A DNA stretch of 63,823 nt, the filler included. It is 5 parts of 5 records of this genome, joined end to end, with 100 filler letters (N's around TTAATTAATTAA, not from the genome) between each part and the next. Parts side by side here need not be neighbours in the genome. Positions count along the whole stretch, not along the records: positions 1 to 20,532 come from DRR378314_1341; 4 more parts are not named here. One strand, written 5' to 3'. Made by a program: the position numbers and the translations under genes. Shown piece after piece: positions 1 to 63,823 of this stretch. How positions within the stretch are numbered: position 1 is the first letter of the stretch; every line of letters starts with the position of its first letter. The notes under the pieces are model-generated. The model was not told the origin of the DNA and did not search any database. It saw nothing but the letters and a program-made list of their open reading frames with translations.

Positions 1-30
1 CACACACACACACTAAGCACACACACACAC
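1..30. repeat. (CA)n microsatellite at the contig 1 start
   Basis: cacacacacacactaagcacacacacacac, seen directly. Confidence 0.9.
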
Positions 31-221
31 CGCACTTAATGTACACGGCACGCAAAGGCACAGGTGACGCTGTGAGCGGCGCTCCCGACGGAAACGGGCG
101 CAAGGCGCGGCCTGCATACTCCCAGCGCCTTCCCGCCAGATCAATTCAGACACCCACAGCCGAACTCCTCCCACTCGAGGGCCAAAACCCACAGAAAATC
201 CCATAGTACGCAGAACCACCT

Positions 222-959
222 CTACACACGAACAAACGATACTACTATCGCACGTAACAATATGGAAATACGCCACGCGGGTGGAGTGTAAACAACCCAA
301 CAGCAGCAACAACAACGAACGCCACCCGAGCACAAAGAGCAGCTCCGCACCTCGACGTGCAGCTCGCGAGCGACCCGAAGTACCGCGGGCGCTGCACCGG
401 TCCACCCCGTTTCCACTGCAGCTACTGTCGATCCTTTCACAGCTCTGCCGATTATAAATCGATCTCCGACTAGGGTAGCATCGAGTGGAAGATGCTCGAT
501 GCGAAACTCCGCGCCACATCGCGCAGACTTCAGCAGCCACTGCACGACTGCATCAACCGCAGGCGTGCCGCCATGCTGGCTCCCGCCAACAAGCGTTCGC
601 ACAGAACGCACAGCAGCAGGAGGAGAACTCTCGAGCGCCCTCGCGAGAACGATGCACACGGTGGCAGGACACATTGCCTCGACGATCTCAACAATATGTT
701 CCAATATAGTCGATTGCAAAACATCGATGCAAAAGACCATTCGTGCCGCAGCAGAGTACGGGTCGGCTTGTGAGCTGCCCAAGGGAAACTCCTCAAACGA
801 CGCAACCGCGCGAGCTCCAGCCTGCACGAGCCAGCGAAACAGGTCAAGACCGGCCACTCGCTCGGCCGACAACGAGTCCACTGCAAGGAAACGCGGAAGA
901 GGAGTGGGAAATACCCTGCGCGCCGTTAGAAATACACGCGATTCGTTCATCTTACTCAA
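222..959 (-). CDS. Probable exon of a Sec1-like SCFD2/MIP3-type protein (N-terminal part; exon boundaries uncertain, gene probably runs off the contig)
   Basis: VDSLSAERVAGLDLFRWLVQAGARAVASFE ... MVFCI ... IEHLPLDATLVGDRFII resembles the SCFD2/MIP3 N-terminus as I recall it (YIDAG...LLELGARAVCSLE...VHHFPL). Likely acceptor cttgcag| just before 880. Upstream exons unresolved. Confidence 0.45.
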   Translation of the reverse strand: MSKMNESRVFLTARRVFPTPLPRFLAVDSLSAERVAGLDLFRWLVQAGARAVASFEEFPLGSSQADPYSAAARMVFCIDVLQSTILEHIVEIVEAMCPATVCIVLARALESSPPAAVRSVRTLVGGSQHGGTPAVDAVVQWLLKSARCGAEFRIEHLPLDATLVGDRFIIGRAVKGSTVAAVETGWTGAAPAVLRVARELHVEVRSCSLCSGGVRCCCCCWVVYTPPAWRISILLRAIVVSFVRV

Positions 960-2743
960 ATTATTACTGACTGCGTTTTCTCAGGGGACAACAAAGGAGA
1001 TACTAGAAGGACAAACTAGGAAGCCCAAACCTTCCCCGTCATCCATACATCGCTCGCCACTCTGCGGCGCGCGCACTAGCTCGCGAGCTTCGACACACGA
1101 ACAAGCACCCAGCAAACTGTGGCAATGCAAAGAAATAGGTAGATTCCCTTTCCTCCATTTTTTGTCTGGCGAGCAGTACCGCACACTACACTCTCTCAGG
1201 CACGGTATACAAACAGCTTGTACGCGTTGGAATAGGAGCATTCCTCGTCCGAAACGCGAGCGAAGCGGAGATACGCAGGCGCTTGCAACGCTTCGTTCCT
1301 TTGTGCGAACACAACAGTATGCAGAAGCCAAGCAGCACACAGCGCACCGCGAAGATAAGAACCTCCCGCACGGCCATGGGCAACGCTGGACAAGTCAGAC
1401 CCCTACGACCATGCTCGCAATGACGGTGCACCAATTCGTTGAACCCTTTCTGCACGTGGATCTCGGACCTGCGGCCGCTCGCGTTTCCGCGCCGCATGGT
1501 GTGACGTACCTACGACGACAGCGCCTTTCCACAAGTCGGGCCTTGCCGTCCACGGACGGCACAGCAGCGAGCGCAGCGGCCGCCCGCAAACCATGGTCTC
1601 ACCCCAAGCCCCTTGGATGATTGACGCTCCTTAGTTCGGTAAGAATGTAAATCGATGTGCTAGCTTCTTTTGAGGAACAGCACTTGGGCCAAGGGGGAAA
1701 GAAACACAGGTGGCGGTGCAGAGGGCGGACACCGCACGAAGCGTAGAGCAGCAGAGCACCGTCAATCTGAGGAAACCCACCGCCGCCCCGCCCTACCGCG
1801 CTGCAGATCCTCATGGCTGGAGTGACTTTGGCGCATTTGAAGTATGCTCTCCCCTAGTGACAACCATAAAAGGAGTGTTCGCGCGCCGTCCAGTCGCACA
1901 CTGGGCCTGGACCAAAAGAAGCAACAGCAGCGCACAACAGTACGTAGTACGCTTCCATTCTGTAGACACGCGCTGCATTGCGCGCCGATCAGAACGCTTC
2001 GGACCCATCAAATCGAATCCAGCCAAACTCCCCCCAACGAATCAAGAACCATGCATCGCGTCATGTCCATTGAGTACTGGGATTCCCGATAGCACATGAA
2101 GAGGGAAAAGAATGAGCGTACGGGCTAATCGAAAATCTCTGACAGCGACGTTGTCCGGGCCGATATCCGTGCGCGGCGCTCGAAAACGACGCGTCAACTT
2201 CGGCACAGGCTACGTCCTTCACACGCTTCTCTTGATCCATGCCGCAATCATTCGCCCAGTGCAAGGTCCGTTGGCAAATCCCGATACAATACAGGTGCAA
2301 TGGGGTAAGGAACAGGCGCCCCATATTCACCCTGAGCACCCACTTGCTGAGTCATGGCGACGTAGCAGAAGCAAATGCGAGCACAGGGCCCCATTGTGCG
2401 CCGCTAAGCGAAAAAAGGACGAGCGCATCGCTGCTGCCCGCCCTGTCCCAGTTGCTGCACCTTGCCGCCGCCGAAGCTAAATGCAGAAAAACTCATATAC
2501 ATGTTTTATTCTAACCCGCTCGCAAAAAAAGGAAGGCGGGTGCTGTACGTATAGGCCAGTCCTTGCACTGCGCTATCTTTGGTGGACTATCAGATTTACA
2601 GAAGTCTTTCGCATGCTCGCCGGCGAAAGAATGCTCGCCCACAGCGTTGCGCCTCCGGCGAGCTTACCTGGAACACCAACACACTCGCACGCGCTTCCAT
2701 CCATAATTGCACTCCCAGAATACTATGACAATGCACACACTAG

Positions 2744-5700
2744 ATTACACTGACTTCATGGGCGCGTTCCGGTACTTTCCTCCTCGTGCCCTTTGTCGCT
2801 CGGAAACCAGGGGAATGCCCAACGTGGGACGGATCGGTCTGCAGCGGGCGGGGAGTGTGCCAAGTTGCGTGGCTCGACGTAGACGTAAGCGCGTGCGCCT
2901 GCGACGAAGGATACCGCGGCGAAGCGTGCGAAATCAAGACACCAGTGGTGCAGAACAGAGCCATCCGCGTTGATTCCTCCGGCATTGCTTCTATTACACT
3001 AGCGATCGAAGGATCAGCGGCAGCTCCCAGCGTGCGCATCGCCACCAATCCGCAGCACGGGACGCTCTATGCGCAGGGCGCTGGAGGAACCGCAGTGGGC
3101 TTGCCGCTCGTCGCCGGGCCAAAGTTGGGAACGCTGTCGCTGGCTTACCGCCCCGACCCGCTTTTCACGGGAACCGACACATTCACCGTCATTGCCACAT
3201 CGGCAGACGGATTTGACAGCGATCCAGGATCGATTGTTGTCACCGTACCCACATTGGGGGCTATAGGAATCGTGACTGGTGAGAGTGGAGGTCTCGCGGC
3301 GGCCGTAGAGCCCGGCCAAGCAGCGACCGCGTTCTCGCTGGCACCACCCGACGGAGAAGAACAGGCAAGTCTCCTAACCGGGTTCACGACACTGGCGTGG
3401 GTCCGCGTACTCTCGTCCGATCCTCCTGCCGTAGCTACGGAGCTAAGCAGCACCATAGCATCACCATCGACGGAAAAGCGAGAAACTGTAGCACTTTTCT
3501 CCGTTGCAGACGCGCGCGGAAGCGTCCTTCAATTTCGCTCGAAAGATGGCGCGGCAAACGTGCTCTGGCAGCCTCACGGCGGCAGCGCAGTCTCGTGGGA
3601 TGCCCCCCTGTCCGCAGTCGTTGCGGACCGAGCATGGCACCATATAGCCCTGCTTGTAACAGACACAGAAATCGGCATCCTGTTGGATGGTATCCCAGTT
3701 CTCCGCGAAAACACCATAGAGATCGATGGGCAGATCGCTTTGCACGGAGAAACCGCGCTTGTGCTTGGTTCCTCAGCAACCGACGCTCCCGTGCACATCG
3801 GCTTGCACATGGCGCACTTCATGCTCTGGGATGGAGCGCTGGACGGATCTGAGGTGCGCACAGTACTTCAGTCGAAAAACAATCGTCTACTCCTTTCATT
3901 TTCTGCCAGCCTCCTCGCAGAGTACCGTTTCGACGAGTTTACGGAACACGACGGTGGCGCGGTGCCGCAATCGCCTGCCCGCGTGCCTGCCCGGTTGCCC
4001 CTAGCTGCGGCTGTCGATATCCTACGCATTCCGTCAAATGCTGCATCATTTGACTTTTCTCTACGATGTAAAACCGTTCCGGAGCCTTATGATGTTTCCT
4101 TTACGATCGATATGAGTGCAGCGCCTCAGCAAGGATGGGTATTTGGCCGCGACTCAGGGACGCCGCTGCCCACGTCGAACACGGCAGCAAACAGCTTCGA
4201 CGTTGCGGTGGCGGCGGAGTTGACGTACAAATGGGGCGCAGCTCCGCCTGAACCTCTCACGGAAAACAATTTGCTCGGGTATCAAAGGAGTGCACACCCC
4301 CTTGCGACCGTCGGTGGCGCAGCGGGACTTCCTCAGGGCACTGATGCGATCATGTATACGTGTACGAGCACCGGCAGGTCCGCCTCTGCAGTGCTCTTGC
4401 TCGTGCGAAATAACCGCCCGGCGTCAACGGCCGGAGAAGCAGAAGTGTTAGAGAACGCTAGCGCAATGATTCGCATGGATAAATTCGCCAATGATCCAGA
4501 TGGTGACATGCTTACGTATTACGTGAGCTCTACGCCGCAGCGGGGAGAGCTAAAGATGCTTACAGGCCAGGCGCTTGCGCGCGCTGATGGCGACGAACCC
4601 GCCCACATTGATGACGCATATGGCCGGCTAGTCTACACTCCCAATTCGGATGTCATAGCTCCTGCGCAAGACGAGTTTCGGTTTTTCGCATCTGATGGCG
4701 TCGATGTGAGCGAAACACACGCTGTTGTGATTACAATCCTTGCGATAGACAAGTTGCCAGAGCCAACGCCCACCACGCTAACCGTGGAGCAGGATACCCA
4801 GGCGATTGTCAATCTCCCTGGCCTCGACGCAAACGGGGACGTTTTCTCAGCTATCGTAACCGCTTGGCCACAACACTGCGACATATACCAGACAGACGGA
4901 ACTCCAATTGACCCGCATAGTGAGCCAGAGATTCCGCTAGCGCTGTGGGCATCGTCATGCTCCGCGTCTTCGGCGTACCGCTCGGCCGGAAGGTGGAGCT
5001 GCGAAGCTGCGCTCGGAGCGCCAGACGTGCTCGACGCCTCCGGCAGGTCGCTTTTTCGCGAGGACGGCCGCGCCTGGGCCCCGGCACTGCCTGGCGACGC
5101 TGACGAAACCATTCAATTCGGCTTCGATCGTTGTCTATACCCGCAAAGTATTCACGTTTACCAGAATTTTGGACCAACCGGAACATTTTCCAGAATTCGT
5201 GCGCTGGACTGCGCCTCTGGCACGTGGCGCGATATCTGGGCGCCTTTCAACGAGCCCTCACCAACGGACCCCTCCACAACCGCCGGCGTCGCCGCCTCGG
5301 GAGCGTACGAGCGATGGTCTCCCATTCTATGCAACGTATCGTTCGCAACAAAACTTGTTGAAATATCAATGCGCAAACATGGGCAATCCTCGTCCTTCTA
5401 TGTTCAAATCGATGCTGTGCAGCTGGTGGGCTCAGTCCTTCCGCCTGCTGGAGTCGTCGCGTCCGCGACGCGCTCTCTCATCCTGAGGCCCCACTCGCGC
5501 TACCACAGCTACATATCGCCAACGGGCGACTACGTCGACAGAAATACCCTGGCAATATCCGACACTCTTCGATTCCGTGTCAAGTCTTGTACAGTGCAGT
5601 CGAACGACGTAGCTGCTTCCATTTCGGTGCAGAAAATGGCCCCCCACCTCCATGTCGCCGGTCCGGGCTTGGCGCTGCGAATGGACGGGGTGTCCGACAC

Positions 5701-8700
5701 TGCGCGCGTGCGCCTTTCGACATCGGCAAGCAATCTCGTCCGAAATGCAGCAGGTGTCACACTGCAAGCCTACTTTCTCGTCTGTGAAGATGCAATTCTC
5801 CGCGATAGCGTACCGTTACTTACTGCCGAGTCTGACGACACGTCGGGCACACCGTGCGAGTTTGGGCTCGAGCTCCGGTACGACCACGAAAGCGCGCAAT
5901 GGCAAGTCGGAGCTTTCCTGCGCGCCACAACAAACCAAAGCTCAGGCGCACGACTCTCGTGCAGCATTCAGGTCCCTCGTACTACCACATGTACGTGGCA
6001 GCACGTCGCACTTTCATACCGCTCGCGAACAGGGACCCTCTCCCTGATTCTTGACGGCGTCGAAGAAGGAAGCGCCTCCCGAGGCTGCGCCGAGGCGCTG
6101 CAACTGTGTGCGCCGAGTGCGCTCCTCATCGGGGGCGCCACTCGTAGCGCTGTTCATATGGCTGGTGCAGTCGATAGCGTCGTTTTCCTTGCAGCTCCGC
6201 GCCCAGCAGACCTCGTCCGAGATATTGCTGGCACCGGCCTGCCAGCAAACGACCCAGCGCTCGTCGCAGGCGTGTCTTTCGACGATAGCCTGTTCGATCC
6301 TGCCACAGCCGCCGTGCAGTCCGCAGCTGGCGCCGGTGCCGCCAGCCTGGAGCTCGCTGGTGACCCCAAGGACTTCTATGCTGGCGTTGAGCGCCGCGGC
6401 ACCATGCGCGGGCCCGAGCGCGTTATCTCATCGGCACCTATGCGCGGAGGTGGGCTCTTGAATGTCATGGGACACGCCGGTGAGTACATCGAAGCCACTG
6501 TCCAGGCGTCTAACTCGGACAATGAATTGTTTGTCGCCGCGAGAGAGTCGAATCCCGCGCTGGAACCAGACATGCAGGGGGCGTCTGGCACGCTAATACG
6601 AGTGTCGTCGGCATTACTTGCGCTCGAACTTCGTTCGCTGAATCTCGACAATGAGTCGCAAAGCGGGACATGGAGTACAGTGCCTGGAACTGGACCGTCC
6701 ACTGTAGAGAGCGGCGACGAGGACCGCGCCAGCGAGGCACAGATAGACATGCCACTCCCGCACGCGCAGGGCAGCGCCGACACAGGGGCAACCGCATGGG
6801 CTCTCCGTGTACTGCCGCCGCCGTCATGGCGCGGCAAATACACCGTCACGCTCCGTATTGTGGCAGACAACACGCACGCGACAGAGTATACGGCAAGCGC
6901 TGATGCAGAGGTGAACTTCATCATCGTGTGCAAGCCAGGGTGGGCGCTCCATCCAACCGACTCTACGCGTTGCATCGAGTGTCCACAGGGGACATTCTCG
7001 AGCTCGCCGGATGCACCGCAGTGCAAAGCTTGCGAGCCTGGAACATTTGCATCCGATCCAGCCAGTACTCAGTGCACATCGTGTCCGCCAGGGACATTCG
7101 CATCTACGCTGGCAGCCTCGACTTGCTCCCCATGCCAGCCCGGGACGTTTGCGGCATCCGCAGGGCAGGCCGAATGCCAGCGGTGCCCGCCAGGCTATGC
7201 CGCAGGCCAGACAGAGGCTACCGCGTGCACGGCATGCGACCCGTTCTCCTATGCAGATACACAAGGACGAGAAGCATGCTTACCATGTCCTGCCTTTACA
7301 CGCGCTCGTGGTACTTCCGCAACGGACGTCACAATGTGTGAGTGCGATCGTGGTTTCTACCATCCGCGCGGCGCTCGTGGTCTCGCATGCACGCCATGCC
7401 CTGCAGGTGCTCTGTGCGAGGGCGGTTCAGCACTACCGAGACCACGCGCCGGTTTCTGGGCTGATCCAACCGCATGGATTGCTCCTGCCGACCATGTACG
7501 AACGGTTATGTCAGACAGCGATACAGTTTCCCGAGATGCCACCGCTGCACGCGCTCTGCGCCTGCCATCGGCCATCGCGACTGTAGATGGTTTAGCAGGG
7601 CACCACCGTCCAGTAACACCGCTTCCGTTGGCGCACGGTGTCACCCCAATTCTTCTCGTATGTCCAGACTCTGTGTGTACAGAGCCATCAGATGGATTGC
7701 CGACCACATGCAGTCACGGACGCGCTGGTGTGCAGTGCCGCGCGTGCGCATCGGGCTGGTGGAGGAGCGCACCATGGGCGTGCGCCAGATGTGATACGAC
7801 GGGAGTGCAGGCGGCCATGTTTCCCGCTGCGCTCGAGGCGGTCCTCTACGCACTCGCCATTGCAACTGCTGGCCGAGGATCGCGCGCACCAGTGTATACT
7901 CTATTGCGATACATTCAGGGACTTGCATTGATCGCATCCATAGGCGACGGCAGCGGGCAGGGTGCGCTGCAGCCTGGCAGCAGCTGGATGAGCGTGGCGC
8001 AGATTGCGCTCTTTTCCGGTAGCGCAGTCCCGTGGAGCTGCACAGCACCTCTGCTGCAACTCGAGGACGTAACGGAAGGCCTCCAGTCGGGTGCCATAAC
8101 CGCATGGCTGCGGTACCAAGGTAGTGATGAGATATCCTATAATGCACTTTGGTCGCACGGTACCGTTTATCGAGTGATCTGGATCGCGGCGCTCCCGCTT
8201 CTCGTGTGGCTTCTTGCCAAACTCGCTATTGCGCTGCTTGTCATTCGCACGCATGTGGCTCCGCGACTCGAGCGCCTCACCGCACGTCGAAATCCGTCGC
8301 TACACATGCAGCTCCTCCACACGACCTGGGGACGGTTTTTCGTGTCCTCACCAACCGAAGACGATTTGCAGGTTGCACGCGAACGGGCGACTTCTGTGGC
8401 AGTGCACGCACTGTGGTTGAGTGTTCCAGGGGCGGTCTTGTACGGGGCAAGCCTCCTGGCATGGCAAACGGGCGCTTCGCCTGCTCAAGGCGGCGGGGGA
8501 GTAGAGCTACGCGCCAATCGCCATTTCCCAGAAATAATCGCAGCACCATCGCCTCCATTCCTTCTAACAGCAATCGGTGCTGCCCTGTGTGCTGTCTTTG
8601 GTGTCGCTGTGCCGTCTGTATTTGCGTGGATCATCAGCCACTACCAACAGGCCAGTCTCTTGACAAACACAGCAGTGAAAGGGCGCTTCCACATGCTATA

Positions 8701-9220
8701 CATCCGATTCGTACCCCAGCATCGGTACTGGGAGGTGGCTTGCACCAGTGTGTTTGCTATCCTTTCGCTCACCATAGCATTACTCGATCTAGTTCCAAGA
8801 CTGCAAATCACCATTGCGCTGCTACTCGTAATGGCGCTTCTCGCGGCGCATGTGCAACGCACGCCGTATGCAAACGCAACACTTGCGGCATTCGAAGTGA
8901 CCACCCTGTGCGGTCTCGCGCTGGCCGTAGCCGCACGAGCAGGTGCCGTCGATCGTCAAGTGCTTCGGAGCCTTTTCCCCGCTGATGAAAGCAATATTCA
9001 TACAATTGAGGGATTACTGGATATTTCGGCTGCGTACATGCCCATCGTAGCTGTACTGACGGGGCTCGCTGCTACTGCAGTAGCTGGAACTCGTCTTCAG
9101 TACAGCTCGGCGCGTGCAAGAGACCTCGTCAAGGTCAAGCGTCGGTTCCAAATCGACTCGCACGGATCGGTGCGTTCCCGAGCAAACGTGTGCACATGTG
9201 AAGAGTACAAGGTTTTTTAA
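2744..9220 (+). CDS. Giant multidomain membrane protein: EGF, Ig/cadherin-like (Big_9-type) repeats, two LamG/ConA-like domains, FBXL4/pappalysin-type beta-sandwich, Cys-rich TNFR/ephrin-receptor-like repeats, multi-pass TRP-like C-terminus (main exon; 5' exons unresolved)
   Basis: Uninterrupted 2144-aa ORF, open back to a tag| acceptor at 2743. EGF CPTWDGSVCSGRGVC...CACDEGYRGEAC; YRPDPLFTGTDTFT and NDPDGDMLTY Ig repeats; WHHIAL and WQHVALSY LamG motifs; tandem CxxCxPGTF repeats at ~6930-7440; several hydrophobic helices with LYIRF...YWE and PY motifs. Confidence 0.85.
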   Translation: MTLTSWARSGTFLLVPFVARKPGECPTWDGSVCSGRGVCQVAWLDVDVSACACDEGYRGEACEIKTPVVQNRAIRVDSSGIASITLAIEGSAAAPSVRIATNPQHGTLYAQGAGGTAVGLPLVAGPKLGTLSLAYRPDPLFTGTDTFTVIATSADGFDSDPGSIVVTVPTLGAIGIVTGESGGLAAAVEPGQAATAFSLAPPDGEEQASLLTGFTTLAWVRVLSSDPPAVATELSSTIASPSTEKRETVALFSVADARGSVLQFRSKDGAANVLWQPHGGSAVSWDAPLSAVVADRAWHHIALLVTDTEIGILLDGIPVLRENTIEIDGQIALHGETALVLGSSATDAPVHIGLHMAHFMLWDGALDGSEVRTVLQSKNNRLLLSFSASLLAEYRFDEFTEHDGGAVPQSPARVPARLPLAAAVDILRIPSNAASFDFSLRCKTVPEPYDVSFTIDMSAAPQQGWVFGRDSGTPLPTSNTAANSFDVAVAAELTYKWGAAPPEPLTENNLLGYQRSAHPLATVGGAAGLPQGTDAIMYTCTSTGRSASAVLLLVRNNRPASTAGEAEVLENASAMIRMDKFANDPDGDMLTYYVSSTPQRGELKMLTGQALARADGDEPAHIDDAYGRLVYTPNSDVIAPAQDEFRFFASDGVDVSETHAVVITILAIDKLPEPTPTTLTVEQDTQAIVNLPGLDANGDVFSAIVTAWPQHCDIYQTDGTPIDPHSEPEIPLALWASSCSASSAYRSAGRWSCEAALGAPDVLDASGRSLFREDGRAWAPALPGDADETIQFGFDRCLYPQSIHVYQNFGPTGTFSRIRALDCASGTWRDIWAPFNEPSPTDPSTTAGVAASGAYERWSPILCNVSFATKLVEISMRKHGQSSSFYVQIDAVQLVGSVLPPAGVVASATRSLILRPHSRYHSYISPTGDYVDRNTLAISDTLRFRVKSCTVQSNDVAASISVQKMAPHLHVAGPGLALRMDGVSDTARVRLSTSASNLVRNAAGVTLQAYFLVCEDAILRDSVPLLTAESDDTSGTPCEFGLELRYDHESAQWQVGAFLRATTNQSSGARLSCSIQVPRTTTCTWQHVALSYRSRTGTLSLILDGVEEGSASRGCAEALQLCAPSALLIGGATRSAVHMAGAVDSVVFLAAPRPADLVRDIAGTGLPANDPALVAGVSFDDSLFDPATAAVQSAAGAGAASLELAGDPKDFYAGVERRGTMRGPERVISSAPMRGGGLLNVMGHAGEYIEATVQASNSDNELFVAARESNPALEPDMQGASGTLIRVSSALLALELRSLNLDNESQSGTWSTVPGTGPSTVESGDEDRASEAQIDMPLPHAQGSADTGATAWALRVLPPPSWRGKYTVTLRIVADNTHATEYTASADAEVNFIIVCKPGWALHPTDSTRCIECPQGTFSSSPDAPQCKACEPGTFASDPASTQCTSCPPGTFASTLAASTCSPCQPGTFAASAGQAECQRCPPGYAAGQTEATACTACDPFSYADTQGREACLPCPAFTRARGTSATDVTMCECDRGFYHPRGARGLACTPCPAGALCEGGSALPRPRAGFWADPTAWIAPADHVRTVMSDSDTVSRDATAARALRLPSAIATVDGLAGHHRPVTPLPLAHGVTPILLVCPDSVCTEPSDGLPTTCSHGRAGVQCRACASGWWRSAPWACARCDTTGVQAAMFPAALEAVLYALAIATAGRGSRAPVYTLLRYIQGLALIASIGDGSGQGALQPGSSWMSVAQIALFSGSAVPWSCTAPLLQLEDVTEGLQSGAITAWLRYQGSDEISYNALWSHGTVYRVIWIAALPLLVWLLAKLAIALLVIRTHVAPRLERLTARRNPSLHMQLLHTTWGRFFVSSPTEDDLQVARERATSVAVHALWLSVPGAVLYGASLLAWQTGASPAQGGGGVELRANRHFPEIIAAPSPPFLLTAIGAALCAVFGVAVPSVFAWIISHYQQASLLTNTAVKGRFHMLYIRFVPQHRYWEVACTSVFAILSLTIALLDLVPRLQITIALLLVMALLAAHVQRTPYANATLAAFEVTTLCGLALAVAARAGAVDRQVLRSLFPADESNIHTIEGLLDISAAYMPIVAVLTGLAATAVAGTRLQYSSARARDLVKVKRRFQIDSHGSVRSRANVCTCEEYKVF

Positions 9221-9400
9221 AGCAAAGTCTGCCGTTGCTGTCGCAGGACTCGGCAAACGTCCGTTAGTCTTTGGAGACAATACTGCTTGCGCCCACCGCC
9301 ATCGGACGACTGCTCTTGACTAGAAGCGTGTGTTGGCGTTCGAGCTCAATCACGCGATCGTCGCGCCGTTGAAAGTAGACAACGTGCGACTGTGTGCTCG

Positions 9401-10346
9401 ATGTGGGACAACAGCCCATGCATTACCCGTACCGCAGTATCACAAGAGACTTGCAAAGAATCAAGCGCGATTGTGTGTTGTGTGAGCCGTCGCACGCGAA
9501 TGCAGACAGAAAGCGCGTGCGCAAACGCCATAGGCACCCACAGTTGTCTGTCTCCTTGCTGCATCAGGTAGCAGCCGGGTATGCGTTGGCGAGTGCGAAT
9601 TGCTGTCCGAACATTGTAATGAAGCTGTTCGTACGTACGCATCTCCCCATTTCTTTTTGCGTGCGATCGTGCAGTTTGACTTTGCAGTTGAGCCACTCGT
9701 ACTTGGAGAATGGCTCTTGCACGCGTCATCGGAGCGCGTGCAGGCCTTCCGCCATGTCCGCGACGCCATTACTTTCGCAGCTGCATCCGACATAGGTGAC
9801 AAGCTCTCTCCCTTTGCAATGGAAGTACCGTTTTTGCTGAATGTATTAGTATTTGGCAGCTCTGAACAGCGCCAAGATCTCGTAAAAACTATTGAGCTTG
9901 TGCATCAAGTATGCAGCGAGGCGCCACGGAACGATCTGGACCTACGCGCTCTAATTGACCGAGTCCATGCAGCGCAGGTCTGCGCTCTTGTTCTGCGCGC
10001 AAGCCCCCAGGAACGCGACAGCTTGGGCACAGTAATGGCTGATCTGCTCTCATTTTCTAAAAATGAGTACACGGTACGCATACAACAGCACCGCTCTGGT
10101 CTGCAGCGTGGTGTTGACGCAATCCTGCGCGCGGGCAGACGGCAGGGAAAACGGTACATGCACACTTCGGCGTTCACGCGGCAGAGACGCCAGTCTGACA
10201 TCGAGGAAGCAGCTGGGCTCGCGCGCGCTGGGGCCGTCTCCAGCCACTCGCAACGTACTTCTGCTGCCGAGCGCTCAGCATCACGCCCGGTTTCATTTGA
10301 AGATGCCATGCGAAAAGCAGTGCAACGATACTCTGTTGCGCAATAG
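9401..10346 (+). CDS. Hypothetical protein, two-exon model (~268 aa)
   Basis: join(9401..9428,9568..10346): ATG, GT donor at 9429, pyrimidine-rich cag acceptor, phases compatible; includes the 248-aa ORF 9600-10346. No family recognised. Confidence 0.5.
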
Positions 10347-11233
10347 CGCTACGGCAGCAACGGTTCGGAGTGAAAGAGGTACCATTATTCTCGCCGACCC
10401 GTAAAAGGAAAGAAAAAAATCGGTAGGAACGATCACGGCGCGTTGGGCCAGCCAGCGCAGCAGCAGTGACTACCAACTTTCACTGTACAATAATGATGTG
10501 AAACACTGCACAATGTGGAGTAGATCCATTTCTTGTAAACTGCATTCTCTCTTTGTAGAGAGCGCAAAAGAGATGTGCACGGGCAAAGAGAACATCACTC
10601 TGCACGTGTTTCGGGCATACGCGCATTATGCGGTCCCCTATTTCGGTTTAGGCTTCAAGTTCCATCTCCGCAACACGCTCGCATCCTTTTTTTTTCGGTA
10701 ACGCATGAAATGAGAAAGCAAAATACAAGCAATGAGATTTTTCACGTAGTGCCAGCAAAACGACATGATGGCACGGAAAGCTACTCGACCCGCGCACAGA
10801 GAAATAAGGTACACCAAAAGCGAGGCGAGAGCAAGATACCGCTTGCGATAGCCGACCAGCGCATAGTCACGCAACTGCTGCACGGCCGCGCCTGCACTAC
10901 CCTTCCGCATGGTGACCTGTACATTTTATTTCAACAATTGCACCGTTCGCCTCCAAACACCAACATATATCACGAGACGTGCATGCTTCGTCGCAGAAAC
11001 CGCTTGGTAGCAGAGGGGGGAATCACTGGCGCGCCGTAAGGCAACATGGTGCAGCGGTTGCTAGCATGCTCCTGTGCTCTGTTGCGCACGGGAACGTGCA
11101 TGCCCGACCGCTCACAATTGAAAATAGTAGAAGACGAGCCGGTCTGCTTAGATGCACGACATTCGACGCTGTGGTTTGCCCTGTACCCGCACTCGCCCAT
11201 TGGCGTCATGCTACACTTGGCTAAGCGACTGCG

Positions 11234-13582
11234 CTACTCGCCCACGGCGCGACCGACAGAATGCTCCGTAAATGCCTTCTTGCCAAGTGCACGCTCCTCC
11301 TCGTCCACTTTTTCCCATGAAAATCGCGGAATCTCTTCATTGCGAAGAAAATGTTCAATATCGGATGGCGAGTCTATATACGTCAGACATCTGCGATGCT
11401 CTTGGCAGATTCCAAGAATATCTGCGAGCGGAATTTCAGGAATCCCAGCGCCGACCGCCCGACACGCCTTAGCACACCACGAGGGCCGGAAAGCAACGAC
11501 CTCGGCAGAGAGGGTGCTGCGGTACACATGGGAAAACTCCCCCACAGTTACCACGCGAAACTATGCAGAAAGATCATCTCCAAGTACCTTGTTCGTCGGC
11601 ACTCTGTAAAAGAATCAAACGTAAGGCTCGTGGGAATTTTTAGTGTGCCGGTCTTTCCCAGGGTGAGAAGCGTGTGGGATTGATTTTTTCAGCGGCAACT
11701 CGTTTGTGGACGTGCATGCGCACAATAGTCGCACACGATGCGCGCTTCGCTCGTGTCGCCATACCCTGGTACGGAAATACGGTTACTTAATGTACTTCTG
11801 AGATAATGTGTACCTAACACCAACCAGCACAGCAGCCAGAAGGTCGAGGATGGAGAGGGTAGTGTGCACACGCCGTACCAGAGCAAGACTGAACAACGCG
11901 CTCCCACGGGTCTCGGAAAGCCAGAATCGGCCGAACCGCACGACCCGCAAGCGGATCCGTGCTGCGTACAGTACCATGCGTGGTAACAGAGAACGAAGAC
12001 ATCATTGAGAAGGTTAACCAATTTATATCGCAAGTGATGTCGTTTGCGAAGCAGAGGTTTGCGCAATGGATCTGCGTGTGGACGAATGTGGTAGCCGGCA
12101 GCTCGCGCGTAACAGCGAAGATCAATAGCGACGAGCAGAGCAGAGATGTCTGCGCTTCACCGATTCAAAACGTACGTCGCGACATTCCAAGCTAGTACAA
12201 GCTCTCCCAGCGTTCCAACCGTTCCTGCATTTGTACATGTACCCACCAATCGTGACGAATGCTTAGAGCGTACCAAATTACATGTAAAGAGGTAGTAATT
12301 TACGCAGCGGCATAAACAATACGCATACTGGAGCGAGAAGGGAGCAATCTCGTCGGCGAGTGACGGCAACACTCCCGTGCGCGGCGGATACAAACACTCT
12401 ACACGAAACTCTGATCCGCTCATGAGCAAATGCACGAGAAAGAAACGTCGAGTACCGATCGCGTGTGAAAAATTCACCAAAGGTAAATGTACAGCAACGC
12501 AGCGCACCTGGAAGAGCAATCACGAAGTCCGCTCGACAAAGTCTCTCAATACGCGCGTGCAGATTTGTGGTCGGAACCTGCATCGCGGCAGTGAGGTGGG
12601 TGTTGCAGCCCGTGTATGTAACCGCTGCACATTGCATGATAAGGATGCACTCCCTTTTAAATACCGCAATGACATCCACCGTCTGTCATCGGCGACATTA
12701 GCAACGTACACGCGGACAGAAGCCGTGGATATGCAACCGAGTGTCGCTCTGCTTCCGAAAGGAGCCGTGCCCAGTGCGCCGAGCAGTCGCTTCGCAATTC
12801 TTTAGTCCAGCGAGAGACATGCACACCTTACCGTGTACCACTGGTGTGCGAGGAGTACACATGGCACGAATGCGCATAGAGCAAGAGACTATCGTAATAT
12901 AGTGAACAGGAATAGCTCAACAGTTGCGTACCTCGCAGTGCACATGGGCATTTGGCTCTTTCCAGTACGGAAACACCGGTGGGCATGTTATCGCTCGCAC
13001 CAAACCGCCTTCCGCAGCAGCACCTGCCGAAACAGCCTCCATTGACCTGCCCATGGAACACGTGCAGCAGTGTATCGAAGCTGTCATTAAAGGACATTGC
13101 CCTGTCACGAGACGATCGAGCCGTCTTTCTGCGGAACGGGCGGGTTTCTTGTCCAGCGAAGGTGACGCACATTTGGAGAGGACGGGCGAACCGGTTTTGC
13201 CCCCTGAGTCAGCGCAGTATGTCCTTGTGACTCCGCGCAGCCCTCGTCACCGCCCACCAAACTCGATGGTCACTCACGCGAAGGAAGCTACCTACTCCGT
13301 GTCTTGATCGCGCGAACGATGATCGAATGGCATTTTCTTTACTTGACAGAGAGGCTCTTCTAATGTAGTTCTCATTCACCACAACAGGGCATACTCGCAG
13401 CATCGCGCTCCAAGGTCGCAGCACCTTGCCACGTACCCGTGGTTGCCCCCCGTTTGGACCTCGCACCCTGCACGTCCCAATGCCCGCCCGACCTCTTCAG
13501 CTTGTCGCCATTGCGGATCACCCGGCTGTGAGCGGGAGGAACCAAATACGCTTGCAACGAGTGGTCGTTTCTCAGCACTCAT
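11234..13582 (-). CDS. LOG/SLOG-family nucleotide phosphoribohydrolase ('lysine decarboxylase-like'), six exons, 216 aa
   Basis: complement(join(13437..13582,12932..13046,12508..12577,12176..12224,11879..11961,11234..11421)), 651 nt, all introns GT-AG with consistent phases. Reads VFGSSRSQPGDPQWRQAEEVGRALGRAGCEVQTGGNHGSMEAVSAGA...LHARIERLCRADFVIALPGTVGTLGELVLAW...YIDSP. Confidence 0.88.
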
Positions 13583-15695
13583 CGCTCCCTGTCTGCGACA
13601 AAGCGCTGGTCGCACGCACCCGCACCCACCTATGAGCACAAGAGAGCGGGCAAAGGGCAGGCACTTGCCGTCCACTTCCGTCCGTGACAGTGTTGTCCTG
13701 CGGTCCCATTCATTGCATTCCCTACCCCTCACTGCGGAATCTATTTCCGCGGTGGATGTACACTGTGCACGTGCGCGAAGGTGTGCTACTGGGAGGAGAG
13801 CACCACGCGGCGCACCGTTTGCTTAATCTCGTAGGAAACGCAGGGGAAGCCGTCGAAGTCACGCATACTGCGCAGCCGGCCAGAGCATCGGCGCTGCTCT
13901 CACCTTGCCCTATCACCTACTGTGCGTTTTATACATCCGTACGCATATCGTGATGCTGGGGCGCATCGGCATCCCTCACCGCAGCCGCAGGTAGTGCGGC
14001 GGCGTGCTAGGCGTCCGGAGCACCGGGTAGGCCGGGGAGGCGTGAGCCAGTTTGCTACTGTGCGACCAGGCAGTGCCCGCACCCTCCCCCCTTTCCCACG
14101 CCCACTTCTGCACCGCAGCTATCCTCTCTCGCCGCTAAGTCTTTCCACAAAGATATCATAGACAAGGCACACTGCGTCGTGCATAGCCAGAGCATGGGCT
14201 CGGGTAGTGCGTGCCCATATTGCGAAAGAACAGCAAGGCACGCTGGTTTCTGTGCCGAGCCAACGTACAAGCTGGTTCCGCGATAATGTACGCGGAAGCT
14301 GATGGTAGCATAGCATCTGGTGCAGCGCTGCGTATCCCACCCCGCCACACGCAACGCTCTCGAACCCCCAATAATGTCATAGGACTGTACGCCACAGTGG
14401 TTAAGCTAATACGAAGCAATCGAAATCGCTGTACCAACGCCAACTCGCTTGCTGCCGAAACCGCCCCCCCCCAAAGCGCCGGAGGGCAACTCGTTTTAGG
14501 CGTCGGCGGACGACTTTGGTCCGTTACCACGCGCGAAGACCCCACGCCATACGCTTGATTTATTTCGGAGTACTTGACAAGCGACAAGTCATCGCTTGAA
14601 AGTTCAATAATTCCAGCAGAGTAAATAACGGGAGTCCCGAATATCGCTGCTACGAATACAACGGCAGTGCGATACCCGCGTGCGCAGACCGCACGATTTG
14701 CCGCTACGGCATTCAGAACCGTGGCAAACCGGCAATCGCGCCCGGCAGACGTACGTCAGATGACATGCATACTCGCCTTTTAGGCCTGTGCACTCGCCTG
14801 ACAGCGTACGGATAGCAGGCCGAAGGGCGCGCCAGGCGCTGATAGCTGGACGGGACCGCCAAACCGTGCGTGCAGCCTAAAGCATCGTACACAGGCTAAG
14901 CGCTCAATGCGCAATGTTCACTGAGCTCAAGCGACATCGATTGATCAAGGTGCCAAAGGCGACCGCAAAATGCTGCGAGTTTCCCTTTGAACCTTGCACG
15001 AGTGAGCACGTGATTTAAGGAAGGATGCACTAGGTTCATCCCCGGCCCAGAAGTACACACTGTCGGCCCCACTGATGCACTGCGAAAGCACCTGGTTTAG
15101 GCGCTATCGTAAGCCGACCAAGAAGAGCAGCATCACGATAAAACAAAACGGATGATATATACAGCTCGTTGCGTGCATAAATACACGGCTTGGAATCTCC
15201 TGTGCAAAGGCGCACTTCCTGGCAACTGATGTTGCATCGAGGAGCCGATGGAATTTCGTCGACTGCGCAAGAAGAGCTCCCAAGAAACCGCACGAGGCGT
15301 ATACTCCCAACTTTATCGTCCCTGTGTGTGCGCGCTTAGCGCGAATTGCGGTTACTTACAACCATGCCAGCGCTACAGCTCGTACTTTATACACGTTCCA
15401 TGCATCTGTGGTAGACCCGGCCCCCCTTTAGAGAAATCTGATACATCTCCTCTGCGGCAAAGATTGCGCGCCGCACGCGCAAAGCGGCACGGGTATCCTC
15501 GCCAACTTTCAGAACCGCTTCGCAAGGAAATAGGCGACGCATCAAAGCACGCAAAACCACCCTCCCCCCGAAGAAAAGACCGAGCGACGATGAATCTGGA
15601 GGAAACAACCCAGTATTTTCCAGATCACAACATTTTTTACAACACAAGAAGAGTGCTCGAGTGCATAGCGTGGAGCAGCACATCGGCTGCGCCTG

Positions 15696-18449
15696 TTAGT
15701 CGCGGCGCATCTCTTCAGCCTCGCCCGGTTCGGGATGCGCGCTCCGCTGATCAGCAGCAGGCTCCTCAGGCGGGGACCCCGGCTGCTGCACGTGTGATAA
15801 GTACTGCGAGGCAAATGCAGTGAGCTGCACCTTGCACTCAATGAGGTCCGAGATATCTTCTGGGAAAAGGAGCTCTGAGGAGACCACCTGCGCCCACTGC
15901 GGTTTGGCACGCTGCGTGCTCTCCAACGCGCACATTACCGCTGCGGCAGCTACCACGCGAGCCGCGTACCGCACAAACACGGGGGCGCGATACGATGCTT
16001 TGAGAAACCACTCACACGCGCTCGGAAACGAGACCCCGTTCGTGGTCTCCGGCGTTCCGGGAAACTTGGCCCAGAGCCAAGGTAGAAATGCGTACGGCGA
16101 GCGAGCGCTGCTGTCGCCCAGCGCTGCCGTCATATCGTCCACAAGTCGCCAGACATCCTCCACCGAACGACGGCAGCGACACACGGATGCAAGAACAGTT
16201 GCGGGGTAGTATCGCATCTCAACGTCACGCACGGCACACACTAGCGCAGCTACAACGCACGCATCTAAAAAGCTAGGGTCGATCGCAACAATGTTGCAGA
16301 ACACGTCGAAATGGCGCACAGCATACGAAAGAGTCCCTTTCGAAAGACAGAGATTCGCGACAGCATCAACAAGGCGTTCAACGTGCTCATTGCGCAGCGG
16401 GTTCCCTGTTGCCGATACGTCTGCATTCTCGTCTCCAAACCAGACCGCGCGCCCGTCTGCATCTGCGCGATACTTTCTGCAGAGAAGGTCGACTTGCTTG
16501 CTTACGAGGGAAGACGAAAGGCCGTGCGAAAGGTCCCAGTATGGTTGGCGCTCGGCAGCGCGCGAGGAAACGGGCGCTGCCGCCCGGTGCTGCCGCTCGC
16601 CTGTGCGCCGCTCGTGCTCAACCCACGACGGCAAGCTGCAGCACTGCTCTCGGCCACATTCACGCGCGTCTGCAGAGGGTGCCGATACGTCTACATCCCT
16701 GTACGAATGCGCCAGCCCCATTTCCGTGGAAAATCTCTCGTGGTTGGAAACGTATCGCTGCGTCGACGAGCTGGCCAGCGGGGCCATCGTGTCCGTAGCA
16801 GGCACTCTGCGTGCGGCGTTAAGGTCAGCACGGCGCCCGTCTCCAGCTCGCTGCGGGAACACGCGATCCACCCGCTGGCGCCGGAGGGCGTACATGGGCT
16901 CTTCGATAGAAAGGCCATGCGCGGCTATAGATACCCGACGAGCTGCAGATCTGTATGAAGCAGTCGATACCTGTCCTGTCCCATCGAAATGAAGATGCTG
17001 CAGCGAAACCAAGTTGCGCAATGCCGACCGGATGCCAGAGTCGGTCACACGCGAGCATCGCCCGACATCCAAACTGCGCATCCTCGGGAAGCGCTTCGCA
17101 AACTGCAGCATCGAGTGGTTAGAAATCCGACAGCCGCGCACGTCGAGAACCTCCAGAGTTGGAATGATTTCGCTTCCGTAAAACGCTGCATCGTTCACAC
17201 GCTTGCATCCGCGTGCGCAAAAAACGCGCAGCTTTTCGCACAATTGGAAGACCTTGAACACAAAATCACTCGTGGCAAGGAGACGGCTGTAGCTTACGTC
17301 GACACGCTCGACCGTCGATGGCGAGCTAAACAGCCGCTGCGCACACAACGGCCGAAGGTTATTGCAGCTGATGATCGAAATACTGCGCAACGGGTGCTGC
17401 ACGCTGAGAACATCCTCCAGCGTCTCATCCGCCATAAGGTGTAGCCCTGCAAGTTCAACCGTGTGTAGTCGCGTCGACGCGATTCTCCGCTCGTTTCGAA
17501 TCCACGGTACAACCTTGACGCACCCCTAAAAATAACAGAACAGCGCAGTGCGCACCGACAATAACGATTAGTAAGCAGACATCAACTTGAACATGTAACA
17601 GATGAAACCACGGATAGTGCGGGAAGCGAAACGAAAATCGATTCCCGGCGGAAAAATAAAAGAGGATGCCGCGGGAGGAAACAGACCGAGCTGACAACGA
17701 GGCAGCAAGCGGGCGGAGAATGGTGCGGGTCAGCTCGCAGCGTTCTTGCACCAAGACGAATGTACGGCGAACCCACGGTTTCTGCCCACCGCTGGTTTCG
17801 CCCGCACAGTTGCACTTGTGTTTCACCGGATTTGATCGCTCCCCAAAGAAGCTTTGACTCATCAGACTCGTACCCGGAGAACAAGATGCTCCAGTGCTTC
17901 GTTTTCAAGAAGGCGATCCACGGTTTCCTGCTCGAGGTTCGGGCAGTCTTCGAAGCACAGAGTTTCGAGCGCGGGAGGCACAAACACTGCGCCCCGCAGA
18001 AAATTCGCCACTCGCTCCGTTTGCGCGACTCGTATATGGCGAAGCTCTGAACAGCATTCCAGTACAGTAGATATCGCCTCGTCGTCGACGCTGTGGCAGC
18101 CAAAGAGATTCAGCGACGTGACTTTGCTACAAGCGGGCGCCACAGACCGTACCGTCCCTGACGTCACCAACGGGAAGCCTTCGAAACTCAAGTGGCGCAT
18201 CTGCTCCATACACGCCTGCGCTGTGTTCCTCCATTCGCGGCACACGAGCGGCACGGATCCTACCAACGTCTTACTGTCAATCAAAGAAAAAATGTGCAAC
18301 ATCACTTCTTTCGGAAGAAGTTCAAAGGAAGAATGCGAGGTGCATGGCGCACACGCGCGCCGCGCTCGTTTTGACCTGCGCGTTCCGGGCGCACCGGCGC
18401 GACGAGGTGAGCGGCGCCGTTCCCCTTGGCTGCGACCGTCGGTGCTCAT
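15696..18449 (-). CDS. F-box + leucine-rich repeat + C-terminal cyclin-fold protein, two exons, 801 aa
   Basis: complement(join(17874..18449,15696..17525)). Donor cgg|gtacga and acceptor tttttag|ggg give LEHLVLR|GCVKV, continuing the LRR. F-box LLPKEVMLHIFSLIDSKTL...VCREW; Cys-containing LRRs (LDVRGCRISN, LDVGRCSRVTD); cyclin box-like LRNEHVERLVDAVANLCLSKGTLSYAVRHFDVF. Confidence 0.82.
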
Positions 18450-18545
18450 GGGACTACTTCGCGACCACCTCGGGCCCTGCTGTGGTTATTCGAAAGCCGA
18501 TCAATCGAAGGAAAGCACGTTCTTCAGTTCATAAGCAGGTGTTCC

Positions 18546-20016
18546 ATGCGCCGCATACTACGAGAGGACGCACGGGATCGAAGCGCAATACTACACAGAA
18601 ATGAGCACGTAGCGCACAGCCCCTTCGCCCTGCCTGCCCTCTTCCAAGAGCGAAACAAAGACTCCACTCTATTGCGACCTGATAATCAGCGCGCTGCTAC
18701 GTCAATCCGTGATGCTCCGAAAACAAATACACTTGGCACGCTCTTCGTGACTACAGAAAGCAAGGTGCTTGGTAGGGGGGCTCTTCCATTCCACCCGTGA
18801 AAGCTACGGCTGGGGAGTAGGGTGACGGTGCTTCTGGTAATCAAAACACGAACGTCGGCATGAACTTGCTGCCGCACTGCGGCGCAGCACCGCAGGTTGC
18901 GCAGTGCATCTGCGTTTGCTCGTATCCTGCAGCACCTCCCGCGCTCAACATCCCGACCGCAGTGCTCCGTACTGCACCCGACTTTTTCGAAACAAGTAAC
19001 GCTCATCTACAAGCAGTTCAATCGGTATTTCACTGAGATAATCTCTAGAGGAGCCTTACAGACTGGCATCGTCGGAACAGCTGACGTTCAGTGCGCAAGG
19101 CTTCGCCTCCTGCCGGGGAGTATGTCGGGCACGCCGCAGGACGGAGGTTCCCGCTCCGGTTCGCCGTCCGACGGCATTCCGTCCGAAATGTGAGTACACG
19201 GTTGAAGTCTCATGCTTTCTCTCATATAATGTGGCTGCACAGTTCGATTGATTGATGTGTGGTCTGCGCACGCTACTTAGAGCGGGTGCCTGTGGCTGCC
19301 TCGGTGCGTCGGCGCTACGGGAGTGGCGCGAGGAGCGTGCGCTGTTCTTCCTATCAGAAGGCCGCTGTCTCTGGTCCTTCTTTGCGGGTGCAATCGAGGC
19401 AAGCCGTGGCATAACTCGCACCGCGTAATTGTAGTGCTTCAAAACAACGCGTAATGCGATGCTCACCTTTTGGTTTTGCTGACCTCGCTGCAGGTCGCAG
19501 TTTGCCAGCGCTCTTGGCGGCACTGCGGAAACGCTCCAACAGTCCATTGCCGGCGCGTACGAGACAATGGCGTCGTCCCTGCAGCAGAGTATGGGCATGA
19601 TGAACAAAGTCAACGTGCTCATGGAAGAGTATCTCACACAGTCGCTCTTCATCGGTATGTGTTTCGGTTTTCATTGTGTTGGAATGCCGATGACCCGGCG
19701 AAGGTGTCACGCGCATCTGTGACTCCCAGAGGGCGTGCTGTATCCACCGAGCAAAACTCCGCGCGACTCCAGGTCGAGCGAGATGTGCTTGCAGTGACGC
19801 GCGTGTTCAGCAAGCGTGATCTCGTTCCCGCCCCCTTTTGTCGCTCACTGCGGTCGCTGCCGTGTACCATGATGTTTTGTATTACGTTGCAATGTAGAAT
19901 CATCTGTACGCGCAAGCGATTCGGACGCTTGTACGAAGATATCCGTAGTCCTCACAAACCGTGCACGTCTACCGCTCCATGGAATATCCGTCACCTTCAA
20001 GCTGCGGCACCCACAG
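18546..20016 (+). CDS. Multi-exon hypothetical protein, 3' partial
   Basis: Candidate exons 18546..18608, 18690..18771, 18997..19090, 19494..19654, 19898..20016 have GT donors, AG acceptors and mutually consistent phases, giving a stop-free protein (…IYKQFNRYFTEIISRGALQTG…MMNKVNVLMEEYLTQSLFIESSV…ISVVLTNRARLPLHGISVTF). Start and end uncertain. Confidence 0.55.
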
Positions 20017-20508
20017 GTACGGAAGAGACGGCGAGCGAGCGAGGCTGCTCTCCCCGCAGCTCTGCGATGTGGAGCTCACGGGAAAGGCAACTCCCTATTT
20101 TCGTTCGTCTGTAACACCTCATTGCATTCTTTAACTCGCCATACCGTAGGAGGAGGCGGAAATCGACTTGGAGAGCCTTGCGCTTTGGAGGGTGCGAGGG
20201 GCAGAGGCAGACATGTCACTCGCAGCCGGCGAAAGCGCCTCCGTCTTAGGTACGCCCTGCTCTCTCTCTCTCCCTATCTCGCCTTTCTCGCTGAACCGCC
20301 TCTGTTCTCGATTTCTTTCCACACATATGTTTGGTGGAGACGCATTGGGTAGTCACCTCAGTGTATTGGTGCGGTCGGCATCCGCATTCGTTGAAGTATA
20401 TTCGATCGCTAGGTGTGCGGAAGGCTCTATGCGTTCGCACGCAACGACGGCTTCAGAAGGTCACCAGCGGGATGCCATATCAGTGAGGGAGAAAGAGTGA
20501 GCAGAAAA

Positions 20509-20532
20509 GAGAGAGAGAGAGAGAGAGAGAGA
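20509..20532. repeat. (GA)n microsatellite at the contig 1 end
   Basis: Pure GA run ending at the N gap. Confidence 0.9.
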
Positions 20533-20632
20533 NNNNNNNNNNNNNNNNNNNNNNNNNNNNNNNNNNNNNNNNNNNNTTAATTAATTAANNNNNNNNNNNN
20601 NNNNNNNNNNNNNNNNNNNNNNNNNNNNNNNN
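20533..20632. other. Artificial contig linker (44N-TTAATTAATTAA-44N)
   Basis: Identical 100-nt structure four times; TTAATTAATTAA puts stops in all six frames. Confidence 0.98.
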
Positions 20633-20987
<355 letters not shown>

Positions 20988-21037
20988 TCGAGGATTGTCA
21001 GCATCTTGCTGGTAATATTTAAAGTATTGGATGAGCT

Positions 21038-22198
21038 ATGACTCCTGGTGCCAGAGTGGCTGCGGCCATTGAGGTTTTGCATGATATGTCCGAAGGATTG
21101 GCCGCCGAACAGGCGCTGACCCGTTGGGCGAGACGCAGCCGGTTTGCCGGGTCCAAGGATCGTGCGGCCATCCGCGATCATGTCTTTGATGTGTTGAGAT
21201 GCAAACGCACCGCGGCGCATTTCGGCCAAAGCAATACGCCCCGCGCTCTGCTGATCGGGATTTTGCGCCAGCAGGGCGCTGATTTGGACGCCTTGTTTTC
21301 TGGCATTGGCCATGCGCCCCAGCCCCTGAGTGAAGCAGAAGCTCAGGCACCGTTGCCGCCCGATGAGGAAGCCACCCTGTGGAACCTGCCGGATTGGTTG
21401 ATCCCGCTGTTCAAAGAAGCTTTGGGCGCGGAGGCCGGGACCGCGGCCATGGCATTGCAAGAACGTGCGCCGGTTTTCCTGCGGGTGAATATCGCAAAAA
21501 CTGATCGTGCAGCGGTGATTGCCCAGCTGGCAGGGGAAGGGATCATCGCAGAGGTGAATCCGCTTTGTGACACCGCGCTGAGCGTTACCGAAGGCGCGCG
21601 CAAGATCCGCAATTCCGCCTGTTACACCGAAGGGCTGGTCGAGTTGCAGGATGCGGCCAGTCAGGCGGTTGTGGCCACCCTGCCGACGGGTGCGAAACTG
21701 CTTGATTATTGTGCGGGTGGGGGTGGTAAGGCGCTTGCCGTGGCCGCGCAGCAGGGGCGGCAGGTCTTTGCCCATGACATTGATCCGCGCCGGATGGCGG
21801 ATTTATCCGTACGGGCGGAACGGGCAGGGGCTGCAGTGACCCAGTTGGACAGTGACGCGCTGCCTGGTGCTGCGCCTTTCGACGTTATCTTATGTGATGC
21901 ACCTTGTTCGGGGTCCGGCGCATGGCGGCGTGCGGCGGAAGGAAAATGGACGCTGACAGCAGCGCGGCTTGCTGAGTTGACTGCCATTCAGGACAGTATT
22001 CTAGACGAGGCGGCGGGTTTGCTTGGCGATCAGGGCACCTTGGCATATGCGACTTGTTCGCTGCTTCGGGAGGAAAATGAAGATCGGGTTGCGGCGTTTC
22101 TGGCCCGTCATCCCGGATGGCGTTGCAGCGAGCAGCATCGCTATGCGGTGGGGCCGGCGGGCGATGGATTCTTCGAGGCACACTTGATGCGTGATTGA
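21038..22198 (+). CDS. RsmB/NOP-family SAM-dependent RNA m5C methyltransferase
   Basis: ELQDAASQ, DYCAGGGGK, DAPCSGSG, YATCS, ENE motifs. Confidence 0.93.
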   Translation: MTPGARVAAAIEVLHDMSEGLAAEQALTRWARRSRFAGSKDRAAIRDHVFDVLRCKRTAAHFGQSNTPRALLIGILRQQGADLDALFSGIGHAPQPLSEAEAQAPLPPDEEATLWNLPDWLIPLFKEALGAEAGTAAMALQERAPVFLRVNIAKTDRAAVIAQLAGEGIIAEVNPLCDTALSVTEGARKIRNSACYTEGLVELQDAASQAVVATLPTGAKLLDYCAGGGGKALAVAAQQGRQVFAHDIDPRRMADLSVRAERAGAAVTQLDSDALPGAAPFDVILCDAPCSGSGAWRRAAEGKWTLTAARLAELTAIQDSILDEAAGLLGDQGTLAYATCSLLREENEDRVAAFLARHPGWRCSEQHRYAVGPAGDGFFEAHLMRD

Positions 22199-22239
22199 TT
22201 TTGTATATTTTCAATCATGACGTGCGATTCTAAACGCAG

Positions 22240-22255
22240 TTAAAGGCTGATTAAC
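22240..22255 (+). promoter_or_regulatory. CtrA-binding box upstream of cckA
   Basis: TTAA-aggctga-TTAAC is an exact TTAA-N7-TTAAC match, ~30 nt before cckA. Confidence 0.75.
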
Positions 22256-22283
22256 CCTTCGTGCGCGTAATAGGGGACGATTC

Positions 22284-24611
22284 GTGCATGCCAAGGGGAC
22301 CTCTTTGCCCGACACCCAAACCCAGCGACCGAAGCGCTCAAAGCAGTTAAGCGGTGCTGCGCGTCAGGCCCGTTGGACCCTGGCGATCTGCCTGTTTCTG
22401 GCGGCACTGGCACTTGTTGCCCCTTACCGGATGTTAAGCCTTGGCCTGATCTCCTCCTCTGTGACCCTGTTGGTTCTGGGGGGGCTGGTCTGGGCCCGCA
22501 AACGCCGTGCGCTACGCAAACAAAATGCCGAACTGGCGGTGATTGAAGGGTTCATACGGCGCGACGCCACGCCAAGCTTTGTGGCGAATGCAGATGGCCA
22601 GATCCGGTCTGCCAATCCAGCGGCGCATCAACAGTTCGAGATTGACGGGTTTAAGACATTGGCGGGGGTGCTGAAATCCTCTGTCGCCAATCCGGGCGGC
22701 ATTCTGTTCCGACTGCAATCCCGGGCGGTGGCAAGTGGCGCGGCACAGGAAGATATATTCACCCGCGCCGGGCATTTGCGCCTGTGCGTACATGTGGTGG
22801 CCGAAGATGCCTATGTCTGGCGGGTTGATCAGCAGGGCGAACGGGCACCACCGCGGGCGGCGCAGGAAGGGCAGCATCTGCCGATGGTCATGATTGGCCG
22901 CAGCGATGCCATCTTATTCATGAATGACGCGGCGCGGCGGTTGATTGGCAGCAGGGTCAAAGGGCTGGACCGGTTGTTCAACGTCCTGCCGGTGGTGCCG
23001 GGCATCCCCACTGACCTGATCACTTCAGACGGGCCGCAGCGGGTTCTGGTTGCAGAGGTAACAGCAGGCGCGGGGCGTCGGGCGCTGTATTTCCTGCCGG
23101 TGCCGGAACAAGCGGTTTCCGCGCAGGGCTGGCAGGCCTTTGAGGATCTTCCGGTGCCGCTGATCAAAGTGGCCCCGGATGGCAAGGTGAAGACCTTTAA
23201 CCGGATGGCGGCAAATCTGGTGGGGGTGGCCTTGGAAGATAATGTGCATCTTTCCAATCTTATGGAAGGTTTGGGACGTTCCATTGCGGATTGGATCAAT
23301 GAAACGCTGGCCTTCCGCAAGGTACAGAAATCAGAGTTCTTGCGGCTGAAGCGGACAGACCGAGAAGTGTTTGTGCAGGTCGTTCTGAGCCATGTTATGG
23401 ATGAGGGCGAACCCTCCTTGGTTGCTGTTTTACATGATGCAACGGAGCTGAAAACACTGGAGGCGCAGTTTGTCCAAAGCCAGAAAATGCAGGCAATCGG
23501 GCAATTGGCCGGTGGTGTGGCGCATGATTTCAACAATTTGCTGACCGCCATATCTGGCCATTGTGATCTATTGCTTTTGCGCCGTGATCAGAGTGACCCG
23601 GATTACGGTGACCTGATCCAGATCAACCAGAATGCCAACCGTGCTGCCTCACTGGTCGGGCAATTGTTGGCCTTTTCCCGCAAACAGACGCTGCGGCTTG
23701 AAACCATTGATATGCGGGATACTTTGGCGGATTTGACGCATTTGCTCAACCGTCTGGTGGGGGAGAAAATCACCCTCACGCTGACCCATGATCCGGTATT
23801 GAAACCGGTGCGGGCGGACAAGCGGCAGCTGGAACAGGTGTTGATGAACCTTGTCGTCAACGCCCGTGATTCAATGCCCGCGGGCGGGGAAATTCGCGTC
23901 ACAACGGAATATATCGAGCTGAAGGAACCACTGGACCGGGACCGCGCATCGGTCCCCCCCGGCCAGTATGTCACGGTGCAGGTCAGTGATGATGGGGCGG
24001 GGATTGCCCCGGACAAGCTGCAAAAGGTGTTTGAGCCATTCTATACCACCAAACGCACCGGCGAGGGCACTGGATTGGGCCTGTCGACCGCCTACGGGAT
24101 CATCAAACAAAGCAATGGCTATATCTTTGTCGATTCTGTGGTGGATAAGGGCACAACCTTCATTCTTTACCTGCCGGTCTATGTCACGCAGCCGGCCAAG
24201 ACCCAAAAGGTGCCGGACAAGGTGATGGCAACGCCGCAGCAAAGTGAGGAGGGGGTCATCCTGCTGGTTGAGGATGAAGCCCCGGTGCGTGCCTTTGCCA
24301 GCCGTGCATTGCGGTTGCGGGGATATACGGTGTTGGAGGCGGATTCCGCCGAGGCGGCATTGAAAACGCTTGAGGATCAGTCGCTTAGCATAGATGTTTT
24401 TGTGACCGACGTGGTGATGCCCGGCATGGACGGTCCAAGCTGGGTGCGCGAGGCGCTGAAAATCCGGCCTGACGTGCGGGTGGTGTTTGTCTCTGGCTAC
24501 GCCGAAGACAGCTTTGGCGAAGAACAGACCCGCATCCCGAATTCGGTCTTCCTGCCCAAGCCGTTTTCACTAAGTGATCTGACCGAAACCGTGCAAAGCC
24601 AACTGCATTAA
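22284..24611 (+). CDS. cckA: Hybrid sensor histidine kinase CckA (2 TM, PAS, HisKA, HATPase, REC)
   Basis: QSQKMQAIGQLAGGVAHDFNNLL H-box, EPFYTTK..GEGTGLGL, receiver LVEDE...TDVVMPGMDG; location next to recA fits Rhodobacterales synteny. Confidence 0.9.
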   Translation: MHAKGTSLPDTQTQRPKRSKQLSGAARQARWTLAICLFLAALALVAPYRMLSLGLISSSVTLLVLGGLVWARKRRALRKQNAELAVIEGFIRRDATPSFVANADGQIRSANPAAHQQFEIDGFKTLAGVLKSSVANPGGILFRLQSRAVASGAAQEDIFTRAGHLRLCVHVVAEDAYVWRVDQQGERAPPRAAQEGQHLPMVMIGRSDAILFMNDAARRLIGSRVKGLDRLFNVLPVVPGIPTDLITSDGPQRVLVAEVTAGAGRRALYFLPVPEQAVSAQGWQAFEDLPVPLIKVAPDGKVKTFNRMAANLVGVALEDNVHLSNLMEGLGRSIADWINETLAFRKVQKSEFLRLKRTDREVFVQVVLSHVMDEGEPSLVAVLHDATELKTLEAQFVQSQKMQAIGQLAGGVAHDFNNLLTAISGHCDLLLLRRDQSDPDYGDLIQINQNANRAASLVGQLLAFSRKQTLRLETIDMRDTLADLTHLLNRLVGEKITLTLTHDPVLKPVRADKRQLEQVLMNLVVNARDSMPAGGEIRVTTEYIELKEPLDRDRASVPPGQYVTVQVSDDGAGIAPDKLQKVFEPFYTTKRTGEGTGLGLSTAYGIIKQSNGYIFVDSVVDKGTTFILYLPVYVTQPAKTQKVPDKVMATPQQSEEGVILLVEDEAPVRAFASRALRLRGYTVLEADSAEAALKTLEDQSLSIDVFVTDVVMPGMDGPSWVREALKIRPDVRVVFVSGYAEDSFGEEQTRIPNSVFLPKPFSLSDLTETVQSQLH

Positions 24612-24612
24612 T

Positions 24613-25206
24613 TCAGGGGATCGAGGCATATAGATCAAACTCTTCTGCACATTTCTTTTTGAAACGCCGCGCCACGTCATCCGAAAGGGCCAGCGCCATC
24701 TTTGGGGATACGTTTTCCTGTTTCAGGATCAATTCAACATTAAGTCGCTCTTCCAGAAAAGACCGCAGCCGGGGTTGATCCTCATAGCGGAAAAAATGCG
24801 TGACGCCGGTGCCGTTTGGCTGGGTCTTCATGAACTGGAACTGGCTGCCGACATCCGCAAAACCCGGTTTCTTGCCTTTCATATAGGCCAGCACAAAATC
24901 GTCAAAGCTGACACCATGGGTGCTGTTGGGTTTGCCCTCCATAAACGGGCGTTGGCGATACCTGTACCAGCTGCCGAGCCATGATATAGGTTCGCGCATC
25001 ACGGCCATCACTTCCAGCTCGGTATTACACACCCGTTCAAACATCGGTCGGATGAAGCGGTTGTAGCGATAGACAGGCGCGTGTTTCAGCATGGGTGGTT
25101 CGGAAATCACCATATCCGCGCGCGCTGCCAATGCGGTCTCATAGGCGGTTGTGCCTGTCTTGGGCACCGATAGAAACGCAAGGCGTTCCTTATAGAAAAC
25201 AAGCAT
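24613..25206 (-). CDS. Sulfotransferase-like (family 2) conserved protein
   Basis: AFLSVPKTGTT (5'-PSB-like) and MREPISWLGSWY (3'-PB-like) motifs. Confidence 0.7.
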   Translation of the reverse strand: MLVFYKERLAFLSVPKTGTTAYETALAARADMVISEPPMLKHAPVYRYNRFIRPMFERVCNTELEVMAVMREPISWLGSWYRYRQRPFMEGKPNSTHGVSFDDFVLAYMKGKKPGFADVGSQFQFMKTQPNGTGVTHFFRYEDQPRLRSFLEERLNVELILKQENVSPKMALALSDDVARRFKKKCAEEFDLYASIP

Positions 25207-25249
25207 TTGAGGGCCCCGCCAATAGAAACTGCACCTGTCAGGTCTAGCG

Positions 25250-25265
25250 TAAACGACTTTTTAAC
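25250..25265 (+). promoter_or_regulatory. Near-consensus CtrA box in the recA divergent intergenic region
   Basis: TAAA-cgacttt-TTAAC, one mismatch to TTAA-N7-TTAAC. Confidence 0.45.
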
Positions 25266-25307
25266 CAAAGAGGGAAAAAGATGGCTGTAGAAGAATTATG
25301 TTGAAAT

Positions 25308-25344
25308 GTTCTCGCTTTGGTCTCATATGGAACATTAGCAGAAC
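25308..25344 (+). promoter_or_regulatory. Alphaproteobacterial LexA (SOS) boxes upstream of recA
   Basis: Exact GAAC-attagca-GAAC at 25330-25344 plus degenerate GTTC-tcgcttt-GGTC at 25308-25322. Confidence 0.85.
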
Positions 25345-25408
25345 ATATGACAGTGGACGGTGAGAGATTGCCGATGCCACAACACTATGACACTAAGGGA
25401 ACAGGCAC

Positions 25409-26479
25409 ATGGCAACGGCAGATCTTTTGACAATGACAGATAAAAAAACAGCGGAAAAGCAAAAGGCGCTCGATAGCGCGCTGGCGCAGATTGAGCGGCA
25501 ATTCGGCAAGGGGTCGATCATGAAACTGGGCTCCGAAGGGGCCATTCAGGACATCAAGGCCAGCTCGACCGGGTCACTTGGCCTGGACATCGCGCTGGGT
25601 ATTGGCGGTTTGCCAATGGGCCGGATCATCGAGATCTACGGGCCGGAATCCTCTGGTAAAACAACGCTGACGCTGCATTGCATCGCAGAACAGCAAAAGG
25701 CCGGTGGCGTTTGCGCCTTTGTGGATGCGGAACATGCGCTTGATCCGCAATATGCCAGAAAGTTGGGCATCGATATTGATGAATTGCTGATCTCGCAGCC
25801 CGATACGGGTGAACAGGCCTTGGAAATCACCGATACGCTGGTGCGTTCCGGTGCGGTGAACATGGTGGTTGTCGATTCGGTTGCGGCCCTGACGCCCAAG
25901 TCTGAACTCGAGGGCGACATGGGCGACAGCTCTGTTGGCGTGCAGGCCCGTTTGATGAGTCAGGCGATGCGCAAATTGACCGGCTCCATCTCGCGGTCAA
26001 ACTGCATGGTGATTTTCATCAACCAGATCAGGATGAAGATCGGCGTTATGTTCGGCTCTCCCGAGACGACATCAGGCGGCAACGCGCTGAAGTTCTACTC
26101 TTCCGTTCGTTTGGACATCCGACGCATCGGCGCGCTCAAGGATCGTGACGAGGTTGTCGGCAACGCCACACGGGTCAAGATTGTAAAAAACAAAGTGGCC
26201 GCCCCGTTCAAACAGGTTGAATTCGACATCATGTATGGCGAAGGCATTTCCAAGATGGGCGAGCTGTTGGATCTTGGTGTCAAAGTGGGCGTCGTGGATA
26301 AATCCGGATCGTGGTTCTCTTACGGGGACGAACGGATCGGGCAGGGGCGTGAGAATGCCAAACAGTTCCTGAAAGACAATGAAGCCATGGCGATGGACAT
26401 CGAGGATAAGATCCGCGCGGCGCATGGGCTGGATTTCGACGGGTCTGACAAGGATGACGCGGATATTCTGGAGGCCTAG
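25409..26479 (+). CDS. recA: Recombinase A
   Basis: [45 protein letters not shown]. Confidence 0.99.
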
Positions 26480-26644
26480 ATCCCGGTTGAATTCGGTCCG
26501 GCGGATCCATCTGATTGGCGTCGGTTAAGATTTGGGAAGGGGCGGGTCGAATTGACCTGTCCCTTTTCGCGTTCTGGGCTGTGGACACCCCATGCGCACA
26601 GGGCTATTTCTGGCAAACCGTAATCCCGCCCGGAAGGCCAGCCC

Positions 26645-29302
26645 ATGAAGACCCTGAACGAAATCCGCTCCACTTTCCTGTCCTATTTTGACAAGAACGG
26701 GCATGCCGTGGTGCCTTCCAGCCCGCTGGTGCCCCGCAATGATCCGACCTTGATGTTCACCGCGGCGGGGATGGTCCAGTTTAAGAACCTGTTCACCGGT
26801 GTTGAAACCCGCGACTATACCCGCGCGGCCACAGCCCAGAAATGCGTCCGCGCCGGTGGCAAACACAATGATCTGGACAATGTCGGCTATACCGCGCGTC
26901 ACCATACGTTTTTCGAAATGTTGGGGAATTTCAGCTTTGGCGATTACTTCAAATCCGAGGCTATTCCGCTGGCCTGGGATTTGCTGACCAAAGGGTTTGG
27001 CATCGACGAAAGCAAGCTATTGGTGACGGTCTATCACACCGATGATGAAGCCGTGGAAATCTGGAAAAAACACGCGGGCCTCAGCGATGACCGGATCATC
27101 CGCATTGCCACGGATGACAATTTCTGGTCTGCGGGTCCAACTGGCCCCTGCGGTCCCTGTACCGAAATTTTCTATGATCACGGCGATCACATCTGGGGCG
27201 GCCCTCCCGGATCGCCAGAAGAAGACGGTGACCGGTTTGTCGAAATCTGGAACCTTGTGTTCATGCAGTATGAGCAGCTGGAAGATGGCACACGGCGCGA
27301 TTTGCCGAACCAGTCGATCGACACCGGTATGGGCATCGAACGTGTTGCCGCCCTGTTGCAGGGCACCAATGATAACTATGCCACTGACCTGATGCGCAGC
27401 CTGATCGAAGCCTCTGCCGATGCCTCTAACACAGATCCTGACGGGCCGGGCAAAACCCATCACCGTGTGATTGCGGATCACCTGCGCTCCACATCGTTTC
27501 TGATTGCAGACGGGGTGATGCCGTCAAATGACGGGCGCGGCTATGTGCTGCGCCGGATCATGCGTCGGGCGATGCGCCATGCGCATTTGCTGGGGGTGCA
27601 GGATCCACTGATGCACAAACTGGTGCCTTCGCTGGTGGGTCAAATGGGGGCGGCCTATCCTGAACTGGGACAGGCGCAATCATTGATCACAGAGACGCTT
27701 CATCAGGAAGAAACCCGCTTTAAACAAACCCTTGAGCGGGGGCTGCGCCTGCTTGAGGATGAGGTGTCCGGCCTGCCAGAAGGCGCCAATCTGCCCGGAC
27801 AGGCGGCGTTCAAGCTTTATGATACCTTTGGTTTCCCACTTGATCTGACACAGGATGCCCTGCGCGAAAAAGGTCTGGCGGTGGACACCGACGGGTTTGA
27901 TGCGGCCATGGCGGAACAAAAGGCCAAGGCCCGCGCGGCTTGGTCCGGTTCGGGCGAGGCGGCTGATGCGGCGGTCTGGTTTGATGTGGCCGACAAACAT
28001 GGCGTCACTGATTTTCTGGGCTATGACACGGAAACCGCTGAGGGGCAGATTGTTGGCGTGGTCAAGGACGGTGGATTGGTCGAGGCCGCCGAAACCGGTG
28101 ATACGGTGCAAATCGCGCTGAACCAGACGCCATTTTACGCCGAATCCGGTGGCCAGGTTGGCGACACTGGCAGCATCCGCACGGATGGCGGTGTGATCAC
28201 CGTGACCGACACGCGCAAAGCGGCAGATGTTTTCATTCACTTCGGAACGGTATCCGAAGGGACAATCAAACAAGGACAGGCGGCTGTATTGACCGTTGAT
28301 CATGCCCGCCGGACCGCGATTCGCGCCAATCACTCGGCAACCCACTTGTTGCACGAGGCCCTGCGCGGGGCGCTTGGCGATCATGTCGCGCAACGCGGTT
28401 CGCTGAACGCCGCGGATCGGCTGCGGTTCGATTTCAGCCACAACAAAGCCCTGAGCGTCGAGGAGCTGCGTCAGATCGAGCGGGAGGTGAACGACTACGT
28501 GCGTCAGAACACCGCCGTGGAAACCCGCCTCATGACGCCTGATGATGCCCGCGCCTTGGGTGCGCAGGCCTTGTTTGGCGAGAAATACGGCGATGAGGTG
28601 CGTGTGGTGTCGATGGGCCGTGAAGAGGGGTCGGGCAAGGGCACGGATAAGAATACCTATTCGCTGGAGCTTTGCGGCGGCACCCATGTGCGCCAGACCG
28701 GTGACATCGGCGCCTTCGTCTTGCTGGGTGACAGCGCCAGCAGCGCCGGTGTGCGCCGGATCGAGGCCCTGACCGGTGCTGAGGCGCTGACATGGCTGCG
28801 CGATCAGCAAACCGCGCTGGCGGGTATTGCCGAAGGGTTGAAAACCTCAACCGCTGATGTGCCAGAGCGGGTCAGATCGCTGATGGAGGAACGCAAGAGC
28901 CTGAGCAATGAAGTCGCGCAGCTGCGGCGCGAATTGGCGATGTCCGGCGGTGGCGCTGCCGCTCCTGAAGCCATCGAGGTGAACGGCGTAAAGTTCATGG
29001 CACAGGTGCTACAGGGGGTGACGGGCAAGGACCTGCCGGCATTGGTTGATGAATTCAAGGCAAGCCTCGGAACCGGGGCGGTGTTGCTGATCGCTGATAC
29101 CGGTGGCAAAGCGGCTGTGGCCGGTGGTGTCACGGCTGATCTGACCGATAGGGTTTCTGCTGTTGATCTGGTCAAGGCGGCAGTTGTCGAATTGGGTGGG
29201 AAAGGCGGCGGTGGCCGTGCTGATATGGCGCAGGGCGGCGGTGCCAGCGCAGAAAACGCGGAAGCCGCCATCGCGGCGGCAACCGCCATTTTGAAAGGAT
29301 AA
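26645..29302 (+). CDS. alaS: Alanine--tRNA ligase
   Basis: [48 protein letters not shown]. Confidence 0.99.
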
Positions 29303-29306
29303 GACC

Positions 29307-29594
29307 ATGGGCGCACTTTGGATTGCACATGTCACGGTGACGGATGAAGAGGCGTATAAGAAATACGCCGCTGGCGCGACTGTGGCGATTTCTGAGCACG
29401 GCGGCGAATTCATCGCGCGTGGCGGGCGGTTTGTACAACTGGAAGGTCGCGAACGCCCCCGCAATGTGGTTGCGCGTTTCCCGGACGTTGAAACCGCAGA
29501 AAAATGTTATCATTCAGATGCCTATCAAGCGGCGCTGGAACACGCCAAAGGCGCGTCCGAACGCGAATTGATGATCGTCGAGACATCCGAATAG
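29307..29594 (+). CDS. DUF1330 family protein
   Basis: HGGEFIARGG...LEG...RNVVARFP...YHSDAYQ pattern. Confidence 0.85.
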   Translation: MGALWIAHVTVTDEEAYKKYAAGATVAISEHGGEFIARGGRFVQLEGRERPRNVVARFPDVETAEKCYHSDAYQAALEHAKGASERELMIVETSE

Positions 29595-29597
29595 AAG

Positions 29598-29627
29598 AAA
29601 AGCCCCGAAGAAACTGCGGGGCTTTTT
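29598..29627. terminator. Bidirectional intrinsic terminator between the alaS operon and typA
   Basis: AAAAGCCCCG-loop-CGGGGCTTTT. Confidence 0.85.
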
Positions 29628-29683
29628 CATTTCTGATTTGTAGCGGGATGAGACGGAAAGCAACGGTTGCTTTCGACTTGCCC

Positions 29684-29733
29684 CTCTTTTTGGCTCTAAA
29701 TGCTGCGGAGGGTCCGGGAGGCAGAGCCTCCCG
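29684..29733 (+). repeat. Short palindromic repeat element (Rhodobacterales REP-like)
   Basis: ...TTGGCTCTAAAT...GGGTCCGGGAGGC-AGA-GCCTCCCG hairpin; a related inverted copy lies at 37110-37152. Confidence 0.5.
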
Positions 29734-29744
29734 AAATTCCGAGT

Positions 29745-31562
<1,818 letters not shown>

Positions 31563-31634
31563 GGGTTCAGCCTTGTTCAGGGAGTTGGGCGGGCCATACC
31601 GTGCAGGCGCAGCAAAGGCCAGATAAAAAGAAAG

Positions 31635-31970
31635 TTAATGTGTATTGCTGGCCGAAAAGAGGTGAATAATCAGGATTCCGCTGATGATCAGCGCCAATCC
31701 CAGCAGTGCCGGCATGTCCAGCTTTTGACCAAACAGTACAAATCCGATGCCTGCAATCAATACGATGCCCAGACCGGACCAGATGGCATAGACAATCCCG
31801 ACCGGCATCGCCCGCAGTGCAAAGGACATGCAGTAAAACGACAGCCCGTAAAAGACCACAACTGCCAGCGCCGGCCAGAACCGGGTAAACTGCTGTGAGG
31901 CCTGCAAGGCAGTGGTGCCCAGCGTTTCGGTCAGAATGGCAAAGAACAGCCAGATGTAATGGGCAGGCAT
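31635..31970 (-). CDS. SMR-family small multidrug efflux transporter
   Basis: Four TM helices, conserved TM1 Glu (AILTETLGT), PVGIVYAIWSGLG; start chosen at the ATG with an RBS. Confidence 0.92.
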   Translation of the reverse strand: MPAHYIWLFFAILTETLGTTALQASQQFTRFWPALAVVVFYGLSFYCMSFALRAMPVGIVYAIWSGLGIVLIAGIGFVLFGQKLDMPALLGLALIISGILIIHLFSASNTH

Positions 31971-31991
31971 GTCGCGTCCTTTCACGGGTCC

Positions 31992-32450
31992 TCAGAGGGG
32001 CAGGGCGGTGGTTTCCTTGATCTCTTCCATCACAAAACTGGCAGAGACATCAGACAGGGGCACCTTGGCAATCAGCCGTTGATATAACCGGTCATACCCT
32101 GCCATATCCGTGACCTGCGCGCGGATCAAGTAATCCAGATCACCCGACATGCGGTAAACGCCCATGATCTCTGGCATGCTTTTGGTGGCGGATGAAAACG
32201 CTTTTAACCAGTCAGCGGTATGCGAGCTGGTCCGCAGCTGGATGAACACGGTTAGTTTCAGGCCAAGGGCCTCGGCATCCAGAAGGGTCACGCGCCCTTT
32301 GATCACACCGGCCTTTTCCAGAGCACCAATCCGCCGCCAGCAGGCATTGCGCGACAGGCCCACCGTTTCGCCAATGGATTCGAGCGATTGCGCCGCATCG
32401 CGTTGCAGTTCGATCAGAATACGGCGGTCGATTGTGTCAATTTCTTTCAT
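31992..32450 (-). CDS. Lrp/AsnC-family regulator (DecR-like)
   Basis: IDRRILIELQRDA...VGLSRNACWRRI...YRMSGDLDYL...MEEIKETTALP. Confidence 0.92.
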   Translation of the reverse strand: MKEIDTIDRRILIELQRDAAQSLESIGETVGLSRNACWRRIGALEKAGVIKGRVTLLDAEALGLKLTVFIQLRTSSHTADWLKAFSSATKSMPEIMGVYRMSGDLDYLIRAQVTDMAGYDRLYQRLIAKVPLSDVSASFVMEEIKETTALPL

Positions 32451-32567
32451 AGTTCTACTTTGGTGAGATATTTTCTCTTCTGCAAGGCATATCACGTGAT
32501 CTTTGGGAAAATTTCACCTCCATTTTTTAACATACTGACCCAAATCAGATAGCCACGGAGAGCCCCC

Positions 32568-32771
32568 ATGATTGCCCGTATTTTCCTTGATCACCCTGCC
32601 AAAGTTGACGAAACATTCTTTGAGCATATGGCCTTTGCACTCAAATTTTCGGGGTTGTTGTTTGTGGCGGCTGGTGCGGCGCTGGTGCATGCCTTTGTGC
32701 CATGTCTTTGTGAAAAAACCGCAAGCGGGATTATCAAGACATTGTATGAACGCACCCATAACCGGGGCTAA
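32568..32771 (+). CDS. DUF6356-type small membrane protein
   Basis: FLDHPAKVDETFFEHMAFA...LVHAFVP...EKTAS. Confidence 0.8.
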   Translation: MIARIFLDHPAKVDETFFEHMAFALKFSGLLFVAAGAALVHAFVPCLCEKTASGIIKTLYERTHNRG

Positions 32772-32777
32772 GCCAGC

Positions 32778-33587
32778 ATGTGCAGATGGGCGGCGTGGCA
32801 AGGCGCGCCGATATTCGCAAGTGAGATATTGACCGCACCGGATCATTCCCTGATCCATCAGTCCCGCGACGCCAGCGAGTGTAAAACCGCGATCAACGCC
32901 GATGGGTTTGGTCTGGCGTGGTATGACAAACGCCCGACACCGGGGCTGTATCGGGATGTGCATCCGGCATGGTCCGATCCAAACCTGAAATCGCTGGCTG
33001 AACAGGTGCAGGCGCGGCTGTTTATGGCGCATGTGCGGGCCTCCACCGGCACGGCGACCAGCCGTAATAACTGCCATCCTTTTGTGCAGGGCAGTTGGAC
33101 TTTCATGCACAATGGTCAGGTGGGCGGCTTCGAACATTTGCGCAAAGCCGCTGATATGTTGATCCCAGATGAGCTTTACCCCAACCGCAAAGGGGCAACA
33201 GACAGCGAGGCGCTGTTTCTGGTGGCCTGCGGTTTCGGTTTGGAGCAATGTGCGAAAACCGCGTTGGAACATACTGTTGCGCTGTTTGAAGATATGGCGC
33301 GGGGCGTGAACAGCACCCCGCATATGCGCATGGCAGCAGCCTTGTCGGATGGGGATACGCTTTATGCGGTGCGCTATGCCTCTGATGACCGGGCGCCGTC
33401 ACTATATTATCAGTGGAACGCCCAATGGGCCGGGTGGTCGGTGGTTTCGGAGCCATACGAAACCGACTGTGGTGGCTGGAAAGAGGTGCCCAAAGGCAGT
33501 TTTTGCCGGTTTACGCCCACAGAGGTCGAGATCACGCCGTTTGTGCCACAGCTGCGTCACGCCGCGATCCAGCTGGCCGGGGAATGA
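32778..33587 (+). CDS. Class II glutamine amidotransferase (EgtC/Dug3/YafJ-like Ntn hydrolase)
   Basis: N-terminal Cys (MCR), NADGFGLAWY, AHVRAST, NCHPF, MHNG, TDSE, VSEP. Confidence 0.92.
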   Translation: MCRWAAWQGAPIFASEILTAPDHSLIHQSRDASECKTAINADGFGLAWYDKRPTPGLYRDVHPAWSDPNLKSLAEQVQARLFMAHVRASTGTATSRNNCHPFVQGSWTFMHNGQVGGFEHLRKAADMLIPDELYPNRKGATDSEALFLVACGFGLEQCAKTALEHTVALFEDMARGVNSTPHMRMAAALSDGDTLYAVRYASDDRAPSLYYQWNAQWAGWSVVSEPYETDCGGWKEVPKGSFCRFTPTEVEITPFVPQLRHAAIQLAGE

Positions 33588-33589
33588 AA

Positions 33590-33611
33590 AGGGCCGCATC
33601 GCTGCGGCCCT
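33590..33611. terminator. Hairpin terminator between convergent GATase and icd
   Basis: AGGGCCGCA-tcgc-TGCGGCCCT preceded by an A-tract (U-tract on the minus strand). Confidence 0.75.
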
Positions 33612-33619
33612 GTCTATCC

Positions 33620-34834
33620 TTAACCTGCGAGTGCCTTGTTCAGGTTTTCATCGACCTTCTCAAGGAAGCCCATGGTGGTCAGCCAGCCCTGATCGGGACC
33701 CACCAAAAGCGCGAGGTCTTTGGTCATATGGCCACTTTCCACTGTGCCGATGACCACTTTTTCCAGCGTTTCGGCAAAGTTGATCAGCGCCGCATTCTCG
33801 TCCAGCTTGCCGCGGTGCTTTAACGCGCCTGTCCATGCATAGATGGAGGCGATGGAGTTGGTTGAGGTTTCTTCACCCTTTTGATGCTGGCGGTAATGGC
33901 GGGTTACGGTGCCATGGGCAGCTTCCGCCTCAACCGTTTTGCCATCCGGCGTCATCAGCACGGAGGTCATCAGGCCAAGCGAGCCAAAGCCCTGCGCCAC
34001 AGTATCGGATTGCACGTCCCCATCGTAGTTTTTACAGGCCCAGACATAACCGCCGTTCCATTTCATCGCACAGGCGACCATGTCGTCGATCAGGCGGTGC
34101 TGATAGGTGATGCCTGCCTCTTTGAATTTATCCTCAAATTCAGTCTCATAGATATGTTGGAACAGCTCCAGAAAGCGCCCGTCATATTGTTTGAGAATGG
34201 TATTCTTGGTGGACAGGTAGACCGGCCAACCTTTGGCCAGACCATAGTTCATCGAGGCGCGGGCAAAGTCGATGATGGATTTATCAAGGTTGTACATTGC
34301 CATGACCACACCGCTGTCAGGCGCGTCAAAGACTTCCTGCTCAATCTCGGTGCCGTCCTCGCCGACAAATTTGATCGTCAGCTTGCCCTTGCCGGGAAAT
34401 TTGAAATCGGTGGCGCGGTATTGATCGCCAAAGGCATGGCGACCCACGACGATGGGTTTTGTCCAGCCGGGCACAAGACGGGGAACGTTTTTACAAATGA
34501 TCGGCTCGCGGAAAATCACCCCGCCCAGAATGTTGCGGATGGTGCCATTGGGCGAACGCCACATCTTTTTCAGGCCAAATTCCTCAACCCGCGCTTCGTC
34601 CGGTGTGATGGTCGCACATTTGACGCCAACCCCGTATTTCTTGATCGCTTCCGCTGAATCAATGGTGATCTGATCATCGGTGTCATCACGGGCCTGAATG
34701 CCCAGATCGTAATATTTCAGATCAATGTCCAGATAGGGCAGGATCAGTTTTTTCTTGATGAAATCCCACATAATGCGGGTCATTTCATCGCCGTCGAGTT
34801 CAACAACGGGGTTCTCTACCTTGATCTTGGTCAT
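33620..34834 (-). CDS. icd: NADP-dependent isocitrate dehydrogenase
   Basis: [52 protein letters not shown]. Confidence 0.98.
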
Positions 34835-34929
34835 GGGGATTCCTTTGGCTACGGGGGACGCTATGCACGCGATGTAGCTTATATAAGGTTAAAGGGAAAG
34901 TCCGTATACGACGGTATACAGTGTGTCGA

Positions 34930-35529
34930 TTACTTGGTTGAGCGCTCGGCAAAGAAGGTTGCAATGCGCGCTTTTGCGTAGTCCCACAAGGCGGGCGCGC
35001 CGATGGCGATTTTAGATCCGACGCGGTTGTGGATCTGTTGTTCGGTGACATCAAAATCGATCCAGCTGCCGCCACCTGATTGCAGGTTTTGCATCGGCGG
35101 CTGGAAACGGTCCAGCGATTTGGCAAATTGGGCTGAGGGCGATTCTGCCGCTTCGAATTCGTCCCAGATGGCACGGAAGCTGACACGCAGATCCTCCGGC
35201 AGCAGGCCAAAGATACGGTCGGCGGCGGCCTGTTCCTGCGCCTCAATTGCGGTGTGATCCAGATCTCCGAATATCGGATTGTCGCCTGCGTCAATCTCGA
35301 CCAGATCGTGCAGAATCAACATTTTGATGACCAGCGTGATGTCCACGTCAGGTCCGGCCTGATCCGCCAGCACCATCGCATAAAGCGTCAGGTGCCACGA
35401 ATGCTCGGCAGAATTTTCGTAACGCGAATTGTCGCAAAGCTCGGTGGCGCGGATGGTGCTTTTGAGCTTGTCTGCCTCGTTCAGGAACGCGATTTGTTGA
35501 TCCAGCCGCGTTCCCATTTCATTACTCAT
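34930..35529 (-). CDS. HD-domain phosphohydrolase (HD_3 type)
   Basis: DKLK...R...ENSAEHSWH...HDLVEIDAGD...LDRFQP; start may be 35517. Confidence 0.9.
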   Translation of the reverse strand: MSNEMGTRLDQQIAFLNEADKLKSTIRATELCDNSRYENSAEHSWHLTLYAMVLADQAGPDVDITLVIKMLILHDLVEIDAGDNPIFGDLDHTAIEAQEQAAADRIFGLLPEDLRVSFRAIWDEFEAAESPSAQFAKSLDRFQPPMQNLQSGGGSWIDFDVTEQQIHNRVGSKIAIGAPALWDYAKARIATFFAERSTK

Positions 35530-35764
35530 TCCCACCCGCCTGTGCACGGTGCGCCTGCAATGTCTGGGCCAGAAACTTGCGCCCCTGATCATTGGCCATC
35601 CGGGTACGGATCGCTGTCAGAAAGGCCTCTTCCAGAGTTTGGGAGGAGGCCCCCAGCACATCACCCATGCGCATGAACAGGCGGTCCTCGCCGGTCTCTG
35701 CCTGAACCGCAAGGCATTCTTCGGCCAGTTTGTTGGCCATTTCGATGACAACAGAGTCGGCCAT
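35522..35764 (-). CDS. Conserved small hypothetical protein
   Basis: 80-aa helical ORF overlapping both neighbours' start/stop codons; LGASSQTLEEAFLT motif. Confidence 0.75.
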   Translation of the reverse strand: MADSVVIEMANKLAEECLAVQAETGEDRLFMRMGDVLGASSQTLEEAFLTAIRTRMANDQGRKFLAQTLQAHRAQAGGNE

Positions 35765-36417
35765 CAGCGTGTTGTCTCCGTCAGGCGGCGCTTCACGTAA
35801 TCCGTGGTCGATGTGATCAGCGTGTCCATATGCGGCTCTTCAAAGAAGTGGCCGGCACCCGGCACTTCCTGATGGGTGATGGTGATGCCCTTTTGCTCAT
35901 GCAGTTTGTTCACCAGACTGACGGTATCGGCTGGCGGGGCGACACGATCCGCCGTGCCGTTGATCACCAGACCCGATGCAGGGCAGGGCGCAAGGAAGCT
36001 GAAGTCATACATGTTTGCAGGGGGTGAGACCGAGATAAAGCCGGTGATCTCGGGGCGGCGCATCAAAAGCTGCATGCCAATCCATGCACCGAAGGAGAAG
36101 CCAGCGACCCAACAATGTTTGGAATTGTTGTTCATTGACTGCAGGTAATCCAGTGCGGATGCCGCATCTGACAATTCACCGATGCCCTGATCATATTCGC
36201 CCTGCGACCGGCCCACGCCCCGGAAGTTGAACCGCAAAACGGTGAACCCCATGTTATAAAATGCGTAATGCATATTATAGACGACTTTGTGGTTCATCGT
36301 CCCGCCAAATTGTGGATGCGGATGCAGGATGATGGCAATCGGGGCATCACGTTCTTTTTGGGGGTGGTAGCGGCCTTCAAGGCGGCCTTCCGGTCCGGGG
36401 AAAATGACCTCTGGCAT
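35764..36417 (-). CDS. Alpha/beta hydrolase
   Basis: MPEVIFPGPEGRLEG, HPHPQFGGTM, RFNFRGVGRS, GFSFG nucleophile elbow, AGHFF. Confidence 0.93.
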   Translation of the reverse strand: MPEVIFPGPEGRLEGRYHPQKERDAPIAIILHPHPQFGGTMNHKVVYNMHYAFYNMGFTVLRFNFRGVGRSQGEYDQGIGELSDAASALDYLQSMNNNSKHCWVAGFSFGAWIGMQLLMRRPEITGFISVSPPANMYDFSFLAPCPASGLVINGTADRVAPPADTVSLVNKLHEQKGITITHQEVPGAGHFFEEPHMDTLITSTTDYVKRRLTETTR

Positions 36418-36467
36418 GAAAGTTCCTGTCTGGTTGTCCAAAGTGGTGTTAGAGGGTGTCGCGAATT

Positions 36468-36486
36468 GTTGACGACTTCGCTCGAC
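36468..36486 (+). promoter_or_regulatory. Candidate IscR operator overlapping a TTGAC -35
   Basis: Imperfect 19-bp palindrome GTTGAC-gacttcg-CTCGAC upstream of the Rrf2 gene. Confidence 0.45.
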
Positions 36487-36489
36487 TAC

Positions 36490-36506
36490 TTTAGAACGGT
36501 TCTAAT
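36490..36506 (+). promoter_or_regulatory. Irr iron control element (ICE)
   Basis: TTTAGAA-cgg-TTCTAAT versus consensus TTTAGAA-N3-TTCTAAA, upstream of the Fe-S operon. Confidence 0.8.
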
Positions 36507-36597
36507 CTGGTGGTCCGCATAAGAGGCGGCCCGGGCTTTTCGTTTAGGCGCAACAGCGGCCCGCGTCAATGAACGCGGCAGCAATCAAGGGACGGGT

Positions 36598-37062
36598 GTG
36601 ATGAAGCTTTCAACCAAAGGCCGCTACGCGATGGTGGCACTGGCGGATATTGCGTTGCAGCGGGATGACAGTTTGGTCTCTCTGGGGGACATTGCCGAAC
36701 GCCAGTCGATTTCATTGCCCTATCTGGAGCAATTGTTTGTGAAGCTGCGCCGTGCCGAGCTGGTGTCTTCGGTGCGTGGTCCGGGTGGCGGCTATCGTCT
36801 GTCACGTCCGGCGTCTGAAATCCGGGTGGTGGATATATTGTCGGCGGTCGATGAAACCGTGGATGCCATGCACAAGGGGGCAGGGGTATCGGGTGGCGCG
36901 TCAGGCAGTCGTGCGCAATCCCTGACCAACCGGTTATGGGAAGGGTTGAGCGCCCATGTTTATGTTTTCCTGCACCAGACGCGGTTGTCAGATGTGATTG
37001 AGAACGAACTGGCCCCCTGTCCTGCGGTGCCTACCTTGTTTGACGTTGTGGATGAGGCGTGA
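36598..37062 (+). CDS. iscR: Rrf2-family regulator (Rhodobacterales IscR)
   Basis: MKLSTKGRYAM...YLEQLFVKLRRA...SVRGPGGGY; first gene of iscS-sufB operon; lacks the three-Cys motif of E. coli IscR. Confidence 0.88.
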   Translation: MMKLSTKGRYAMVALADIALQRDDSLVSLGDIAERQSISLPYLEQLFVKLRRAELVSSVRGPGGGYRLSRPASEIRVVDILSAVDETVDAMHKGAGVSGGASGSRAQSLTNRLWEGLSAHVYVFLHQTRLSDVIENELAPCPAVPTLFDVVDEA

Positions 37063-37109
37063 GGTTTGATCCGATAGACGCGCAGAGCGCGACGCGATTT
37101 TATTTTTGT

Positions 37110-37152
37110 TGGGGCGCTGCCCCAAACCCCGGAGGTTAAGGGCAAGATGAAG
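37110..37152 (-). repeat. Short palindromic repeat element overlapping the cysteine desulfurase start
   Basis: TGGGGC-gct-GCCCCA hairpin followed by AACCCCGGAGGTTAAGGGCAAGATGAAG. Confidence 0.5.
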
Positions 37153-38247
37153 GCCGAACGGTGTTATCTGGATCACAATGCGACGACTCCCTTGAGGGAG
37201 GAAGCGCGCGCGGCGATGATCGCGGCAATGGATGTTCTGGGCAACCCTTCCTCTGTGCATCGCGAGGGGCGCAAGGCCAAGATGCTGGTAGAAAAGGCCC
37301 GTGCGCAGGTGGCTGCACTGGTCGGATGTTTGCCGGCGCAGGTGGTTTTTACCAGTAGCGCAACGGAGGCGGCGGCGCTGGCGGTGGCGCAGAAGGCGCG
37401 GCATGGGGGCATTTTTGCGGCCTTGCCGACAGAGCATGATTGTCTGGGCGTGTGGAGTGAGGGAGCGCTGCCGGGGTGGTATGACCGGCAAGGTCGGTAT
37501 CAGCCGCAGCCGGAAGCGGATGTGCGTTTGCTGGCGCTTTCTGCGGCCAATAGCGAGACCGGCGTGATGCCGCCGTCGGGGTTTCTGAAGCAGATGGATG
37601 CCCAGCATGTGATCTGTGACATCACACAGGTGGCAGGCAAGATCGCAGTTGCCTTTGAAGCGGGGCACCGGCCTGCCTATGCAATCCTGTCAGCCCATAA
37701 GATGGGGGGACCAAAGGGAATTGGCGCTATGATCAATTTCACCCATGATGATCCCGAGCCCCTGTTGCGTGGCGGCGGGCAGGAGATGAACCGGCGTTCT
37801 GGTACGGAAAACATCACCGGCATTGCCGGGTTTGGGGCGGCGGCTGAGGCGGCAGCCCGAGATCTGGCCGCGGGGCGCTGGGAAGAAATTGAAGAACTTA
37901 GAAACATTCTAGAAAACGCTCTTGCGACTTCCGCAAAGAAGACTATTTTTGTCGGAAATCAAATGCCCCGTTTGCCCAATACTTCTTGCATCATTGCGGA
38001 AGGCTGGAAAGGCGAGACGCAGGTGATGCAGATGGATCTTGCTGGATTTGCCATTTCGGCGGGGTCGGCCTGTTCCAGCGGCAAGGTCAAGGCCAGCAAG
38101 GTGTTGCAGGCCATGGGCTATAATGAGAGTGAAGCCGCAAGCGCCATTCGGGTGTCCTTGGGGCTGGAGACAACAAAGACGGACGTTTTGCGTTTTGCCG
38201 ATGAATGGCTTGCAAAACGCGACAAACATGCACAACGGGCGGCCTGA
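37147..38247 (+). CDS. iscS: Cysteine desulfurase (IscS/NifS family)
   Basis: [32 protein letters not shown] (PLP Lys), [14 protein letters not shown]. Confidence 0.92.
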
Positions 38248-38275
38248 GGCGGCCCACGGGAAAAGGACAGATATC

Positions 38276-39808
<1,533 letters not shown>

Positions 39809-39865
39809 GGCAACGAGCGGCGGCTGGACAGCGGTCCGGCGCTTCTCATCCAGGGAGCATGACCG

Positions 39866-40033
39866 GTGAGCATCGATGCTACAGCAATCGCCTGGTACGC
39901 CGTGATCTGCGGCGTGTTGTCAGCGCTGGCGCCGAGTTTCGGTGGAAGGCTGGTGCGGGTTCTGATTGGCGGAGTGGTCGGCATTCTTGCCGCCACGGTG
40001 CTTCCGGTGATCCGGGGATTGACTGGGCTGTGA
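39866..40033 (+). CDS. Small two-helix membrane protein (55 aa; below the ORF-track cutoff)
   Basis: GTG start after GGGAG; MSIDATAIAWYAVICGVLSALAPSFGGRLVRVLIGGVVGILAATVLPVIRGLTGL. Confidence 0.7.
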   Translation: MSIDATAIAWYAVICGVLSALAPSFGGRLVRVLIGGVVGILAATVLPVIRGLTGL

Positions 40034-40062
40034 CACGAACAGCCTGACCTGATGGTGCAAAT

Positions 40063-40162
40063 NNNNNNNNNNNNNNNNNNNNNNNNNNNNNNNNNNNNNN
40101 NNNNNNTTAATTAATTAANNNNNNNNNNNNNNNNNNNNNNNNNNNNNNNNNNNNNNNNNNNN
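40063..40162. other. Artificial contig linker
   Basis: 44N-TTAATTAATTAA-44N. Confidence 0.98.
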
Positions 40163-40197
40163 AAAGGTTGCCCCGCAGGATCCCGGAGCCCTCTCTA

Positions 40198-41295
40198 TTA
40201 CTCCTTACTCCCTTCCACTTCCCCCGCCGGCAACCGCCACGCATCACTGCGCTTGGGCCACGCATTGATCACCGCCTTCAGCAAGGTCGCCAGCGGAATC
40301 GCGAAGAAAATCCCCCAGAAGCCCCACACGCCGCCGAAGAACAGGATCGCGGTGATGATCGCCACCGGGTGCAGATTGACCGCCTCGGAGAACAGCAGGG
40401 GCACCAGGATGTTGCCGTCAATGAACTGAATCACCCCGTAGATCACCATCACCAGCGCGAAGTCGCCGCCCCAGCCGAACTGCAGGTAGGCCACCGCCGC
40501 CACCGGCACGGTGACGATGGTGGCGCCGATATAGGGAATCAGCACCGACAGCCCCACCAGCACCGCCAGCAGCACCGCGTAGTTCAGGCCCAGCAGCAGG
40601 AACGCCAGGAAGGTCACCGACCCCACCAGCAGAATTTCCACCGCCTTGCCGCGCACATAGTTGGCGATCTGCTGATCCATTTCCTGCCACACGTGGGAGA
40701 GAATACGCCGCCGCTCCGGCAGAAAGCCCAGCACCCAGCCCACCAGCTTCTCGCGGTCCTTGAGGAAGAAGAACACCAGCAGCGGCAGCAGCACCAGGAA
40801 CACCAGGATTTCCAGCATGTTGGGAATCGAGGACAGCGACAGGGTGAGCACCGACTGACCCAGCTGGGCCAGCTCCCGCTGGGCGATGGTGACCAGGGTG
40901 TTCACCTGCTCCATGGAGATCATTTCCGGATAGCGCTCCGGCAGGCTGCGCAGCCAGGTCTCGGTGGTGCGCAGAATATCCGGCAGCTGGTCGCGCACCA
41001 GCAGCACGGTCTGGCGCCACAGCAGCGGCATCAGCACCACCAGCACCGCCACCAGGGCGGTCAGGAACACCAGGAACACCAGATTCACGGAAAGCACCGG
41101 CGGCACCCGGTAACGGTTCAGGGCGGTGACCAGCCCCTGCATCAGGTAGGCCACCACCAGCGCCGCCAGCACCGGCGCCAGAATGCCGCCGAACAACAGC
41201 ACCACGGCGAAGCCCGCCAGCAACAGAAACAGCAGGTACACCGCCTCCTCGTCGGAGAACCAGGCATTGAACCAGCCTTTAAGCACATTCAGCAT
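40198..41295 (-). CDS. perM: AI-2E family transporter (PerM-like)
   Basis: FSDEEA, ANYVRGK, VLIPYIGA, DGNILVPLLFSEAVNLHP; next to bepA as in other gammaproteobacteria. Confidence 0.88.
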   Translation of the reverse strand: MLNVLKGWFNAWFSDEEAVYLLFLLLAGFAVVLLFGGILAPVLAALVVAYLMQGLVTALNRYRVPPVLSVNLVFLVFLTALVAVLVVLMPLLWRQTVLLVRDQLPDILRTTETWLRSLPERYPEMISMEQVNTLVTIAQRELAQLGQSVLTLSLSSIPNMLEILVFLVLLPLLVFFFLKDREKLVGWVLGFLPERRRILSHVWQEMDQQIANYVRGKAVEILLVGSVTFLAFLLLGLNYAVLLAVLVGLSVLIPYIGATIVTVPVAAVAYLQFGWGGDFALVMVIYGVIQFIDGNILVPLLFSEAVNLHPVAIITAILFFGGVWGFWGIFFAIPLATLLKAVINAWPKRSDAWRLPAGEVEGSKE

Positions 41296-41310
41296 CGGAG
41301 AACCTCGGGC

Positions 41311-41538
41311 CTAGTCGCCACAACGAATGAGAAAGCGGAATTCCCGCTCGTCCTGCTCGTGGCGAACCAGCTCATGGGAAGACTGTCGAAGATATTCAGG
41401 GATGTCCCGGGCCGACCCGGCGTCGGTGGCCGTCACTTCCAGCAAGGCACCGGCCTGCAGGGCGCGCAACGCCTGCCGGGTCTTGAGCAGCGGCAGCGGG
41501 CAATTCAGACCGCGGGCATCCAGATATTTGATATCCAT
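41311..41538 (-). CDS. TusA/SirA-family sulfur carrier
   Basis: LDARGLNCPLPLLK...ATDAGSARDI. Confidence 0.9.
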   Translation of the reverse strand: MDIKYLDARGLNCPLPLLKTRQALRALQAGALLEVTATDAGSARDIPEYLRQSSHELVRHEQDEREFRFLIRCGD

Positions 41539-41656
41539 GGTGTGATCCGTTCGCAGGGGCGGTCATTATAGGGCACATGACGGCATTATCAGAGACACCT
41601 CGTCGCGACAGAATCATGGTGACACGAAAAATGCGGATCGCTAAGGAGAGTCCATT

Positions 41657-43093
41657 TTGATCGCTGCCGCGCGCTTCGCTCTTGTGGCCTTGCTGTGCCT
41701 GGGCGCGGGCCTGGGCCAGGCCCAACAACAGGATCTGCCGGAACTGGGCGACCCCACCGTGGCGATCATTTCCGCCGAGCAGGAGTACCGGCTCGGGCGC
41801 GGTTGGCTGCGCGACCTGCGGGGCCAGACGTCGATCATGGAAGACCCGCTGGTCCAGGAATACGCGGAACATCTGGTCTACCGGCTGGCGTCCTTCAGCG
41901 AGCTGAACGAACCGGACCTGGCGATCGTGGTGATCAACAGCGCCGCCATCAACGCCTTCGCCGTGCCCGGCGGGGTAATCGGCCTGAACGCCGGCCTGTT
42001 TCTGAACGCCGCCAGCGAGGACGAGGTGGCCAGCGTGGTCGCCCACGAAATCGCCCACGTCAGCCAGCGGCACTTCACACGCCGCTACATGGACTCGAAA
42101 CGGCGCGGCCCGGCGGTGCTGGCCGCCATGCTGGCGAGCATCGCCCTGGCCATCGCCGGCAGCGGCGACGCCGGCATGGCGGGCATCGCCGCCACCCAGG
42201 CGGCGTCGATCCAGGCGCAACTGGCCTACTCCCGCCACAACGAATACGAGGCGGACCGGGTGGGCATGCAGATTCTCGCCGCCGCCGGCATGGACCCCAG
42301 CGCCATGCCGCGCTTCTTTGAGCGCATGCTGGAGCAGCAGCGCTATTCCGGCGACCCGCCGGAGTTTCTGCTCACCCACCCGCTCACCGCCGAGCGGGTC
42401 GCCGACTCCCGCGCCCGGGCGCGCTCGCTGAGCGCGCCGCCGGCCAATCCGTCAGCGTCCTTCGAGCTGGTGCGCGCGCGCATCCAGGCCCGTTACTTCG
42501 ACGGCCAGGAACGGGCCCGGGATTACTTCGGGCGGCGCCTGGAGAGCAACGACCGCGTTCAGAAGCAGGCGGCGCGCTACGGGCTCGCCCTCACCGACCT
42601 GAAAGAGGACCGCTACGACGCGGCGCGCCGCGCGCTCACCGAGCTGGTGGAGGCGCACCCGGACCAGATCTGGTTCCAGCTGGGTCTGATGGAAGTGGAT
42701 ATGGATCAGGGCCGCTACGCCGACGTGATCGAGCGCGGCAAGGAGGTGCTCACCATCAATCCCAAGGACTACGCCGCCTCGGTGATGACCGCCCGCGCCT
42801 ACCTGCTGAGCAAAAAGCCGGAACAGGCGGCGCCGCTGCTGGAGCCGCTGCTGCTGCAGCGCCCTAACGACCCGATGCTGTGGTCGCTGGCCGCCGACGC
42901 CTGGGGCAACAGCGACCAGAACGCCCGCGCCCACCGGGCCCGGGCGGAAGTGCTGTTTCTTCGCGGTCAGGATCAGGCCGCCCTGCGGCAGATGCGTTTC
43001 GCCCTGGATGAGGCCGACGGCCAGTTCGCCCTGCGCAGCAAACTGAGCGCACGCATGAGCGAAATGGAGCGGCTGTCCTCGGAGGAATTCTAG
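41657..43093 (+). CDS. bepA: M48 metalloprotease/chaperone BepA (YfgC) with TPR C-terminus
   Basis: Signal peptide, LPELG, INAFAVPGG, AHEIAH, YSRHNEYEADRVG, PPEFLLTHP. Confidence 0.9.
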   Translation: MIAAARFALVALLCLGAGLGQAQQQDLPELGDPTVAIISAEQEYRLGRGWLRDLRGQTSIMEDPLVQEYAEHLVYRLASFSELNEPDLAIVVINSAAINAFAVPGGVIGLNAGLFLNAASEDEVASVVAHEIAHVSQRHFTRRYMDSKRRGPAVLAAMLASIALAIAGSGDAGMAGIAATQAASIQAQLAYSRHNEYEADRVGMQILAAAGMDPSAMPRFFERMLEQQRYSGDPPEFLLTHPLTAERVADSRARARSLSAPPANPSASFELVRARIQARYFDGQERARDYFGRRLESNDRVQKQAARYGLALTDLKEDRYDAARRALTELVEAHPDQIWFQLGLMEVDMDQGRYADVIERGKEVLTINPKDYAASVMTARAYLLSKKPEQAAPLLEPLLLQRPNDPMLWSLAADAWGNSDQNARAHRARAEVLFLRGQDQAALRQMRFALDEADGQFALRSKLSARMSEMERLSSEEF

Positions 43094-43114
43094 GGGCGCC
43101 CGGAACGGCGCCCC
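43093..43114. terminator. GC hairpin between convergent bepA and nadA
   Basis: GGGGCGCC-cggaac-GGCGCCCC; no clear U-tract. Confidence 0.5.
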
Positions 43115-43120
43115 GATGGA

Positions 43121-44170
43121 TCAGGGTTTAAGGCGGGCGCCGAACTCGAGCATGCGGTCCAGCGGCTTCATGGCCTTGGCCGCCAGGGTCGGGTCGACGA
43201 AGATTTCCTGGCCGCAGCCGTTGTCGTCTTCCAGCACCGCCAGGGTGTTTTCCAGGCCGTTCATGGCCATCCACGGGCAGTGGGCGCAGCTGCGGCACGC
43301 CGCGCCGCTGCCGGCGGTGGGCGCTTCCACGAAGGTCTTGTGCGGCGCCAGCTGCTGCATCTTGTAGAAGATGCCCTTGTCGGTGGCGACGATAAAGGTC
43401 TGGTTGTCCATCTCCTGGGCGGCCTTGATCAGCTGCGACGTGGAGCCGACCACATCCGCCATTTCCACCACCGACGACGGGGACTCCGGGTGCACCAGCA
43501 CCGCCGAGCCCGGATAAGCCGCCTTCAGATCTTCCAGACCCTGGGCCTTGAACTCTTCGTGGACGATGCAGGCGCCGTCCCAGCACAGCACGTCGGCACC
43601 GGTTTTACTGCGCACATAATTGCCCAGGTGCTTGTCCGGCGCCCACAGAATTTTCTCGTTGCGCTGATCCAGGTATTCGATCAGTTCCACCGCGATGGAG
43701 GACGTCACCACCCAGTCGGCGCGCGCCTTCACCGCCGCCGAGGTGTTGGCGTACACCACCACGGTGCGGTCCGGATGCTGATCGCAGAACGCCGCGAACT
43801 CGTCTTCCGGGCAGCCGATGTCCAGGGAACAGGTGGCTTCCAGGGTCGGCATGAAGACCCGCTTTTCCGGGCTCAGAATCTTGGCGGTCTCGCCCATGAA
43901 GCGCACGCCGGCCACGATCAGGGTGCTGGCCGGGTGGTCGCGGCCGAAGCGCGCCATTTCCAGGGAATCGGCCACGCAACCGCCGGTCTCCTCGGCCAGG
44001 GCCTGGATCTCGGGGTCGGTGTAATAGTGGGCCACCATCACGGCGTCACGGGCCTGTAACCGTTCTTTAATGCGCTGACGGTACAGTGAACGCTGATCGT
44101 CGGTGAGTTCGGTCTGCTCGTTAGCGCCCGCCAAATGGGCGCGCACGATCTCTTGGGCCTGTGCTGTCAT
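43121..44170 (-). CDS. nadA: Quinolinate synthase A
   Basis: [46 protein letters not shown]. Confidence 0.97.
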
Positions 44171-44316
44171 ACGGCATCACCACCCCAGGGTAAGGGGACT
44201 ATCAATCGCTTGAGGCACCTGCTGTCCAGGATACCACTTTGGTCTCGGTGTCGGGATCATACCATATTGGTCTTAGCAGGACGCTGACCATGACCAAAAG
44301 CGACAGCCTCATCGTC

Positions 44317-45591
44317 TTATATGGACGCCGCGCCGCCCGGATTCAAGCCCTCGCCACCCCGGTAATCCGGGCCGGCGGCGAGCAGATGCACGGTGCTGAT
44401 GGCCCGCTCCATGAAGGCGCCCTGGCAGTAACATAGGTAGTAATCCCACATTCTGCAGAAGCGTTCGTCGAAGCCCAGTTCACGGATGCGCGGCAGCGCG
44501 CTGATAAATCGGGCCCGCCAATCCTCGATGGTTTTGCCGTAATGGGCGCCGATGTCTTCCAGCCCCACCGGCATCAGCCTGGTGTTCTTGCGCAGCGCCT
44601 GGCACATCACCGTCACTGACGGCAAAAAGCCGCCGGGGAAGATGTAGCGCTTGATGAAGTCCACGTTGTCGCGGGCGTATTCGTAGCGCTGGTCCGGCAC
44701 CGTGATCGCCTGCAGCAGCAGCAGCCCTTCCGGCTTGAGGCGCTGGTTGAGCACGCGGAAGTATTCGTCCAGGAACTGGTGGCCCACCGCCTCGATCATT
44801 TCCACGGAAACGATGCGGTCGTAGCGGCCCTGCAGCTCCCGGTAATCCTGCTCGAGCACCTGGATACGGTCGGACAGGCCGGCTTCGCGGACCTGTTCGC
44901 GGGCGAACCGGGCCTGCTCCCGGGAGATGGTGGTGGTGGTCACGCGCACCCCGTAGTGGCGGGCGGCGTGCAGCGCCAGACCGCCCCAGCCGGTGCCGAT
45001 TTCCAGCACTTCCATGCCCGGAGCCAGGCGCAGGCGCTGGCAGATCAGATCCAGCTTGTGGGTGGCGGCGGTTTCCAGGTCGGCTTCCGGGCTCGGATAG
45101 ATGGCGCTGGAATACATCATGTGCCGGTCCAGGAACAGGGCAAAGAAATCATTACCCAGGTCGTAGTGGGCGGCAATATTGCGGCGCGATCCGTTCAGGG
45201 AGTTGCGGTTCATGGCGTGCAGGGCCTTGAGCGCCGGCTTGGCCAGCCAGGCGGCGGCGCCTTCCAGCGCCCGCATGGCGTCCACGTTGGCCGCGAAGAA
45301 GCGCACCACCGCGACCAGGTCCGGGCTGTCCCAGGCGCCGTCCATATAGGCTTCGGCGGCGCCCAGGGCGCCCCCGGTCATCATCTGCCGGTAGCTGTCC
45401 CAATCATGGATACGGATCTCGGCGGCGCCTTCGGCCGCCGTGTCGCCAATGGACACGGTCTCGCCGTCGGGCTCATGCAACACCACGCCGCCCTTGGGCA
45501 TCTTCGCCAAGTGTCCCTGCACCAGCCGTCGGGCCAGACTTTGCGCCCAGGACGGGCGCTGACCCACCAGCGCCTTATCACCGTCCATCAT
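44317..45591 (-). CDS. Cfa/UfaM-family SAM-dependent fatty-acyl methyltransferase
   Basis: NIAAHYDLGNDFF, MMYSSA, LEIGTGWGG, SVEMIEAVG, YIFPGG. Confidence 0.93.
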   Translation of the reverse strand: MMDGDKALVGQRPSWAQSLARRLVQGHLAKMPKGGVVLHEPDGETVSIGDTAAEGAAEIRIHDWDSYRQMMTGGALGAAEAYMDGAWDSPDLVAVVRFFAANVDAMRALEGAAAWLAKPALKALHAMNRNSLNGSRRNIAAHYDLGNDFFALFLDRHMMYSSAIYPSPEADLETAATHKLDLICQRLRLAPGMEVLEIGTGWGGLALHAARHYGVRVTTTTISREQARFAREQVREAGLSDRIQVLEQDYRELQGRYDRIVSVEMIEAVGHQFLDEYFRVLNQRLKPEGLLLLQAITVPDQRYEYARDNVDFIKRYIFPGGFLPSVTVMCQALRKNTRLMPVGLEDIGAHYGKTIEDWRARFISALPRIRELGFDERFCRMWDYYLCYCQGAFMERAISTVHLLAAGPDYRGGEGLNPGGAASI

Positions 45592-46360
45592 GAGTGTTCT
45601 CCCCATTACCTTGCTTATCTTTACCCGGGTGGGCGTGGAACCGGGCGCCCTTGCGCCAAAGCTTCCAGGCCTGCCAATAGATGCCCGCCACTGTTTTCAC
45701 GCTCTGTGCGCCGAAGCGGCGTATCACCCGCGCCATGGCGGGCGCGTCGGCCTCCGCCATGTGCATTTTCAGGCCGGCGGCGAAAACCAGCTGGTCGCCG
45801 TCCCGGTCCTCCAACGTTAGGCGCAGATCGGGAAATAAGGCGTGAAGATGCCAGTGATAGCGCAGCCCCAGCGGCAGGAAGGGCGACACATGGAAGGTCT
45901 TTTCATGCGCCACCGTTTGCGGCCCCGGCCCCTGGCTCAGGGTCAGGGCGTAGATATGGCGTTCATGCCAGGGGGTGTTGCGCACCTCGGCCAGCATCGA
46001 CGCCGGCCGTTCGGCGCCGTCCGGAAAGTGGAAGTACAGCACCAGGGGGTTGAACAGCATGCCGAAGGTGCGCCACTGGCCGAGCATGAACACCCGGCCG
46101 GCGCGCCAGTCCAGGCCGGCCTCGGCGGCCCGGTCGCGCACCTTGTCACCCAGCGGCCGGCGGTCGGCGTCGATGAAGTCCCGGTCGCGGAACGTCACCG
46201 GACGCCAGCGGCGGCCCCACAAACGCTGGCGGGCCAGCATCCGGTCCGGCGTGTCCACATCGCACCACACCAGCCACAGCGGATAGCGGAAGGCGTGCCG
46301 CATGGGGGTATGGCGCTGATGCCACACCTGGCCGGTGGCGAGCGCGAAGCGGGGAATCAC
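45578..46360 (-). CDS. DUF1365 family protein (UfaO-like)
   Basis: HQRHTPMRHAFRY, FNPL, AEVRNTPWHERHIY, KTFHVSPF, IYWQAWKLWRKG; GTGA start/stop overlap with the upstream gene. Confidence 0.9.
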   Translation of the reverse strand: MIPRFALATGQVWHQRHTPMRHAFRYPLWLVWCDVDTPDRMLARQRLWGRRWRPVTFRDRDFIDADRRPLGDKVRDRAAEAGLDWRAGRVFMLGQWRTFGMLFNPLVLYFHFPDGAERPASMLAEVRNTPWHERHIYALTLSQGPGPQTVAHEKTFHVSPFLPLGLRYHWHLHALFPDLRLTLEDRDGDQLVFAAGLKMHMAEADAPAMARVIRRFGAQSVKTVAGIYWQAWKLWRKGARFHAHPGKDKQGNGENTHDGR

Positions 46361-47634
46361 AGCGCCGCTCCCCGGCCGCCGCCCTGGCCGCGGGCGGCGA
46401 TGCCTTCCACCACGTCCAGCGCCGACACCACGCCGTCTTCGTGGAAGCCGTTGCGGCACCAGGCGCCGCAGAACCAGGTGCGGTTATCGCCGTTGGCGGC
46501 CAGCAGGCGTTCGCGGGCGAGCAGCCCCTCGGTGGTGAACAGCGGGTGGTGGAACACCTCCCGGCGGATCACCGTTTCCGGGCGGATCCGGTCACCGGCA
46601 TTGAGGGTCACGCAGAAGGTCTCCGGCGCTTGAAAGCCCTGCAGAATATTCATGTTGTAGGTCACCTGTACCGGCTCCGCGTCATCGGCGCGCCCCAGCA
46701 GGGCGTTCCAGCTCGACCACACCCGGCGGCGCTTGGGCAGCATGGCGGTGTCGGTGTGCAGCACCACGTCGTTGGGCTGGTAGCGCAGGTCCGCCAGGCA
46801 GTCCCGCTCACGCGGGCCCGCGTCGTCCAAAAGCGCCAGGGTCTGGTCGCTGTGGCAGGCCATCACCACCTGATCGAAACGGTGGCTGTCGCCGCCGGCT
46901 TGCACCGTGACGCCCTCGCTGCCCCGGCGCACACCGGTGACCGGCGTGGCGGTGTGGAAGCGGGCGCCGCAGGCGGCGCGCAGGGCTTCCACATAGCGGC
47001 TGGAGCCGCCGGGCACCACGTACCACTGGGGCCGGTTCCGCAACGCCAGCAAACCGTGGTTGATAAAAAACCGCACGAAGAATTTGGCCGGAAACGCTTC
47101 CATCTGCGCCAGGGAGCAGGACCAGATGGCGCCGCCCATGGGCAGAATATAATGCCGCCGGAAGCGCTCGCCATAGCCCTGTTCGTTCAGATAAGCGCCC
47201 AGGGGCTGCTCGCCGGCGTCGCTGTCCAGCAGCGCCGGCGCCTCCCGGTTGAAGCGCAGAATATCGCGCAGCAACGCCCAGTGACCGGGGTCCAGCAGAT
47301 TACGGCGCCGCCCGAAAAAGCCGCCCAGGCCGTCACCGCAGTATTCCACGCCGGTTTCCGCGTCGGTGACCGCGAAGCCCATGGCGGTGGGCTGGCGGCC
47401 GATGCCGAGCTCCGCCAGCAGCGCCTCGAAGCGCGGATAGGTGCGGTCGTTGAACACGATAAAGCCCATGTCCACGGCGTAGTCGCCGTGCTCGCGCTGC
47501 ACGTCCACGGTGAAGGTGTGGCCGCCCAGGCGGGGCTCGGCTTCGAACAGCGTCACCTGGTGGTCGCGGCTCAGATACCAGGCGGCGGTCAGGCCGGCGA
47601 TGCCGCCGCCGACAATGGCGATGCGCTGGCTCAA
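46357..47634 (-). CDS. FAD-dependent oxidoreductase (UfaD-like, amine oxidase family)
   Basis: IAIVGGGIAGL, RLGGH, VDMGFIVFNDRTYP, WSSWN, GAWCRNGFHEDG. Confidence 0.92.
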   Translation of the reverse strand: MSQRIAIVGGGIAGLTAAWYLSRDHQVTLFEAEPRLGGHTFTVDVQREHGDYAVDMGFIVFNDRTYPRFEALLAELGIGRQPTAMGFAVTDAETGVEYCGDGLGGFFGRRRNLLDPGHWALLRDILRFNREAPALLDSDAGEQPLGAYLNEQGYGERFRRHYILPMGGAIWSCSLAQMEAFPAKFFVRFFINHGLLALRNRPQWYVVPGGSSRYVEALRAACGARFHTATPVTGVRRGSEGVTVQAGGDSHRFDQVVMACHSDQTLALLDDAGPRERDCLADLRYQPNDVVLHTDTAMLPKRRRVWSSWNALLGRADDAEPVQVTYNMNILQGFQAPETFCVTLNAGDRIRPETVIRREVFHHPLFTTEGLLARERLLAANGDNRTWFCGAWCRNGFHEDGVVSALDVVEGIAARGQGGGRGAAL

Positions 47635-47928
47635 GAGGCGTCTCCGTTCTGCTGGTTCCAGGCGTCGCGGGCGGCGCGGAAGGCGCTCTCCACCCGCTGC
47701 TTGACGCCCTGGTGGGCGACGATCGTGGTGGGGTAATCCGGGGTCATCAAAGGCTGCTTCCAGGGTTCATGGATGGTCTTGTCGTCGGCGGTGGCCAGCT
47801 CCGGCACATAGCGGGCGATAAAGCGGCCCTGCGGATCGAAGCGGTGGCTCTGGCGCACCGGACTGAATACACGGAAATACGGCGCGGCGTCGGTGCCGGT
47901 GGAGGCGCTCCACTGCCAGCCGCCGTTG
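47631..47928 (-). CDS. phrB: Class I CPD photolyase, 3' fragment
   Basis: NGGWQWSASTGTDAAPYFRVFSPVRQSHRFDPQGRFIARYVPEL. Confidence 0.92.
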
Positions 47929-48028
47929 NNNNNNNNNNNNNNNNNNNNNNNNNNNNNNNNNNNNNNNNNNNNTTAATTAATTAANNNNNNNNNNNNNNNN
48001 NNNNNNNNNNNNNNNNNNNNNNNNNNNN
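47929..48028. other. Artificial contig linker
   Basis: 44N-TTAATTAATTAA-44N. Confidence 0.98.
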
Positions 48029-48291
48029 CGGCGTTGGGAACACGGTGCGTTGCATGTGTCGTAATTGCAACATAAACTTATTGGGCAGATTTGCATAATC
48101 CACTTTCAAAGAATACAATTCGTTAATCATGTCGATTACTTTTTTGTGACAAGGAACATGCGAAAGCGCGGGGCCGGGAACCTAGCAGAGGAAGGCGAAA
48201 TAGCACTCCCCTGCTTGCAACGAGAGTGCCTTATGTGGGTGATACCCAGCGCCGCTCGTCATGTTTGCGGTCCCGGTCGTTTGCGCTTCAG

Positions 48292-51200
48292 GCCGTGCGT
48301 AGCAGCCTTGTGGGAGCAAAATGGCAGGGAGCATCACGGGAGATGAAGTTGGAACAAGACGCACAAGCAGAGTGCGAAAGCAACGAGGCGGAGCGGCGTA
48401 GGTCGCGAGGTCGTGTCGTACGATACGGACACGTCATTCAACTTCGTCACGTCAAGAGTGGCCGGTTTTTATCGATACGACGGCGCGAAGGCGCGCGGCT
48501 CCAGGTGCGTAAACACATATTCGATTTTTTTCTGTGAGACAAAAACATTTGCATTGGTTTCGTCTTTTATAATTGTGCCCTTATTCGATACGCCCAGCTG
48601 CCTTCGGTTGTGTGCCCACAGGCGCTCCCGCTCTTGCTCGCCGGTGCTACGAGCTTTCCCGCGCCAAGGGTGTCGGCCCTGGACGCCGTAGCATCGCCTG
48701 CTTCCATATCTTCTTGGTACCCGCGATTTAGGCAAGGTGTGAATACTTTTTTGGCATTTGTACAGTCGAGCCTTTCGCACACCCAGATCTGTAGCGAGTG
48801 AAGTGCACCGTCAGTGCCTCGATGACGACACAAAAAGGCACCACGGAAAGCAAACCGCAGGGTACTCACCGTACCACATCGTGCGCTCGCGTGCGGCCTC
48901 GCAAACTATGCCTTCTCAGAAAGAGGCTGTCCGAGTCGAGCTTATCGATCGAGGGGATGCAGGTTCTTGGTTTCTTATCATGCCTTCATATCGTTCGAGG
49001 GGCGAAGGCGAGGTCGTTCACTACGATGACGAGGTGATGCTGTCGAGCGTCCAAGTGATGCAGGTACGTTCGCCGCTTGCAGAGCAGAGCCCAGGGTCGC
49101 TTTCCCGTTTCGCGATTCGCATATATACCCCAAGACTAAGCAGACGACTGCATGGAATCATCGTATTACATCTCGATAGCTAACGCTATTGATTTTATAT
49201 CAGATCGAACATCCATCACGCCTTTTCTTTACGGAAAAGGCAAATAATAGCATATCCTCTGTGTGCTGATGCCATCACTTTTCGTGCGCAAGTTTCGGAA
49301 CGTGCTTACCTCACGGGGAGTCTTTTGCCGACTCAACCGCGCGCCAATTGGAACGATTTCGCAGTACATTCGATCAAGCCACATACAAATGGTCCCAAGG
49401 CGATTTGAGGTGAATGCAAGTCCGGAGCCATTTCGCTGGCTTGTGCGGCAATATCGCGCGCGCGAGGCAACCGCAAGAAAAACAATCCACGGCGGCGGGA
49501 TTGTGCAGCTACTGCATGTTGAAAGCAACGTATTCATTCGGGACGAAGACGGTCGACCGATCCTCTCACTCTCGCCGGACAATCGAAACAGTCCGGATAT
49601 ACTTGCTGGACAAGCTGCAAGCTCCGTAATGAGCTTATGGGAAATTGAAAACGAGAACGCAGAGTCCGGAGCAGCAATCGTTACCGGAAGTCCTATACGA
49701 ATCCGGAACATGGTGTCTGGCAAGTACCTTGGCGTACACGAGCCAGAGTGCCCCTCATCAGCAACCATATCGCAGCAAGATCCACATGTATCCCACATGA
49801 TGTCCTGTTTGACAACACAAGCAGACTCTGACACATTGTTTGTTCTGCATTCTATTGATTCGGGAGCTCGAGCGGATGTAGAGGAAGGGCGGCACCTGCG
49901 TATCCGGCATCTCAGCACCGGCCGCTGGGTCCACGCTGAAGGCCAAGCGCTCGTCCCATCGCGAACGCTACATTTGGAAGACACTTTTACGATGTCTGTG
50001 GCATCCAGTGACACAGTAAGCGAAATGTTTCATGTGACGAGTGTTATTCCCTCGATATCTGCATTTCGACAGTCTGTACATGCAAAGCGCAGGGGCGCTG
50101 CGCGGTCGGAGCCCAGTAGCACGGCGTCTGCGAAGAGTTCCGTCCTCACGCCAGCCCCACTTCCCTTGAGTGACGAGTCTCACATGCTGCGGAGATCTCG
50201 CGACATGTTTTCCAGTTTAATCTTCTTTGTAGTAGGTGCTGATCATGGAGATAACGCGCTTGCCGCATCCAGTATACCTGTTCGGCGGCGGCAAGACACG
50301 GTCCGCGAGCTAGGAGCACTGGACCAGTCTATGCAATGCGTGTTGGAACTGTTTGCGAGCGGTGCGATCACGTTCGCCACGTTGCATCAGCCGCGAAACC
50401 AGCAGTATCTCCTCATCTGCCGCCTTATATATAAACTCATTACATTGTTATGTCGTGGAAACGAAACGAGTTGTGCACATATGACCGCATATGTGTCGCA
50501 GGTACAAACTCATATGCGAGCAATCCCCGAAGCCTCGGAAGCGCTGATGGAAATATTCAAGGACAATACGGCCCTTGTCCACGCAGTGAGCGACGATCAG
50601 ATTCTATTCTTCATTCGTGCGATTCAATCACAGGGGCGAGATCTTATGTACATCGACTTTCTTGCAGTGCTCTGCGAATGCCAAGGGCTTGGTGTTCCTC
50701 AGAACCAGGTAAGCCAAGCGGCGCGTTGAAAATTATTCGTGTACGAGGTGACCGCGCACGTGGCCTGGCGCCATCAGGATCCTAACACGCCTCTATCCCG
50801 CACGTCGCTCCCGGCGCCGCCCACATCCTCCTCCAGAGGCGCACTGTTTCATACTCTTGGAGGATGCAGCGGCCCCTTTCATTGGCAATATATAAATTGT
50901 GTTAGATGTTACACTGCCCGGAAATGGAAGAACTGGTATAATAGGCGAGCAAACAGCGCACGTTCGTCCCTGCTTGTGCCGCGCTTTGTCAGAGACGCGA
51001 AGAATGCCGTGGGGAGAACGAAGGGTTTGCGTCAGTGGACACGAAGCAGCATTGAGCCAGCGTGACCACAATAGCAACACTGCAGCTAGCATGCACTGTT
51101 CTCAGCTCGTGCCCTTTCGCGCTAGGGAGATGAAACGAGTGGAGAGATATAGGGCGAGAATAAGAGGAAGAAAAGAAAACTTGATACAATACTTCAGCCA

Positions 51201-54200
51201 AACTACTGCAACGTAAAAAGGCTTTGGCAAACGGGCGGCCTTGGCTTGAGAGACGGTCTGTGCTAAACCAACTTCATTCGCAAAGCAGGTCCAACACCTT
51301 CTTTTGATTGGTGTACACGATGTGATAAACACACAAACGCGACAACATATAGTTTGCGTTTTGCAATTGTAAACAATCGCCGGGGCTGTGCACCTACCAC
51401 CCTCACTCGATAGGAGGTACCCTTCCCCCCCGGTCTTGTGTCACACCCATGAACGGTGAGCATACAGCCCCGAAGCCGAGTTCCAGAGCCACTCATAGAA
51501 TCACATTGTTATGTTACGAAACCGCGGGGGCTTCTATAGCGAACATCAGCAAGAGTAACTTCCGTTTACTTCTTTTTGTTCTGGGAACTTTCCCTTTCTC
51601 TGTTCAACCAGGACCGGATCAGCGCAATCTTGCTCGGCGAGCACCCGGAACTCGTGCTGCAGCATCGAATTCGCGATGGCGCCCTTGAGATCTTGACACA
51701 GCGATTCACAACTGATGACACGTCAGACGAGTCATCGTCTTCTTCTTCCTCCAATCCCATGCACGATGGCGAAAGAGTCAGCTCTGACGATGAAGTCGGG
51801 GGAGACAGGAACCATCTTTCGAGCGAGTCCACTCTCGCAAGTTCCACCGCGCGCGAGGAACGTCGGCGCGTCCGCAACGCCGTCCGCAACGTTCGCTCCG
51901 TTCAGCGAAACATCGAGCGCCGTCAGCGCAAGAGACGTCGACGACGCGGCACAGAGCTTCAGCATCGCGCGGTCCAGCGAAGCTTTGACGAACGCATTTG
52001 GATGAGTGCGGCAGAGTACGCCGACAACACACCATCCGGGCTTCAGGAGTTCGATTGTCGCATGCTCGCACTGCTAGCACGCCTCTGCCGCGGCCGTAAC
52101 GCGTCCGCAGCGCTCCGCGTTGCACAACACTTTCCGCAGCGCGTCTGCCTTGCTGGCGCTGCAACGCGCAGCCTGCCCGATGCCTTTCGTCAAGCCTACT
52201 GCGAGATTCTGATCGCTACATACGTTGACGCGGACCCGCAGCAATACGTTCCACCAATCAACTATACGCGATCGCTTTCCACACTCTCCGCGCAAACTTC
52301 GCGCCACACGCGCGGACAGAGCACTCAGTTGAAGAACACGCGCCTCCTCAAAAGTTTTGTGCTTGGCCAACTTGTCCAAAATAGCGCTCTGGATCCGAAA
52401 CGGTCTGCTCGAAACAAGTTTGTGCATGCAGTCGTGCGCATATGTAAAATGCTCATGTTCTTCGGCTTCTTCACAGATACAACGGAGATAACCGCCTTGA
52501 TACAGCCCCTGCTCAAGGCGTTAGATGGGCGTTCGGACAAATGCGCATCCGACAACGAGCGCTGGGCAGACACGGACGAAAATCGGCTTCTCATTGCAAC
52601 AAAACTGGAAATCTTGGAGATTCTCACATATCTCTTGGATATGCTGCTCGATCTCCGCCTCACCAGAACACTCATGATTCTCCAGAAACATGTGTTCTCC
52701 GCAACACCAACAACTACACATCACATGCATCGGAAAGAGCTGCACGCCGTTCTGTCGGACAACACGTTTGAGCTCGAGGGCGAAGACAGCCCGCTTGTGG
52801 CGATTCTGTTGGATATGACATTTTATCAACATCGCGGCTTAGCACGCGCGGCACTTGGGCTTCTACATCGAGTGTTCTTGCGTGAAGATTTGTTCATTAC
52901 GGCAGTACAGCAGCTGCAAATTCTCGTGTCGGAAGCGTCCGAGCAGGCGTATGCGGATGCGCAGGCACTCTCGCAGCGCTTGCGCAAGTTGGTAAGCGGG
53001 CGTGTGCTTGACGACGCAGCCGAAAGTGCACTCGAAGAAATTTTAGTGGCGCTCGATGCCATGTTCGACGAGCACGACCACTCATCCCGCGCTGAGCTGC
53101 AAAAATCGTTGCGCAATTTGAATATCCACCACGAAGTTGTAAGCGTTCTGAAGACCCTAGTGATGAGGACGACAATGTCCGCCGAGGCAGGCGCGACGCA
53201 GCCGACCATACGAACAGCGTCAGTCGTACGCCGCGCGGTTTCGCTTGCTTGCAATTTTTGTCGCGACTCCCCGCAGAACAAAGCGCTTGTTTTCCAGGAA
53301 AACAGACTATGGGAAGAGCTTTTGGATTGGGAGGTGGGCGCAGATGAGTTGATTGAGACGTGCGTAGTCGGAATGCCTTCGATAGCGGTGCAAGTCACCG
53401 AGCGCCTCGTGGGCCGTTTCCTCGGCAGGGTGAAGAAGCTGGACCACGCGCCGGAGAGTCTCTCGTTCCTTTTCGCACTGCTACGGTCTGGTGGCAGCGC
53501 ACGCCGTGCTAGTCAACATCTTGTACTCAAGGCGCTCCTTGAGGCGCAGGATCGAGTGATGCTTCTGTTCAACGAGCCTTCCGGGTACGCGGAGAGGGTG
53601 GCGTTGATGCACCGTTGCCGCGGAGGCGAGGCACGAGCAACGCGGATCATTGCATACTACATTCGTCTGCTCGCAATCATTGCCGACTGTGCAGAAGGGG
53701 CAAATTATCTCACTGAGCTCAAATGCCAGTCCCTTTTTACACTTGATGAGCTTGTCCGTCCCATGCTGGATCCTGAAACGCTTCCCTCAGTGCGAGCCGC
53801 TTTGGGCGCCGTCATGGAAGAAGTCTTTTTCATCACAGAAAAGCGGACGGACGATATGGCGGCAGATCCGGCTCTTTGGGAATGGGTCGCAGCGCTCCCA
53901 GCCGCTGTGCTTGCAGTGTGCACTGACCGAGCACTCGTTGGTAAGAGGGACGGAACTACGAAAGGGTCGACCTCTGCGCCAGAGAGCTCGGAAGAGCCCG
54001 CAGTGCACGAGGAGGGCGCTTCGGAGAGATCCACTGCCCTCGCACCAGGCTCGCTGATGCCGAACGAGCATTGGAGTGGCACAGCGGCACGAAGCAGCAC
54101 GAGCGCCACTGATATGGAGCAGCAGGACGTGCTTTTCACTTCTGAGCAACAGTATGTGTATGTATCGTTCGTATATATTCCGCTGGTTGCCCTATTTGTG

Positions 54201-57200
54201 AAGCGTCATGTCCTTTCTGCGCGCCTGTCGGACTCAGAGCGGGACATCATCGAAGATATTGGCGCATTGTGTGAAAGTGCTCTTCAGAAGCACCTTGTCC
54301 AACCCGACGACACCGCGCTTTCGGATGCCCTAACTTTGCTTCTGGATGCTGTTCAGGCTCATACACAGCCCGCTCTTCAGCAGCGATCGCTAGTTAAGCG
54401 AAATTATGCTGGCGAAGAGAGCTCGAGGAGCTCAGCGCCACTTCTCCCACTGCCAGTGCGAAGGCTTCAAGCAACCTCTGTGCTGCAGAGGATTGACTTT
54501 GACGGGAATATGCTGCGCTTGCGCCCGTACCCATTCGTGCGCGTGGAACAGAGTATTGTACGCGAACCAACCCTCCCCCGTACTTCGTATGGAGCGGCAA
54601 CCCATCCAGTGGGCGAAAGCTCTGGGGAGGACCTCGCGTCGCACCCGCCCAGTGATGGCAGCGCACCGCGGCGCGACACCTCCACAGCGCCCCCAGCCGT
54701 GAGCCGCTCGACAGAGCTACGCCTTGTGCACCGCGTAGCGCAGTCTTTTGAAACATTTTGCCGCTCAATGCACGAAGCATCGAATATAGGTATAGAGTTT
54801 GATCGCTTAGTTGCAACAATTAAGAGCGAGCCCAGGACAGTATACTCGCAAATGATTCGCCAACTACTCGCGCCTGTATCGCACGCCGAGGCGGCAGGGT
54901 CGCCGCAGGATCGTAGGGGCGCGCTGCACGACCCCCGTCGATTCCCCGGTGGGACGCAGGAAGAAACTTCCGTGTCGTTGAGCCAGCAGCAGCATTCCAA
55001 ATCAGATGTTTACCTTGTTGTTTCATTGTGTAATGTCCTGGCACATACACTTGCGTCCGAGAAAGGCAAGGTATTGGGCGACTTGCAGGCCACCATGGAT
55101 GAGTCGGGCGCAGGACCGGCGATTTGCTTGCTTATCGGCTCTGGTATCGGCGAGCTGGTCCGTCCGGCTCTCCGCCTTGGGTGCGAGCTCCTGCAAGGAG
55201 GATACACTCCGGTCCAGCGCTCAATTTATGAGCATTTTCTACACTCTCGCGACGAGCGGTTCTTTTTAGAGATTCGAGGCCGCATTCGTGCTGTCGGGCG
55301 CGCTCTGAAGGAGGATGGTGGCGCGGTCGCTACAGCGGAGCTGTCGAACGACGGGGAGGTCCGCGAAGCTGCAGCGCCTTGGAAGCCGTGGCAACCAGTC
55401 CGTGCACAAGAGGTAGGCTCTACTCGCAATGATCCATCATCTACTCAACCAAGGGAAACTCGCGCTCGCACAATTGTACAGGCGGGAGGGACCGACTCCT
55501 TCTCCATGGGATCACTCCTTCGCGACCGCGATGACGGCGCGTTGGCCCGCGTCCGCACTGCCATCGACGAAGCGCACCTTGTTCTGAGCTTCATCCAGCT
55601 ACTTTGCGAGGGTCATTACGCCGACTTGCAAAATTTTCTGCGTGACCAGCATTGCAACTTCCGATCGGTGGACGTCGTATCCGAAGTGGTGGACCTGCTA
55701 CTATCGGTGGAGCGAAGTATATCACTTGCGACGATAGGCCTCGTGCAGCGAATCTTTGCGACGCTGACTGAGCTTGTGCAAGGACCTTGCCGTGAAAACC
55801 AAAAGGCGCTTATCAACACAAAATTGTGTGAAAGCATTAACCGCATTCTCCGCGAGCCGTTCCCACAGCTGGCCAGCGTTGACGACGTGCTTGCTTTGAA
55901 GATTGCAGCCCTCGGCACTCTTCTGTCGCTTCTCGAGTCAGCAGAGCCAGAGTCTCCGACCGCCCTGCGTATGATTGCCTCGCTCGAATGGCGCACCCTC
56001 GCGCTAAACATCGTTGAACTTGCAGTAGCACAAGAGCAGCTCTCTACTACGCACAGGGCGGTACAGGAGGACGAAGGGCCTGGCGCTGACGTAGGCACGG
56101 ACGTGCACATCGAAGATGGGGTTGTCGTCGTGCGTGAAGTGGTTCACAAACCGCGACGAAGAGCCGGCGAGTTCTCCCAAGAACTCACACCCCTGGATCC
56201 AACTTCATTTTCGACCTCGCCCAAAGACCACGATTTTGGCCTTACTGGCGAATCCTTTCGCAGTGTAAGTTCCCATGACGAGAGGAAGCATGCCCCCCGC
56301 TGGCTGTCGCACCTGCAGCAGCTTGTCGAAGTGTCCACGCTGGCAAACATGTGCGACGAGGAGGCCATATCGTCCACCTTGATGGCCCATGTGATCCTCT
56401 GGAAAACGCTGGAGACCTTTGATAGCAATAGTGTGATAAAGCGTGAGTGCAGAGCGCTAGGCGAACACCTTTCGTCCTTTTTGGACCTCATGCGCTCGTT
56501 TGACGAGCGGATCCAAAGCGTGGAGATAGTGCGCCACGGTAGCCTTGAACGCGTGCACTTCCCTGCGCCTCACGAGCTCGGCTTTCTCTCCAAAACGTCC
56601 ATGAAGCGTGTTATACGAACAGTCAACCGAGACAATCCGTCACAGAAGCTAATGGATTTTTTCGGTCGGTTCGATGGGTTATTATCCGAGATTGACGCGC
56701 AGCGCAAGCTCCGCGAGTCGCAATGGCTGTCGTGGCTGTACGCGCGAAGGAGAATATGGAGGGACGTCTCGTTTGCTGCCGCGCTTCTGATAAACGCTCT
56801 GATCATAGTTTTCGTTGGAAAGCCCGGGGAGGACGCGCGGTTTGGTGTATCAATCGGAGTTATACTACTTCTGATCACAGCGTTTGGTGTGGTCCAGCTC
56901 GTATGTGGCAGTTTGGTACTTGTAGTGGAGTACTACCTGCGCGGGACTGTCATTGTCTCGCAAAAGTGGGCGCAGACGCTGCACGGCAGACAGGTGCGCC
57001 GCGATGCGCGATACCGTGTTATCAGCCTTGGATTCCTTCTCCGCGACGGAACCATGCTCTATCGCGTGCTGTACGTACTTTTCACTGTCGTTGGACTGGC
57101 GGGTGTTCCGTACATCTACGTATTCCACCTCTTTGACATCGTTCCACGGAATCCGCTGCTCACAAATGTGCTCGAGTCGGTCACTCTGAATGTCAAGCCA

Positions 57201-57337
57201 CTGGCTCTGACTTTGCTCTTCGGGCTAGTTGTGATGTACGGCTACGCGGAAGTTGCTCTTCTGTACTTTTCCGATACCTATGATCCATACGAATGTGCCG
57301 ATGTTCTTTCGTGCTTTGTTAGCACGGTCAATCAGGG
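48292..57337 (+). CDS. Inositol 1,4,5-trisphosphate receptor-family Ca2+-release channel, spliced, partial at both ends
   Basis: Exons 48292..48504, 48920..49063, 49365..50708, 51612..57337 (GT-AG, phases fit). GRVVRYGHVIQLRHVKSGRFL and GSWFLIMP (suppressor domain), MIR repeats, RIH (YIDFLAVLC), RIH-associated IQLLCEGHYADLQNFLRDQ and TLTELVQGPCRENQ, SVEIVRHGSLERVHFP, TM region, pore helix CADVLSCFVSTVNQG. Confidence 0.93.
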
Positions 57338-57484
57338 GTACGGAGCGGTGCGGGATCGCCTGCTTTTCACGTCTTTCCCGCGCACACGCACTCGGTTAGT
57401 CAGCGGCGCGCGAGCGTACGCGCTCGCCATCTGCGCGGCAAGGAAAAAGAATCCGAGTACAGCACGACAGCTGTATACCAAGTA

Positions 57485-57584
57485 NNNNNNNNNNNNNNNN
57501 NNNNNNNNNNNNNNNNNNNNNNNNNNNNTTAATTAATTAANNNNNNNNNNNNNNNNNNNNNNNNNNNNNNNNNNNNNNNNNNNN
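57485..57584. other. Artificial contig linker
   Basis: 44N-TTAATTAATTAA-44N. Confidence 0.98.
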
Positions 57585-57640
57585 TTCTGCATCTTGAGGT
57601 GGTTTGGGTATACTCCCAATGTAGATGTACCTAAATACGG

Positions 57641-59527
57641 TTAACCGCCCATTTTCATATCTAATATCGGCGCGAGTAAATTCCCGTCACGGCCCATACG
57701 AGTGTGGTATACCTGACGATAAGCGAATACATTTTTTACGTAATTACGTGTTTCACGATACGGAATCAGCTCTACCCACAACTCAGCTGGCATTGCGTCA
57801 TCAGGTATCCATCGTTTAATGCGGTGGTAACCTGCATTATAAGATGCGGTTGCGAGTACTTCGTTACCCTTATTTTTCTTTTTTAAATATCCCAAGTATT
57901 CCGTGCCTAAACGAATATTTGTTTGGGGGTGATTTAAGCGCCGACTTGAAACTGTGCTTTTATTCACATATTTAGCAGTACTTGGTAATAATTGCATTAA
58001 ACCACGTGCATTAGCGTGTGAACGTGCATCGGGCGCAAATGAGCTTTCTCGACGTGAAATGGCAATACTCCAAGTAACATCTATGCGGTTGCGCTTGCTG
58101 TAACGTTCAAATAAGTCTTGAAACGCAAATGGAAACCGCAGCTCTACATAATCCCATGCTTTAATTTGCGCTAAGGTATAGATAGTACTGTCGTACCAAT
58201 CAAGTTCTGCCGCGAGTTTTGATGCCGCTAACTTCTCTTTTTCGCTAGAAGTACGCGTTAAATAATTCCACTCTCGACGTGCAGACGTATAACGCTCAAG
58301 TTCATAAAGTGCTTTTGCACGTTTAAAGCCTGGCGCTTCAGCCACTTCATTGACCAACGTATCACTCACCTGCAAAGGTATTGTATTTAGTTGCACAGGT
58401 ATATTTAATCTCGCTGCTGCTAAAAAGCCATAGTAGTCACGTTCTTTTGCCACGGTTTGCCAAATTGCTTTTGCGCGATCTACATCACCACGCTGCTCTA
58501 AGCTATACGCTAACCAATATTGTTGACCAAGACTCAAATTCTCTTTGCCTGTGAAGAACGCAACAATGCCAGACCAATCTTGTGTTTTAAGCATGTTGCC
58601 TAGCTGCCATTGCATTAGCTTTCTATCTTGGCGTTCCTTAGGAACCTTATTTAACCAAAATCGTGCTTGCTCATGGCCACTCGACGCTAAAGACAAAGCA
58701 AACGTATAATAAACATCTGCTTTTTGCTCATCAGAGTAGTCAAACATCTTATCAAGCTTTTCCCACGCTTTAAGTGCTAAGTCTTTATCACGCCAAATTA
58801 GGCGCTTTACGCCATAGTGCGCAATTTCACCTTCTTTAACGGTTTTATTTTTATAACGATAAAGCCCAGCAGATGCACTTGGGTCACTTCTCACCTTGCG
58901 ATAGAGATCCGCTAAGTATTGCTCTTTTTTAGGCAATAACGTTTTTAAATAAGGCAGTAGGTTTCTGTCTCCGCCTTGCGCAGCTAAAGTAATTCTTTGC
59001 CAAATACGATCTTGGTTTAAATAACCTTTTTTACGCCACAAACTAAATAACGAATCGCACTCTTTGGGTTGTGACTTGCCAACGACCCACAAATCGCTTA
59101 TTTGATTAAGGATCGCCTTTTCTGGCGCGCCTAAATCAAGCTGATATTGCAAGTATGTACACGTTAATTCGTTATTGCTGGTCTTTTTATAATTATTTAT
59201 AAAAGTGGCTTTGCGGTTCGATTTACTCAAATACTTTAGCCATGCCTTACGTACAGGCCATTCGAGCGGCGTGTTTTGGTAAATGGTTAAGTAATTTTCT
59301 ATTTCAGTTTGGTGCTTAATGCTGGGGTGTCGTTGCCAATATGTCTTTTCAACATAAGGTTTTAAAGGATGGTCGAGTACACCCACCGCCTCTTTAAATT
59401 TGTTGTAGTTACTTGAGCGAGCTTGTTTCTCTGCGCTTAAAAAAGCGCTGTGTTCGTCATTGGCTTCGGCAGAAAGAAAAGGGAGAAATAATGCAGCTGC
59501 CGTCCAACCTAATAATTGTTTTTTCAT
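57641..59527 (-). CDS. slt: Soluble lytic murein transglycosylase (Slt70-like)
   Basis: Signal peptide; RDYYGFLAA; RRESSF, ARGLMQL, ASYNAG, IPYRETRNYVKNV. Confidence 0.95.
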   Translation of the reverse strand: MKKQLLGWTAAALFLPFLSAEANDEHSAFLSAEKQARSSNYNKFKEAVGVLDHPLKPYVEKTYWQRHPSIKHQTEIENYLTIYQNTPLEWPVRKAWLKYLSKSNRKATFINNYKKTSNNELTCTYLQYQLDLGAPEKAILNQISDLWVVGKSQPKECDSLFSLWRKKGYLNQDRIWQRITLAAQGGDRNLLPYLKTLLPKKEQYLADLYRKVRSDPSASAGLYRYKNKTVKEGEIAHYGVKRLIWRDKDLALKAWEKLDKMFDYSDEQKADVYYTFALSLASSGHEQARFWLNKVPKERQDRKLMQWQLGNMLKTQDWSGIVAFFTGKENLSLGQQYWLAYSLEQRGDVDRAKAIWQTVAKERDYYGFLAAARLNIPVQLNTIPLQVSDTLVNEVAEAPGFKRAKALYELERYTSARREWNYLTRTSSEKEKLAASKLAAELDWYDSTIYTLAQIKAWDYVELRFPFAFQDLFERYSKRNRIDVTWSIAISRRESSFAPDARSHANARGLMQLLPSTAKYVNKSTVSSRRLNHPQTNIRLGTEYLGYLKKKNKGNEVLATASYNAGYHRIKRWIPDDAMPAELWVELIPYRETRNYVKNVFAYRQVYHTRMGRDGNLLAPILDMKMGG

Positions 59528-59693
59528 GATGACCTTTAGAATTAAAAGTACTCAAAAATAAAAATATAAATTCAGCTAAAAACTTCGCCTACACCTTAGC
59601 ATCAAACCAGCTATATTTTAACCAGTAGTAACAGAGCATAGTAAATTTTTCGTTGCATTTTTTATTTAAAGCAAGCACACTGATTGAAATGCA

Positions 59694-59710
59694 AACTCAT
59701 CGTACCAGTC
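59694..59710 (+). promoter_or_regulatory. Candidate FadR operator upstream of fadBA
   Basis: 17-mer AACTCATCGTACCAGTC resembles the FadR consensus AACTGGTCnGACCAGTT, ~27 nt before fadB. Confidence 0.65.
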
Positions 59711-59737
59711 TTAGTTCACACACTAGGGAGAATAATA

Positions 59738-63071
<3,334 letters not shown>

Positions 63072-63116
63072 TTAGTAGCCCTCCTCTATAAAGAGGTTAT
63101 TTTTTTACTTGATGAC

Positions 63117-63147
63117 AAAAGGCAAAGAGTTTGACTCTTTGCCTTTT
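63117..63147. terminator. Bidirectional intrinsic terminator
   Basis: Perfect 14-bp stem AAAAGGCAAAGAGT-ttg-ACTCTTTGCCTTTT. Confidence 0.88.
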
Positions 63148-63380
63148 TATTTACCCTTAAAAAAGGCTAATTTACTAATCAAGAAATAAGACACTAAAGC
63201 CACCAGCCAACCACACCAAATAGATTTTACACCTGTAAGAATACTGGAAATAAATACACCATTTATTACAAAGTAAATGTACATGTCGTATTTGTTCAGC
63301 TGTTTAAACTTAATCAGAAAATGTATCGCTAAATTTAACAATGGTATCCATAGTAAAGAGTATTCTAACGCCATCGCCAT
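63147..63380 (-). CDS. Small hydrophobic hypothetical protein
   Basis: 77-aa AT-rich ORF with about three hydrophobic segments, ending at the terminator. Confidence 0.5.
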   Translation of the reverse strand: MAMALEYSLLWIPLLNLAIHFLIKFKQLNKYDMYIYFVINGVFISSILTGVKSIWCGWLVALVSYFLISKLAFFKGK

Positions 63381-63557
63381 TCCATGCTTTGATATAATTA
63401 AATGAAAATAACATTATTACGTTTACATAGCATCTTTGGGTACAATGTTAATCTATTTTCAACACGATAAGTGTTGTTACTTTATTTCTTAATTTGAGGC
63501 CGTTAAACTAGCGACCTTAAATTAATCATTAAGCGCCACTTGATAAGGTCTACCGCC

Positions 63558-63797
63558 ATGAGTTTTGATAACCCCGATCACCAATTAGACGCCATCGGCC
63601 TACGTTGCCCAGAGCCTGTCATGATGATCCGCGGTGCGGTGCGTAAAATGGCAGAAGGCGAAACCTTGCTCATCATCGCAGACGATCCCTCAACCACCCG
63701 CGACATCCCTAGTTTTTGCACGTTCATGGATCACACGTTAGTCGCCAAAGAAGTTGACGCCGTGCCGTATCGGTACTTGGTGAGGAAAGGATTGTAG
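63558..63797 (+). CDS. tusA: Sulfur carrier protein TusA
   Basis: [14 protein letters not shown]...[18 protein letters not shown]. Confidence 0.93.
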
Positions 63798-63823
63798 GTT
63801 GGGTTGAGTGAAACGAAACCCAA
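63794..63823 (+). repeat. GTAG-type REP element
   Basis: GTAG followed by the imperfect palindrome GTTGGGTT-gagtgaaacga-AACCCAA; the sequence ends inside it. Confidence 0.7.

Follow-up and report, generated by a model that had tools for sequence, protein, structure and literature searches.

Cell-cycle control rests on two pillars, SCF ligases and cyclins, which to our knowledge are united in only one well-studied protein, cyclin F. Skp2 works with cyclin A-CDK2-Cks1. In FBXL2, FBXL17 and Skp2/FBXL1, Cys-containing LRRs of ~26 residues follow directly after the F-box, and in cyclin F (FBXO1/CCNF, animals) the cyclin domain is placed C-terminal to the F-box. This cyclin domain is described as a substrate-binding module of the SCF and not as a kinase activator (PMC12232547; PMC6792013). 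In cyclin F, a ten-helix domain termed the COD lies past the F-box and ahead of the cyclin box and covers the CDK-binding face, and the MRYIL groove binds RxL motifs (PMC12232547).

The locus presented here is a real two-exon eukaryotic gene encoding an 801-residue protein. We consider it likely that this spliced gene encodes an FBXL adaptor consisting of a basic N-terminus, an F-box, ~12 LRRs, a linker, a diverged two-box cyclin-like domain and an acidic tail. The combination of F-box, LRRs and a cyclin-like domain was not found described: our full-text literature search listed no paper on such a protein, as the original prediction had anticipated for the three-part architecture.

A spliced gene with an FBXL-type N-terminal module

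The window, that is, the whole stretch of DNA analysed (63,823 nucleotides), is composed of five unrelated contigs joined through N/TTAATTAATTAA/N linkers. Searching it for Rfam families and tRNAs revealed no RNA genes. The entire gene lies within contig 1 (1-20532), the eukaryote-like contig, where exon 1 and exon 2 form a single 801-codon frame on the minus strand. The features are arranged as follows.

15300..18632, minus strand: span of the co-linear contigs of run X1, the least extent of the transcript should X1 be RNA
17874..18449, minus strand: coding exon 1, 192 codons, ATG at 18449-18447
17526..17873, minus strand: intron, 348 nt, GT..AG (GTACGAG...TTTTTAG)
15696..17525, minus strand: coding exon 2, 609 codons (17525-15699) and the TAA stop at 15698-15696
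18204..18323, minus strand: F-box (aa 43-82), LLPKEVMLHIFSLI...VCREWR, PF12937, aligned to FBXL2 and FBXL17
17874..18197, minus strand: the first four LRRs and the head of the fifth (aa 85-192), Cys-containing FBXL type
16926..17525, minus strand: remainder of the LRR solenoid (aa 193 to ~392), from FBXL2/FBXL17 matches and repeat starts
16401..16925, minus strand: ~175-residue linker in which R, A and S abound, no Pfam match
16104..16400, minus strand: first of two cyclin-box-like halves (aa 568 to ~666), starting with PLRNEHVERLVDAV
15798..16091, minus strand: second cyclin-box-like half (aa about 671-768), with the Cyclin_C match
15699..15797, minus strand: C-terminal tail of 33 residues, acidic and proline-rich by eye

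Two open reading frames joined by one GT-AG intron had been predicted, and we recovered the same coordinates and frames on the minus strand. An in-frame stop (18488-18486) precedes exon 1, whose start codon is the first ATG in frame after it, and the intron, read from 17873 to 17526, contains seven in-frame stops and a pyrimidine tract ahead of the AG. The original prediction was of a single spliced gene with its splice still to be checked, and the exact junction is present in a contig of X1, a public run whose RNA nature ('RNA?') is only a guess. Record 4 of this run (348 nt, depth 3.2) was placed on 17321-17524 and 17873-18016 with 348 nt skipped between them, and the gap ends in CT..AC (cut +1) on the plus strand, corresponding to GT..AG in the direction of the gene. 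Six X1 pieces, 100% identical and co-linear, extend from 15300 to 18632, and the run has zero cover across 17599-17840, inside the intron. Ahead of the start codon, the covered span takes in at least 183 nt of 5' leader with three short upstream ATGs (18556, 18547 and 18532), and past the stop it extends for at least 396 nt. Another run, X2, has just two short pieces, and no RNA run is on record for this stretch.

The first ~40 residues of the protein are strongly basic and NLS-like by eye, and this basic N-terminus is likely a nuclear localisation signal. The F-box gave a Pfam match to the F-box-like family PF12937 at 30.4 bits (cut-off 24.3, aa 43-77) and one to PF00646 at 20.2 bits, slightly below the cut-off of 20.5. 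Residues 44-140 of the query align with residues 15-111 of FBXL2 (6o60_C), beginning with LPKEVMLHIFSLID versus LPKELLLRIFSFLD, and the LPxE...I/L...VCxxW core is present. For both exons the best PDB matches are FBXL proteins: with exon 1 the E-values are 1.5e-13 for FBXL2, where the F-box is part of the alignment, 4e-8 for FBXL17 and 1.6e-6 for Skp2, and with exon 2 they are 9.9e-10 for FBXL2 and 1.6e-6 for FBXL17. Straight after the F-box, tandem LRRs of ~26 residues begin, similar to those of solved FBXL proteins; they number ~12 in total, with their heads spaced 25-27 residues apart (two of the starts, 212 and 291, being set by eye). At the exon junction, ...LEHLVLR at the end of exon 1 and GCVKVV... 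at the start of exon 2 together make up an L..L.L..C..V repeat head. The repeats around the junction start at 161, 186 and 212; therefore, the ~25-26-residue period is kept over it, and the LRR continues from one exon into the other as predicted. The predicted F-box is upheld by the PF12937 match above cut-off and the alignment to FBXL2, the predicted FBXL-type LRRs by the FBXL2 matches from both exons, and the N-terminal part of the protein is a genuine FBXL-type module.

A fusion of this kind could also be an artefact, i.e. two genes, a mis-assembly or a product of the chimeric window. The window itself is a concatenate of five contigs, and one contig shares 98% identity with a prokaryote genome, which would favour such an origin. 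However, the whole gene sits inside contig 1 with all linkers distant, the independent run X1 carries the spliced junction as well as co-linear pieces along the gene, and neither the frame nor the LRR register is broken at the junction. An artefact is already largely refuted by these observations, and we regard it as extremely improbable.

A probably cyclin-like C-terminal domain

The linker that follows the LRR solenoid is probably disordered, and low pLDDT was found at the start of the first AlphaFold model. A metagenome scan returned one locus (L010, 36% over linker residues 278-334), which was rejected as a relative and taken as a low-complexity chance match.

The C-terminal ~230 residues probably adopt a very diverged two-box cyclin fold. 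In a 283-aa construct, Cyclin_N (PF00134) matches residues 50-115 with profile positions 29-94 of 127 (E=0.16, 12.1 bits, cut-off 23), and Cyclin_C (PF02984) matches residues 176-246 with profile positions 24-90 of 119 (E=0.016, 15.6 bits, cut-off 22); on the whole of exon 2, the Cyclin_C match has E=0.06. Neither family reaches its curated Pfam cut-off. The two matches stand in the canonical order and spacing, ~5 residues apart when the profile ends are extrapolated, and the PF02984 match, sub-cut-off as it is, agrees with the Cyclin_C-like part that had been predicted after the cyclin box. Among 30 other, composition-matched ORF translations from contig 1, none matches any cyclin family at E<=1. 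These control ORFs gave unrelated chance matches at E=0.0011 to 0.4, including 0.0011 and 0.024, of a strength similar to the cyclin matches, so that a single cyclin E-value means little, and the weight of the Pfam cyclin matches comes only from their pairing, their order and their prior prediction.

In the ESM Atlas, 26 of the 30 nearest clusters of the domain carry Cyclin_N and Cyclin_C and the other 4 carry Cyclin_N, with a top score of 0.96 and 195 of 256 features shared, to be read against a calibration in which about 1 in 100 shuffled proteins attains 0.95 and a third of the shuffled set has ten top matches from a single family. The N-box alone retrieved Cyclin_N clusters (top score 0.92, 166 features; 26 of 30 in the Cyclin_N set). 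The gapless alignment of the cyclin box to cyclin A on which the original prediction was built also stood, with 11 identities over 33 residues and a BLOSUM62 sum of 32, which ranks first among 20,871 stop-free windows in six frames of contig 1 (runner-up 22, z 5.85).

Two single-sequence AlphaFold models were obtained with pLDDT values of 44.8 and 44.7. In both of these low-confidence models the first cyclin-box-like half contains five helices, and the helix counts fit cyclin boxes. Fold searches with the first model, which is too poor to count, listed generic helical repeats and designed bundles with cyclin absent, and a phmmer search of the PDB with the domain retrieved no cyclin, its two matches being unrelated (E>1). 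The predicted cyclin fold is favoured by the Pfam pair, the ESM Atlas and the 33-residue alignment, while the sub-cut-off scores, the PDB search, the lack of relatives among 1.84 billion proteins and the pLDDT of ~45 speak against it.

These results also bear on the alternative that the C-terminus is an orphan all-helical domain with no cyclin kinship, whose cyclin signals reflect chance or generic helical composition. This would account for the two sub-cut-off Pfam scores, for the PDB and fold searches that list no cyclin, and for the ease with which control ORFs and shuffled proteins reach comparable values by chance. On the other hand, four lines agree on cyclin, namely the Pfam order and spacing, the Atlas result for the domain, that for the N-box and the 33-residue alignment; no control ORF matched a cyclin family, and the model behind the fold searches carries little weight. 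We therefore judge an orphan domain to be improbable and favour a diverged cyclin-like domain.

Under the single ungapped alignment (33% identity), the MRAIL-groove positions of this cyclin-like domain read L-R-N-E-H, with R in place of W. Since the groove positions are polar or charged in this alignment, it was fair to call the MRAIL/W patch degenerate. The CDK-independence proposed for the domain would depend on two residues placed by eye, and a different alignment would equally allow conservative R and D at the two CDK-contact positions. In the gapless alignment, the acidic residue that corresponds to cyclin A E220 (numbering of PMC12232547) is retained as D. We also noticed that the placement of the CDK-contact residues shifts with a gap of one or two residues; an earlier reading gave V.

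Relatives and comparison with cyclin F and FBXL proteins

When the last 283 residues were searched exhaustively with HMMER against 1.84 billion representatives, no relatives emerged at E<=0.001. Word-index searches found no orthologue for exon 2, returning only a Chara F-box/LRR protein (E=7.9e-4), and no match for exon 2 residues 370-609. Exon 1, searched in the same way against longer proteins, also gave no orthologue; its only match, a Triparma LRR/IQ/WW protein (E=8.9e-17), was rejected as one, the similarity being that of the LRRs. There was no match in a scan of prokaryote genome contigs, none in genome G001 to either the protein or positions 1-20000 of the window, and none in a search of G001 and 14 control genomes with the PF00134 profile.

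Like cyclin F, the present protein carries its cyclin-like domain C-terminal to the F-box. The two differ in what lies between, since the order of F-box, COD and cyclin box in cyclin F is replaced here by ~12 LRRs and the ~175-residue linker. The groove of cyclin F is hydrophobic, whereas the corresponding positions of the present protein are polar or charged under the claimed gapless alignment. No sequence relation to cyclin F was found by HMMER among the 1.84 billion representatives or by phmmer in the PDB. The likeness to solved FBXL proteins is confined to the F-box and the LRRs, and none of them matches the C-terminal domain. Cyclin A-CDK2 comes to Skp2 as a separate partner, in contrast to the present protein, where the cyclin-like domain is fused to the receptor.

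Possible functions of the adaptor

For an FBXL adaptor of this layout, we propose that the F-box would dock on Skp1 of the SCF (Skp1-Cul1-Rbx1) ubiquitin ligase, and that the target would be chosen jointly by the solenoid of LRRs and the tethered cyclin-like domain. The aligned residues suggest that the cyclin-like domain may have lost the classical hydrophobic RxL-docking groove. With such a loss, the domain would either engage another partner surface or keep a CDK-type kinase beside the LRR receptor.

A more specific reading is that the protein acts as a covalent Skp2-cyclin unit, which would bind a CDK-family kinase and couple priming phosphorylation to ubiquitylation, or have the CDK as its substrate. 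The match of the N-terminal part to Skp2 (E=1.6e-6), the known work of Skp2 with cyclin A-CDK2-Cks1 and the possible conservative R and D at the CDK-contact positions are consistent with this, but the residue mapping would shift with a gap of one or two residues, with V in the earlier reading, and the domain is too diverged for a direct sequence search to find any cyclin. We consider this reading unlikely and retain the broader one of an FBXL adaptor with a cyclin-like domain.

Considering the locus in a wider context, we speculate, with considerable doubt, that an 'F-box cyclin' was invented here a second time, independently and outside animals, on an FBXL/Skp2-type receptor. The protein would be a Rosetta-stone fusion of the Skp2-cyclin partnership, in which the tethered domain may recruit a CDK-family kinase, so that the target would be phosphorylated and ubiquitylated on one scaffold, or may itself be an RxL-independent second substrate dock. 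The value of the finding is limited for now, as the cyclin fold is drawn from weak but concordant signals and no relatives were found. If true, the union of F-box and cyclin would have arisen more than once and in a different layout, and the present protein would provide a natural single-chain model of target choice by an LRR receptor and a cyclin surface acting together.

Gene structure and genomic setting

The gene lies on the minus strand. Its frame is preceded by an in-frame stop (18488-18486) and has its first ATG at 18449. The original prediction had joined two open frames through one GT-AG intron, and the joined product is 801 residues long.

Parts of the F-box gene
18449-17874, minus strand, exon 1, 192 codons
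17873-17526, minus strand, intron of 348 nt, starting with GTACGAG and having a pyrimidine tract and TTTTTAG at its end, with seven in-frame stops
17525 to the TAA at 15698-15696, minus strand, exon 2, 609 codons

The same junction was found in X1, a public sequencing run that contains 66% of the sampled words from the gene stretch. Its record 4 (348 nt) aligns to 17321-17524 and 17873-18016, omitting exactly 348 nt; the skipped segment is bounded by CT..AC (cut +1), and so reads GT..AG in the orientation of the gene. Inside the intron, between 17599 and 17840, X1 gives no cover. Six X1 pieces are co-linear and 100% identical to the window from 15300 to 18632, with inter-piece gaps of 49 to 120 nt that all fall within the open frame, and the joint in record 4 is the sole joint. 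An intron-less contig is expected from an RNA library, which X1 is only guessed to be. At the protein level, the end of exon 1 (...LEHLVLR) and the start of exon 2 (GCVKVV...) join into a single LRR head of the Cys-containing kind, and the heads at residues 161, 186 and 212 keep a 25-26-residue period unbroken over the junction (those at 212 and 291 were assigned by eye), as had been proposed. The splice is thus backed by two independent lines, the X1 junction contig and the LRR register, and the predicted description of the gene is borne out in full. In the X1-covered 5' leader, three short upstream ATGs at 18532-18556 (minus strand; peptides of 2-10 codons) are possible upstream ORFs.

The window of 63,823 bases comprises more than one molecule, and its five contigs are split by four spacers.

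Contigs and artificial joins
1-20532, contig 1, GC 0.569
20633-40062, contig 2, GC 0.569
40163-47928, contig 3, GC 0.662
48029-57484, contig 4, GC 0.547
57585-63823, contig 5, GC 0.425
20533-20632, 40063-40162, 47929-48028 and 57485-57584, artificial joins, each 44 N + TTAATTAATTAA + 44 N

Because GC ranges from 0.425 to 0.662 among the five contigs, features are not to be read across the spacers; the F-box gene is entirely within contig 1. Nearly the whole of contig 2 (20633-39804) shows 98% identity to the complete 4.4-Mb genome of a prokaryote (G001:C1:1504048-1523229), indicating that bacterial DNA shares the assembly with the eukaryote-like contig 1. Neither positions 1-20000, almost all of contig 1, nor the F-box protein gave any match to this genome, and positions 40001-60000 (contigs 3 and 4 with the first part of contig 5) yielded a single weak match of 65 bases. 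By its sequence, contig 1 looks eukaryotic, with a spliceosomal-type intron, long non-coding stretches and a large multidomain ORF.

2744-9220, plus strand, open frame of 2,158 codons carrying Ephrin_rec_like repeats (E = 1e-13), Laminin_G_3 (1.4e-13), Big_9 and EGF-like motifs

The C-terminus of this frame is weakly TRP-channel-like and multi-pass, and the product resembles a giant membrane protein of the surface or adhesion type, apparently from the same eukaryote as the F-box gene. About 5 kb of contig 1 running up to the 3' end of the F-box gene (10350-15690) has a longest frame of ~200 codons and no family matches; either genes are sparse on this contig or intron-rich genes were missed here. 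At the end of the contig (20240-20532), CT-rich tracts lead into a (GA)n microsatellite, which probably caused the assembly break. Two short contigs of the metagenome run X2 match the locus at 16828-17088 and 18639-18870, one identical to the window and the other with 4 differences in 232 nt, indicating that the source organism or a near relative is present in an environmental sample.

FBXL-type region and cyclin-like C-terminus

Residues 43-77 match the F-box-like family PF12937 at 30.4 bits, above the cut-off of 24.3, while PF00646 scores 20.2 bits on the same F-box, just below its cut-off of 20.5. Among proteins of solved structure, exon 1 matches FBXL2 (6o60_C, E = 1.5e-13) with the F-box itself within the alignment, FBXL17 (about 4e-8) and Skp2 (1.6e-6), and the first ~190 residues of exon 2 match FBXL2 (9.9e-10) and FBXL17 (1.6e-6).

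Residues ~85-392, LRR solenoid, about 12 repeats, from repeat heads and FBXL matches

Judged by its predicted parts, the N-terminal two thirds is an SCF receptor of the ordinary FBXL type. It opens with 40 strongly basic residues that by eye look like a nuclear localisation signal, and the linker (residues ~393-567), which has no family matches, appears disordered.

The last 283 residues, numbered here within that construct, gave two Pfam matches, Cyclin_N at residues 50-115 (E = 0.16, 12.1 bits, profile 29-94 of 127) and Cyclin_C at residues 176-246 (E = 0.016, 15.6 bits, profile 24-90 of 119). Both fall short of the curated cut-offs of 23 and 22 bits, respectively; we therefore call the C-terminus cyclin-like rather than cyclin. 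A single E of 0.016 proves nothing, because 30 other contig 1 ORF translations, four of them antisense to this domain, gave unrelated chance matches at E = 0.0011 and 0.024. The weight of the pair comes from its being two halves of one family, in the correct order and predicted beforehand. When the profile ends are extrapolated, Cyclin_N stops near residue 148 and Cyclin_C starts near 153, the canonical head-to-tail layout, and none of the 30 control ORFs had a cyclin-family match at E<=1.

In the ESM Atlas, the 283 residues have cyclin clusters only as neighbours (among the 30 matches listed, 26 Cyclin_N + Cyclin_C and 4 Cyclin_N); the best score is 0.96 (195/256 features in common), and 0.92 (166 features, Cyclin_N clusters) for the first box alone (residues 40-152), where shuffled proteins get to 0.95 about once in 100. 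The gapless 33-residue pairing with the cyclin A cyclin box has 11 identical positions and sums to 32 in BLOSUM62, the highest score among the 20,871 stop-free windows read from contig 1 in all six frames (runner-up 22).

Other searches gave no relatives: phmmer against the PDB found no cyclins, HMMER against 1.84 billion representatives found none for the C-terminal domain at E<=0.001, and a word-index search with exon 2 residues 370-609 found none. AlphaFold consequently ran on single sequences and gave poor models (pLDDT 44.8 and 44.7); the matches of the first in fold searches, to generic helical repeats and designed bundles, were disregarded. The proposed Cyclin_N-then-Cyclin_C reading stands in its layout but not at Pfam cut-offs or in a PDB match, and we consider a cyclin fold probable.

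Proposed working and relation to cyclin F

The 801-residue protein has the component parts of an SCF substrate receptor, in which the F-box would dock on Skp1 and targets would be chosen by the LRR solenoid together with the tethered cyclin-like domain. In the 33-residue gapless alignment the MRAIL/W patch appears degenerate, as predicted: opposite the MRAIL helix the stretch reads LRNEHVERLVDAV, and at the groove positions, where cyclin A has I, L and then W, it has E, H and R, which suggests that the classical groove for RxL binding has been lost. The cyclin-like domain would then be a second, RxL-independent docking module, as originally proposed. Alternatively, it might keep a CDK-type kinase beside the LRR receptor, as a covalently joined counterpart of Skp2 with cyclin A-CDK2, which we think unlikely. 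At the presumed CDK-contacting positions, the Lys would be R, and the Glu would be V or, if the alignment is moved by 1-2 residues to fit the YP motif, D; the domain may be CDK-independent, as first proposed. A D is retained at the position of the acidic residue that in cyclin A (E220, numbered as in PMC12232547) pairs with the Arg of RxL.

Cyclin F is conceptually the nearest known protein. As described in PMC12232547, a ten-helix domain between its F-box and cyclin box buries the CDK face, and its MRYIL groove is intact. In contrast, the LRRs and linker occupy the position of the ten-helix domain here and the groove looks degenerate. The joining of F-box and cyclin-like domain may have arisen independently of cyclin F, as first proposed. 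A full-text literature search, at the level of listings and abstracts, returned no description of an F-box + LRR + cyclin protein, in agreement with the prediction that the architecture is not known from described proteins.

In summary, the proposed architecture is likely right. The protein would be an FBXL receptor to which a cyclin-like domain has been added: by its F-box and LRRs it is of the FBXL kind, and it would resemble cyclin F in the outline of its working while standing, by its predicted parts, outside the cyclin F family.
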